Source of the DNA: a virus
Taxonomy: Duplodnaviria > Heunggongvirae > Uroviricota > Caudoviricetes
Length of the DNA: 41,117 nucleotides
IMG/VR virus record: IMGVR_UViG_2690316285_000010
Direction: 5' to 3' (one strand)
Shown here: piece by piece, positions 1 through 41,117 of the stretch
Layout of the letters: each line of letters opens with the position of its first letter
How positions within the stretch are numbered: the first letter of the stretch is position 1
Made by a program: the position numbers and the translations under genes
The notes under the pieces: model-generated
The model's database searches: none
What the model was told of the DNA's origin: nothing
Seen by the model: the letters and a program-made list of their open reading frames with translations, nothing else

Positions 1-30
1 TCAAAGTGATCTACTATTCCGCGCAGCTAT

Positions 31-495
31 TTAGATTCGTCTCGCCTGCCAGAAATTTTTCTGCCAATAGACATTATCAAGTGAGGAACGCATCACTCCC
101 TTGCTGGTAGAGGCGTGGATAAATTGGTTGTTGGTATCGTAAATACCTACATGCAAACCATTTTGTCCGGAACCCGTTTTGAAAAAGACCAGGTCACCAG
201 GCAGCAACTCGTCTTTATCAATTTGCGTGCCGATAGAGGCTTGTTCTTTGGTTTCTCGGGGCAGCTGCAAATCGAAACGATCGCGCATCGTTACAACCAC
301 AAATCCCGAACAGTCCACACCGCGCCGCGTCATGCCACCATAACGATACGGCGTGCCATGCCAGCTTTGTAGCTGGTCGTTCAAACCGGCAATAACGGTA
401 ATCGAATCAGAAAGTCTGGCATTTGGCGGCGGTGCTTTATGGTGGCTACACCCGGCCAGAAACAGTGCTGTGATCAAAATAAGGCAGAAACGCAT
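31..495 (-). CDS. nlpC: NlpC/P60 family lipoprotein (peptidoglycan endopeptidase)
   Basis: 154-aa ORF with lipoprotein signal and lipobox (LFLAGC), matches my memory of E. coli NlpC; sits next to btuD as in E. coli. Confidence 0.9.
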   Translation of the reverse strand: MRFCLILITALFLAGCSHHKAPPPNARLSDSITVIAGLNDQLQSWHGTPYRYGGMTRRGVDCSGFVVVTMRDRFDLQLPRETKEQASIGTQIDKDELLPGDLVFFKTGSGQNGLHVGIYDTNNQFIHASTSKGVMRSSLDNVYWQKNFWQARRI

Positions 496-572
496 TCCGT
501 ACGGTTCCTCTGTTTTTTATTCTTGCATTAATTTAGCGTCGTAATTACCCGATTTTCAAGATACTAATGAAA

Positions 573-1322
573 TCAGATGGTCGAAATCAGCATTCTGTGA
601 CCTTCGATATCCAGACGGCGAAAATTCATCCCATAGGCCTGCGCCAGATTTGGCGGCGTGAGCACCTCTTCTCTGCGTCCACTGGCCAGCATTTTTCCAC
701 CTTTTAGCAACCACGCCCGATGCGCATGACGCAATGTGTGGTTGAGATCGTGACTGCTCATCACAATCGCCAGTCCTTGCTGACACAGAGCGCTCAGAAT
801 TTTGTCTAACGCACTTTGTTGCGCAACATCAAGACTGTTCATCGGCTCATCAAGAAGCAGCAATTGGCCTGCGGGATTGGCTTGTGGTGTGATTTGCAGC
901 ACCACCGCAGCAAGACGTACGCGTTGCCATTCACCGCCGGAAAGTTGATTGGTGCTACGTCCGAGTTTGTCATCAAGAGCCAGCGCCCCTGCGACATCAT
1001 TCAGTAGTTCGGTACGCGTTTTATCGTGCTGATGCAGTGTCAGATAGTGCCAGACCGGCATTGCAAACGGCGGCGTCTGCTGTTGTGAAAGATAGGCGCG
1101 ATGCAGCGCGAGTTTTGTTGCGGACCATGCTTCCAGTGGTTGCCCCGCGAACTGAATACTTCCCTTACCGCTGGTCATTCCGGCCATTCGTGCCAGTAAG
1201 GTACTCTTACCCGCGCCATTCGGCCCCACCAGGTGCAGGATCTCCCCAGCCCGAACCTCGCCAGAAAGTGGCCCCAGGCGGGTAGATTCCGCAACATCCT
1301 GTAACTGCATCACAATAGACAT
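573..1322 (-). CDS. btuD: vitamin B12 ABC transporter ATP-binding protein
   Basis: 249-aa ORF with Walker A (GPNGAGKST), ABC signature (LSGGEWQR) and Walker B (LLLLDEP); synteny btuC-btuE-btuD. Confidence 0.93.
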
Positions 1323-1873
1323 TATTTTGCCAACGCCAGTTTAATGCTTTCCATCACAATGGGGTCTTCCGGCGTCATATCCGGGGAAAAACGCTGGATG
1401 ACCAATCCGTCCCTGCCAACTAAAAATTTCTCAAAATTCCATAAAATATCATCAGGGTACAGCGGTGCACGACCTTTGCTGACCATACGGGCATAGAATC
1501 CGCTCTCTTCCGGCGCGACTGCGGTCGGCGCTGCGGCAATCAATTTTTGATACAGCGGATGGCGTCCTTCGCCGTTAACTTCAATCTTACTGAACATCGG
1601 GAACGTCACCCCCCATGTGGTGGTACAGTAAGTTTTAATCTCTTCATCGCTGCCCGGTTCTTGTTCCAGAAACTGGTTGCACGGGAATCCCAGCACCACA
1701 AAACCTCGATCGGCCCAGGCTTTCTGAATATTCTCCAACTGCTCATATTGCGGCGTTAAGCCACACTTTGAGGCGACATTGACAATCAACAGCACATTAC
1801 CGGCGTACTTCTCCAGCGTGGTCACTTCACCGTCGATATCTTTCACTACGGTCGTCAGAATGGAATCTTGCAT
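1322..1873 (-). CDS. btuE: glutathione peroxidase-family thiol peroxidase
   Basis: 183-aa ORF matching BtuE as I remember it; start overlaps the btuD stop region, as expected for the operon. Confidence 0.92.
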
Positions 1874-1935
1874 CGTTTCTCCTGGGTGTGGTCAGTAAAA
1901 ATCTTAGCTTTTAATCATAGACCGTCTTTTTGCGG

Positions 1936-2916
1936 CTAACGTCCTGCTTTTAACAATAACCAGATAAACACCGGCGCACCCAACGTTGCGGTGACCACGC
2001 CAATAGGCAGCTCTGCGGCAGCTAATGCCAGGCGCGCTACAATATCGGCCAGCAGCACTGCGCTCGCCCCTGCCAGCGCGCAGCCGGGAAGTAATACGCG
2101 ATGATCGGTTAAACCACACAACCGAAGAATATGTGGGATCACCAGACCAATAAAGCCGATAGCACCCGCCAGCGCCACACTGACGCCAACCATCCAGCCG
2201 GTCGCTGCCACCAGCACATTGCGCCAGAACCACAGGGGTAAACCCAGTTGCCGCGCCGAGATCTCGCCAAGTGCTAACATATTCATCGGCCTGGACTGAC
2301 AACAGATCCACAACAACACGGGGATCAATGCCAGCATCAGCCAGCTTTGCCGCCAGTCTACGCCGCCAAAACCGCCCATCATCCAGTACATCAGCTGACG
2401 TAAATCAACAGAGGTGGAAAAGTAGATAGCCCACGTCATTAGTGCGCTACAGATAATCCCTAATGCAACGCCAGCCAGCAATAACCGACTGGTCGAAAGA
2501 TGACGACGGGCGAAACGTAAGAGTATTAAAGTGATGATAAGCGCGCCAGCAATCGCACACAGCCCTAGCGCCCAGTTGGGGAGTTGCCCTTGCCCAAGCA
2601 ATACCGCGGCGATAAGCCCCACGCCTGCGCCGTTAGAGACGCCAAGTAGTCCAGGTTCTGCCAGAGGATTTTCAAACAACGCCTGCATTACAGCGCCGGA
2701 TATAGCCAGCGCCGCACCAACCAGCAATACAGCCAGCGTACGTGGCAGGCGAATTTGCCAGACGAACAGTTCGCCACGAGGAGTAAACCAGTCACCTGGC
2801 GAAATCCATTGTTCACCGGCGCAAAGGCTTAAGAGAAGCGCCAGCAGCATCAAAACTGACAGGCATAATAACCAGCGAATATTTTGTCGCTGTTGTTGGC
2901 GGGCAAGTGTCAGCAT
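1936..2916 (-). CDS. btuC: vitamin B12 ABC transporter permease
   Basis: 326-aa polytopic membrane ORF, FecCD-type permease; first gene of the btuCED operon. Confidence 0.93.
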
Positions 2917-2972
2917 GGTATCCGTTCTGCTGAAGTGTCATGGCGTTGATTTTACGGTGACTCTTCGACAGT

Positions 2973-2999
2973 GAAAAGAAAAAAGGCCGCAGAGCGGCC
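2973..2999 (-). terminator. rho-independent terminator (minus-strand orientation)
   Basis: GGCCGC-AGAG-CGGCC hairpin at 2985-2999; on the minus strand it is followed by TTTTTTCTTTTC. Lies between the stop of ORF 3109-3663 and the btuC start. Confidence 0.6.
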
Positions 3000-3108
3000 A
3001 TAAACACAAACAAAAATCAATAAGTTAGGTAATTATCAAAGACTTACAGACACACAAAAACACAGCCAACCACAACAAATAACAGAGATGTGGTCAATTT
3101 GTGGATCA

Positions 3109-3663
3109 TCAGCCAACAAATTTAGCAACAAATACAGCAACCGCCGCTGTGAAAATGGTTGTGCACACTGGCACAATAATGCCACTCCAACGCCACTTCG
3201 TATTATCATCAACCTTGTCAAACCGCCGATTCATCTCATCCATAATCTTGTCAAAGCGTTTATCCATCGCTTCGGTAAGCTCACCCTTCAGGCTGTTAAT
3301 GTCTGATTTGAGCTGCTCTTTCAGGTTAGCTGTATCAGATTTAAGCTCACCTTTCAGATTCGCAATATCGCATTCAAGATCACCTTTCAGATGTGCTATG
3401 TCTGCTTTGAGTTCACCTTTCACCTCACCAACATCGGCTTTAGTTGAGAGGTTTGTAGTGCGTTCAGCAAGCGTCGCAAGGTCGTTTCTTGTTAGCGATA
3501 AATCACCTTCGAGCCGCTCAATTCGCCTTTCAAGTTTATCTGACATTCCGCCTCCACTACTGCCGCCATCGCCACCATGATAAAGCACATCACGCTCAGA
3601 ATGCGACACACTACCTGCTGAATTACCGAAAAGATTTCTTGCTACATTACCCATTATCACCAT
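3109..3663 (-). CDS. hypothetical membrane-anchored protein with five 11-residue repeats and a C-terminal transmembrane helix
   Basis: ORF track. Translation shows Gly-rich N-terminus, ~5 tandem 11-aa repeats (KADIAHLKGDL/ECDIANLKGEL...) and a C-terminal hydrophobic helix. A better-supported start may be the ATG at 3546 (GGAGG 5 nt upstream), giving 145 aa. Confidence 0.5.
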   Translation of the reverse strand: MVIMGNVARNLFGNSAGSVSHSERDVLYHGGDGGSSGGGMSDKLERRIERLEGDLSLTRNDLATLAERTTNLSTKADVGEVKGELKADIAHLKGDLECDIANLKGELKSDTANLKEQLKSDINSLKGELTEAMDKRFDKIMDEMNRRFDKVDDNTKWRWSGIIVPVCTTIFTAAVAVFVAKFVG

Positions 3664-4147
3664 CCTGCGCTTTGTCTTTCTCCAACCACTTCAGCACCGC
3701 AGACGTACGATAAAGGCTCAGGTAACCACAATTCAGGCAATGCAGCGTGTAATAAGTTTTGCGCATATCAGGTATGCTCTTAACATCACCCAAAAAAGCA
3801 TAAGATACATAATGCTTTATGTTCTCTTTAATTAACTCACTCTGTTCCTCCAGGGGTAGATTGTTAAAATTTTCTGGTTTCTTATTTTTATCCCAGCAAA
3901 GATCCATACTTTCTGGAACAGATAATCGCGACGATCCACATGAAGGGCAGACACTGGAGACCCCCTTCTCAGACAAGAAACGGAAGAAGATTTCTGGCGT
4001 AATCTCCATCAGCCGCTCTTTATGTTTTTTGACACGACTCATCGACTTCTTATTGATTTCATCAGCTTCTTCTTTGCATTTATCTTCTATATATTTCGAT
4101 AGTAAATAGTCATATAACTCTTTTTTTGTAGGTTTTTTTATTTCCAT
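3647..4147 (-). CDS. hypothetical Lys-rich protein with two CxxCG motifs (possible zinc ribbon)
   Basis: 166-aa ORF directly downstream of int; visibly AT-rich coding sequence unlike its surroundings; CPSCG ... CLNCG motifs. No family recognised. Confidence 0.5.
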   Translation of the reverse strand: MEIKKPTKKELYDYLLSKYIEDKCKEEADEINKKSMSRVKKHKERLMEITPEIFFRFLSEKGVSSVCPSCGSSRLSVPESMDLCWDKNKKPENFNNLPLEEQSELIKENIKHYVSYAFLGDVKSIPDMRKTYYTLHCLNCGYLSLYRTSAVLKWLEKDKAQDGDNG

Positions 4148-4149
4148 AG

Positions 4150-5127
4150 TTACATTCCTCCCAAGGGATTAAACCTCACCGCATCCTGCAAGTAATCCGG
4201 CGCAAGATGGGAATAAATCATCGTTGTCTGAATCTTTGCGTGCCCCAGAATTTTCTGGAGCGTCAGAATATTGCCGCCGTTCATCATGAAATGACTGGCG
4301 AAGGTGTGGCGCAGCGCATGAACAGCCTGGCCGTCAGGAACATCAGGTGCGACCGTTTTGATGACATCGCGAACCAATGAATAATCCAGCGTCGGAAACA
4401 CCAGTTTCCCGCCCCGTTTTTTGATCTTTTCAAACAGGCTTTCAGAAATAGGAACGGTACGGTTTTTGCTGTTCTTCGTTTTTGAAAAAGTGATTCGACA
4501 ATGAAGAACACGGCGCTGCTCCAGTGCCGCTACCTCGCCCCATCGCGCCCCGGTCGACAGAAGGATTTCGACGGCCAGCCGTTCATCGGGATTTTCAGCC
4601 AGTGCATCCAGCAACTGAACACATTCAGACTTACTCAGATATCCCATTTCACGCTCGTTAACCTTCATTCCTTTAAGGCCTTGAACGGGGTTATCGTTAA
4701 GAAAATGGCCGGATGAGATGAGTGCGGTAAACATCGCGCTTAACGCCCCAATCTCTCGATTTATGGTGCTGGGCTGTATCCCCTGCTCTATCCTGGACAC
4801 ACGTAGCTCGGTGAGCATCGTTGTATTAAGTTTATGCACGCACGGGTCATCCATTGCCTCACTCAAGCGCAGCAATTTAAGGCGCGTGTTATGCCCTGAC
4901 TTCATTAGCTGGCCGTGGTATTTCCACCACAAGTCAATAAGCACTGACAGCGGACGGCGATCAATGGAGTTTCCTTTCCACTCATTGTTATGCTGTTGCG
5001 CCAGCACCCACCGCTCATATAAAACTGCATCCGATTTCGTTTTAAATTTTTTGCGAATGCGTTTGCCTTTACGCCCCTCAGGACGCATGTCAAGAAGATA
5101 CCCTCCCGGAATTGATTTTATGCTCAT
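4150..5127 (-). CDS. int: P2-type tyrosine integrase
   Basis: Strong similarity to P2/186 integrase as remembered, including the C-terminal HxxR...Y catalytic region (HALRHTFASHF ... MIYSHL). Start placed at MSIKS by alignment to P2 Int; the ORF-track start at 5277 is an upstream in-frame extension. Confidence 0.9.
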   Translation of the reverse strand: MSIKSIPGGYLLDMRPEGRKGKRIRKKFKTKSDAVLYERWVLAQQHNNEWKGNSIDRRPLSVLIDLWWKYHGQLMKSGHNTRLKLLRLSEAMDDPCVHKLNTTMLTELRVSRIEQGIQPSTINREIGALSAMFTALISSGHFLNDNPVQGLKGMKVNEREMGYLSKSECVQLLDALAENPDERLAVEILLSTGARWGEVAALEQRRVLHCRITFSKTKNSKNRTVPISESLFEKIKKRGGKLVFPTLDYSLVRDVIKTVAPDVPDGQAVHALRHTFASHFMMNGGNILTLQKILGHAKIQTTMIYSHLAPDYLQDAVRFNPLGGM

Positions 5128-5176
5128 TCGTGAAGCCCCAGCGTTACAAGACCACCATGCCCCCAGCGTTCCATGA

Positions 5177-5488
5177 TTAGCCGGGCTGTGTGCCAGTCTT
5201 GCGGGATTTTTGAGAAGACGATGTGTTTTCTGGCCCATCAGGGGAGAGAGAAGGACTGATCTGCCCAGCAGCCTCATTTGTTTCGTTACTCATCAACCAC
5301 GTAGTGTATTTTTTAAATTCCGGGTGCATTGTGATTTTCAGTAAAACCTCCGTTCCCACACCTCGAATACCAGTCTCGTATTGCTTAACCGTACCAACCG
5401 CAATACCTATTGAATCCGCGAACTTTGCCTGACTAAGCCCCTCAGATTCTCGAATTGCTTTTAGCTTCTTTGATATCTCTATTGACAT
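5177..5488 (-). CDS. P2 C-type immunity repressor (HTH)
   Basis: Small HTH protein (start at MSIEIS) upstream of and co-oriented with int, divergent from the early operon; resembles P2 C in size and layout. Confidence 0.7.
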   Translation of the reverse strand: MSIEISKKLKAIRESEGLSQAKFADSIGIAVGTVKQYETGIRGVGTEVLLKITMHPEFKKYTTWLMSNETNEAAGQISPSLSPDGPENTSSSQKSRKTGTQPG

Positions 5489-5511
5489 GGTGTGCACCTG
5501 AATACTATATT
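5482..5511 (+). promoter_or_regulatory. candidate sigma70 early promoter (Pe-like)
   Basis: TTGACA at 5482-5487, 18-bp spacer, TATATT at 5506-5511, facing the cox-like gene. Flanked by inverted GGTGTG...CCT...TA repeats at 5489-5504 and 5557-5575. Confidence 0.5.
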
Positions 5512-5583
5512 GGTTATCAGTTGAGTACCACTTGACGCTACAAAGAGCCACAAATAGCACCAGATTGAATAGGTTATCACACC

Positions 5584-5862
5584 ATGGCAAAAGTCCTTAA
5601 CACATACGAACAAGCGGATTTTGAGCGTTTGGCGGCGTTCTACCCATACCGTAATGAACATGGGCTACCGGTACTTGAAGAAAGCCTAGAGGATTATGCG
5701 AAACGCACAAATCAAAGCATTCTCGCTGTAAGAAGGCAGGCTGATAGATCGGTAATTCCCGTTACTCAAGAAGGAAGAAACACAAAACGCAAAGTAAATC
5801 TCTTCGCAATTTTCCTGAAAACCATCAGAAACGCAGAGAAATACGTGCAGATGACAAAATAA
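5584..5862 (+). CDS. putative Cox/Apl-like early regulator
   Basis: 92-aa first gene of the rightward early operon, divergent from the repressor; called by position only, sequence does not match P2 Cox as I remember it. Confidence 0.4.
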   Translation: MAKVLNTYEQADFERLAAFYPYRNEHGLPVLEESLEDYAKRTNQSILAVRRQADRSVIPVTQEGRNTKRKVNLFAIFLKTIRNAEKYVQMTK

Positions 5863-5876
5863 CGAGGTGTCATTTT

Positions 5877-6215
5877 ATGCTGAAGCAACGCCGTAATTTT
5901 TGTACCGGAACAGAACGCCACGCTAACCGTTTCACTACCAGTGCATCACGCAGCAACATCCGCTACAGCCTGAGTGATACACACGCAACGCCGGATGGCT
6001 ACCCAGTAAAACAAATCGGCGAGCACGCCTGGCTGATTGAGAAAGCTGGAATCGTGATCCACAAATGCCCACGCAATCCGTTTACCGGAAACCGCATTTT
6101 TGCACTGAGCTGTGGCGACAATCAGTTCGGGCAGGATTTCACATTATACGAAGCACTTCGCACGGTTGATCGTCTGCTTCGCGGGCAAAGTTTTATTAAA
6201 CAGGCTGATTTATAA
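5877..6215 (+). CDS. hypothetical early-region protein
   Basis: ORF track; GAGGTG upstream of ATG; co-oriented in early operon. Confidence 0.5.
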   Translation: MLKQRRNFCTGTERHANRFTTSASRSNIRYSLSDTHATPDGYPVKQIGEHAWLIEKAGIVIHKCPRNPFTGNRIFALSCGDNQFGQDFTLYEALRTVDRLLRGQSFIKQADL

Positions 6216-6225
6216 CAGGTGCTTT

Positions 6226-6513
6226 ATGACCAAAGACAATGCACAAGGTGTATTTATCCGTTTTATTGATTTTCGCGGTGAACTGTTATTACGTGCATCC
6301 GCTATTGACGGAGTGACTCCGGCGGGTAAAAACGGAGCCGACGAAGCCACTTACGTTTATCTGAACGGCACGCGACTGCTTGTGGAACTTCCGTACCAGA
6401 CCGTACGAGAAATCATCAGCGAAGATGAAAAGGCACGCCAGGTTAATGGCGATGAACCCTATATCGAAATTATTTGTATGGATTCAGAAGCTGAAATACA
6501 GAAAGCAGATTAA
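6226..6513 (+). CDS. hypothetical early-region protein
   Basis: Internal ATG at 6226 chosen so the gene does not overlap the previous ORF (ORF track lists 6112-6513). Confidence 0.45.
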   Translation: MTKDNAQGVFIRFIDFRGELLLRASAIDGVTPAGKNGADEATYVYLNGTRLLVELPYQTVREIISEDEKARQVNGDEPYIEIICMDSEAEIQKAD

Positions 6514-6524
6514 AGGGCGTTGTG

Positions 6525-6767
6525 ATGGGCAAAGAATATAAAACTCTCATTAACAAAGCACTTGAGCGTTTTTATTTTCGCTTAAGTGCATCAGGCGCTC
6601 ATGCTGAACGTGCGGCCCGTGACTCATTGACCAGAGCAATCCGAAGTCTGTATGACGTGGCTTTTTACGCTGATGATCTGGATGCACTTAACGAACTTTC
6701 CGAGCTGATCTGTGCCGCAGAATGCGGGGAACATATTGAACCGTATAAGCTGGGAAATATCGCATGA
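6525..6767 (+). CDS. hypothetical early-region protein
   Basis: ORF track (GTG 6522 / ATG 6525). Confidence 0.45.
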   Translation: MGKEYKTLINKALERFYFRLSASGAHAERAARDSLTRAIRSLYDVAFYADDLDALNELSELICAAECGEHIEPYKLGNIA

Positions 6768-6877
6768 GTATATTTATTTCATGGCTTGTTCTGATTATTT
6801 CGGTGGTCTGCGCCATTGGGATTATGCGAATTATTAATTCAGTAAAAAAGATTGAACGCTTTTTCACTGAAGAATAA
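6764..6877 (+). CDS. possible small hydrophobic protein (37 aa)
   Basis: ATG at 6764 overlapping the previous stop; translation MSIFISWLVLIISVVCAIGIMRIINSVKKIERFFTEE is one transmembrane helix. Too short for the ORF track. Confidence 0.3.
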   Translation: MSIFISWLVLIISVVCAIGIMRIINSVKKIERFFTEE

Positions 6878-6963
6878 CCGCGCAAATAAGACCCCAGGTT
6901 AAATAAGAAAATGTGAAAACAATCCGCATTCGCGGAGGTATTCGCACACGCCAAGGAGGCGTA

Positions 6964-7167
6964 ATGGCAATTAAGCATTTTCCTGTCGTTCGTTTCACCT
7001 CCAGAGGACGTGAATACGAAGTTGACGAACGCCTGATTACCACAATCGACAAACACCGTTCAGAAAAGGATGCACATCATATCTATCTCACTGACGGCAC
7101 TTACTTCTGCGCCACCAACGTGGTGCAGGTGAATCTTATCAGACAGGTACAGGAGTCACGCAGATGA
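6964..7167 (+). CDS. hypothetical early-region protein
   Basis: ATG at 6964 preceded by AGGAGG; ORF track lists the longer 6913-7167. Confidence 0.45.
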   Translation: MAIKHFPVVRFTSRGREYEVDERLITTIDKHRSEKDAHHIYLTDGTYFCATNVVQVNLIRQVQESRR

Positions 7168-7409
7168 CCATTCTGGACTACATCGCTGCCAATCCGGGTT
7201 GTAGCAGTGGAGAAATCGCCGCAGCACTGAATACACCAACCACAACCATTAATGCGGAGCTACGCCGTCTCTGGCGCAGCGGTTTAGTCACAAGAAAAGA
7301 GCGCAAAACAGGCGGTCGCTTTTCTTATCAGGTAAACCTGATGCCGTTTGGGTGTAGCAACCCACTAACCCAGATGTTCAACCAGCTACTGAGGGAAATC
7401 AGAGCATGA
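7164..7409 (+). CDS. putative winged-helix DNA-binding protein
   Basis: 81-aa ORF; central segment (SSGEIAAALNTPTTTINAELRRLWRSGLV) looks like an HTH. Start overlaps the previous stop. Confidence 0.4.
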   Translation: MTILDYIAANPGCSSGEIAAALNTPTTTINAELRRLWRSGLVTRKERKTGGRFSYQVNLMPFGCSNPLTQMFNQLLREIRA

Positions 7410-7550
7410 GCACCTCCAACTGCCGGAAACCACGTCGGGCTTCAGCAGCTCATCCGGCAGCAAAACAAACTCCATTAATTCCTGTTCCGGGCCTTTCCTG
7501 CACCTTGCGGCGGGAGGCCTTCGCACATCTGTAACAAGAGGATTGCCGCA

Positions 7551-7916
7551 ATGATTCTCGCCAACGACTTTCTTGAATACCTGCTCAACACAGAGCGTGA
7601 TCTTGCCGCTCGCGTGCGTGATCGTTATGACATGTACCTGAAATCCCTGCCTGTACCGCAGCTCGCTGACGGAAAGATTGTTATTGATGGTCGCTACATG
7701 ATTGACAGCCACGAGGGAAATTACAGGCTTTACCGCATTGAAGGTGGCACCCCGTCCGTTATTGGCATTTACCAGCGCCCATCCTCTGCAATCGTCGATG
7801 TGATTGCCGACAGCATCCGCATCACACATCGCCATGCCGACACAGAAGACACCGTGCTGGAAATTCAGCGGCTGGCTACAGTCTGCCGCGACACCCTGAA
7901 TGGCATGACGAAGTAA
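7551..7916 (+). CDS. hypothetical protein preceding replication gene A
   Basis: ORF track; position is that of the small ORFs upstream of A in P2-like phages. Confidence 0.45.
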   Translation: MILANDFLEYLLNTERDLAARVRDRYDMYLKSLPVPQLADGKIVIDGRYMIDSHEGNYRLYRIEGGTPSVIGIYQRPSSAIVDVIADSIRITHRHADTEDTVLEIQRLATVCRDTLNGMTK

Positions 7917-7922
7917 ATCACT

Positions 7923-10745
7923 ATGACGGCAGAGTACATCAGGGACTGGCAACAACCGCGCCACGCAGTGGGGCGTGAAGGAACGGGGATCCCCGCTCCT
8001 GAATCCGCGCTTTCCTCCTGGCTGGATGCCCACCGGGCAGAGAACGAGCGCCGCCAGGAAATGGCTGATGCGGCGTTCTCCGCCACGCCACTGGGCAACC
8101 TGATTAATAAAAGCCTGGACGCACAGGAAAAACAGGACAAAACCATCACACTGGCAGGAGACGCCAGAAAACAGGCACGCGGCGCGGTGGATGAAGCCAT
8201 GGCCTCGCTGCGCCTGCTGCCGTCCTATCTGCGCGATCCGCTTATTCGCCACCTCTCCTTCCTGCGCAAAAAACAGGAAGCCGATCGCCGGAAAGGCAAA
8301 AAGAGCTGGCAGGCGGAACGCTATGCACGCGGAACCCTGCGCAAAATATTCGAACGTCTGGATCGCACTGACGGACACTGGCTGACACCGGGTTATCGCT
8401 CCCTTGCCGGACGTGAACGCCTGGACGATTTGCTTTACCTGCCGCAACTCAACAAACACCAGATACAGACGCTGGCCACCATGACGGCGGCGATGTTCAG
8501 CAGCACCTTCGAAAAACTCTGCGATGGTTTTGGCGCGACTGATGGCGAGCTGACCATGGATGTAACGCTGAAGGCGTATCAGATGCTGGCCCGCATGGCG
8601 TTACACTTACACGCCATGCCTCCGCATTATGACGCACTGACAACAGACAAAGACCGGAGGCACGAACCGGACACAGAACTGCTGCCGGGCGCAATCCTTC
8701 GCCTGACCTGTGCGGAATGGTGGAAACGCAAACTGTGGCTGTTACGTTGCGAGTGGAGAGAAGAACAACTTCGCGCCGCCTGTCTGGTTTCCAGAAAAAC
8801 ATCGCCCTATCTGAGCCAGGACGCGTTAAGCGAGTTTCGCGCACAGCGCGAGAAAACACGCGATTTCCTGAAAAGTTTCATGCTGGAAAATGAAGACGGG
8901 TTCACGATTGATCTCGAGACGGTGTATTACGCGGGAGTAAGTAACCCGGTTCACCGTAAGGCAGAAATGATGGCCACCATGAAGGGGCTGGAACTTCTGG
9001 CCGAAGCCCGTGGCGACAAAGCGGTGTTTCTGACTGTCACCTGCCCGTCAAAATACCACGCCACAACGGAGAACGGTCATCCGAATCCCAAATGGAACGG
9101 GGCCACAATGCGCGACTCCAGCGATTACCTGGTTAACACGTTTTTTGCGACGGTCCGCAAAAAACTGAACCGCGACGGCCTGCGCTGGTATGGCATCCGC
9201 ACGGCGGAGCCTCACCATGACGGCACCGTGCACTGGCATATGATGGTCTTTGCTCATCCGGAAGAAATCGACACCATTGTGTCCCACACCCGCGATATTG
9301 CCATTCAGGAAGATCGTCACGAGCTGGGCGATGACATAACTCCGCGCTTTAAGGCGGAGTATGTAGACGGCTCAAAAGGCACGCCAACCAGCTACATCGC
9401 CACCTACATCGGGAAAAACCTGGACAGCCGCGCCGTGGATGGCATCGACCCGAAAACGGGCAAGCCACGCGTTGACCACGAAACCGGAAAATCAATGGCC
9501 GAGAGCGTGGAACGCGCCATCGGCTGGGCGCGCCTTCACCGGGTCCGCCAGTTCCAGTTCTTTGGCATCCCCTCCCGCCAGGTATGGCGTGAACTGCGCC
9601 GCCTTGCCAGCCAGATGGCACGCAACCCGGAAGGCCCGCAACGGCTGAAGGATGACGCAATGGATGCGGTTCTTGCCGCCGCTGATGCCGGATGTTTTGC
9701 CACCTACATAGAGAAACAGGGCGGCGTACTTGTTCCACGCAAAGACTACCTGATTCGCACCGCCTACGACCTCGCCGATGAGCTGAACGATTACGGCGAA
9801 CAGAGCGTACAGATTTACGGGATCTGGTCACCACTCATCGGGGAATCCTCCCGTGTGTGCACGCATCCGGATAACTGGAAGCTGGTAAGACGCAAACCGG
9901 AAGCGGAAGACAGCGCCCGCGAAAATGGTTTTGACCTTCAGGGCGGCCCTGCCGCCCCTTGGACTCGTGGCAATAACTGTCCCCGTGTACAGGAAACGGA
10001 CAACAACGGGACAGAACAGCCGGAAGAACGGCCAGCACCGTGGCCGCAGCTCCCTGACGGCGTTGATGTGGATGAATGGATGCGCTCACTGAAACGGCAC
10101 GAACGCCGGGCGCTGATGCGTTCGCTTCGTGACAAACAGGCAAAAAACAGCAGTGATGAAATGCAGAGCTGGACACAGAGCCGCAAACAGCAGCGGCCTT
10201 TGCCTGATAACCACGAATTACTCGCTAAAGAATGGCGGGAGTCTGCTGAATCTCTCGGCCTGCATATCGGTGAACAACAGATGCAGCACCTGTTACGGGG
10301 CGGCAGTCTGTACGTTGACGGCAGCATCATTGCACCGCAGGGATTTGAAATTGTACGCAAACCGGATACCCGCCCGGACAGCCGAATCACGCAGCTCTGG
10401 CAGCGCCTGAGCCGTAATCATGGCGTAAGCAGCACGGAGATCCGCCATAACCCGGTCGCCAGCTATCTGACACAGCTGGGGGCATCAGACCCTGAAGCCG
10501 CCGCACGCCTGGCATCCACACTTCAGCAGGACCAGAACACCATGAAAACACCCGTTACCGTGCTTTCTGACATGCTGCGCGCCATCCGCGACGCAGAGCA
10601 CGCACAGAGAATCAGTGAAACCACTGAACGCGCCCGCCGCAAAGCAGACCTGCTGCGGGGTGGCCTGACCAGTGGAAACAAAAAACAGACAGAAACGGGA
10701 CTCACGAATCCCGTAAATGAGCAAAAAACGCGCAGCGATATATGA
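7923..10745 (+). CDS. A: P2 gpA-like rolling-circle replication initiator (940 aa)
   Basis: HUH-type motif (HWHMMVFAH) and catalytic Tyr region (TPTSYIATYIGKN) typical of P2 A; about 180 residues longer than P2 A as I remember it (761 aa). Confidence 0.8.
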   Translation: MTAEYIRDWQQPRHAVGREGTGIPAPESALSSWLDAHRAENERRQEMADAAFSATPLGNLINKSLDAQEKQDKTITLAGDARKQARGAVDEAMASLRLLPSYLRDPLIRHLSFLRKKQEADRRKGKKSWQAERYARGTLRKIFERLDRTDGHWLTPGYRSLAGRERLDDLLYLPQLNKHQIQTLATMTAAMFSSTFEKLCDGFGATDGELTMDVTLKAYQMLARMALHLHAMPPHYDALTTDKDRRHEPDTELLPGAILRLTCAEWWKRKLWLLRCEWREEQLRAACLVSRKTSPYLSQDALSEFRAQREKTRDFLKSFMLENEDGFTIDLETVYYAGVSNPVHRKAEMMATMKGLELLAEARGDKAVFLTVTCPSKYHATTENGHPNPKWNGATMRDSSDYLVNTFFATVRKKLNRDGLRWYGIRTAEPHHDGTVHWHMMVFAHPEEIDTIVSHTRDIAIQEDRHELGDDITPRFKAEYVDGSKGTPTSYIATYIGKNLDSRAVDGIDPKTGKPRVDHETGKSMAESVERAIGWARLHRVRQFQFFGIPSRQVWRELRRLASQMARNPEGPQRLKDDAMDAVLAAADAGCFATYIEKQGGVLVPRKDYLIRTAYDLADELNDYGEQSVQIYGIWSPLIGESSRVCTHPDNWKLVRRKPEAEDSARENGFDLQGGPAAPWTRGNNCPRVQETDNNGTEQPEERPAPWPQLPDGVDVDEWMRSLKRHERRALMRSLRDKQAKNSSDEMQSWTQSRKQQRPLPDNHELLAKEWRESAESLGLHIGEQQMQHLLRGGSLYVDGSIIAPQGFEIVRKPDTRPDSRITQLWQRLSRNHGVSSTEIRHNPVASYLTQLGASDPEAAARLASTLQQDQNTMKTPVTVLSDMLRAIRDAEHAQRISETTERARRKADLLRGGLTSGNKKQTETGLTNPVNEQKTRSDI

Positions 10746-10790
10746 AGCGCGCACAAAACAGGCAAAAACGGGATTTCAGAATCCCGTAAA
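10693..10790. promoter_or_regulatory. two 25-bp palindromic sites upstream of parM-like gene (candidate parC/operator)
   Basis: AAACGGGActcacgaaTCCCGTAAA at 10693-10717 (inside the 3' end of A) and AAACGGGAtttcagaaTCCCGTAAA at 10766-10790, 73 bp apart; second is 32 bp upstream of the parM-like start. Confidence 0.45.
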
Positions 10791-10821
10791 CGATTAATTA
10801 ATCAACATAAGGAAAAGCGAC

Positions 10822-11781
10822 ATGAAAATTTGTATCGACGACGGCTCCACCAACATCAAGCTGGCATGGACTGAGAACGGCGAACGCCGCAACGCCATCA
10901 GCCCGAACAGCTTCAAGTCGGAATGGTCTGCGCCGTTCGGTGGCATGCAGCCCGCGAACTACATGCTTGATGGCGTGCGCTATGGTTTTGATCCGGTCAG
11001 CGATCGCTTTGTCCAGACAACCGACACGCAATACCAGTACAGCGATGTAAATGTCATTGCCATTCATCACGCGCTGGTCAAATCAGGCATCACGCCACAG
11101 GAGGTGGATGTGGTTGTCACCCTGCCACTGAGCGAGTATTTCGACACAAACGCACAGCCGGACATGGCCAACATCAACCGCAAAAAAGCGAACGTTATGC
11201 GCCCGGTGGAGTACCAGAACGGCGAAGCATTCACTATCCGTAACGTGCGGGTTATGCCTGAATCCATTCCGGCTGGCTTTAAGGCACTGGCTGACATGAG
11301 TCCGTTTGAATCCCTGCTGATTGTGGATTTGGGCGGAACCACGCTGGATGTGGCAAAGGTTCAGGGGCAACTGGCAGGTATCAGCCAGGTGTTTTGCGAT
11401 CCACACGTAGGCGTTTCTCTGATGGCCGATGCCGTACTGTCGGTGATGGCCACTAACGGTATGCGCACCAGTCACCACATCGCCAATACCATTATCGAAC
11501 ATCGCCATGATGAAGCCTGGCTGCGCCAGCACATCCACAATGACGCGCATTACGCCAGCCTGATGGCGGTTATTCGTGAAAAGGAAGAAACACTGAAACA
11601 ACGCGTGATCCGCGCGCTGGCGGGTTTTTCGGGTTACGGGCGGGTGATGGTTGTCGGTGGAGGGGCGGAGATTGTGGCACCCGCTATCCGCGAAGCCTGC
11701 GGAGTTAATGCGACTTTCATCGCGGACGGGGTGCCACAGTTTGCTCTGGTTAATGGGCTGTACGCAATGGACAAGGAGTAA
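10822..11781 (+). CDS. ParM/StbA-like actin-family partition ATPase
   Basis: N-terminus MKICIDDGSTNIKLAW and internal IVDLGGTTLDV, VMVVGGGAE motifs closely follow plasmid R1 ParM (MLVFIDDGSTNIKLQW ...) as remembered; similarity runs full length. Confidence 0.8.
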   Translation: MKICIDDGSTNIKLAWTENGERRNAISPNSFKSEWSAPFGGMQPANYMLDGVRYGFDPVSDRFVQTTDTQYQYSDVNVIAIHHALVKSGITPQEVDVVVTLPLSEYFDTNAQPDMANINRKKANVMRPVEYQNGEAFTIRNVRVMPESIPAGFKALADMSPFESLLIVDLGGTTLDVAKVQGQLAGISQVFCDPHVGVSLMADAVLSVMATNGMRTSHHIANTIIEHRHDEAWLRQHIHNDAHYASLMAVIREKEETLKQRVIRALAGFSGYGRVMVVGGGAEIVAPAIREACGVNATFIADGVPQFALVNGLYAMDKE

Positions 11782-11785
11782 ACCA

Positions 11786-12097
11786 ATGACGACACCAACC
11801 AGACGGATAAGTTTCTATCTGAAGCCTGCGGCCGTCAAGAACGAAAGCGAAGCATGCGCCTGGCTGGGCAGCCTTACACCAGAAGCCCGCAAAAGCGGCC
11901 AACGCGTGGCTTTTCTGGCCGGGCTGGCACTTCTGAAAATGAATCCAGCAGAGGCTTACCGACTGGCTGCATGGGCTGACGATGAGGCGTTATCGGTGAC
12001 ACAAACCAGGACAGAACGCCCCGTGCCACAGCCAGTACCAACCGCACAGATAACCAGTCAGATAGCAGGGAATATCCGGGCATTATTTCCTGAATGA
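11786..12097 (+). CDS. ParR-like partition adaptor/repressor
   Basis: ATG 4 nt after the parM-like stop; N-terminal region (ISFYLKPAAV ... AFLAGLALL ... IRALFP) resembles R1 ParR. ORF-track form 11651-12097 would overlap parM and is rejected. Confidence 0.6.
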   Translation: MTTPTRRISFYLKPAAVKNESEACAWLGSLTPEARKSGQRVAFLAGLALLKMNPAEAYRLAAWADDEALSVTQTRTERPVPQPVPTAQITSQIAGNIRALFPE

Positions 12098-12157
12098 CGA
12101 ATTTGACGGCTTTTAATTTTATCGGGGTGCACTGTCGCCCCGCACGAGGAAAACACG

Positions 12158-12682
12158 ATGAAAAAATACGAATACATGCTAATGAAAGAAGCACTGCGGG
12201 CTGGTCTGGCTCCCTGTCCTGTATCCGTAGAAGCTGTTGTTGGGAACACGATTTTCCGAACGCTGCGAAATCGCGTATCCGTGAAGATGGTTCACCAACC
12301 ACCCAAATCTACCAGCATGATCTATCTGCCGCTGCCCGAGGCTATCAAACTTATGCGTTCGCTGAAATTTGCGATTTGGATGCAGACACAAATCAACAAA
12401 GCGGTGCAAAACACCTTCGTTAAGAGACTAATACCGGAGCTTGCTGCCAGATGTGCAAAATGTACCAGACCCGCACTTCAATTTGATCTGTCATTGATTC
12501 AACAAGCTACGGAGGCAGAACTGTACCGCCTGTCACCTATCCGTGATGCTCACACGGAAGCATCAGAAATGTTCCGGCTCATGTTTCAATTTAATTTTGC
12601 CGTTCGACGCACACGCGTTCAGGTCAATCGCATGATGCAGGAGCAGGAAGAGTTAACACAGTACAAAGGGGGCAGCCAGTGA
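12158..12682 (+). CDS. hypothetical protein (174 aa), cargo between A and cos
   Basis: ORF track; GAGGA RBS; no motif recognised. Confidence 0.5.
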   Translation: MKKYEYMLMKEALRAGLAPCPVSVEAVVGNTIFRTLRNRVSVKMVHQPPKSTSMIYLPLPEAIKLMRSLKFAIWMQTQINKAVQNTFVKRLIPELAARCAKCTRPALQFDLSLIQQATEAELYRLSPIRDAHTEASEMFRLMFQFNFAVRRTRVQVNRMMQEQEELTQYKGGSQ

Positions 12683-12918
12683 GTAATTCAGCACGACTAC
12701 AGCTTGGTTTTTCACCGCTATCAAAAACCATCGTATTGGCAAAAATGCGTGACTTAGGAGACGGAACAAAACGCCGCGTAGGAAATGATCGCGGTCGCGA
12801 TGTAACCAACGAGGCCGCTCAACTCGTTTGGCATCTAGTCATGGCAGAAGGCGGTGAAATTAATTGGGAGCTGGATGATGGTTCTCGTATGATTTTGAGG
12901 GCCGAGAAGAGTAAATAG
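12679..12918 (+). CDS. hypothetical protein (79 aa)
   Basis: ORF track; start overlaps the previous stop, suggesting translational coupling. Confidence 0.45.
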   Translation: MSNSARLQLGFSPLSKTIVLAKMRDLGDGTKRRVGNDRGRDVTNEAAQLVWHLVMAEGGEINWELDDGSRMILRAEKSK

Positions 12919-12932
12919 CTCAAGGGGGATTA

Positions 12933-13118
12933 ATGCTAAATGATGATGAAGAAGAGCTGCTTATGCAGGAATGGTCGCTCGGTGATTATGATAATGGTGA
13001 AAATGGGTGCCCGCATTGTGGCCGTTATCGTTTATGTATCTGCCAGAATGGAAAACACAGATGTGAAAAGTGCAATTGGTCTCCGGAACTTAATGACTAC
13101 GTGCCGATCGAGTGGTAG
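12933..13118 (+). CDS. hypothetical Cys-rich small protein (61 aa)
   Basis: ORF track; CPHCG...CxC...CEKC cysteines suggest a zinc-binding fold. Does not resemble Ogr. Confidence 0.4.
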   Translation: MLNDDEEELLMQEWSLGDYDNGENGCPHCGRYRLCICQNGKHRCEKCNWSPELNDYVPIEW

Positions 13119-13139
13119 AGGTAAGTCACACTAGGTGTT

Positions 13140-13600
13140 TTTTAGTTGATTTTATAAATGCACAATAGTGCACAAATTTGCACAATTTTTTTGAACGACT
13201 TTTTGCCCTTCCGGCCCGCGTGGCGGCTGGATCCGTCAAGGATCCGTGCATGCACAAAAAAACGCGTTTTTTCTGCGCGCAGGTGACGGGGGAACAGCCC
13301 GCGTTTCAGGGGGTAAATAGCATTCCCTGAACGATGTCGCAGAGATACAACAGAATGGCTGTATTTCTCACGCTGAGCGTGAAAAAGACGTGAGGGCTTT
13401 TGATTTGATGGGGTGAAAGGTAAGGCCGTCAAAATCGCACTGAGACGGCGAGAATATGCAGTCAACGAGGTGGGATTGCGTAAGAGTCTGACTGTCGATG
13501 ATGGCAATCAGCAGGAAAGCGTCGTGAAATTATCTGACTGATACAGGAGCTGGAGAGTCGGGGCATAAATTTTTTATGCCCCGGCGAAGCAGCAGACAAG
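13140..13600. other. non-coding region at the expected position of cos and the packaging site
   Basis: 460 bp without ORFs just beyond the portal gene stop, where cos lies in P2. Contains phased TGCACAA repeats and a GCGTGGCGG stretch at about 13217-13226 that partly resembles the P2/186 cohesive end. Confidence 0.4.
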
Positions 13601-13609
13601 CGAAGCGCG

Positions 13610-14656
13610 TCAGGATGTGGGCTGGGTGTCTAACAGTGCGTAAGGGTTAAAGCGGATCACCTCTTCGCCAAGCCAGTCATTGATGTGCTTCATGGCCTCC
13701 ATGACGGGCATCAGCTCGTTAATTGCGTAAACCCGCGCGGCCTTCTCCACATCACCAAACGCACTTTTTTCGCCCGGCATCGCCCCCATCAGTTGCGGCG
13801 GAACGCGGTGCGCAGCCAGCACATCATCACGGGATGCCGCCTTAACATTCATGAACTCATCCTTTGCGGTGATCTGCTGGAACGGCAAAATTTGCACCCC
13901 CTCTTTGCCCCCGTTGGGCGCATGAATGAGCACGTTTTTAAACGCACCACCACCACGTGCCCCCTGTAGCGTTTCTTTCAGGGAGTCCATGCTTTCGCGG
14001 TTTACCTGCGCTGCACCGATGTAGATGATGCACCCGGCGTGGGATCCGTTGTCGTAGTACAGTTTTCTGAACATGTCCGCCGAATGAGAAAGGCTGGCCG
14101 AGAGTAATGCGCCAAGATATTCCGGCATGCCGTAGATTTCCTGGTTAATATCCGGATTCATCAGGTGGCACACTTTGCCAGGACGAAACTGAAACGCATC
14201 CTTGCCATCCTGCACATACCACCATGATTCAAGATCGCTTCCGCGTCGCATGTATTTCGCCAGGGCGTGCCGTAATTTAAGCGGTTCGCCGAGCATATTG
14301 CTCCGAAGCTCAAGGAATGCGTTACCGAACACAAACCAGTCCAGCGCCAGCGCCGAGAAATCCTGCCGGGAAAGCAGCGGGTGCGGAATATAGCAGCCGA
14401 GCAATACATTGCGCTTAAAGTAAAGCGCAGACTGATGCCAGGACGTTTGCCGGGCAGCTCTTGCCAGACCGTACCAGTCCACCGGGGTTTCATACCACCG
14501 CCCGTTATCAGCACAGTACATATTGTCCAGCAGGTCATGCCCGGTCAGGCGGTAAGGACCATCAAATGTGAATGCACTGAGCGACGATTCTTTCCTGAGC
14601 GCATCAGCGAGATCAATGCGTGAACTCATGCGCACTTTTTTATTTTTTCTGCTCAT
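13610..14656 (-). CDS. Q: portal protein (P2 gpQ-like)
   Basis: 348-aa ORF in the P2 Q position (leftward, next to cos, followed by P); size and sequence consistent with P2 Q. Confidence 0.85.
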   Translation of the reverse strand: MSRKNKKVRMSSRIDLADALRKESSLSAFTFDGPYRLTGHDLLDNMYCADNGRWYETPVDWYGLARAARQTSWHQSALYFKRNVLLGCYIPHPLLSRQDFSALALDWFVFGNAFLELRSNMLGEPLKLRHALAKYMRRGSDLESWWYVQDGKDAFQFRPGKVCHLMNPDINQEIYGMPEYLGALLSASLSHSADMFRKLYYDNGSHAGCIIYIGAAQVNRESMDSLKETLQGARGGGAFKNVLIHAPNGGKEGVQILPFQQITAKDEFMNVKAASRDDVLAAHRVPPQLMGAMPGEKSAFGDVEKAARVYAINELMPVMEAMKHINDWLGEEVIRFNPYALLDTQPTS

Positions 14657-16470
14657 CAGAACTCCATAACCGTGAAACGCTCGTTTTCTCCTTCGCCGCC
14701 AATCGGTTCGTTAATGACAGCAAGCATGGTTGCCCACGCAAGGTCGCCGTGGCTGATCCCCCTCGCGCGGTCCGTTTCGTAAGTGATAAAACCGCCCGGT
14801 GTTTTCACCTTACGCACGGCGTTAAAGGCCGCAACCAGCTCGCGTTCGGCGCGATCGTATTCCCACCGCCCGGCACGCATTATTTGCAGCATTTTCAGTA
14901 CCAGCGACCGTTTTGATGACAGCGTGAAGGTGTAAGGGATGGCGGCGGGAAAAAACCGTTTCACTATCTGATAGACGGCATCCCCGTGCCCGCCCGTCGC
15001 ATCAATGCCGATGTGTTCCACGTTGTAGCGATACGTGAACTCTTCAATAACTCTGGCCTGCTCTTCAAATTCCAGCCCCTGAACGCGTCGCGTCTCCACC
15101 GTTCTGAAACGACCACCAGGAACAGCCGGAGGAACCACCACGGACACAGCGCCGCTGTCGCCGTTACCACTGCTGCCGTTTGCGTCATACCCAATCCATA
15201 CCGGACGATTCCCCATCGGGCGGGGGGCAAAGGGTTTCCAGTCTTTCCAGTCGTCGTATCCGTCAACACCGCAGCCAATCAGGATATTCAGGTTAAATGC
15301 CGATTCCCCTTCGCGGACAAACTCACACATATAGAGATTGCGGAACTCGTCTTCGGTGTTTTCATCACGAATTTCATCAATATCGGTGTGTTTCCAGCCG
15401 TGATTAACCACATCTTCCAGCGTGACAATTTGCCGCCACGTCCGGTCAGGGCAGATAAGCCCGTTATGCAGCGTTTTCCAGTCCACAGAAAAACGCTGGC
15501 GTTTATGCGCGGCCTTTTTCTCGTTCCAGCGGTCGCCGTTCCAGTAGGCGTATGCCTCGTGCGTTTCGGTGGATGGCGTGGAGAAGCAGGTGCGCCGCAG
15601 TCCGCTGAGGGTTGCCATAGCGCCAGCCACCTTGCGCAGTTCAGCAAAGCGACTGACCCAGAAAAATTCATCAAAATAAAAATTGCCCGTGTAAGATTGC
15701 GCCGTCGCAGCAGAAGTGCCGAGAAAATGCATCTCTGCGCCGTTGGAGAGGATGATTTTATCGCCCCCTTTCAGCTCCACATCGACTTCAGCCGCGGCCT
15801 TCTGAATAATGCTTTTAAACTGGAACGCCTGACGACGCGACGCAGACAAAAAAATCTGGTTACGCTGGTAAGGTTGTGCCACATCGTCACGCAGCGCCAT
15901 CAGCAGTGCTTCCTGTGCAAAATACCAGGTCGCCCCAATCTGTCGGGATTTCAGGATCATCCTGTTACGTATCCCGGCTTCNNNNNNNNNNNNNNNNNNN
16001 NCCGGCTTCCCTGCAAAGCGTCAGGGAGTCAAACCAGCCCCGCTGATGCCACTCCAGCCTGCTGATGATTTTTTCCCGCAGTGCGGCAATCTGTTCCGGC
16101 GTGAAATGATTTTTGAGTTTTTTCGCCCGGCCTTTCTTTCCTGTGGCCGTCGCATCCGGCTGGCCATCATGCAGTTTTTTAAGCTGCCGGGNNNNNNNNN
16201 NNNNNNNNNNNNNNNNNGCTGCCGGGTCAGCAGGTCTATTTCCTTAAAGTCACCACCTGTTTTATTCTGTTTTTCAGTAAGCTGGATGAGGCGCGCATCG
16301 ATGGACTGCGTGACACGCTGCACGGGTGGCGTTTCATCCCACTGGTCGCGTTTTTTCCACGCATAAATCGTGTTCGGGTTTATTCCCATCAGACGTGATA
16401 TTTCTGCGGGCGGATAACCCTGCCAGTAAAGTTGCCGCGCACGCTGGCGCACAAAAGCGTCCTGAATCAT
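14656..16470 (-). CDS. P: terminase large subunit (P2 gpP-like), interrupted by two N-runs
   Basis: ORF 14656-15960 matches the nuclease half of P2 P, ORF 16021-16470 the N-terminus. N-runs 15982-16001 and 16192-16217 are flanked by duplicated 9-bp sequences; removing the duplication restores frame (RQ / RQLKKLHDGQPDATAT). Confidence 0.8.
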
Positions 16471-16624
16471 TGCTCCCCCTGAGTAATTACAGGAAGATTA
16501 CCCGCGCGCGAAACCGTTCTCCTTAACCCCCTGTTCTGGCCGTTTTCTTACAACAAAAGCCCTTTGTATCAGCCTGTTACGCTTTGCCATCATGACTGAA
16601 GAACCAGTCAGAGGGGCAAAAACT

Positions 16625-17461
16625 ATGGCTAATGAAAAAAAGACATCCCGCAAAAAGTTTCGCGTGGCTGTCTCCGGATCAACTGTTGATGGCCGTGAAA
16701 TCAGTCCGGTGCATCTGCGTGAAGCCGCCGAGAACTTCAACCCGGATGTTTACGCTGCCCGCGTGAACGTTGAGCACTATCTCTCGCCATGCCCGTCAAG
16801 CGAATTTTCCGCAATGGGCGATGTCACCGCACTGAGTACGGAAGACATTACGGAAGGTCCGCTGGCCGGACGTACTGCGCTGTATGCAGAAATCGAACCG
16901 ACCGAGCGCATGAAGCAGCTTGTCGCGGACGGCAAGAAAATCTATTCCAGTATCGAACTGCACCCGCAGTTCTCCGTTAACGGGCGCGCCTATCTGGTCG
17001 GGCTGGCGATGACCGACACCCCGGCAAGCCTGGGCACTGAGCGCCTGAAATTCACGGCACAGCAACGTCAGGCGGTGATGACGTTCAACAGTATCCAGGG
17101 TGAAGCACCGCTTATCTCCGAAGCCATCGAGTCTGAAATCATCGAAATGGCAGAACAACGCCAGGAAGAAGGCACCCAGTGGTTTAACCGCGTAATGGGG
17201 ATTATTGGTCGTGGCCGCAAAGCGGATGACGCCAGTTTCTCCCGTATTCAGGAAGCGGTGGAAAGCGTCGCAACGTCACAGGCCGACATTATCGACCGTT
17301 TTAATGCGCTGGAAACACGCCATCAGCAGGACAGCCAGAAAATCACTTTACTGACCACGGAGCTGACAGCACTGAAGGAAAAACTGCGCACGCAGGACGG
17401 CGATCCGCAGAACCGGTTCACCGCAACGGGCGCAGCCTCCGACCAGCTGGCTGACTTCTGA
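16625..17461 (+). CDS. O: capsid scaffolding protein (P2 gpO-like)
   Basis: Start at MANEKK aligns with the P2 O N-terminus; divergent from P as in P2. Confidence 0.85.
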   Translation: MANEKKTSRKKFRVAVSGSTVDGREISPVHLREAAENFNPDVYAARVNVEHYLSPCPSSEFSAMGDVTALSTEDITEGPLAGRTALYAEIEPTERMKQLVADGKKIYSSIELHPQFSVNGRAYLVGLAMTDTPASLGTERLKFTAQQRQAVMTFNSIQGEAPLISEAIESEIIEMAEQRQEEGTQWFNRVMGIIGRGRKADDASFSRIQEAVESVATSQADIIDRFNALETRHQQDSQKITLLTTELTALKEKLRTQDGDPQNRFTATGAASDQLADF

Positions 17462-17484
17462 TAAGACAAAGGAGCAAATTTTTT

Positions 17485-18537
17485 ATGAATCTGGTGATGT
17501 CAGATATTACCCGCAACAAGCTGGGTTGCTATATGGCGCAGCAGGCGTCGCTTAACAATATCCCGGTTTCTGCACTGGTATCGCGATTTACCGTGGAACC
17601 TGCGGTGCAGCAACGTTTTGAAAACGCCTCAAAGGATAGCACCGAACTTACAAAAAAAATTAACGTGATCGGCGTGACCGACCAGAAAGGCGAAAAAATC
17701 CTCCTGGACACCACAGGACCGATTGCACGCACAAATACCAGTTATGACGGAACAAAACGCCGTAACCCGAATAACGTGGTTGATCTGAAAAACCGCAAAT
17801 ACCAGTGCGAACAGGTGAACTACGACACGTTTATTTCGTATCCGCAGCTTGATGCCTGGTCGGCACACAGCGATTTTCAGTCCCGCATCAGCGCACAGAT
17901 TGCCCGACAGGTGGCACTTGACCGCATCATGATCGGTTTCAACGGCACATCTCACGCGGATGAGTCCAACTTCAGCACCAACAAGCTGCTTCAGGACGTT
18001 AACGTGGGGTGGCTGGAGCACATCAGAACCAATGCCAGCGAGCGCGTAATGAATGACGTGACGCTGACTTCCCGCAACATGGACAACACCGTGGCGCACG
18101 CGGGTAAATACGCGAACCCTGATGCACTGGTACAGGACGCGCGCTCATCTCTGCTGGATGAATGGCACAAGGAAGCTGACGACCTCGTGGTGATTATGGG
18201 GCGCAACCTGTTTAACTCGCTGCGTCTGCCAGTGCTGAACAGCATCAGCGGCCAGAATCCCAATGCGGAATTACTTGCCGGGCAGCTCATCCTGTCATCG
18301 CGCACCATTGGCGGGCTGGGTGTGTTCCTTGCACCGTTCTTCCCGGATGCAACGATGCTGATCACCTCATTCAACAACCTGTCGATTTACTGGCAGAAAG
18401 GTTCAATGCGTCGTCTGATGAAAGACGAACCGGAATACAACCGCATCGCCACCTACCAGTCCATCAATGACGCTTATGTCGTTGAAGACTATGGCAAGTG
18501 CGCGATGGTCACTGGCCTGAAGTTCGCCGACAGCTAA
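17485..18537 (+). CDS. N: major capsid protein (P2 gpN-like)
   Basis: 350-aa ORF with AAGGAG RBS; similar to P2 N over its length (e.g. FTVEP, YVVEDY). Confidence 0.88.
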   Translation: MNLVMSDITRNKLGCYMAQQASLNNIPVSALVSRFTVEPAVQQRFENASKDSTELTKKINVIGVTDQKGEKILLDTTGPIARTNTSYDGTKRRNPNNVVDLKNRKYQCEQVNYDTFISYPQLDAWSAHSDFQSRISAQIARQVALDRIMIGFNGTSHADESNFSTNKLLQDVNVGWLEHIRTNASERVMNDVTLTSRNMDNTVAHAGKYANPDALVQDARSSLLDEWHKEADDLVVIMGRNLFNSLRLPVLNSISGQNPNAELLAGQLILSSRTIGGLGVFLAPFFPDATMLITSFNNLSIYWQKGSMRRLMKDEPEYNRIATYQSINDAYVVEDYGKCAMVTGLKFADS

Positions 18538-18582
18538 TCAACTCACGGCGGGCATCATGCCCGCCTGTAACGGAGAGAAAAA

Positions 18583-19383
18583 ATGATTACTCCTGCACAG
18601 CAACACTGGCAGAACGTGATGGCACAGCGCGCAGGCCGGGCGAATGAAGGTGTGGACCACGCCGCGCGTACCGCGCATGAAGAGGTGCTGTATCGTCTGC
18701 GTCTGGCACAGGCCCGGCTTAAGGGCGTACAGGCCAGAAGCGCGAAAGCCGACATCAAAAAAGCGTTGTTGCCGGACTTTTCCGGCTGGATTGAGGGAAC
18801 GCTGGAGGCTGACGGCGGGCAACAGGACGAAGTGATTGCCACGCTGATGGTGTGGGCGATTGACTGCGGCGATCTTCCGCTTGCGCTGCGTATTGGTGCG
18901 TATGCGGTCCGTCACAACCTCATCATGCCGGATAACTTTGGCCGTACTGCTGCCACAGTGCTGACCGAAGAAATCTGCAATCCGGTACTGACGCAGGCCG
19001 GGACGGATGCCGACGCGGATTTGTCCGTCTTTATCGAACCACTGGACACACTTTGGGAAATTGTCGCCAACCAGGATATGCCGGACGAAGTGCGCGCCAA
19101 ATTATGCAAGGCGTGCGCCTTTGCCCGCCGTGGCCTGAGCGATGCGGACAGCATGGCCTCATCACTGAAGCTGCTGCGCGAAGCGATGCATCTGAACCAG
19201 AACGCAGGTGTGAAACGCGAGATTGCAACCCTTTCCCGCGCCCTGAAAAAAGCCGATTCCGCAGCCGCACCAGAAGACGCCAGCGCACAGCAGGCGCAGG
19301 ACGAAAGCAGCGAAAGTAAAAAGACAACGCGGAAGCCTGCAACACGAAAAACCACCGCGACGCAGAAGGCGAAGCGCGGTTAA
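18583..19383 (+). CDS. M: terminase small subunit (P2 gpM-like)
   Basis: MITPAQQHW vs P2 MTSPAQRHM; conserved DMPDEVRAKL motif. Confidence 0.85.
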   Translation: MITPAQQHWQNVMAQRAGRANEGVDHAARTAHEEVLYRLRLAQARLKGVQARSAKADIKKALLPDFSGWIEGTLEADGGQQDEVIATLMVWAIDCGDLPLALRIGAYAVRHNLIMPDNFGRTAATVLTEEICNPVLTQAGTDADADLSVFIEPLDTLWEIVANQDMPDEVRAKLCKACAFARRGLSDADSMASSLKLLREAMHLNQNAGVKREIATLSRALKKADSAAAPEDASAQQAQDESSESKKTTRKPATRKTTATQKAKRG

Positions 19384-19484
19384 CGACTGACCCCGTCAGC
19401 GGGCGGCGTGCGCGGTGTTCCGGTTTGGCTCCGTGACCGTTTACACCGCGCACCCACCGCCCGATTTTTTCAGGAGTGAACCCC

Positions 19485-19979
19485 ATGAGTATGGTTGCCA
19501 GAACTGAACCCGGACCCGCAGAGGACGACATCACCGACACCGAAGATGGCGATACCCGTATTTCAGCGGGTGCATTCTGGCCGGATATTGTGCTGCGCGA
19601 GCTGCGTCTGGCGGTACGACTGCCGGGCCGCGTGACCACCTCCCGCCTGCTGCATACCGCCACCGGGGCCGTGGCACACGTTACCCGCGAGCTGGAAGCA
19701 TGGCAGCAGGAACAGCAGGCGGCTGGCCATCAGACGCTGGCCGATGTTCCGGCACCTGTAATTAACGGAGAAAGCGTCAATCTCTGGCACTGGCGCAATG
19801 CTGTTTATACCGCCACACGCGCCCTGATTCTGGAGCGTTACCGCGATGCGGACACAACGGACAAGGGCGACCGCCGGGCGGACGCACTGGATATACAGAC
19901 ATCGGATTTGTGGCGCGATGTGAGCTGGGCCATCTCTGACATTCTGTGCCGCCCGCGAATCTTTGCGGAGTTGTGCTGA
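19485..19979 (+). CDS. L: head completion protein (P2 gpL-like)
   Basis: ADVPA ... GES ... ELWRD pattern as in P2 L; ATG at 19485 with AGGAG 8 nt upstream. Confidence 0.8.
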   Translation: MSMVARTEPGPAEDDITDTEDGDTRISAGAFWPDIVLRELRLAVRLPGRVTTSRLLHTATGAVAHVTRELEAWQQEQQAAGHQTLADVPAPVINGESVNLWHWRNAVYTATRALILERYRDADTTDKGDRRADALDIQTSDLWRDVSWAISDILCRPRIFAELC

Positions 19980-20176
19980 TGAAAGTGAAGACACTGGAAG
20001 GCGACACCGTGGATTCGCTCTGTTTCCGGTACTACGGCACGACGCAGGGCGTCACCGAAAAGGTGCTGGATGCCAACCCCGGACTCTGCCGACAGGTATT
20101 TCTGGAAGCCGGACAGGAGGTGGAAATGCCGGAGCCGGAGAAGAAAAAACAACGAGAGATGATACAGCTATGGTAA
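19979..20176 (+). CDS. X: tail protein X (P2 gpX-like)
   Basis: 65-aa ORF MKVKTLEGDTVDSLCFRYYG... matching P2 X; start overlaps the L stop. Confidence 0.8.
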   Translation: MKVKTLEGDTVDSLCFRYYGTTQGVTEKVLDANPGLCRQVFLEAGQEVEMPEPEKKKQREMIQLW

Positions 20177-20472
20177 CAGGTTTTTTTCAGCGGGTGAGTG
20201 ACTGGATCACCTTCTGGGCATCAGTCACAGCCACCACAATAGGCGTGATGACCATCAGTGAAAAAATCGCCCTTGCCGGGTTGTTACTCGGTTCTCTGTC
20301 TGCATTACATGCCTGGCGACATCGCCGCCTGATGGAAACCGCCATGCAGCGTCGCAATGAACTCATCGCCAGTATCCTGGCGCAGTCAGACGCACGGCCA
20401 CTTCACGACAGTGAGCGTCAGGCTCTGAACATTCTGCGGGATAACGATACACATGATAAAGCTGCCCGTTAA
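20170..20472 (+). CDS. putative holin (two transmembrane helices)
   Basis: 100-aa ORF with two hydrophobic helices and a charged C-terminus, at the holin position between X and the endolysin; start overlaps the X stop. Confidence 0.6.
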   Translation: MVTGFFQRVSDWITFWASVTATTIGVMTISEKIALAGLLLGSLSALHAWRHRRLMETAMQRRNELIASILAQSDARPLHDSERQALNILRDNDTHDKAAR

Positions 20473-21001
20473 ACGTTACGCCGTAGCCGCCATTGTGGCG
20501 CTGGGGTTCTCCATTGCCCCTCACAAACTCCGGACCAGCCCGGAAGCGCAAATCCGCATTGCCACATGGGAGGACTGTCGCGCAACGCCTTACCGGGATA
20601 TTGCCGGGGTAATGACCGTGGGGTGCGGCTCGACCGGGCATGTGGAAAATCGTCTGTACACCGAAACGGAAGTCGCCGGGCGCTGGGTTAATGATATGCA
20701 ACATGCAGAAAACTGCATAAATCAGAACTTCAGCGGCAACGCCATGCCACAGTCCGCGTTTGAGGCAATGACAGATGCCGCCTTTAATCTTGGATGCAGA
20801 AATCTTATGTGGTTCAGGGATAAGAACCGTAACTACCACCGCACCACTATCTGGAAACATGCACAGGCGCACAACTGGCCTGACATGTGCAACAGACTGA
20901 CTGACTTCGTGAACAGCGGCGGCGAACGCTCACAGGGACTGGTTAACCGTCGTACTGATTTTCGTGCATGGTGCTTACGTGACACCGGAGGCCAGTCATG
21001 A
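20453..21001 (+). CDS. SAR-type endolysin (T4-lysozyme/GH24 fold)
   Basis: N-terminal weakly hydrophobic signal-anchor (AVAAIVALGFSIA) followed by an E-x8-D-x5-T catalytic triad pattern (WEDCRATPYRDIAGVMT). Confidence 0.75.
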   Translation: MIKLPVKRYAVAAIVALGFSIAPHKLRTSPEAQIRIATWEDCRATPYRDIAGVMTVGCGSTGHVENRLYTETEVAGRWVNDMQHAENCINQNFSGNAMPQSAFEAMTDAAFNLGCRNLMWFRDKNRNYHRTTIWKHAQAHNWPDMCNRLTDFVNSGGERSQGLVNRRTDFRAWCLRDTGGQS

Positions 21002-21471
21002 AAGTGCGTTACATCCTGATGATGGCACTGACCGTCCTCACGCTGCTGACCATAACACTCTGGCAGACATTCAGACTGGGGCAGGAAGACGGACACAACC
21101 GTTATACACAGGCGCAACTGGACGATTACAGCCGGACCCTGAAAGAGGCCGGCACCATCATCAGCACCGCATCCGGTGTACTGCGTGACGTCATGACAGC
21201 GCGCCAGAACCGACAACAGGAAGGGGAAATCCGACGTGAACAGCTACGCAACGATATCACGACAGATGCATGTGCCCGCGCTGTTCCTGACGCTCGCTTT
21301 ACTGAGCGGTTGCACCAGCACGCAGAACGCGTCCGCGCCGCCGCCGTCGTTCCGTTTCATCCCGGAAGGGCTGACCGCCCCCGTACTTCCCCCGCCGTTT
21401 CCGGTGACGCCATCATGGGGAAACATCGGGATATGGAGCGACAGCCTCATGGACGCACTGGAAACCTGTAA
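20998..21471 (+). CDS. i-spanin (Rz/LysB-like)
   Basis: N-terminal transmembrane helix then charged periplasmic domain; position and overlap with the o-spanin as for P2 lysB. True 3' end uncertain. Confidence 0.6.
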   Translation: MKVRYILMMALTVLTLLTITLWQTFRLGQEDGHNRYTQAQLDDYSRTLKEAGTIISTASGVLRDVMTARQNRQQEGEIRREQLRNDITTDACARAVPDARFTERLHQHAERVRAAAVVPFHPGRADRPRTSPAVSGDAIMGKHRDMERQPHGRTGNL

Positions 21472-21556
21472 CGCCGATAAGCGGGCCATTGAATTACTGG
21501 AACAGCGCAGGCTGCAACGACTGAACAACGAGGACAACAACCATGCTGAAAACTGA
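21266..21556 (+). CDS. o-spanin (Rz1/LysC-like outer-membrane lipoprotein)
   Basis: Starts in the +1 frame inside the i-spanin and runs past its stop; signal peptide with lipobox LLSGC; Pro-rich mature part. Confidence 0.65.
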   Translation: MHVPALFLTLALLSGCTSTQNASAPPPSFRFIPEGLTAPVLPPPFPVTPSWGNIGIWSDSLMDALETCNADKRAIELLEQRRLQRLNNEDNNHAEN

Positions 21557-22010
21557 TTCCCTGCGTGAAGCCATGACCCGTTCATGCCGGTGGTGTCATG
21601 CCAACCCGGAAAAATTCACCATTTTCGTGGAGAGCGGCAACATTGAAACGACCGGAGAAACCCCATCGTTTGTTTACCGCTATCAGATAGTGATGTTTGT
21701 CATGGATTACGCCGGAGAGCTGGACGACCTCACGCTGCCGCTGCTGGCGTGGTTATCCGAAAATCAGCCACAGTTGTTGCTCAATCCGGAGCGTAATCAG
21801 GACATCAAATTTTCCGCCGTTATCAATGACGATGACAGCGCCGATCTCCTGTTTACGCTCCCCCTGCGGGAACGCGTTCGCATCACGCGCAGCAGTCAGG
21901 GCACACCGCAGGCAGAACACCTGCCGGAGCCAAAACCCCGCCTGCCCTCTTCCGAAGGCGACTGGTCGCATGTATTCCAGGATGTGACGTGGGGGGAAAG
22001 CGATGGATAA
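21543..22010 (+). CDS. R: tail completion protein (P2 gpR-like)
   Basis: 155 aa; MLKTDSLREA... vs P2 R MLKPDSLRRA...; conserved LAWL.ENQP. Confidence 0.85.
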   Translation: MLKTDSLREAMTRSCRWCHANPEKFTIFVESGNIETTGETPSFVYRYQIVMFVMDYAGELDDLTLPLLAWLSENQPQLLLNPERNQDIKFSAVINDDDSADLLFTLPLRERVRITRSSQGTPQAEHLPEPKPRLPSSEGDWSHVFQDVTWGESDG

Positions 22011-22638
22011 GGCATTCACCCGCGTGGATGAAACCTTTGAGGCTATCCGCGACAGCCTGAATCAGCAGGCCATTAATAACATCGCCAGAAAGCTGGCACA
22101 GGATTTACGCCGCGCCCAGCAGGCGCGTATCCGGTCACAGAAAGCGCCGGACGGGACCGCATGGACACCACGCAGACGCCGCGTAACCCGGATACAGGAG
22201 CGCATTCGCTTTATCTGGAATAACGAAGCACGCACGCTGAAAAACTGGCATCACGACACGGGGAAATACGGGCGAACCATCACCGGGTGGGATGAGGATA
22301 AAAACAATATCCGCACGTTTTACCGGGATGACATCGACCGTTTTCTGGAAATACGCACCCGGCGCATCAACCAGGACAGCACCAGGCGCGTCTCCATGTT
22401 CGTAAAACTGCGCACCGCCCGCTACCTGAAAGCCCGTGCAGATGCTTCCGGTGTGACGGTGGGTTACAGCGGCGTGGCCGCACGTATTGCACGCGTTCAT
22501 CAGTTCGGTGAGCGCGATCAGGTTGCGCCGGGCATTTTCACCGATTACCCGGTACGTGAGCTGCTGGGTATCAGCCAGGCAGATGAGCGCCTGATTTATA
22601 ACACGGTGCTGGGCCGGATTGCGGAGGCTGTACGATGA
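22003..22638 (+). CDS. S: tail completion / virion morphogenesis protein (gpS position)
   Basis: Called mainly by position between R and V; longer than P2 S as I remember it. Confidence 0.6.
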   Translation: MDKAFTRVDETFEAIRDSLNQQAINNIARKLAQDLRRAQQARIRSQKAPDGTAWTPRRRRVTRIQERIRFIWNNEARTLKNWHHDTGKYGRTITGWDEDKNNIRTFYRDDIDRFLEIRTRRINQDSTRRVSMFVKLRTARYLKARADASGVTVGYSGVAARIARVHQFGERDQVAPGIFTDYPVRELLGISQADERLIYNTVLGRIAEAVR

Positions 22639-23216
22639 GCGCAGAACTCATGCGACTGCTGAGCAATATCATCCGCACCGGGATCATCTCTGAAGTTGAT
22701 GAGGAATCCTGGTGCGTGCGCGTTCGCAGCGGCGAACTGGAAACAGGCTGGCTGCGCTGGAACACCACGCGCGCGGGAGACTTCAACGTGTGGTTTCCGC
22801 CATCACCAGGCGAACAGGTGGCAATTGCCTGCATCGGCGGCAACCCGGAAACCGCCATGATAATCGGCAGCCTGTGGAGTGATGCCATTCCGGCACCCGG
22901 CAAAAGCCTGAAAGAAATCGTGGTCAGCGCGCCGGACGGCGCGGTGTTCCGCTACGACGCGGACGCAGGCGCACTGAGCGCAAGCGGCATGAAAACGGCC
23001 ACTTTGCAGGCATCCATCAGCGTGACACTGAACACGCCTGTCGTGGAATGCACAGACCTTCTGAGAACAGCGACGCTTGACGTCACAAAAGGGGGAACGA
23101 TGAGCGGCAATATCACGCACAGCGGCGGCGATTTCACCTCAAACGGCATCACAGTGCATACGCATAAGCACGGTGGCGTTAAAGGTGGCAGCGATTCGAC
23201 AGGAGGCCCGCAGTGA
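22635..23216 (+). CDS. V: baseplate spike protein (P2 gpV-like)
   Basis: IRTGII..., GEQV, THKHGG... motifs as in P2 V. Confidence 0.85.
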   Translation: MSAELMRLLSNIIRTGIISEVDEESWCVRVRSGELETGWLRWNTTRAGDFNVWFPPSPGEQVAIACIGGNPETAMIIGSLWSDAIPAPGKSLKEIVVSAPDGAVFRYDADAGALSASGMKTATLQASISVTLNTPVVECTDLLRTATLDVTKGGTMSGNITHSGGDFTSNGITVHTHKHGGVKGGSDSTGGPQ

Positions 23217-23563
23217 CAACCCGCTACACAGGAATGAACCCGGACGGGACGGGAAACCTGAACGATATGGCGCACCTGAAACAGTCAGTCAGGGACATCC
23301 TGACCACCCCGCTGGCAAGCCGGGTTATGCGACGGGAATATGGCAGCCTTGTGCCTGATTTGATTGACGAACCCATGAATAACACCACGCGTCTGCAATG
23401 CATGAGTGCTACCGTGATTGCACTGACACGATGGGAACCACGCATTGCCCTGAACGCCATCGACGTTGTCTGGAAGGCAGGAGGCCACGCCGGGGTGACG
23501 CTGTCGGGCACTGTCATGCAGACCATGCAGAATGTTGAATTAACCATCACGCTGAGGGAGTAA
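23213..23563 (+). CDS. W: baseplate protein (P2 gpW-like, lysozyme-fold)
   Basis: 116 aa, GTG start with AGGAGG RBS; size and position as P2 W. Confidence 0.8.
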   Translation: MTTRYTGMNPDGTGNLNDMAHLKQSVRDILTTPLASRVMRREYGSLVPDLIDEPMNNTTRLQCMSATVIALTRWEPRIALNAIDVVWKAGGHAGVTLSGTVMQTMQNVELTITLRE

Positions 23564-23566
23564 ATC

Positions 23567-24463
23567 ATGCCTGCCGTTGACCTTTCCCAGTTACCGGAAC
23601 CCGCCATCATCGCGGAGCCTGACTTTGAGGCAATTCTGGCTGACACAAAGGCCATGATGATTGCAGCTTATCCCGCCGAACAGCGTGAAGTCGTCTCCGC
23701 CGCACTGGAACTGGAATCGGAACCCCTGAACGTTATCGCTCAAACCATGTCGTTTCGTGAAATGCTGTTACGCCAGCGGGTCAATGAGGCCGCACGCGCC
23801 TGCATGTTGAGCCACAGCGCCGGAACAGACCTGGACAACCTCGCGGGCAATATGAACACAAAGCGCCTGGTTATCACTCCGGCAACGGATACCACCGACG
23901 TGGTGATGGAGAACGACACCTCGCTGAGACTGCGGGCGCAGCGGGCGTATGACGGCCTGAGTGTTGCAGGCCCGTCAGGCGCATACGAGTATTTTGCCCG
24001 CAGCGCCAGCGGTCTGGTGCGCGATGCGCGGGCCATCAGTCCGTCTCCGGCAAATGTGACGGTTTCCATCCTGTCCACTGAGGGCGACGGCACAGCAACG
24101 GAGGCGTTGCTTAATACCGTTCGCGCCGTTCTGAATGCAGAGGATACCCGCCCGGTGGCCGACCGCCTGACCGTACAGAGTGCCAGAATCGTGACATGGC
24201 GGCTGAATGCAAAACTGTACTTTTACCCCGGTCCGGAATCCGAACCTATTCTGGCTGCGGCTGAATCGTCGTTCAGGAAGTGGCTGGCTGAGCAGGGGCT
24301 TATCGGTCAGGACGTGGCGTTGTCCGCCATTGCTGCCGCACTGCATGTGCACGGTGTGCAACGCGTGGAGATAATCGAACCCACACAGAATATGGCCATC
24401 AGCGACATACAGGCGGCGCGCTGTGAGTCATTCACCATCAGCGAAGGTGGGCGTAATGAGTAA
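23567..24463 (+). CDS. J: baseplate assembly protein (P2 gpJ-like)
   Basis: 298 aa following W; P2 J is about 302 aa. Confidence 0.85.
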   Translation: MPAVDLSQLPEPAIIAEPDFEAILADTKAMMIAAYPAEQREVVSAALELESEPLNVIAQTMSFREMLLRQRVNEAARACMLSHSAGTDLDNLAGNMNTKRLVITPATDTTDVVMENDTSLRLRAQRAYDGLSVAGPSGAYEYFARSASGLVRDARAISPSPANVTVSILSTEGDGTATEALLNTVRAVLNAEDTRPVADRLTVQSARIVTWRLNAKLYFYPGPESEPILAAAESSFRKWLAEQGLIGQDVALSAIAAALHVHGVQRVEIIEPTQNMAISDIQAARCESFTISEGGRNE

Positions 24464-24986
24464 TTCACTGTTACCACCATCAGCCAGCAATTTCATGCGT
24501 TGTGCCGAAGCCGTCGGAACACGCATTACAGACATTCCGGCAGACCTCAACACGCTGTGGTCGCCGGACACCTGCCCGGTGCATCTGCTGCCTTATCTCG
24601 CCTGGGCGTTTTCCGTTGACCGCTGGGATCGCAACTGGCCGGAAGAGACAAAGCGACAGGTGATTCGTGATGCATGGCTGATACACCGACACAAAGGAAC
24701 CATCAGCGCCCTGCGACGGGCCATTGAGCCGCTGGGATACCTCATTCGCGTGTCTGAGTGGTGGGAGTTCAACGGCGAACCCGGAACATTCAAGATTGAT
24801 GTTGGCACGCTGGACAGTGGCGTGACGGAGGAAATGTATCTGGAAATGGAGCGGTTGATTGCTGATGCCCGCCCGGTCAGCCGCCACATGACAGGGCTGA
24901 ATATCATTCAGGAGATTCAGGGAGATATTTTCGCGGCAGCAGCAACTTACGACGGTGAAGTCATTACCATTTATCCGGACGATTAA
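24456..24986 (+). CDS. I: baseplate protein (P2 gpI-like)
   Basis: 176 aa from ATG 24456, same length as P2 I; start overlaps the J stop. Confidence 0.85.
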   Translation: MSNSLLPPSASNFMRCAEAVGTRITDIPADLNTLWSPDTCPVHLLPYLAWAFSVDRWDRNWPEETKRQVIRDAWLIHRHKGTISALRRAIEPLGYLIRVSEWWEFNGEPGTFKIDVGTLDSGVTEEMYLEMERLIADARPVSRHMTGLNIIQEIQGDIFAAAATYDGEVITIYPDD

Positions 24987-24988
24987 GC

Positions 24989-26421
24989 ATGAGTACCACA
25001 ACACGAAAATTTAAAACCATTATCACCGATACGGGTGCAAAAAAATTAGCGCAGGCAACCGCGCCAGATGGGAAACCTGTCCGCCTGACACATATGGCCG
25101 TGGGTGACGGCGGCGGTACTTTACCCACGCCAGACAGTAAGCAGACCCGTCTTGTGCATGAGGTGTGGCGACATACCGTTAATCGCGTCACCCTGGACGC
25201 AACACATCAGAACCACATTATTGCGGAGCTGGTTATTCCTCCTGAAACGGGCGGATTCTGGATCCGGGAAATTGGTGTGTTTGATGAGCACGGCGATTTG
25301 ATCGCGGTAGGCAATACTGCCGAAAGTTACAAGCCAACCGTTGCCGAAGGATCCGGACGTGCACAAACATTTCGCACCATTCTGACCGTATCCAGCACTG
25401 CCACTGTGGCGCTTACCGTGGATAACACCATGGTGATGGCCACAGTGAATTACGTGGATGACAAACTGAAAGAGCATGAACAGTCACGACGTCACCCGGA
25501 CGCCTCGCTGACCGCAAAAGGCCTTGTCCAGCTCAGCAACGCCACCAACAGCACGTCTGAAACGCTGGCAGCGACACCAAAAGCCGTTAAGGCAGTAATG
25601 GATGAAACGAACAAGAAAGCCCCATTAAACAGCCCGGCACTGACCGGAACGCCAACAACACCAACTGCGCGACAGGGAACGAATAATACCCAAATCGCAA
25701 GCACGGCTTTCGTTATGGCTGCGATTGCCGCACTTGTAGACTCTTCGCCTGATGCACTGAACACACTGAACGAGCTGGCGGCGGCGCTGGGCAACGACCC
25801 GAATTTTGCGACCACCATGACTAACGCGCTTGCGGGTAAGCAACCGAAAGATGCCACNTCTCAGAGCAAAGTTGCTGCTGAATCCGCGGCAACGCGCGCC
25901 GAGACAGCAGCAAAACGGGCAGAGGATATTGCATCCGCCGTGGCGCTTGAGGATGCGAGCACGACGAAAAAGGGGATAGTACAGCTCAGCAGTGCGACCA
26001 ACAGCACTTCCGAGTCACTGGCGGCAACGCCAAAAGCGGTTAAGGCGGTAATGGGTGAAACGAACAAGAAAGCGCCCTTAAATAGTCCTGCACTGACCGG
26101 AACGCCAACAACACCAACTGCGCGACAGGGAACGAATAATACCCAAATCGCAAGCACGGCTTTCGTTATGGCTGCGATTGCCGCCCTTGTAGATTCGTCA
26201 CCTGATGCACTGAACACGCTGAACGAGCTGGCTGCGGCGCTGGGCAACGACCCGAATTTTGCGACCACCATGACTAACGCGCTTGCGGGTAAGCAACCGA
26301 AAGATGCCACTCTGACGGCGCTGGCGGGGCTTGCTACTGCGGCAGACAGGTTTCCGTATTTTACGGGGAATGATGTCGCCAGCCTGGCAACCCTGACAAA
26401 AGTCGGGCGGGATATTCTTGC
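24989..26421 (+). CDS. H: tail fibre protein, constant N-terminal part (P2 gpH-like); 3' end lost at an N-run and IS4
   Basis: N-terminus MSTTTRKFKTIITDTGAKKLA... and the QLSSATNSTSE..LAATPKAVK segments match P2 H. Reading frame ends at ...VGRDIL, then N-run 26422-26430 and the IS4 end. Confidence 0.8.
25531..26307 (+). repeat. tandem duplication of about 327 bp within the tail fibre gene
   Basis: Unit 1 about 25531-25857 and unit 2 about 25981-26307, roughly 95% identical, encoding LS.ATNSTSE.LAATPKAVKAVM.ETNKKAPLNSPALTG...AGKQPKDA twice. A single N (25858) sits at the end of unit 1. Confidence 0.7.
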
Positions 26422-26426
26422 NNNNN

Positions 26427-27852
26427 NNNNGCCAGTCAGTTAAGCAACTGACTGGCTCTTTTTCGGGGCTGTGGGGTATTTCCAGGGCCTCTCCTTTACC
26501 ACTCTCGGGAAGGCCCTTTCCCTTCTCGTCGGTAATTTCACAAGTTGTCCCATACTTGCAAGATCGCGCATCAGCTCCGGTATACGTCCCGGTGAAGCGC
26601 CCTGCAATGTCATCAGCATTCTCATCACCATTCCGCATGATTCTGAGAAACTCAGTTGATTCGGCCAGTAACCTTTCAGATGTTCCGCCATTTTAATCAT
26701 CTGATATCTCACCAGATTATAAGCCAGTAAGACACCCCACAGCTCTTGCTCCACAAGCTCCGGCTTTTTACTTCTCAGCGTCAGCCTGCTCAGTTGCATC
26801 GTCTGTTTTATCTCCCTGTATCCCAGTTCGATTTCCCAGCGATGACTGTACAGATCCGCCATTTCTCCTCCGGGGAAGCGCATGGCGTCCGTCATCGACG
26901 TCAGCAGATGGCAGACTTTTCCTTTGCGCGTCACGGTCAGCAGGCGGGCTGTCACTTCATTTCCCAGTCCCGGCCACTTTTTTCGTGCCTGCGGGCTGGT
27001 TTTCAGCTTCACCAGATGATCGCCTTTACCCAGTTTTCTGAGCTCTTCATATTGCGCTCCCTTTCTGAGAGGTATCATCCAGTGGCGGTGTTCTCCCGCC
27101 AGGCTCCAGGCATTTAACAGTCCCAGTGAGTAATAACCTTTATCCATTAACGTCAGAGTGTTATCGCCGGTTTGTTCTATAAGTTGCTCAGCAAGCTCAT
27201 TTTCGCTGTTCTTCATCGTGCCGAAGGCTGCAGCCGTCAGCAGATGGCTGGTCAGTTCCATCTGGCAGACCATTTTGACCTGCGGGTAGAGCGCCGGGTT
27301 CCCGGCATGTGTCTGGCGGGGGAAGGCTGCATCGTTCTCTGGTGTATCCGGTGTGCGCCAGAACACACCATCGATGGCCAGCAGGGTCAGGCCGCACCAG
27401 TGCGGATGCGGCGTGGCGTTATGCCAGAGCTGCGCTGTTTTCGTGAACACGCGGCGGACAGCCTCACTTCCCAGGCGCTGGCGGGCCTGAATAACGGCAC
27501 TGGGGGCAACGAAGGGGCGATTGCCCGGCAGCATGATGTCCAGGCGATTCACAATCTGGTGAAGAGGTTCTTTACGCTCAAGCGCCATGCCAACAATACA
27601 CCAGACCATCATTTCGAGGGGAAGACGGCGCTTGCGTAGCGTTACAGTACCTGATTCGGCAAGGCAACGAGAGATGAGTTCGGGGTCGAGGTAATCCCCC
27701 AGAGAAGTCAGTGGGTTACGCAGAGAATCGTAACGGGATACCAGATCAAGAGCCTGTCCAATGTGCATAAAAAAATCCGGAAACAAGTGAGCGTTTCCGG
27801 ATTCTTACACAGCCACTGGATCGGTCAACTGATCCTTAACTGATCGGCATTA
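26427..27852 (-). mobile_element. IS4 insertion sequence
   Basis: Encodes a protein matching E. coli IS4 transposase; visible terminus at 27835-27852 reads TAATGCCGATCAGTTAAG (reverse complement), the IS4 inverted repeat as I remember it. The other end runs into N-run 26422-26430, so the start coordinate is approximate. Confidence 0.85.
26440..27768 (-). CDS. insG: IS4 transposase (DDE)
   Basis: 442-aa protein from [10 protein letters not shown]... matches IS4 InsG from memory; ORF-track start at 27786 is an upstream extension. Confidence 0.9.
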
Positions 27853-27978
27853 CTACTACAAGCTGAGTGTTAACGATCGCCCGTTGTGGGAGATTGACCT
27901 GCTGAACTTCATTTACCGGAAGGACGGCAGGGACATTGTGCCCGATCGCATCCGTTCCGCGCTCGGGCTTGGCTGATA
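27853..27978 (+). pseudogene. 3' remnant of tail tube gene (P2 gpFII-like), truncated by IS4
   Basis: Open frame ...NDRPLWEIDLLNFIYRKDGRDIVPDRIRSALGLG* directly abutting the IS4 end; resembles the C-terminus of P2 FII as I remember it (...EIDTINMIEKVNGVDRLEQHRRNIGL); sits just upstream of E as FII does in P2. Confidence 0.55.
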
Positions 27979-28030
27979 AGTAATATGCAGGCGGCGCAGT
28001 GCGTCGCCTCTGACTGAAAGGAGTTTCCTG

Positions 28031-28396
28031 ATGAAAGAGACGAAAAACATCGATACCGAAAACACGGTCGTTGCTGACACTGTGAAAGAAACCAGTGAGC
28101 GTGGCGTAAAACTTACCCAACCAATTGAGCGAGGCGGCGAAAAAATCACGTATGTGGAGATCACCGGGGCTATTGAGCAGGCTGGATCTCTGCGAGATTT
28201 GTCGCTGTCTGATGTGCTGAATTTGAAAGCGGAATCCATGTTTACGCTGCTGTCACGCGTGACATCACCGCGACTGGATGAAGTGACGATCAAAAAAATG
28301 GCATCCCGTGACTTTATTCAGTTATGTGTGGTTGCCGTAAATTTTTTGAGCGGTGCGGACTCTGGCGAGAAGAACGAACAGGCGACGGAAGCCTGA
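28031..28396 (+). CDS. E: tail assembly chaperone (P2 gpE-like)
   Basis: AAGGAG RBS; 121 aa; followed by overlapping -1 frame extension. Confidence 0.8.
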   Translation: MKETKNIDTENTVVADTVKETSERGVKLTQPIERGGEKITYVEITGAIEQAGSLRDLSLSDVLNLKAESMFTLLSRVTSPRLDEVTIKKMASRDFIQLCVVAVNFLSGADSGEKNEQATEA

Positions 28397-28560
28397 TCAC
28401 GGTTGTGTGCTTTGAGCACATAGAAGACTTTGTGGCGGATATTGCCGCCATTTTTAACTGGTCGCCCGCCGAAATCTTCATGATGACGCCCGGCGAAGTG
28501 GTTAGCTGGCGTGAGCGGGCGGCACTTCGCAGCGGGAATGCAGACAATGAAGACTCTTGA
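28031..28560 (+). CDS. tail assembly chaperone E+E' (-1 programmed frameshift product)
   Basis: Slippery heptamer T_TTT_TTG at 28342-28348 in the E frame; the -1 frame is open from there to 28560, as for P2 E/E'. Confidence 0.65.
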
Positions 28561-31135
28561 TATCCGGGTCGCTTTCAGCGCCGTTGACAGGCTGACCCGG
28601 CCTGCCGAAAACGCCCGCCGCCTGATGGGGCAGTTTGGTGACTCCATCCAGCGAACGCAGGGGGCGATCAAAAATCTCGAGCGTCAGGCGCGTTCATTTG
28701 AGCGCGCCCGTGACGCTGTCAGTAAAGCGGATGCGGGCATCGTGAAAGCACGACGCCAGCTTAACGCCCTTAATCAGTTACAACGCACGGGTACAGTGCT
28801 CAGCGAAAAACAACAAAAGCTGATGCAGCAGTTAAGCACCCGGCTTGAACGCCTGAATGAATCGCGCACACGGGAAATTCAGAAAATGCGGGAACTTGGC
28901 GGAGAGCTGAAACGCCACGGCATTTCCCTGACAGGCAGCGATAACACCATCCAGCAGGCCATCAGACGCACCGGACAATACAACAACCAGCTTGAACGCG
29001 AACGGCGGGCGCTTGCGCGTGTAACGCAGGCGCGTGAGCGGTATTCACGCGCGCAGGAAACAGCGGGAAAACTGAAAACAGGTGGTGCGCTGGCAACAGG
29101 TGCGGCGGCAGCGGGCGGCTATGCTGCCGGGCGTTTTTTGCAGCCCGCTATCGGGTTCGGGAAAGAGATGTCCCGTGTTCAGGCACTGACGCGAATCGAT
29201 AAAAACAGCCCGCAGTTTAAGGCGCTGCGTGAGCAGGCGTTAAAACTTGGCTCTGAAACGCAGTTCACCGCAGGCGATGCCGCCAGTGGACAGGCATTTC
29301 TTGCAATGGCTGGTTTCACACCGCAGGCCATTCAGGCTGCGCTTCCCGGCGTGCTGAGCATGGCAACGGCTGGCGGTATGGACCTCGGCGAGACGGCGGA
29401 TATTGGTTCCAATATCCTGACGCAGTTCGGCCTCTCTGCTGACCAGATGGACCGGGTCGGTGACACACTTACCGCAGCGTTTACCCGTACCAACACTGAC
29501 CTTCGCGCACTGGGCGAAACCATGAAATATGCAGGTCCGGTGGCGGGTAAGCTGGGAATATCGCTGGAGCAGGCCGCAGCGATGGCGGGCGTGCTGGCGA
29601 AGATGGGTATCAGGGGGAGTGATGCAGGTACAGCGTTGCGTAAAAGCCTGGCCAATCTGTCATCACCGCCAAAGGCAGCGGCAGAAGCACTGAAAGAGCT
29701 GGGGGTGTCAGTTGCTGACGCCAAAGGCAAAATGCGCCCGATGGAGAATGTGCTGGCCGATCTCTATAAAGCCACCCGCAAATACGGGGAGGTTGACCGG
29801 GTATCGTTCTTTAAGGACATTGCCGGAGAAGAGGCTTTCACATCATTTATGGGCCTCGTTGATGCGGCAGGTGACGGCTTCTTAGCCAAACTGAGAAAAG
29901 AACTTGAAGGCGCGCGCGGTGAGGCAGAACGCACGGCAAAGGTTATGGCCAATAACCTTGATGGCAACCTGAAATCACTCGGCAGTGCATGGGAAGGTCT
30001 GCGTATTCGCATCAGTGATCTGGTTGACGGTCCGCTGCGTTCTGTCACGCAGTGGCTCACGCGGGTTGTCTCAAAGGTGACGGCGCTGGCGCAGGCCCAC
30101 CCGGCACTGACGCGCCAGTTACTGATAGCGGGAGGCGCACTGCTGGCGACAACAGCAACGGTTGGTTCGTTGTCTCTGGTTATTGGGGTGCTTCACGGGA
30201 AGCTGGCTACGTTGCGTCTCGGTTTTTCTCTCCTGACCGAATCAATGAATGTTGTCAGGGTTCTGCCTGCATTATGGGGAATGGTGACGGGTTCCGTTTC
30301 TTTACTTGGTGGCGCTATCGGGGCGCTGTTCAGTCCGGTTAGTCTTATCGTGGCTGCGCTTGCCGGAGCTGCCGTTCTTATCTGGAAATACTGGGATCCC
30401 ATCAGGGCATTTTTTGCCGGGGTGTTCAGCGGGATTATGGAAAGGCTGACCCCGTTGCGCGAAACCTTTGAACGGTTTGGCCCTGTTTTTGATGTCGTGC
30501 GCGATGGGATTATTCAGGTCTTTAACTGGTTTAAATCGCTGCTGTCACCGATGGAGTCCAGCAAGGAAACGCTGGATAAATGTGCCAGTGCTGGCGAGAT
30601 ATTCGGTAACGTTCTTGGCGGTGCGTTACAACTTGTTCTGACACCTGCAAAAATGCTACTGGATACGCTGGCGTGGATACTTGAAAAACTTGGCGTCCTT
30701 CCGGATGAAGCGGAAAGGGCGCGCAAGAAAATCGAAGACGCACAGCGTGCGGCCATTCTTCAGGACAAGGTTGCCTTGCTTCAGGGGGACCTGGCGAAAA
30801 TCAATCCGCCGAAGCCTGTGGAAAATGGCAATGGCACCGGAGGTGATAAACCCAAAGACAACAAACCGCTCACAGACAGCAATACCGGGACGCTACGCAG
30901 ACTCAGCAAAATTGCTGATAACACAGGTAAGCTGGTTGATGAGACGAAAAAACGCATTGGCCCCGGCGATATTGTCTTTAAGAACCTGCCCCGCGCACTT
31001 GCTGTTCGTGGGGAGTGGCAGGAGCGGAAGATTGCGCAGGTCAGTAAGCCTGCCCCCGCAATTAATATCACACCCGTGGTCCCGGCTCCGCTGCCTCCGG
31101 CGCTGGTCCCTGTTGTTGCGGCCAGCTCCCGCCCG
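28511..31135 (+). CDS. T: tail tape measure protein (P2 gpT-like), 3' end hidden in N-run
   Basis: Long alpha-helical Ala/Gly-rich protein with hydrophobic central segments; 875 codons before N-run 31136-31361. Start codon uncertain (GTG 28511 or ATG 28538/28547). Confidence 0.8.
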
Positions 31136-31363
31136 NNNNNNNNNNNNNNNNNNNNNNNNNNNNNNNNNNNNNNNNNNNNNNNNNNNNNNNNNNNNNNNNN
31201 NNNNNNNNNNNNNNNNNNNNNNNNNNNNNNNNNNNNNNNNNNNNNNNNNNNNNNNNNNNNNNNNNNNNNNNNNNNNNNNNNNNNNNNNNNNNNNNNNNNN
31301 NNNNNNNNNNNNNNNNNNNNNNNNNNNNNNNNNNNNNNNNNNNNNNNNNNNNNNNNNNNNNTC

Positions 31364-31858
31364 ATGGCCATGATGATGATCTACGGCATGTTTGTTTTTG
31401 AGCTGCGTACATTGCCGCATCAGCAGTTACAGCAAAACAAAAGCTGGCGGCATGTGAAAAATGAACGCGTTAACCGTTCGGCAAGCTGGCAGTATATCGG
31501 TGCAGGTGATGAGCGCATCGTTCTTTCTGGTGTGCTTTATCCTGAAATTACAGGTGGCGAAGTGTCGCTGTCGCTGCTGACCACGCAGGCGTATACAGGA
31601 CGACCCTGGCCTCTGATTGATGGCGTCGGGCAGATTTACGGCATGTATGTCCTGACCGAAACGAATACGACCCGCTCCGAGTTTGATCGCTACGGTAAGG
31701 CGAAAAAGATAGAATTTTCACTGACTCTTGAACGCTGTGATGAGGATTTGCGGGAGCGCCTGCAATCCTCATCGTTCAGCGATATGCTGTCCGGCTTCAA
31801 AGATAAGGTAACATCATCCCTTAACAGCGCGGCCAGTTCAGTTAAAGGGTTGTTCTGA
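31364..31858 (+). CDS. U: tail protein (P2 gpU-like)
   Basis: MAMMMIYGMFVFELRTLPHQQLQQNKSWRH... vs P2 U MMMVLGLFVFMLQTVPYQELQYQRNWRH...; begins immediately after the N-run. The ORF track fuses T, the gap and U into one 1115-aa ORF. Confidence 0.8.
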   Translation: MAMMMIYGMFVFELRTLPHQQLQQNKSWRHVKNERVNRSASWQYIGAGDERIVLSGVLYPEITGGEVSLSLLTTQAYTGRPWPLIDGVGQIYGMYVLTETNTTRSEFDRYGKAKKIEFSLTLERCDEDLRERLQSSSFSDMLSGFKDKVTSSLNSAASSVKGLF

Positions 31859-31871
31859 TTTAACACAAAAA

Positions 31872-31904
31872 CCGCTAATGGTCAGATTAGCGGTTATTTT
31901 GTTT
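31872..31904. terminator. bidirectional rho-independent terminator between U and the invertase gene
   Basis: CCGCTAAT-ggtcag-ATTAGCGG hairpin with T-tracts on both sides (TTATTTTGTTT on plus, TTTTTGTGTTA on minus). Confidence 0.6.
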
Positions 31905-32481
31905 CCTGACTCTTCTCTATTGTTCCGATTGATTCTCCTGCGGGGTGGTAACGATAAATCGTCGATATACCAATGCCGTAAATTATTGCCAGTTGTTTTC
32001 TGTCGTGCCCGTTTTTGATCAGCCTTGCTATTTGCTCATGCTGTTCTTTTGTCAGCTTCGGTCGACGTCCGCCTGTGCGCCCCCGTGCGCGTGCTGCCGC
32101 CAGTCCGGCCAGTGTACGTTCAACAATTAATTCACGTTCCATTTCAGCCAGGGCACCCATCACGTGGAAGAAAAAACGCCCCATTGGAGAAGATGTATCT
32201 ATGCTGTCGGTCAGACTGCGAAAATTAATTCCTCGCTCCCGTAGTTCCCCGACGAGAGAAATCAGATGTTTCATGCTTCGCCCGAGGCGATCCAGTTTCC
32301 AGACAACCAGCGTGTCACCTTTTTGAAGGCGCTTTAAAGCGCGTTTTAATCCCGGTCGGTCTGTCTTTGTCCCGCTTAATTTATCTTCAAATATTTGTTC
32401 ACATCCTGCACAAACAAGAGCGTTTCGTTGCAGGTCTGTATTCTGGTCATTTGTTGATACCCTTACATAGCCAATCAGCAC
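31894..32481 (-). CDS. pin: serine DNA invertase (Pin/Gin/Cin/Min family)
   Basis: [36 protein letters not shown]... is close to e14 Pin through the catalytic domain (Ser in VRVSTNDQ), C-terminal HTH diverged. Start placed at GTG 32479-32481; ORF track uses TTG at 32499. Confidence 0.88.
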   Translation of the reverse strand: MLIGYVRVSTNDQNTDLQRNALVCAGCEQIFEDKLSGTKTDRPGLKRALKRLQKGDTLVVWKLDRLGRSMKHLISLVGELRERGINFRSLTDSIDTSSPMGRFFFHVMGALAEMERELIVERTLAGLAAARARGRTGGRRPKLTKEQHEQIARLIKNGHDRKQLAIIYGIGISTIYRYHPAGESIGTIEKSQETK

Positions 32482-32535
32482 GCTGAATCTCCCGTCCAAA
32501 AGCGCAAATCATGCCATGCAGGCCGGAAACGGCCA

Positions 32536-32561
32536 TTATCTAAAACCTCGGTTTACAGGAA
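32536..32561. other. invertase crossover site (gix/pix-like), site 1
   Basis: TTATCTAAAACC-TC-GGTTTACAGGAA: two 12-bp inverted half-sites around a 2-bp core, near-identical to the Mu gix site as I remember it; 55 bp from the invertase start. Confidence 0.8.
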
Positions 32562-32670
32562 ACGGTAAACAAGGCTGGTAACGCCGTGCAAAAAAATGGC
32601 GATACGTTGTCCGGTGGACTTACTTTTGAAAACGACTCAATCCTTGCCTGGATTCGAAANNNNNNNNNNN

Positions 32671-33260
32671 TCTTCTATTGTACGACGGTGTTCGTCAAAA
32701 GCTAATTGTCGCCAGGGACTTTCGAATGAGTATTTGCTGAGCCAGCGTCGGTGTGCAGGGCCCCAATCTGCTCGCCCGACATAATGGACCCCATGAACCA
32801 GAAGAAACGATTTCAGACGTTGCCTTGCATGCCGTAAATCATCGCGGGCAGATGCCCATGCCCGGGCCAAATCCCGGAATGCCTCATCTTCAATGCCGGG
32901 TACGTAGACAGCAGAAAGATCTCCTGCACGCAGTGAACGCACAAGTCTGATGGCATCACGGCGATCGGTTTTAACCCGCTCCCCCGGTTTTTTCGGGATA
33001 AGTGAGGGGGCGCAGACCATGCAGTCAAAACCGGATTTCACCAGCCGACGATAAAGTCCATAACCACAGGGCCCCGCTTCATAAACGATACTGACCTGCG
33101 ATGACTTTGACCTGAGACGTTTACAAAGATTCTGAATATCAGTAGGTGATGTGCCAATTTTACCCATCAGTTCAACAGGTTCTGAATTGATAGCATAAGC
33201 GACAGTAATCGATTCTTTGTGAACATCTAACCCGACGTACAATGTGTTATTGTTGTTCAT
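32671..33260 (-). mobile_element. 5' part of an IS110-family (DEDD) transposase gene, cut off by N-run 32660-32670
   Basis: N-terminus MNNNNTLYVGLDVHKESITVAYA... is typical of IS110-family transposases (and related Piv-type invertases). Only about 196 codons precede the gap. Confidence 0.6.
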
Positions 33261-33386
33261 GCTGGCCTCCGTGGTGGAAATACCGGGGTGTAGCAACAGC
33301 TCACCCATGCGGCTCTGACAACGATGTTAACCCGCGTTAAATATCCCACGTTGGCCAGCATCTGTCTCACGGAAAGTCATACTGCC

Positions 33387-33656
33387 TTACATTGTGTCTG
33401 GTTCTTCCGGCCACTCAATATCAGGTGCAGTTGATGTATCAACACGGTTCAGCAACACCCGATACTTCTTCCAGGCTTCCAGCAACGAGTTTTCTTCCTC
33501 CGTTGCGATCTCCAGATCTACAGCATCCTGAAGTGGCGCAATATGCTCACTGAATTCCTGGATGTAGAACTGTGTGGTGACGGTCTTCCAGCCATTCGGC
33601 TCCTGCTGTATCGAAGCATACCAGGCTATTTCAATATCGCTATGCTGCGGCAGCAT
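33387..33656 (-). CDS. short tail-fibre-assembly-like protein (C-terminal domain only)
   Basis: 89-aa ORF ending ...[28 protein letters not shown], the conserved C-terminus of Tfa proteins; N-terminal half unlike the other Tfa copies here. Confidence 0.5.
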
Positions 33657-33712
33657 TTAACCCCTTGTAATTCATCGCCATAATTGATTTAATTCACAAA
33701 TAAAACTATAAT

Positions 33713-34381
33713 ATGGTGAAATTAATGAAAAAAAACACAGATGATGGGGCTAAAATTTACACACCACTTACCCTAAAGCTTTATGACTGGTGGGTTTTGG
33801 GAGTATCAAATCGGCTTGCATGGGGATGTCCTACAAAGGAACACCTTCTTCCACACTTTCTGGAACATTTAGGTAACAACCATCTGGATATTGGTGTTGG
33901 AACTGGGTTTTACCTTACTCACGTACCTGAGAGTAGTCTGATATCTTTAATGGATTTGAACGAAGCTAGCCTGAACGCGGCATCTACAAGGGCTGGGGAA
34001 TCAAAAATTAAACATAAAATTAGCCATGATGTTTTTGAACCTTATCCCGCGGCGTTACATGGTCAATTTGATTCCATTTCCATGTTTTACCTTCTTCACT
34101 GCCTGCCTGGAAATATATCTACAAAAAGCTGTGTAATACGCAATGCGGCGCAGGCCTTAACTGATGATGGAACTCTATACGGAGCCACAATTCTTGGCGA
34201 TGGAGTTGTGCACAATAGCTTCGGTCAAAAACTGATGCGCATTTACAATCAGAAAGGCATCTTTTCAAACACAAAAGATTCCGAAGAAGGCTTAACACAT
34301 ATACTCTCAGAGCATTTCGAGAATGTTAAAACCAAGGTTCAAGGTACTGTAGTAATGTTTTCCGCTTCAGGGAAAAAATAG
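33713..34381 (+). CDS. class I SAM-dependent methyltransferase (substrate unknown)
   Basis: 222-aa ORF with motif I LDIGVGTGF; AT-rich coding sequence; followed by a hairpin CCGCAGCACGT...ACGTGCTGCGG at 34390-34422. Confidence 0.6.
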   Translation: MVKLMKKNTDDGAKIYTPLTLKLYDWWVLGVSNRLAWGCPTKEHLLPHFLEHLGNNHLDIGVGTGFYLTHVPESSLISLMDLNEASLNAASTRAGESKIKHKISHDVFEPYPAALHGQFDSISMFYLLHCLPGNISTKSCVIRNAAQALTDDGTLYGATILGDGVVHNSFGQKLMRIYNQKGIFSNTKDSEEGLTHILSEHFENVKTKVQGTVVMFSASGKK

Positions 34382-34579
34382 CATCCAACCGCAGCACGTT
34401 CTTGCTTAAGACGTGCTGCGGCATAATCCCAATGATTACTCCCTGACAGGGTTCGTAGGCCACTCAATATCAGGTGCAGTTGATGTATCAACACGGTTCA
34501 GCAACACCCGATACTTTTTCTAGGCTTCCACCACCAGCACGACAAGATGCCGCATACAGTGACCCAGTCAGTCCAGTTT

Positions 34580-34780
34580 TCAGACAACCAGTGCGTCACC
34601 TTTTTGAAGGCGCTTTAAAGCACGTTTTAATCCAGGTCGGCCTGTCCTTGTTCCGCTTAATTTATCTTCAAATATTTGTTCATATCCTGCACAAACAAGA
34701 GCGTTTCGTTGCAGGTCTGTATTCTGGTCATTTGTTGATACCCTTACATAGCCAATCAGCACGCTGAATCTCCCGTCCAA
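34580..34780 (-). pseudogene. diverged 5' fragment of a second invertase gene (about 66 codons)
   Basis: Translates to [19 protein letters not shown]...LQKGDALVV*; differs from the intact pin at several nucleotides (C->Y, K->R, D->G, T->A), so it is not an assembly duplicate. Confidence 0.6.
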
Positions 34781-34816
34781 AAGCGCAAATCATGCCATGC
34801 AGGCCAGAAACCGCCA

Positions 34817-34832
34817 TTATCTAAAACCTCGG
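34817..34832. other. crossover site 2 (left half visible; rest in N-run)
   Basis: TTATCTAAAACCTCGG then N-run 34833-34923; sequence after the gap resumes CGGTTTACGAGAAC..., a variant right half. Confidence 0.5.
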
Positions 34833-34923
34833 NNNNNNNNNNNNNNNNNNNNNNNNNNNNNNNNNNNNNNNNNNNNNNNNNNNNNNNNNNNNNNNNNNNN
34901 NNNNNNNNNNNNNNNNNNNNNNN

Positions 34924-35897
34924 CGGTTTACGAGAACTCGGCACAAGCGGGGAGAAAATACCGTTACTCAGTACAGCGAATACCTGGACTAATCGACAAA
35001 CATTCAGCGGTGGCCTTTCTGGTGAACTATCCGGCAATGCTTCTACAGCTNNNNNNNNNNNNNNNNNNNNNNNNNNNNNNNNNNNNNNNNNNNNNNNNNN
35101 NNNNNNNNNNNNNNNNNNNNNNNNNNNNNNNNNNNNNNNNNNNNNNNNNNNNNNNNNNNNNNNNNNNNNNNNNNNNNNNNNNNNGTGCGTTTGCCTTAGG
35201 GAAAACAGGAAGCACCGTTGCGAATGATAAAGCAGTTGGATGGAACTGGAGTAGCGGAGCCTATAACGCAACTATTAGTGGTGCATCAACGTTAATTATT
35301 CATTTTTATAATTAATCCGAAACTGAGCTGCAGGACAACTTCCTTCTCCCATATAAAAATGGCGGTATTTTTTATCGTTCAGCCCGTGATGGTTATGGTT
35401 TTGAAGCCGACTGGTCCGAATTTTACACCACCAGAAAACCTTCAGCAGGAGATGTTGGTGCACTGCCGTTATCTGGTGGTCAACTGAATGGTGCACTGGG
35501 TATCGGAACATCCAGTGCTCTTGGCGGTAATTCGATTGTATTGGGTGATAATGACACGGGCTTTAAACAAAAAGGCGATGGTAATCTGGATGTTTATGCT
35601 AATAACGTCCATGTTATGCGCTTTGTCTCCGGAAGCATTCAAAGTAATAAAACCATAAATATTACGGGACGTGTTAATCCCTCGGATTACGGTAACTTTG
35701 ATTCCCGCTATGTGAGAGATGTCAGACTTGGCACACGAGTTGTTTAGACCATGAAGAAAGGCGTGATGTATGAAAAATCAGGCCATGTAATCACGGGGCT
35801 TGGTATTATCGGTGAAGTCGATGGTGATGATCCGGCAGTATTCAGACCAATACAAAAGTTAATTAACGGAACATGGTATAACGTATCGCAGGTATAA
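34924..35897 (+). pseudogene. tail fibre variable C-terminal domain (P2 H-like type), disrupted
   Basis: Encodes ...TWTNRQTFSGGLSGELSGNASTA, (gap 35051-35184), ...[21 protein letters not shown]..., ...[18 protein letters not shown]...[18 protein letters not shown]. Interrupted by a 41-bp inversion (35311-35351) and an in-frame TAG at 35745. Confidence 0.6.
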
Positions 35898-35899
35898 TC

Positions 35900-36131
35900 A
35901 TGCAGCATTTAAAAAACATTGTCGCAGGTAATCCAAAAACCGTTGAACAATACCAGCTAACAAAGAATTTTGATGTTATCTGGTTATGGTCCGAAGATGG
36001 AAAAAATTGGCATGAGGAATTAAAAAACTTTCAGGAGGATACAATAAAACTGGCTTACACAGTTGAGGGAATAATTATTGCTATAGACAAGGATGTATCA
36101 GCAATTAATCCAGAAGGTTTAAGTGTCGTTG
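35900..36131 (+). CDS. tail fibre assembly protein, N-terminal part (P2 gpG-like), cut off by N-run
   Basis: [37 protein letters not shown]... matches the Tfa/P2 G N-terminus; ends at N-run 36132-36142. Confidence 0.65.
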
Positions 36132-36142
36132 NNNNNNNNNNN

Positions 36143-36450
36143 CCGGTCGGTCTGTCTTTGTCCCGCTTAATTTATCTTCAAATATTTGTTCACATCCTGC
36201 ACAAACAAGAGCGTTTCGTTGCAGGTCTGTATTCTGGTCATTTGTTGATACCCTTACATAGCCAATCAGCACGCTGAATCTCCCGTCCAAAAGCGCAAAT
36301 CATGCCATGCAGGCCGGAAACGGCCATTATCTAAAACCTCGGTTTACAGGAAACGGTAAACAAGGCTGGTAACGCCGTGCAAAAAAATGGCGATACGTTG
36401 TCCGGTGGACTTACTTTTGAAAACGACTCAATCCTTGCCTGGATTCGAAA
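36143..36450. repeat. exact 308-bp copy of 32352-32659 (invertase 5' end plus crossover site 3 at 36327-36352)
   Basis: Base-for-base identical to 32352-32659 by eye; each copy has an N-run on one side. Confidence 0.8.
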
Positions 36451-37363
36451 TACTGACTGGGCAAAGATTGGGTTTAAAAATAATTCGGATGCAGACACCG
36501 ATTCCTACATGTGGTTTGAAACAGGCAACAACGGCAATGAATATTTCAAATGGAGACACCGCATCATTGGCACCCGGCCTAAAGACCTGATGAATCTTAA
36601 ATGGAATGCTTTGTCTGTTCTTGTTGAAGCCCTTTTCAGCAGTGAAGTGAAAATATCGACAGTCAATGCACTGAGGATATTTAATTCATCTTTTGGTGCC
36701 ATTTTTCGTCGTTCTGAAGAATGCCTGCATATCATCCCTACACGAGAGAATGAAGGGGAAAATGGTAATATAGGGCCACTACGCCCCTTTACGCTTAATC
36801 TCAGAACTGGCCGGATAAGCATGGGGCATGGTCTTGATGTTACAGGGGATATATTTGCAAACCGTTTTGCAATTAACAGTAGTACCGGCATGTGGATTCA
36901 TATGCGTGACCAGAATGTTATTTTGGGACGTAATGCGGTATCCACTGATGGTGCTCAGGCTTTGCTCCGTCAGGACCATGCCGACCGCAAATTTATGATT
37001 GGCGGTCTGGGAAATAAGCAATTTGGCATCTACATGATTAATAACTCAAGGACAGCCAATGGCACCGATGGTCAGGCGTACATGGATAATAACGGGAACT
37101 GGCTTTGCGGCTCGCAAGTTATTCCCGGCAACTATGGCAATTTTGATTCCAGATATGTGAAAGATGTTCGACTTGGTTCACAGCAATATTATGGAGTGAA
37201 CAACTGGCAAACATGGAATTTTCAGTGCCCGTCAGGCTATGTACTGACGGGGATTAACGTACAGGATACCGGAAAAAACTCTGCCGATAATATTGCAGGC
37301 GTTCATTACAGGCCAGTGCAAAAGTATATAAATGGCACTTGGTATAATGTGGCGAGTATTTAA
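36377..37363 (+). CDS. tail fibre variable C-terminal domain, cassette A
   Basis: Frame is open from within the crossover site ([19 protein letters not shown]...) to ...[17 protein letters not shown], the conserved tail-fibre tip end; would be expressed only when fused to the constant part. Confidence 0.7.
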
Positions 37364-37364
37364 T

Positions 37365-37892
37365 ATGATGCACTTAAAGAACATAAAAGCAGGTAATGCT
37401 AAAACAGTGGAGCAGTATGAGTTAACAAAGAAGCACGGAGTCATCTGGCTTTACTCTGAGGACGGAAAAAACTGGTATGAGGAAGTGAAGAACTTTCAGC
37501 CAGACACAATAAAGATTGTTTACGATGCAAATAATATTATTGTCGCCATCACCAAAGATGCCTCCACGCTTAACCCTGAAGGTTATAGCGTCGTTGAGGT
37601 TCCTGATATTACAGCTAATCGTCGTGCTGATGATTCCGGTAAGTGGATGTTTAAGGACGGAGCTGTGGTTAAACGGATTTATACGGCTGACGAACAGCAA
37701 CAACAGGCCGAATCACAAAAGGCCGCATTGCTTTCCGAAGCTGAATCAGTCATCCAGCCGCTGGAACGCGCTGTCAGGCTGAATATGGCAACAGACGAGG
37801 AACGCACACGACTGGAAGCATGGGAACGCTACAGTGTTCTGGTCAGCCGTGTGGATACGGCAAAGCCAGAATGGCCACAAAAGCCTGAGTAA
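37365..37892 (+). CDS. tail fibre assembly protein, cassette A
   Basis: [11 protein letters not shown]... to ...[26 protein letters not shown]; start 2 nt after the variable-domain stop. Confidence 0.8.
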
Positions 37893-37912
37893 AAATTAAG
37901 GCCCGATANNNN

Positions 37913-37938
37913 NNNNNNNNNACCTCGGTTTACAGGAA
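37913..37938. other. crossover site 4 (left 9 bp inside N-run 37909-37921)
   Basis: Visible part ACCTCGGTTTACAGGAA identical to sites 1/3, followed by the same [15 protein letters not shown] junction frame. Confidence 0.6.
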
Positions 37939-37983
37939 ACGGTAAACAAGGCTGGTAACGCCGTTCAGCGTTCCGGCGATAAA

Positions 37984-38879
37984 ATGACCGGAGAACTGAA
38001 AATTGGCACGGTGAATGCGCTGCGAATTTTCAATGATACCTTCGGTCTAATTTTCCGTCGTTCAGAAGATTTTCTTCATTTCATTCCGACGGCTGAAGGA
38101 CAAGGCGAAAACGGTAATATCGGCCCATTAAGGCCATTCGCTATAAATCTGAGAACAGGTGCTATATCTGTCAGCCACGGGGCCAAAATTAAAGGAGGTC
38201 TAGCTATTGGAGCTACTGATAACGCACTGGGTGAAAACTCCATTGTTCTGGGAGATAACGACACCGGATTTAGGCAAGATGGAGATGGTATTATTAGCTT
38301 CTATTCAAATGGTTCGCGCATCGGACATATTGATGAGTTAGGATTACATCTTTATAAAGATNNNNNNNNNNNNNNNNNNNNNNNNNNNNNNNNNNNNNNN
38401 NNNNNNNNNNNNNNNNNNNNNNNNNNNNNNNNNNNNNNNNNNNNNNNNNNNNNNNNNNNNNNNNNNNNNNNNNNNNNNNNNNNNNNNNNNNNNNNNNNNN
38501 NNNNNNNNNNNNNNNNNNNNNNNNNNNNNNNNNNNNNNNNNNNNNNNNNNNNNNNNNNNNNNNNNNNNNNNNNNNNNNNNNNNTGGTGCGCAAGTTGCGT
38601 CTAGTGGCGATATTTATGGTTCAGTGTGGGAAAACAACTGGTTAAGCACATGGCTGCATAATCATGTCGTTCGGGATATTCGTCTTGGCAGCATTGAATA
38701 TAAAAACGTATNNNNNNNNNNNNNNNNNNNNNNNNNGCGACTACGGCTTTGGCGATGCGTCAGGTTATGTTTTAACAGCCGCAATTAACAGCAATGCGGA
38801 TGATATTGTCGACACTGTTGCCAGAAGGCCAATTCAGAAATTGATTGGGGGAATATGGTACAACGTGGGGAGTGTTTAA
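37984..38879 (+). CDS. tail fibre variable C-terminal domain, cassette B (two internal N-runs)
   Basis: ...[22 protein letters not shown]... to ...[18 protein letters not shown]; N-runs 38362-38583 and 38712-38736 fall inside. Confidence 0.65.
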
Positions 38880-38880
38880 G

Positions 38881-39408
38881 ATGATGCACCTGAAAAATAT
38901 TAAGGCCGGGAATCCGAAAACACCGGAACAATACCAGCTAACTAAAAAAGCGGGCGTGGTATGGCTCTTTTGCGAAGATGGCAAAAACTGGTATGAGGAA
39001 CAAAAGAATTTTCAGCCAGACACCATAAAAATTGCTTACGATGAGAACAACATCATCGTTGCTGTCAGTAAAGACGTTTCAACTATTAATCCTGAAGGGC
39101 TAAGCATAGTTGAAGTTCCTGATATTACGGCAAATCGTCACGCAGACAATAACGGAAAATGGATGTTTCTGGATGGTAAAGTAGTAAAGAGGGAATATAC
39201 AGAACAGGAACTGCAACAACAGGCCGAATCACAAAAGGCCGCATTGCTTTCCGAAGCTGAATCAGTCATCCAGCCGCTGGAACGCGCTGTCAGGCTGAAT
39301 ATGGCAACAGACGAGGAACGCACACGACTGGAAGCATGGGAACGCTACAGTGTTCTGGTCAGCCGTGTGGATACGGCAAATCCTGAATGGCCACAAAAGC
39401 CTGAATAA
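38881..39408 (+). CDS. tail fibre assembly protein, cassette B
   Basis: [30 protein letters not shown]... full-length Tfa, same C-terminal half as cassette A. Confidence 0.8.
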
Positions 39409-39440
39409 AAATTAAGGCCCGATAGCGGGCCTTCTCTCAT
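39409..39440. terminator. bidirectional terminator between convergent Tfa genes
   Basis: GGCCCG-atag-CGGGCC hairpin at 39419-39434 with T-rich flanks on both strands; the same hairpin half precedes N-run 37909. Confidence 0.55.
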
Positions 39441-40146
39441 TCTGGTTGTTCGGGAAACGTTACTGGCAGGCTGGAGGTGTCTGTGGATTCAACCTTCTGC
39501 GCATAGAGCATCCACTCGGTTAATTTTTGTTTATTCTCGTCGGAAATAATGCCCAGCCGTAGCTGTGAGTCCCATAGCTGGGTTTTATCCCTGACGAGCT
39601 GTAGCAGGCTTTGCTTTTCATTTTCCGCTTGTTGCCTCTGCTCTTCCCCGGTATAAGTTCGCTTTATCACTACGCCATCTTTGAACATCCATTTACCTGA
39701 AATATCAGCCCGGCGATTTGCTGTAATATCAGGCAACTCAACGACACTNNNNNNNNNNNNNNNNNNNNNNNNNNNNNNNNNNNNNNNNNNNNNNNNNNNN
39801 NNNNNNNNNNNTTGCTCTTCCTCGGTATAAGTTCGCTTTATCACCGCACCATCTTTGAACATCCAGTTGCCCGAAATATCAGCCCGGCGATTTGCTGTAA
39901 TATCAGGAACCTCAACGACGCTTGCGCCTTCCGGATTAATTGCTGAAACATCCTTTTCAATACAAATAATAACGCCGTTGTGGTCATAGACCATTTTCAA
40001 CGTATCAGGCTGAAAGTTCTTTTGTTCCTCATACCAGTTTTTCCCATCCTCTGTATAAAGCTATTTGATGTTAAATTGTTTCGTTAGCTGGTATTGCTCT
40101 TTTGTTTCAGGATTACCAGCAGAAATGTTTTTTAAGTGCATCATCG
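39437..40146 (-). pseudogene. tail fibre assembly protein, cassette C (in-frame TAG and N-run)
   Basis: Minus-strand reading [36 protein letters not shown]...: TAG where the other copies have TGG (plus 40061-40063). N-run 39749-39811 is flanked by about 90% identical 100-bp sequences. Confidence 0.6.
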
Positions 40147-41117
40147 TTAAATACTCCCCGCGTTATACCACGTCCCATTAATGCAATACTGAATTGGCCT
40201 TGCCTGAGTTGTATCAATTAGTTCATCTCTGTTTGAGTTAACGGAACCGGTAACAACATAACCTGACCTGTCAGACCATCCGGGACCATTCCATGTCTGA
40301 ACAGATAACAGACCACCAAGGCGAATACCTGTAATAAACCTTGAGTTACATTCTGCCTGCGTATATGCACCAACATCTCCCGCAGAGGGTTTGCGGGTTG
40401 TGGTGTAAAACTCTGACCAGTCAGCTTCAAAGCCATAACCATCACGCGCTGAACGATAAAAAATACCGCCGTTCCTGTAATTCACGCGGAACTGTACAGC
40501 AGGGCAGCTCCCCGTATTCATATTGAAGTGGAGGATTAATGTCGATGCGCCACCAATGTTTGCGTTATAGACCCCGCTATTCCAGTTCCAGCCAACAGCT
40601 TTATCATTTCCGACAGTGCTTCCTGTTTGCCCTAAAGCAAATGCAGGTTGTTGATTTTTCGTGTTGTAGTCTCGTCGCCAGCCAGGAGCGTAAGCATCAC
40701 CATGATTAATATAAGTGAATTGAGCGTTAGTAATTCCGCCACCGCTGGACGTGCTCGGCGTGGTAACGCGTATGGTCATTGCGCCGCGAGTGCCAATAAC
40801 TTCCACCACAGCACCTGCAAGACAAATATTTCCGCAACCTGTATCTGTAATGACCTTATTATTTGCATAAGCCCATGAGCCTTTGCACATCCAGTAAGGA
40901 TGGTTAAATGCTCCCTGACTCTCCAGCCACGAAATAAATTGCGCGGTTGTCCAGACCTGACTATCGCCACCAATATTCAGCCATGAGCTATATGCGCGGC
41001 AGGCACCAATATTTTTGGTGAAGGTATCTTTCCCCGGAATATCTGCGCCGTTCTGGTTTTTCTGTAATGCGCCAGAAGCCTGATTTACCGTTTCCTGTAA
41101 ACCGAGGTATTCGATAA
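40147..41117 (-). CDS. tail fibre variable C-terminal domain, cassette C (5' end at window edge)
   Basis: Minus-strand frame open from crossover site 5 ([18 protein letters not shown]...) to ...[17 protein letters not shown]; ORF track lists 40147-40890 from an internal Met. Confidence 0.7.
41092..41117. other. crossover site 5, inverted relative to sites 1/3/4
   Basis: Plus strand TTCCTGTAAACCGAGGTATTCGATAA = reverse complement of TTATCGAATACC-TC-GGTTTACAGGAA. Confidence 0.75.

Follow-up and report, generated by a model that had tools for sequence, protein, structure and literature searches.

The presence of an AT-rich methyltransferase gene in a phage tail-fibre region, bracketed by two pieces of the same tail-fibre assembly gene (tfa), raises the questions of what the enzyme acts on, how the bracket arose and whether the gene belongs where it is found. 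The window, by which the whole 41,117-nt stretch of DNA analysed is meant, is a tailed-phage record (Caudoviricetes; IMG/VR IMGVR_UViG_2690316285_000010) and consists of a gapped short-read scaffold with 13 runs of N; the piece that carries the island, 32671-34832, has gaps at both ends. The features of this piece are as follows.

32671-33390, minus strand: partial ISSso6 (IS110-family) element, with a DEDD_Tnp_IS110 domain
33387-33656, minus strand: tfaX-like remnant, an 89-aa ORF matching Caudo_TAP, phrog_2341 and phrog_3893
33409-33484, minus strand: left repeat copy, coding for the conserved tfa 3' end, from sequence comparison
33684-33712, plus strand: predicted sigma-70-type promoter, TTGATT-17-TATAAT, from a consensus scan (10/12 matches)
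33713-34381, plus strand: ybcY-type class I SAM-dependent methyltransferase gene, a 222-aa ORF
34389-34421, no strand assigned: strong hairpin, folding energy -23.9 kcal/mol, z -5.2
34458-34533, minus strand: right repeat copy, a decayed tfa 3' end interrupted in frame by TAG and cut off at 34533
34580-34780, minus strand: serine invertase gene of Pin/Gin type, truncated to its N-terminal 60-66 aa, from its ORF and identity
34817-34832, no strand assigned: gix/pix-type crossover site, left half only (TTATCTAAAACCTCGG), interrupted by a gap in the scaffold

The first-pass annotation of this DNA had described a class I SAM-dependent methyltransferase gene at 33713-34381 with a directly repeated tfa 3' end on either side, and both parts of that description hold up, with Pfam matches for the gene and a 76-nt direct repeat at 96% identity (33409-33484 and 34458-34533, refined from 33408-33479 and 34455-34520). 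The chance expectation of such a match in 41 kb is estimated at about 1e-30. The left copy lies within the 89-aa remnant, of which residues 31-86 align to positions 75-130 of the 131-position Caudo_TAP profile (E 2e-26), while phrog_2341 matches it at full length and phrog_3893 matches residues 3-37. The same ORF is annotated as a partial tail fibre assembly protein in three other loci (L001, L012 and L013), and the alignments indicate that a tail-fibre assembly gene contributed just the C-terminal ~59 residues (about 33387-33566). The right copy is decayed, as had been proposed: an in-frame TAG stands at the position of a Trp in the left copy, and the fragment is joined upstream to the truncated invertase gene. 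The methyltransferase gene opposes the two tfa remnants, which share one direction, and an identical layout is annotated in loci L001, L013 and L094.

This arrangement has a close counterpart in K-12. Positions 33410-34533 (1124 nt) are 97.2% identical to the K-12 DLP12 region (L013), where a frameshifted methyltransferase gene lies between two tfa pseudogenes with appY-ompT adjacent, and the gene is 97-99% identical to E. coli ybcY copies. Judged by its sequence, the island is one more copy of a cassette known from DLP12-type lambda-like prophages, tfaD'-ybcY-tfaX', which is already annotated and not new. Gene order, orientation and flanking tfa remnants are as in the K-12 cassette (b0561-b0563), whereas several details differ. 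The ybcY-type gene is intact here and frameshifted in K-12, the left neighbour is ISSso6 here and appY-ompT in K-12, and the right tfa remnant, which in K-12 comprises at least 155 nt of the repeat and abuts a terminase fragment, is here 76 nt long and fused to the truncated invertase gene.

Of 5426 complete E. coli genomes, 3832 (~70%) contain the gene at ≥95% identity and 29% lack it; the left tfa junction is kept in 3445 genomes and the right one in 3074, most copies retaining both, and island and repeats are contiguous in thousands of complete genomes. The cassette is among the commonest prophage remnants in E. coli. The active lambda-like phages 2G7b, ev243, PhiR26_1, Kati and Turner carry the gene just behind their tail-fibre genes, copies in Shigella and enteroinvasive E. 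coli adjoin the effector gene ipaH, and DLP12 remnants without any tail genes keep it intact in the order argU-int'-tfa'-methyltransferase-ompT. Its K-12 frameshift means that the gene is dispensable in the laboratory and, because that copy is frameshifted, the function of ybcY could not emerge from work on K-12.

As scaffolded, the island sits inside a P2-like prophage. Its true locus is most probably another one, since the sequence comparisons place the island piece in a lambda-like prophage, at its end adjoining the trp operon. The very same 308-nt sequence (308/308) precedes the gap at 32660 and follows the gap at 36142, and 31800-32659 and 36143-37908 are contiguous in a P2-like prophage that is without the island (L003). 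In the complete genome CP029794.1 (L115), a lambda-like prophage ends beside trpA, and this end is collinear with 33166-34832 (99.9%) and also with 34924-35050 (100%) and 35185-36131 (97.5%). The crossover site that is cut by the gap resumes with its second half at 34924, and the two halves are contiguous at the same locus. Lambda-like loci by trp (L001 and L108-L115) share the order J-lom-stf-tfa...invertase remnant-methyltransferase-tfa'. The position of the island in the window is probably an assembly artefact, with two prophages interleaved at invertase crossover sites. A separate suggestion, that the piece 32671-34832 is itself a chimera with its left part from an ipaH copy and its right part from an invertase-flanked copy, was rejected because CP029794.1 is contiguous over 33166-34832 with 2 mismatches.

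Alternatively, the island may truly have been inserted into the P2-like invertible tail-fibre region through recombination between prophages at invertase or crossover-site sequences. The scaffold as given places it there, and both prophages carry crossover sites and invertase 5' ends that are 95% identical, with an intact invertase present. An insertion of this kind is nevertheless unlikely, as the exact 308-nt duplication adjoins both 11-N gaps, codon 25 of a tail-fibre gene is followed, across the left join, by the interior of an IS element, scaffold pieces B, C and D as well as 37922-39748 line up with one lambda-like prophage locus in complete genomes, and none of the complete E. coli genomes covers at least 80% of 28000-41117 in one place. 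The first-pass annotation had itself considered a different genomic locus and a match to a well-characterised housekeeping methyltransferase as findings that would tell against it; the former most probably applies, in the shape of the lambda-like prophage by trp, while no match of the latter kind was obtained.

The two tfa fragments suggest a simple origin for the bracket. The conserved tfa 3' end is a recognised boundary for the swapping of phage tail-fibre modules. With the cassette placed immediately after a tfa gene and itself bearing a shortened tfa 3' end, the repeats would have been left by a single crossover or unequal exchange inside this conserved stretch. The right copy varies in length (76 nt here, ~98 nt in phage 2G7b and at least 155 nt in K-12 tfaD), is a full-length 194-aa tfa in pF138-4 and is absent where ipaH adjoins the hairpin, and the sequence outside either repeat changes from context to context. 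In loci L108-L114, 12 of the ~20 differences from the window fall in 33447-33545, within the left tfa remnant, and this clustering indicates a gene-conversion tract. In the present copy, a later deletion would have joined the right tfa remnant to the truncated invertase gene, and ISSso6 would have inserted at the left-hand tfa stop codon. The partial ISSso6 is 99-100% identical to other ISSso6 copies and its end coincides with that stop codon; exact protein look-ups recovered the ISSso6/tfa junction in complete genomes L103-L107 and L115, and an exact-match search of species-representative genomes returned none.

The proximity of recombination functions could also be taken to mean that the repeats mark the limits of an autonomous cassette mobilised by a site-specific recombinase (e.g. 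the adjacent Pin-type invertase), or that the island lies in an invertible segment. A crossover site and a truncated invertase gene do stand 50-300 nt rightward of the island. The invertase remnant, fused with the right tfa remnant, shares 95.8% identity with the 5' portion of an intact invertase gene located at 31894-32499; it is annotated as a recombinase family protein in L001, and the exact 60-aa product adjoins the methyltransferase gene in complete genomes. Moreover, the system to the right of the island in its true locus is of the same kind as the Gin/Cin/Pin invertible segments (Mu G, P1 C and e14 P), with crossover sites, alternative fibre tips with tfa genes and an invertase gene. 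Unlike in those systems, the adjacent invertase amounts to only 60 aa and the island lies outside the invertible segment, that is, outside the crossover-site pair and past the invertase remnant. Since the repeats are direct and made of coding tfa sequence instead of gix/pix-type sites, the conserved core encodes no recombinase and the invertase remnant is adjacent in only 409 of ~3800 carrier genomes, a mobile or invertible unit is scarcely credible, and exchange within the tfa 3' end is the reading followed here.

The methyltransferase gene itself stands apart from its surroundings in composition. Its ORF has a GC content of 0.407 (GC3 0.354) against 0.518 for the window, so that the island is AT-rich as first described, and with flanks and window at 0.49-0.52 its composition is unlike that of the neighbouring phage genes. 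The spacer that carries the predicted promoter is lower still, at 0.25. This promoter lies between the divergent tfa remnant and methyltransferase gene, on the strand opposite to the tfa genes. The corresponding ybcY/tfaX spacer of K-12 contains a constitutive RpoD promoter for ybcY, defined by genomic SELEX with RpoD holoenzyme, and an H-NS site is also marked there (Shimada et al. 2014, PMC3946193). The hexamers read TTGATT-17-TATAAC in K-12 and TTGATT-17-TATAAT in the window, and by analogy the element at 33684-33712 may work as a promoter in the present strain, where expression and H-NS silencing of the gene would be expected to follow the K-12 pattern. Its -10 element stops immediately upstream of the annotated ATG at 33713. 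The true start is likely the ATG at 33725, where homologues begin, giving a protein of 218 aa; either a nearly leaderless mRNA is translated from this codon or the gene has a different promoter. At the other end, the hairpin begins 8 nt past the stop codon, between the convergent methyltransferase gene and right tfa copy. A terminator scan of the methyltransferase (plus) strand found no canonical T-tract behind it and called no intrinsic terminator. The hairpin end, 34421, is the limit of homology with L012 and L100-L107, and the hairpin forms the right edge of the conserved core in copies neighbouring ipaH.

What the enzyme may be is best approached through its fold and relatives. The ORF matches Pfam Methyltransf_12, Methyltransf_23, Methyltransf_25 and Methyltransf_11, all above the curated cut-offs (37.6 bits against 30 for Methyltransf_12), and PHROG 2132 covers residues 5-222 (E 8e-157). 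Motif I (GxGxG), the acidic residue that ends strand 2 and motifs III and IV are all present, and LDIGVGTG, DLN, HDV and FDS are invariant in an alignment of 36 homologues, as is an N-terminal lid, YDWWVL..SN..AW. Structure prediction from the single sequence reached a pLDDT of 32.7, and the 36-sequence alignment was used instead; the resulting AF2 model has a pLDDT of 91.7 and shows the seven-stranded sheet of class I (Rossmann-like) methyltransferases. Its best structural matches are PmtA (8ys9), JHAMT (7ec0), UbiG/Coq5-type enzymes, phosphoethanolamine N-methyltransferases and MM_2633 (3dtn), all at 12-21% identity. PmtA, which shares overall fold and size with the predicted enzyme, is the closest solved structure by Foldseek E-value, while profile-to-PDB sequence matches are to JHAMT and UbiG only. 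The model supports a ~218-aa cytoplasmic class I SAM methyltransferase of the small-molecule or lipid type, which is an assignment to a class and not to a function.

In 270 species genomes across the Gammaproteobacteria, homologues with 50-68% identity occur as solitary genes on the chromosome, including non-phage settings in Enterobacter, Yersinia, Erwinia and Pseudomonas, and the family comprises 408 clusters at E<=1e-30. Comparison with the Citrobacter, Enterobacter, Klebsiella and Proteus homologues gives dN/dS values of 0.09-0.13, which at about 0.1 point to strong purifying selection on the gene. In Pseudomonas, the methyltransferase forms a syntenic trio with a crotonase-like gene and a gene for a small protein, and CorA accompanies them. 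Hydrolase or esterase genes also occur near the homologue in Enterobacter, Erwinia, Yersinia and phage 2G7b, in differing families and at differing distances. Searches of NCBIfam, PADLOC and PDB sequences gave no family assignment; the NCBIfam scores were 16.9 against a cut-off of 175 for RquA, 17.4 against 180 for CpaM and 15.6 bits against 390 (E 0.01) for PmtA NF045882, the last confined to the SAM-binding core. In the alignment, the invariant lid YDWWVL..SN..AW.C.T defines a separate family, for which no characterised member was found. The literature on ybcY yielded no functional study or protein assay. In line with the first-pass annotation, which named no target, no substrate was found, and none of the neighbours of the 72 homologues examined for a pathway clue is kept across genera.

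The candidate classes of target can be weighed all the same. Orphan Dam/Dcm-type enzymes are frequent in phages, and the first-pass annotation had accordingly allowed that the enzyme could modify DNA and shield phage or host from restriction; like the phage orphan DNA methyltransferases (Dam, Dcm-like and N4C), it is phage-borne and SAM-dependent. It differs from these enzymes in catalytic motif, domain architecture, fold neighbours and genomic behaviour. The Pfam search gave no N6_Mtase, N6_N4_Mtase, MethyltransfD12 or DNA_methylase match, a regular-expression scan of the protein found neither [DNS]PP[YFW] nor PCQ, a target-recognition domain cannot fit in 218 aa, no DNA-methylase fold was matched and the sole PADLOC match was insignificant (E 0.003, 14 bits). 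In addition, the chromosomal relatives are solitary, without restriction partners, and the gene has its own promoter and is transcribed against the late operon. No test applied identified the ybcY-type enzyme as a DNA methylase, and an anti-restriction role is extremely unlikely.

A virion protein, either the tail fibre or its chaperone, would make a target that explains the placement, given that the gene is adjacent to tfa and stf in every phage context. The gene, however, is read from the other strand and has a sigma-70 promoter to itself, it is intact in DLP12 remnants stripped of all tail genes, and it has homologues in the non-phage chromosomes named above, so that a virion target is very unlikely. 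A tRNA or rRNA methyltransferase is improbable, since the protein lacks an RNA-binding extension, its sequence-profile matches are to JHAMT and UbiG and to no RNA enzymes, its NCBIfam matches are limited to weak ones with CpaM, RquA and PmtA, and the gene is accessory in E. coli, where K-12 carries it frameshifted and more than a quarter of genomes do without it. The activity that we infer is methylation, within the lysogen, of a metabolite or lipid head-group common in bacteria. A more specific proposal is that the enzyme is a PmtA-like lipid or head-group N-methyltransferase, or a metabolite or toxin modifier, delivered by the prophage, silenced by H-NS and retained for envelope change or detoxification during colonisation. 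It draws on the Foldseek rank of PmtA, the strong purifying selection and the adjacency to ipaH, none of which is a test of it, and is a speculative and quite improbable reading.

A gene of this kind need not be out of place behind tail-fibre genes. The distal end just past the tail-fibre genes is the classical position of accessory cargo (morons), and the earlier remark that cargo in a tail-fibre region is unusual does not stand, the cassette being very common. Morons of lambda-like phages (e.g. bor, lom, ompT and ipaH) are found in the b region or where the late operon ends, and have their own promoter, atypical GC and transcription independent of the late operon. The ybcY cassette resembles them further in its position at a module boundary and in its variable neighbours, which are themselves cargo (ompT, appY, ipaH, DinI-like or alpha/beta-hydrolase genes), and differs from them in that its hairpin lacks the T-tract of a canonical intrinsic terminator. 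The ybcY-type gene would be such a moron, AT-rich, with its own sigma-70 promoter and opposing the tail operon, and its product would act on a metabolite or lipid head-group and have no virion role. Taken as a whole, it is quite likely that the island is a DLP12-type ybcY cassette, a moron with a small-molecule or lipid methyltransferase, misplaced by scaffolding from a lambda-like prophage by trp.

The cassette is real but ordinary, annotated in K-12 and present in most E. coli genomes. For the assembly of phage genomes, it illustrates that repeats of invertase and crossover-site sequence let short-read scaffolds interleave two prophages, which produces apparent cargo in the wrong place. For phage mosaicism, the tfa 3' end would exemplify a short conserved coding stretch that serves as a recombination handle. 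The ybcY gene appears to be an intact, selected enzyme gene, and its family, a distinct one, numbers at least 408 clusters (50% identity) in the Gammaproteobacteria. If the PmtA-like, colonisation-related reading were true, it would give a function to a gene carried by ~70% of E. coli genomes.

The methyltransferase gene lies between two 3' ends of the tail-fibre assembly gene (tfa), as the first-pass annotation had recognised, and the layout is as follows.

33713-34381, plus strand: methyltransferase ORF, 222 aa, matching Pfam Methyltransf_12, _23, _25 and _11 above the curated cut-offs
33387-33656, minus strand: Tfa-like ORF, 89 aa, residues 31-86 matching the C-terminal end of Caudo_TAP (E 2e-26)
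33409-33484 and 34458-34533: two direct repeat copies of 76 nt, 96% identical (repeat finder)
34389-34421: strong hairpin (-23.9 kcal/mol, z -5.2)

The repeats, previously put at about 60-70 bp, are real, and the AT-richness ascribed to the island also holds, with a GC content of 0.407 in the ORF (GC3 0.354) and 0.25 in the 56-nt spacer 5' of the gene, compared to 0.518 in the window. Translated in the tfa frame, the left repeat copy is a coding tfa 3' end, while the same translation identifies the right copy as a dead remnant. A 45-aa ORF (34326-34463, minus strand) that overlaps the 3' end of the methyltransferase gene and the hairpin is labelled 'hypothetical protein' in some reference genomes and, oddly, 'nucleocapsid protein' in others, and is probably a spurious call.

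The island is the already annotated ybcY cassette, which is very common in E. coli. When 5426 complete E. coli genomes were searched by megablast with the gene alone, 3832 of them, K-12 among these, had it at ≥95% identity. In K-12, its counterpart in the cryptic prophage DLP12 is a methyltransferase pseudogene with a frameshift. One tail-fibre assembly pseudogene lies on each side of it, with appY and ompT adjacent, and the three are tfaD, ybcY and tfaX in the established K-12 nomenclature; 33410-34533 is 97.2% identical to this region. Among the 3798 genomes with ≥80% of the gene, 3445 retain the left junction, where the tfa remnant and the spacer lead into the gene start, and 3074 the right junction, where the hairpin and the tfa repeat follow the gene end. 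The tfa bracket is the rule, and no peculiarity of the window. Furthermore, in active lambda-like phages such as 2G7b, ev243, PhiR26_1, PhiR29/30, Kati and Turner, the cassette directly follows the tail-fibre genes, and further cargo and the integrase gene lie downstream of it. Given this shared position and the prevalence of the gene, the earlier view that cargo inside a tail-fibre region is unusual is not supported, and the position is ordinary for prophage cargo.

The cassette was also sampled in other settings: with a full-length tfa to its right, behind ydfK and an invertase gene that is intact, in a DLP12 remnant strongly reduced to the order argU-int'-tfa'-methyltransferase-ompT, and in a prophage remnant of the Shigella/EIEC type that has no right repeat and where the hairpin borders the effector gene ipaH. 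In two reduced DLP12 remnants (E. coli KKo009 and 21KM1392), the interval from argU to ybcH retains no more than part of an integrase gene, a fragment of tfa, an intact methyltransferase gene and ompT, so that the methyltransferase outlasts nearly all phage genes. In the Shigella/EIEC-type genomes, ipaH, a type III effector gene (LRR and NEL E3 ligase), replaces the right tfa repeat (7998-9640 in locus L012, about 7317-8960 in L100-L107), and homology with the window ends at 34421.

The conserved core runs from the hairpin through the methyltransferase gene and the spacer to the left tfa remnant. Whichever tfa 3' end precedes this core forms the right copy, whose length depends on the context, and the DNA outside either repeat varies.

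Right tfa copy by context
pF138-4: full tfa gene
K-12: at least 155 nt of homology
phage 2G7b: about 98 nt
window: 76 nt, fused to a truncated invertase
loci with ipaH abutting the hairpin: none

The bracket is very unlikely to mark the ends of an autonomous element: the core contains no recombinase gene, the repeats consist of tfa coding sequence, and the nearby invertible segment does not include the island. It would instead have been left by one crossover, or an unequal exchange, within the conserved 3' end of tfa, with local deletions afterwards. In the loci beside trp (L108-L114), 12 of about 20 differences from the window are substitutions clustered in the roughly 100 nt at 33447-33545, inside the left tfa remnant, and the remaining island differs by roughly 0.6%; this cluster resembles a tract that gene conversion copied from another tfa allele.

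The window contains 13 N runs, several of which begin exactly at the invertase crossover-site core AACCTCGG. Within 31800-41117 they lie at 32660-32670, 34833-34923, 35051-35184, 36132-36142, 37909-37921, 38362-38583, 38712-38736 and 39749-39811. The gap at 32660 is preceded, and the gap ending at 36142 followed, by the same 308 nt (308/308 identical), a duplicate that brackets the inserted pieces. The complete P2-like prophage L003 lacks the island, and the sequences that flank these gaps in the window are directly contiguous there. 33166-34832, 34924-35050 and 35185-36131 are collinear with one locus in the complete genome CP029794.1 (99.9%, 100% and 97.5% identity), where a lambda-like prophage ends next to the trp operon. 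Its order is lom, stf, invertible fibre-tip/tfa cassettes, truncated invertase, methyltransferase, tfa remnant, ISSso6 and IS1 debris, Rha/Ash and trpA; 37922-38361 and 38584-39748 derive from the same locus.

31800-32659, 36143-37908 and 39813-41117: assigned to the P2-like prophage
32671-36131 and 37922-39748: assigned to the lambda-like prophage
31894-32499, minus strand: intact Pin/Gin-type invertase gene, 201 aa, with Resolvase and HTH_7 domains
34580-34780, minus strand: truncated invertase copy of the lambda-like prophage
36105-36290, minus strand: third apparent invertase fragment, a scaffold duplicate
32671-33390, minus strand: ISSso6 element (IS110-family, RNA-guided), junction at 33386-33391

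The duplication, the contiguity in the P2-like prophage and the collinearity with CP029794.1 together make it very likely that the scaffold interleaves the invertible tail-fibre regions of two prophages. These share 95% identical invertase 5' ends and crossover sites, and a real rearrangement between them appears improbable. Since contigs break at the crossover sites of both loci, the single intact invertase may flip both segments in trans in the sequenced population. The end of ISSso6, on CTTACA, overlaps the TAA stop codon of the tfa remnant, and this junction recurs at two different prophage loci of complete genomes (with ipaH beside btsS, and with an invertase remnant beside trp), which reflects either two insertions at the same target or a cassette copied with its IS. 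ISSso6, together with the exact products of 89 and 60 aa, suggests a genome of the Shigella type. Elsewhere, the 1115-aa ORF at 28511-31858 (plus strand) is an artefact of reading the 226-N gap at 31136-31361 as X, which fuses the tape-measure gene to the next tail gene, a P2 gpU-like one; L003 has two distinct genes here, of 935 and 162 aa.

On the strand of the methyltransferase gene, a scan for promoter consensus elements places TTGATT-17-TATAAT at 33684-33712. A constitutive RpoD promoter of ybcY, TTGATT-17-TATAAC, has been listed in the divergent ybcY/tfaX spacer, which is also marked as an H-NS site (Shimada et al. 2014, PMC3946193). An AT-rich, H-NS-bound and independently transcribed gene at a module boundary fits the usual picture of phage accessory cargo. 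As the -10 element ends immediately 5' of the annotated ATG 33713, translation probably starts from ATG 33725, on a very short leader or from a weaker upstream promoter-like site (33657-33684). Most homologues start at the position of ATG 33725, as does the model of PHROG 2132, a matching family without assigned function (E 8e-157). No T-tract follows the hairpin on the methyltransferase strand.

The gene is under purifying selection: dN/dS is 0.11-0.12 when it is compared with the most divergent E. coli copies, and 0.09-0.13 in comparisons with the homologues of Citrobacter, Enterobacter, Klebsiella and Proteus. The family comprises 408 clusters (50% identity) at E<=1e-30, and relatives are encoded in 270 species-representative genomes of Enterobacterales, Pasteurellaceae, Pseudomonas, Xanthomonadales and Oxalobacteraceae. 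Outside Escherichia/Shigella, the gene is solitary and chromosomal in non-phage surroundings, and no neighbour conserved across genera was found. In Pseudomonas (L056-L091, about 5660-7470 in each), the homologue belongs to a conserved trio, between a ~100-aa protein ending 6-30 nt upstream and a ~230-aa crotonase/enoyl-CoA-hydratase-like gene starting 120-260 nt downstream, followed by a CorA-like transporter; this synteny is confined to one genus and is therefore a weak functional lead.

The motifs LDIGVGTG (motif I), DLN, HDV and FDS, together with an N-terminal stretch, YDWWVL..SN..AW.C.T, are invariant across 36 aligned homologues. An AlphaFold2 model from this alignment (pLDDT 91.7, pTM 0.88) is closest to solved small-molecule or lipid methyltransferases and a few RNA methyltransferases, at 12-21% identity. 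Foldseek matches include PmtA (8ys9, E 1.3e-11), JHAMT, phosphoethanolamine methyltransferases, NodS, polyketide C-methyltransferases and SgvM, and there is no DNA methyltransferase among these closest structures. When the PDB was searched with a sequence profile, JHAMT (E 6e-6) and UbiG were the only matches, both confined to the SAM-binding core, and NCBIfam gave only sub-threshold similarity to CpaM, RquA and PmtA. The protein lacks (D/N/S)PP(Y/F/W) and PCQ motifs, and PADLOC returned no significant match, so the proposed DNA modification finds no support. Our reading is that the enzyme would be a cytoplasmic methyltransferase of a common metabolite or lipid head-group, which is a class assignment only. 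The examined literature that mentions ybcY contains no functional study of it, and in one report a ybcY mutant did not differ from the control in an Hha toxicity assay. The enzyme is conserved and the gene intact in the window, and the K-12 copy is broken.

Follow-up and report, generated by a model that had tools for sequence, protein, structure and literature searches.

The 41,117-nucleotide stretch analyzed here (the window; IMG/VR virus record IMGVR_UViG_2690316285_000010) contains the right end of a lambda-like prophage. We consider it likely that this end is the right border of an inversion module, in which the invertase gene pin has been cut at codon 78 and joined to a tail fiber assembly gene (tfa) of the tfaD type, and that the invertible segment is still flipped in trans. 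The locus is best regarded as a Din-type segment that can still invert and whose remnant invertase is fused to a prophage end of the DLP12 tfaD-ybcY-tfaX type. Judging from sequence comparison, it probably works like the G segment of Mu or the P segment of e14, to both of which it is homologous, but as the client of an invertase provided in trans. In the mechanism that we propose, a 3-kb segment with two cassettes, each formed by a tail-fiber tip and a tfa gene, would invert when another prophage supplies a Gin/Pin invertase, and the crossover site with the first 300 bp of invertase-side DNA, where the enhancers of Gin/Hin-type systems lie, would keep the switch competent in cis. The enzyme acting in this genome could be the pin of a P2-like prophage, found at 31894-32499.

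In finished genomes the gene order is J, lom, stf, tfa, an inverted tfa' with a tail-fiber tip, a recombinase fragment, a partial tfa, a methyltransferase gene on the opposite strand, a second partial tfa and finally a host gene. The latter is ompW in strains 504239 (locus L001), FDAARGOS_1077 (L010), WS1933D (L011) and E302 (L014), and potB in the ETEC strain H10407 (L002). The features of the window considered here are as follows, pin', tfa'' and tfa''' being the gene remnants:

31894-32499, minus strand: intact invertase gene of the Gin/Pin type (Pfam Resolvase positions 2-144 of 145, E 1.5e-50, and HTH_7).
33387-33656, minus strand: tfa''', a tfaX-like 3' fragment of 89 codons (Caudo_TAP positions 75-130 of 131, E 2e-26), the final gene of the prophage, whose end lies at about 33386.
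33713-34381, plus strand: intact gene for a YbcY-like, class I SAM-dependent methyltransferase (Pfam Methyltransf_12/23/25/11).
34436-34529, minus strand: tfa'', the last 30 codons and stop of a tfaD-type tail fiber assembly gene (from PhiR26_1 tfa, K-12 tfaD and Caudo_TAP positions 105-130 of 131).
34530-34762, minus strand: pin', the first 78 codons of the invertase in Gin numbering (alignment to Gin and K-12 pinE).
34530-34555, minus strand: pinE-like end of pin', codons ~70-78 (identical to K-12 pinE; also aligned with locus L005).
34531-34538, minus strand (pin sense): Chi octamer GCTGGTGG, exactly at the pin'/tfa'' junction (motif match).
34556-34570, minus strand: 15-nt patch at the boundary of the gin-like and pinE-like parts (alignment).
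34571-34762, minus strand: gin-like 5' part of pin', codons 1-64, with a GTG start at 34760-34762 (92.7% to Mu gin plus gixR).
34763-34816, minus strand: leader from the crossover site to the invertase start codon, with 2 mismatches to the intact pin, at 34806 and 34812.
34817-34832, plus strand: outer half-site and core of a crossover site, 16 of 26 bp, TTATCTAAAACCTCGG, the same 16 bp that open the sites at 32536-32561 and 36327-36352.
34924-35050, plus strand: small contig opening with the inner half-site CGGTTTACGAGAA and continuing into a tail-fiber C-terminal cassette (100% to positions 2648-2774 of L014).
41092-41117 (window end), minus strand: second crossover site, of the stf-side type, outer half TTATCGAATACC (identical site at 11647-11672 in L001 and at 11337-11362 in L002).

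The two inverted 26-bp sites that define a G, P or C segment were found in L001, at 8432-8457 (+) and 11647-11672 (-), and in L002, at 8410-8435 (+) and 11337-11362 (-), where they bound a segment of 2.9-3.2 kb; the half site of the window and the site at 41092-41117 are linked only across N runs. The crossover site that the original prediction had placed beside the invertase fragment is present, but its own full sequence is not readable, 16 of its 26 bp preceding the N run 34833-34923 in which the rest is lost; L001 and L002 have the full site at the corresponding place. What can be read of it in the window, the outer half and the core, is identical to the site of the intact pin. The sequence of the small contig 34924-35050 sits at the stf-side site in E302, and its link to position 34832 crosses the N run. 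Alternative tail-fiber C-terminal and tfa cassettes in opposite orientation, one of them in frame with the constant stf N-terminus, are found in the five finished loci L001, L002, L010, L011 and L014. An active adjacent invertase encoded in cis is lacking, only the 78-codon fragment being there. The invertible segment of the window itself is scattered over the scaffolded contigs.

Strains 504239 and WS1933D carry the prophage at the same site and their flanks differ at a single position each in 8513 bp to one side and 3857 bp to the other (2 mismatches in 12.4 kb, 99.99% identity), but the 3247 bp between the crossover sites are inverted in one with respect to the other. After flipping, 1.9 kb of this segment is identical and the remaining 1.2 kb differs by about 4%, indicating the replacement of a cassette. 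A full-length stf ORF is found in both orientations. Strains 504239 and H10407 are also opposite in orientation, and in the window the inner sequences on the two outer half-sites are swapped compared to its close relative E302, one of these links crossing an N run. The opposite orientations found in near-identical strains indicate, therefore, that inversion still happens. Counting orientations across all the carriers by two junction-plus-interior probes was uninformative, because the variability of the interior cassettes left only 17 and 14 genomes; the pairwise comparison of near-identical loci was used instead. The locus had been described as a fossil, and this holds for the invertase gene, which is dead, but apparently not for the locus as a whole, since the crossover site is kept together with the 5' part of the gene and the segment appears inverted between near-identical strains.

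Alternatively, the segment could be locked in an inert locus and the differences in orientation could derive from replacement of the whole segment or from rare RecA recombination at the inverted repeats around the crossover sites, which are about 85 bp long, so that an inversion mediated by RecA is possible. There is no invertase in cis, cassette replacement does occur (half of the segment is 4% different between 504239 and WS1933D), and the interval from the core to the first internal polymorphism is free of markers by which the exchange could be assigned to the crossover core. All the same, this explanation seems unlikely to us, because so few mismatches in the flanks together with 1.9 kb identical after flipping point to a recent and clean inversion bounded by the 26-bp sites, and because these sites are perfectly conserved, stf is intact and full-length either way round and inversion in trans by prophage invertases is established (PMC12529663).

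The inversion would thus be site-specific and catalyzed in trans. Such inversion across prophages has been documented for PinQ, PinR and PinE acting on e14, for PinE on the G segment of Mu and for Fin on the H segment (PMC12529663). Regarding the enhancer, that of Hin is 65 bp long and is located about 100 bp from hix (PMC3798978), and a statement in the same source, citing Kahmann et al. 1985, places the Gin enhancer inside the invertase gene; the literature search on the position of the enhancer in gin gave nothing useful. A simple motif scan of the invertase-side DNA of pin' detected Fis-like motifs centered at ~97, ~109 and ~169 bp from the crossover core, conserved with Mu gin, and no pair of such motifs 48 bp apart. 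The retained 300 bp may have enhancer function.

The fragment pin' is the 5' remnant of a DNA invertase of the Gin/Pin type, cut about 40% through, at codon 78 of ~190, and it retains the codon for the catalytic Ser9. Translation of the minus strand gives 60 Pin-like residues after the GTG, ending in KGDALVV, followed by TGA, KLD, a second TGA, LGHCMRHLVVLVV, EA, TAG and then the Tfa C-terminus with its stop. In Pfam comparisons Resolvase positions 2-92 of 145 directly abut Caudo_TAP positions 105-130 of 131, and HTH_7 was not matched in the fusion. Neither a complete catalytic domain (the Resolvase match ends at position 92 of 145 and there are two stops) nor the C-terminal HTH_7 of an invertase gene is present. 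Since HTH_7 is absent and tfa sequence follows codon 78, pin' is a pseudogene remnant of the Gin/Pin/Cin/Hin family and not a member gene, and it cannot make an active recombinase because all the residues past 78 are missing, including the C-terminal DNA-binding domain. The invertase fragment had been predicted to have 66 codons; an ORF does exist at 34580-34780, but the homology does not end there and runs past two stops to 34529/34530, making 78 codons.

Pairwise alignment with the intact pin region of the window, which had been suggested, gave 11 mismatches in 261 nt (95.8% identity) over 34572-34832, and beyond this stretch, over 34530-34571, 21 of the 42 nt are mismatched. The fragment is, as predicted, diverged from the intact pin. 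There are no mismatches over 34684-34805, which covers the first 26 codons and the start-proximal leader. Over the same 34572-34832 the identity to Mu gin plus gixR was 92.7%. By these alignments pin' is more than a diverged form of the intact pin, namely a chimera of gin-like and pinE-like sequence. The 15-nt patch at the boundary differs at 7 of its 15 positions from the pinE-like allele of L005, is common to L001 and L002 and is one base off, at 34563, in L014. Furthermore, of the 11 positions at which the fragment of the window departs from the intact pin, 7 have the intact-pin base in H10407, so that further exchange between copies of pin' and functional pin alleles can be seen.

Three in-frame stops interrupt the fusion in the window. 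The TGA at 34580-34582 (codon 61) is TGG in L001 and L002, the one at 34568-34570 (codon 65) is found also in these two loci, and the TAG at 34520-34522, already within tfa'', is TGG in L001, L002 and L005. Strain E302 shares both the TGA of codon 61 and the TAG, indicating that they are variants of the lineage and not read errors; in particular, the TAG is no sequencing error. A Tfa 3' remnant with this change from TGG to TAG had been noticed at 34455-34520 as 27 codons; the remnant and the change are there, but its length is 30 codons (34436-34529). In fact, 34450-34533 aligns to the 3' end of the other tfa fragment, 33387-33656, with 5 mismatches in 84 nt, and the extreme C-terminus and stop of tfa'', which differ from those of tfa''', extend the remnant to 34436. 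With the exception of the TAG, tfa'' is identical to the 3' end of the PhiR26_1 tfa from GGAAGCC to 34430 (past the stop, where the aligned stretch ends), and compared to the 3' end of K-12 tfaD there is a single difference besides the TAG. Neither tfa remnant spans the full-length Caudo_TAP domain (PF02413, ~130 positions).

The border between pin' and tfa'' lies at 34529/34530, where 26 nt identical to K-12 pinE (ATGCGGCATCTTGTCGTGCTGGTGG) are followed by tfa bases (TGGAAGCCTGGAAAAAGTATCGG). The pinE and tfa parents share few bases there (TGGA/GCTGG), which indicates that the join was illegitimate. The idea of a spacer of 30-40 nt of unknown origin between pin and tfa was discarded, as K-12 pinE shows that this stretch is pinE-like invertase sequence. 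A junction made by the invertase itself at a pseudo-crossover site was likewise discarded on inspection, GTGCTGGTGGTGGAAGCC being unlike the 26-bp site. A native tfa allele containing TGGTGGTGGAAGCC, which would provide a longer microhomology, was not found among the complete genomes with the junction probe; the partial matches starting at probe positions 22-25 correspond to ordinary tfaQ-type sequence (TTGTTGCTGGAAGCC). This 69-nt probe spanning the junction was covered (at least 80% of its length) in 536 of 5426 complete E. coli genomes, about 1 in 10, and the same nonsense changes are found in the finished genome of E302, so that what had been seen as the scar of an older recombination is indeed a genuine old junction.

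A second version of the fusion, found in L005, has the identical junction, including the extra TGG and about 100 nt of tfa, although its pin part is e14-like throughout (86.5% identity to e14). Its fused ORF is open and codes for 107 amino acids (protein P0014). There the fusion directly adjoins potB, without methyltransferase gene, and the locus corresponds to that of H10407 with the DNA between the two direct repeats of the tfa 3' end taken out. The presence of the same junction in e14-like and gin-like versions argues for a single origin. The founding step would have been one pinE::tfa join, from codon 78 to the last 30 tfa codons, through a few bases of microhomology, with the gene of a DLP12-type tfaD-ybcY-tfaX prophage end as the tfa partner. 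The junction would then have spread among lambdoid prophages at different integration sites. In the lineage of the window, homologous exchange may have replaced the region from the crossover site to codon 64, together with the invertible segment, by a module like Mu G/gin, with the exchange point within the conserved stretch coding for GDTLVVWKLD; the nonsense mutations would have accumulated after this replacement. The ybcY cassette could have been gained or lost by recombination between the tfa repeats. This order of events is the one we infer, and the founding event could have been either the acquisition of the module by a tfa-ybcY-tfaX phage or a deletion in a single phage. It is plausible that the junction marks the border where an inversion module joined a prophage end of the tfaD-ybcY-tfaX type: an intact tfa-ybcY-tfaX without inversion module is found in PhiR26_1, and an intact invertase is found at the equivalent position in phage LLS.

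The junction could instead be the product of a recurrent hotspot, driven by Chi or by the GCTGG microhomology and formed independently several times. A different fusion to a tfaE-type gene at GTGCTGG, overlapping the same Chi position, was seen in the draft contig L006 and would support a hotspot. We regard this as improbable, since the e14-like and gin-like versions share the junction to the base, with the extra TGG and some 100 nt on the tfa side, and since the joint of L006 carries an ambiguous base (N), was found in 0 of the 5426 complete genomes and may be a misassembly. With a single draft contig, an N at the joint and no complete genome, L006 is unreliable as an independent case.

The position of Chi was considered in relation to the single founding join as well. 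The octamer at the junction is one of only two in the 41-kb window. In both K-12 pinE and LLS fin, Chi occupies nt 225-232 of the sense strand, and genes of the gin type are without it. RecBCD spares the DNA located 5' of Chi, and the retained 5' part of pin is on the 5' side of the octamer, the orientation expected for a RecBCD product. The coincidence of Chi and junction (about 1 in 1000) came to attention only once the junction was mapped and is suggestive. As a tentative and rather doubtful proposal, RecBCD may have resected a downstream double-strand end as far as the Chi in pin, and the spared 3' end could have been joined to tfa by 4-5 nt of microhomology (TGGA), which would set the point of truncation; Chi sites within phage genes would then be preferred end-points for illegitimate mosaic joins. 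If this were true, joins stopped at Chi would leave behind tail-fiber switches that have no invertase but are competent in cis and depend on co-resident prophages. The junction Chi offers in any case a cheap and testable idea about how non-homologous joints are positioned in mosaic prophages.

Selection could also have maintained the fusion, Pin(1-78)::Tfa(C-terminal 30), as a small functional protein that modulates inversion, for example. Some genomes do have an uninterrupted reading frame across the fusion (proteins P0010, P0013 and P0014, of 102-107 amino acids and with Resolvase and Caudo_TAP Pfam matches), but the copy of the window has three in-frame stops, the one at codon 65 being found also in 504239 and H10407, and the fragment is devoid of the dimerization helix and of the DNA-binding domain, which make such a role very improbable.

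The window has 13 N runs, and the flanks of several of them overlap by 3-9 nt (for example ...cccggcttc / ccggcttcc... and ...aaacctcgg / cggtttac...). It is a draft scaffold of contigs joined by Ns and, therefore, adjacency across any N run is unreliable. The tfa''-pin' block sits whole in one uninterrupted contig, 32671-34832. The region 33386-34832 matched complete E. coli chromosomes with up to 99.2% identity, which excludes chance, and this 1.5-kb block is present in 409 of the 5426 complete genomes (counted when the genome held at least 80% of the query). The original prediction that the fragment is not an assembly duplicate was borne out by these 409 finished genomes and by the variant bases that recur in E302. 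Correcting for sequencing error does not make it equal to the intact pin either, as 11 mismatches in 261 nt remain and the variants are shared with that finished genome. A simple duplicate of the intact pin is also discarded by the complete divergence past 34571. Even though the 13 N runs make the window a scaffold, and the 5' region of the intact pin is indeed present redundantly a second time, at 36143-36450, it is hardly credible that the block is an artefact of assembly or scaffolding (a misassembled or error-laden duplicate of the intact pin region), given that it lies inside one contig, reaches 99.2% identity to 409 finished genomes and has both its nonsense codons in E302.

The intact pin at 31894-32499 has a different context. 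An arrangement of gpU, pin and crossover site was found in 619 complete genomes, and a P2-like context was seen in L009; on this comparison, it belongs to a separate P2-like prophage. Strain TW10828 carries both pin' and the intact pin about 1.5 Mb apart. The genome from which the window derives has both genes like TW10828, and their closeness in the window is an effect of scaffolding, the sequence being a draft interrupted by 13 N gaps. A second inversion module within one element, which had been suggested, is therefore not what the data show: the intact pin is from a P2-like prophage and was brought near by an N-joined scaffold.

Among known systems, the G segment with gin of Mu and the C segment with cin of P1 have the same layout, with a tail fiber gene, tfa, an inverted tfa' and tip', a crossover site and an invertase reading outward. 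The similarity to Mu is also one of sequence, since a contiguous 2.3 kb of L001, taking in the S'-U' half of the G segment, is homologous to Mu at 92.6% identity, and the tfa genes of the locus, of 528 and 534 bp, have the lengths of Mu U and U'. Unlike in Mu and P1, the module is located here in a lambda-like prophage of the J-lom-stf type, and the invertase is truncated at codon 78, leaving the module without an enzyme of its own. The P segment of K-12 e14, with pinE, is similar in being a tail-fiber inversion module of a defective lambdoid prophage with the invertase at the right end, and the last 26 nt of pin' are those of K-12 pinE, Chi included. The e14 segment is inverted also by the invertases of other prophages (PMC12529663). 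However, e14 has an intact pinE followed by mcrA and uses crossover sites of the TTCTCCCAAACC type, those of the window lineage being gix-type.

A search for an intact invertase at this position in related prophages had been proposed, and one was found, through the literature, in LLS (PQ299149). This viable lambdoid phage has two opposed tail-fiber genes with inverted repeats in the annotation, and the invertase is located between these and the b region/attP. The LLS invertase has Chi at the pinE position and represents the intact state of the position occupied by pin'. It differs from the locus described here in having an intact, Fin-like invertase, other tail fibers and no tfa or ybcY remnants. 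A tblastn search of PinE against the phage collection gave best matches mainly of the P2, Mu and P1 types and no obvious lambdoid phage with this module.

The scar is real but ordinary. Its ingredients (mosaic joints, truncated invertases and Din invertases acting in trans) are known, and RefSeq already annotates the pieces as partial genes. Literature searches on ybcY/tfaX and on truncated invertases in lambdoid prophages, judged mostly without full texts, gave nothing that appeared to describe the junction. As to annotation, the 'recombinase family protein' and partial 'tail fiber assembly protein' that RefSeq lists in hundreds of E. coli can be tidied up as one conserved scar whose history can be traced. 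More broadly, the locus is a common example (in ~10% of the complete E. coli genomes, ETEC H10407 among them) of a tail-fiber switch without its own invertase that probably depends on those of other prophages. This is relevant to predicting the host range of induced phages and to reading 'orphan' invertible segments in surveys of phase variation.

The order found at the right end of the prophage, a tfa 3' end, an antisense methyltransferase gene and a second tfa fragment, is that of DLP12. The tfaD-ybcY-tfaX end of K-12 DLP12 and the phages PhiR26_1, 2G7b and ev243 share with the window this antisense SAM methyltransferase gene between a tfa 3' end and a second tfa 3' fragment by the prophage end. 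In these phages the first tfa is intact and located directly after stf, without inversion module, and in the window tfa'' is reduced to 30 codons on pin'. In DLP12 ybcY is a pseudogene, whereas the ORF of the window is intact. The gene is antisense to the phage late genes and has direct repeats of the tfa 3' end on both sides; it is annotated as a methyltransferase in L001 and L002, its counterpart is labelled YbcY in PhiR26_1, and in K-12 ybcY lies between tfaD and tfaX. In the annotations of L001 and L002 the fragment tfa''' appears as a partial tail fiber assembly protein, and its counterpart in K-12 DLP12 is tfaX. A scan of 33300-34832 for terminators detected none. A promoter-like site was observed at 33684-33712, ahead of the methyltransferase gene.

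The invertase remnant of the fusion (34530-34762, minus strand) meets the tfa 3' remnant exactly at a Chi site (GCTGGTGG) located on the minus strand at 34531-34538. The position of this site is conserved in invertase genes of the pinE/fin type, being found at nucleotides 225-232 in both K-12 pinE and fin of phage LLS, and its orientation at the junction is such that the side that RecBCD would spare is the one that has been retained. Close to the junction there is a short divergent patch:

34556-34570, minus strand: 15-nt patch differing at 7 positions from the pinE-like allele of L005, a relative carrying an e14-like version of the fusion

The patch is flanked on one side by the gin-like part of the fragment and on the other by 26 nt identical to K-12 pinE, and it contains a stop codon common to all the copies examined of the long form of the scar, the one that includes the ybcY-like methyltransferase.

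Other versions of the fusion were found. Comparison of L005 (1-620) with ETEC H10407 (5900-8440) showed that the former contains a short form of the scar, without the ybcY methyltransferase, in which an e14-like invertase fragment is fused to the tfa 3' end and directly adjoins potB; here the fusion ORF is open and codes for 107 amino acids. This form fits a history in which the two direct repeats of the tfa 3' end recombined and the methyltransferase cassette was thereby gained or lost. Another fusion, of an invertase N-terminus to a TfaE-type C-terminus, was located inside a Mu-like tail gene cluster in the draft contig L006 (1378-1686). The two parts are joined at GTGCTGG, a microhomology of 7 nt, and the joint includes an ambiguous base; this type of fusion was found in none of 5426 complete genomes and it may be a misassembly.

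The window itself is a scaffolded draft with 13 N runs (among them 15982-16001, 31136-31361, 32660-32670, 34833-34923, 35051-35184, 36132-36142 and 37909-37921). The sequence at either side of several of them overlaps by 3-9 nt, and several contig breaks fall at crossover sites or within IS elements. The gene order across the gaps is unreliable, and so is the short distance that appears to separate the fragment from the intact pin. Its transposases include:

26443-27786, minus strand: IS4-family transposase (Nterm_IS4 and DDE_Tnp_1)
32671-33308, minus strand: IS110-family transposase, N-terminal 212 residues (Pfam DEDD_Tnp_IS110)

The first directly adjoins, and comes after, the tail-fibre gene of the P2-like prophage (24989-26443). 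The second is interrupted by an N run, and the element to which it belongs (32671-33308, minus strand, and 33309-33386) adjoins the end of the prophage just beyond the stop codon of the tfaX-like fragment, where complete genomes have prophage-end or host DNA.

In the P2-like prophage to which the intact pin belongs (2655-16908 in TW10828, 28511-32561 in the window) the sheath-tube-E-tape measure-U block lies on the strand opposite to the V-W-J-I-H block and gene D. The invertase gene has gpU on one side, an adjacency found in 619 complete genomes, and the tail-fibre cassettes on the other. An exact duplicate of the 5' part of pin, the crossover site and the start of the tail-fibre cassette (32355-32659) appears at 36143-36450. 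This copy looks like a redundant assembly of the P2-like prophage's invertible region into contigs bounded by crossover sites, which may have come about because the sequenced culture contained the two orientations. Between the otherwise near-identical lambda-like prophages of E. coli 504239 and WS1933D (inverted), one cassette, made up of the tail-fibre tip and the 534-bp tfa (8572-9779 in 504239), differs by ~4% inside a flipped 3.2-kb segment, the other 1.9 kb of which is identical, a pattern of sequence divergence that points to a recent cassette replacement.
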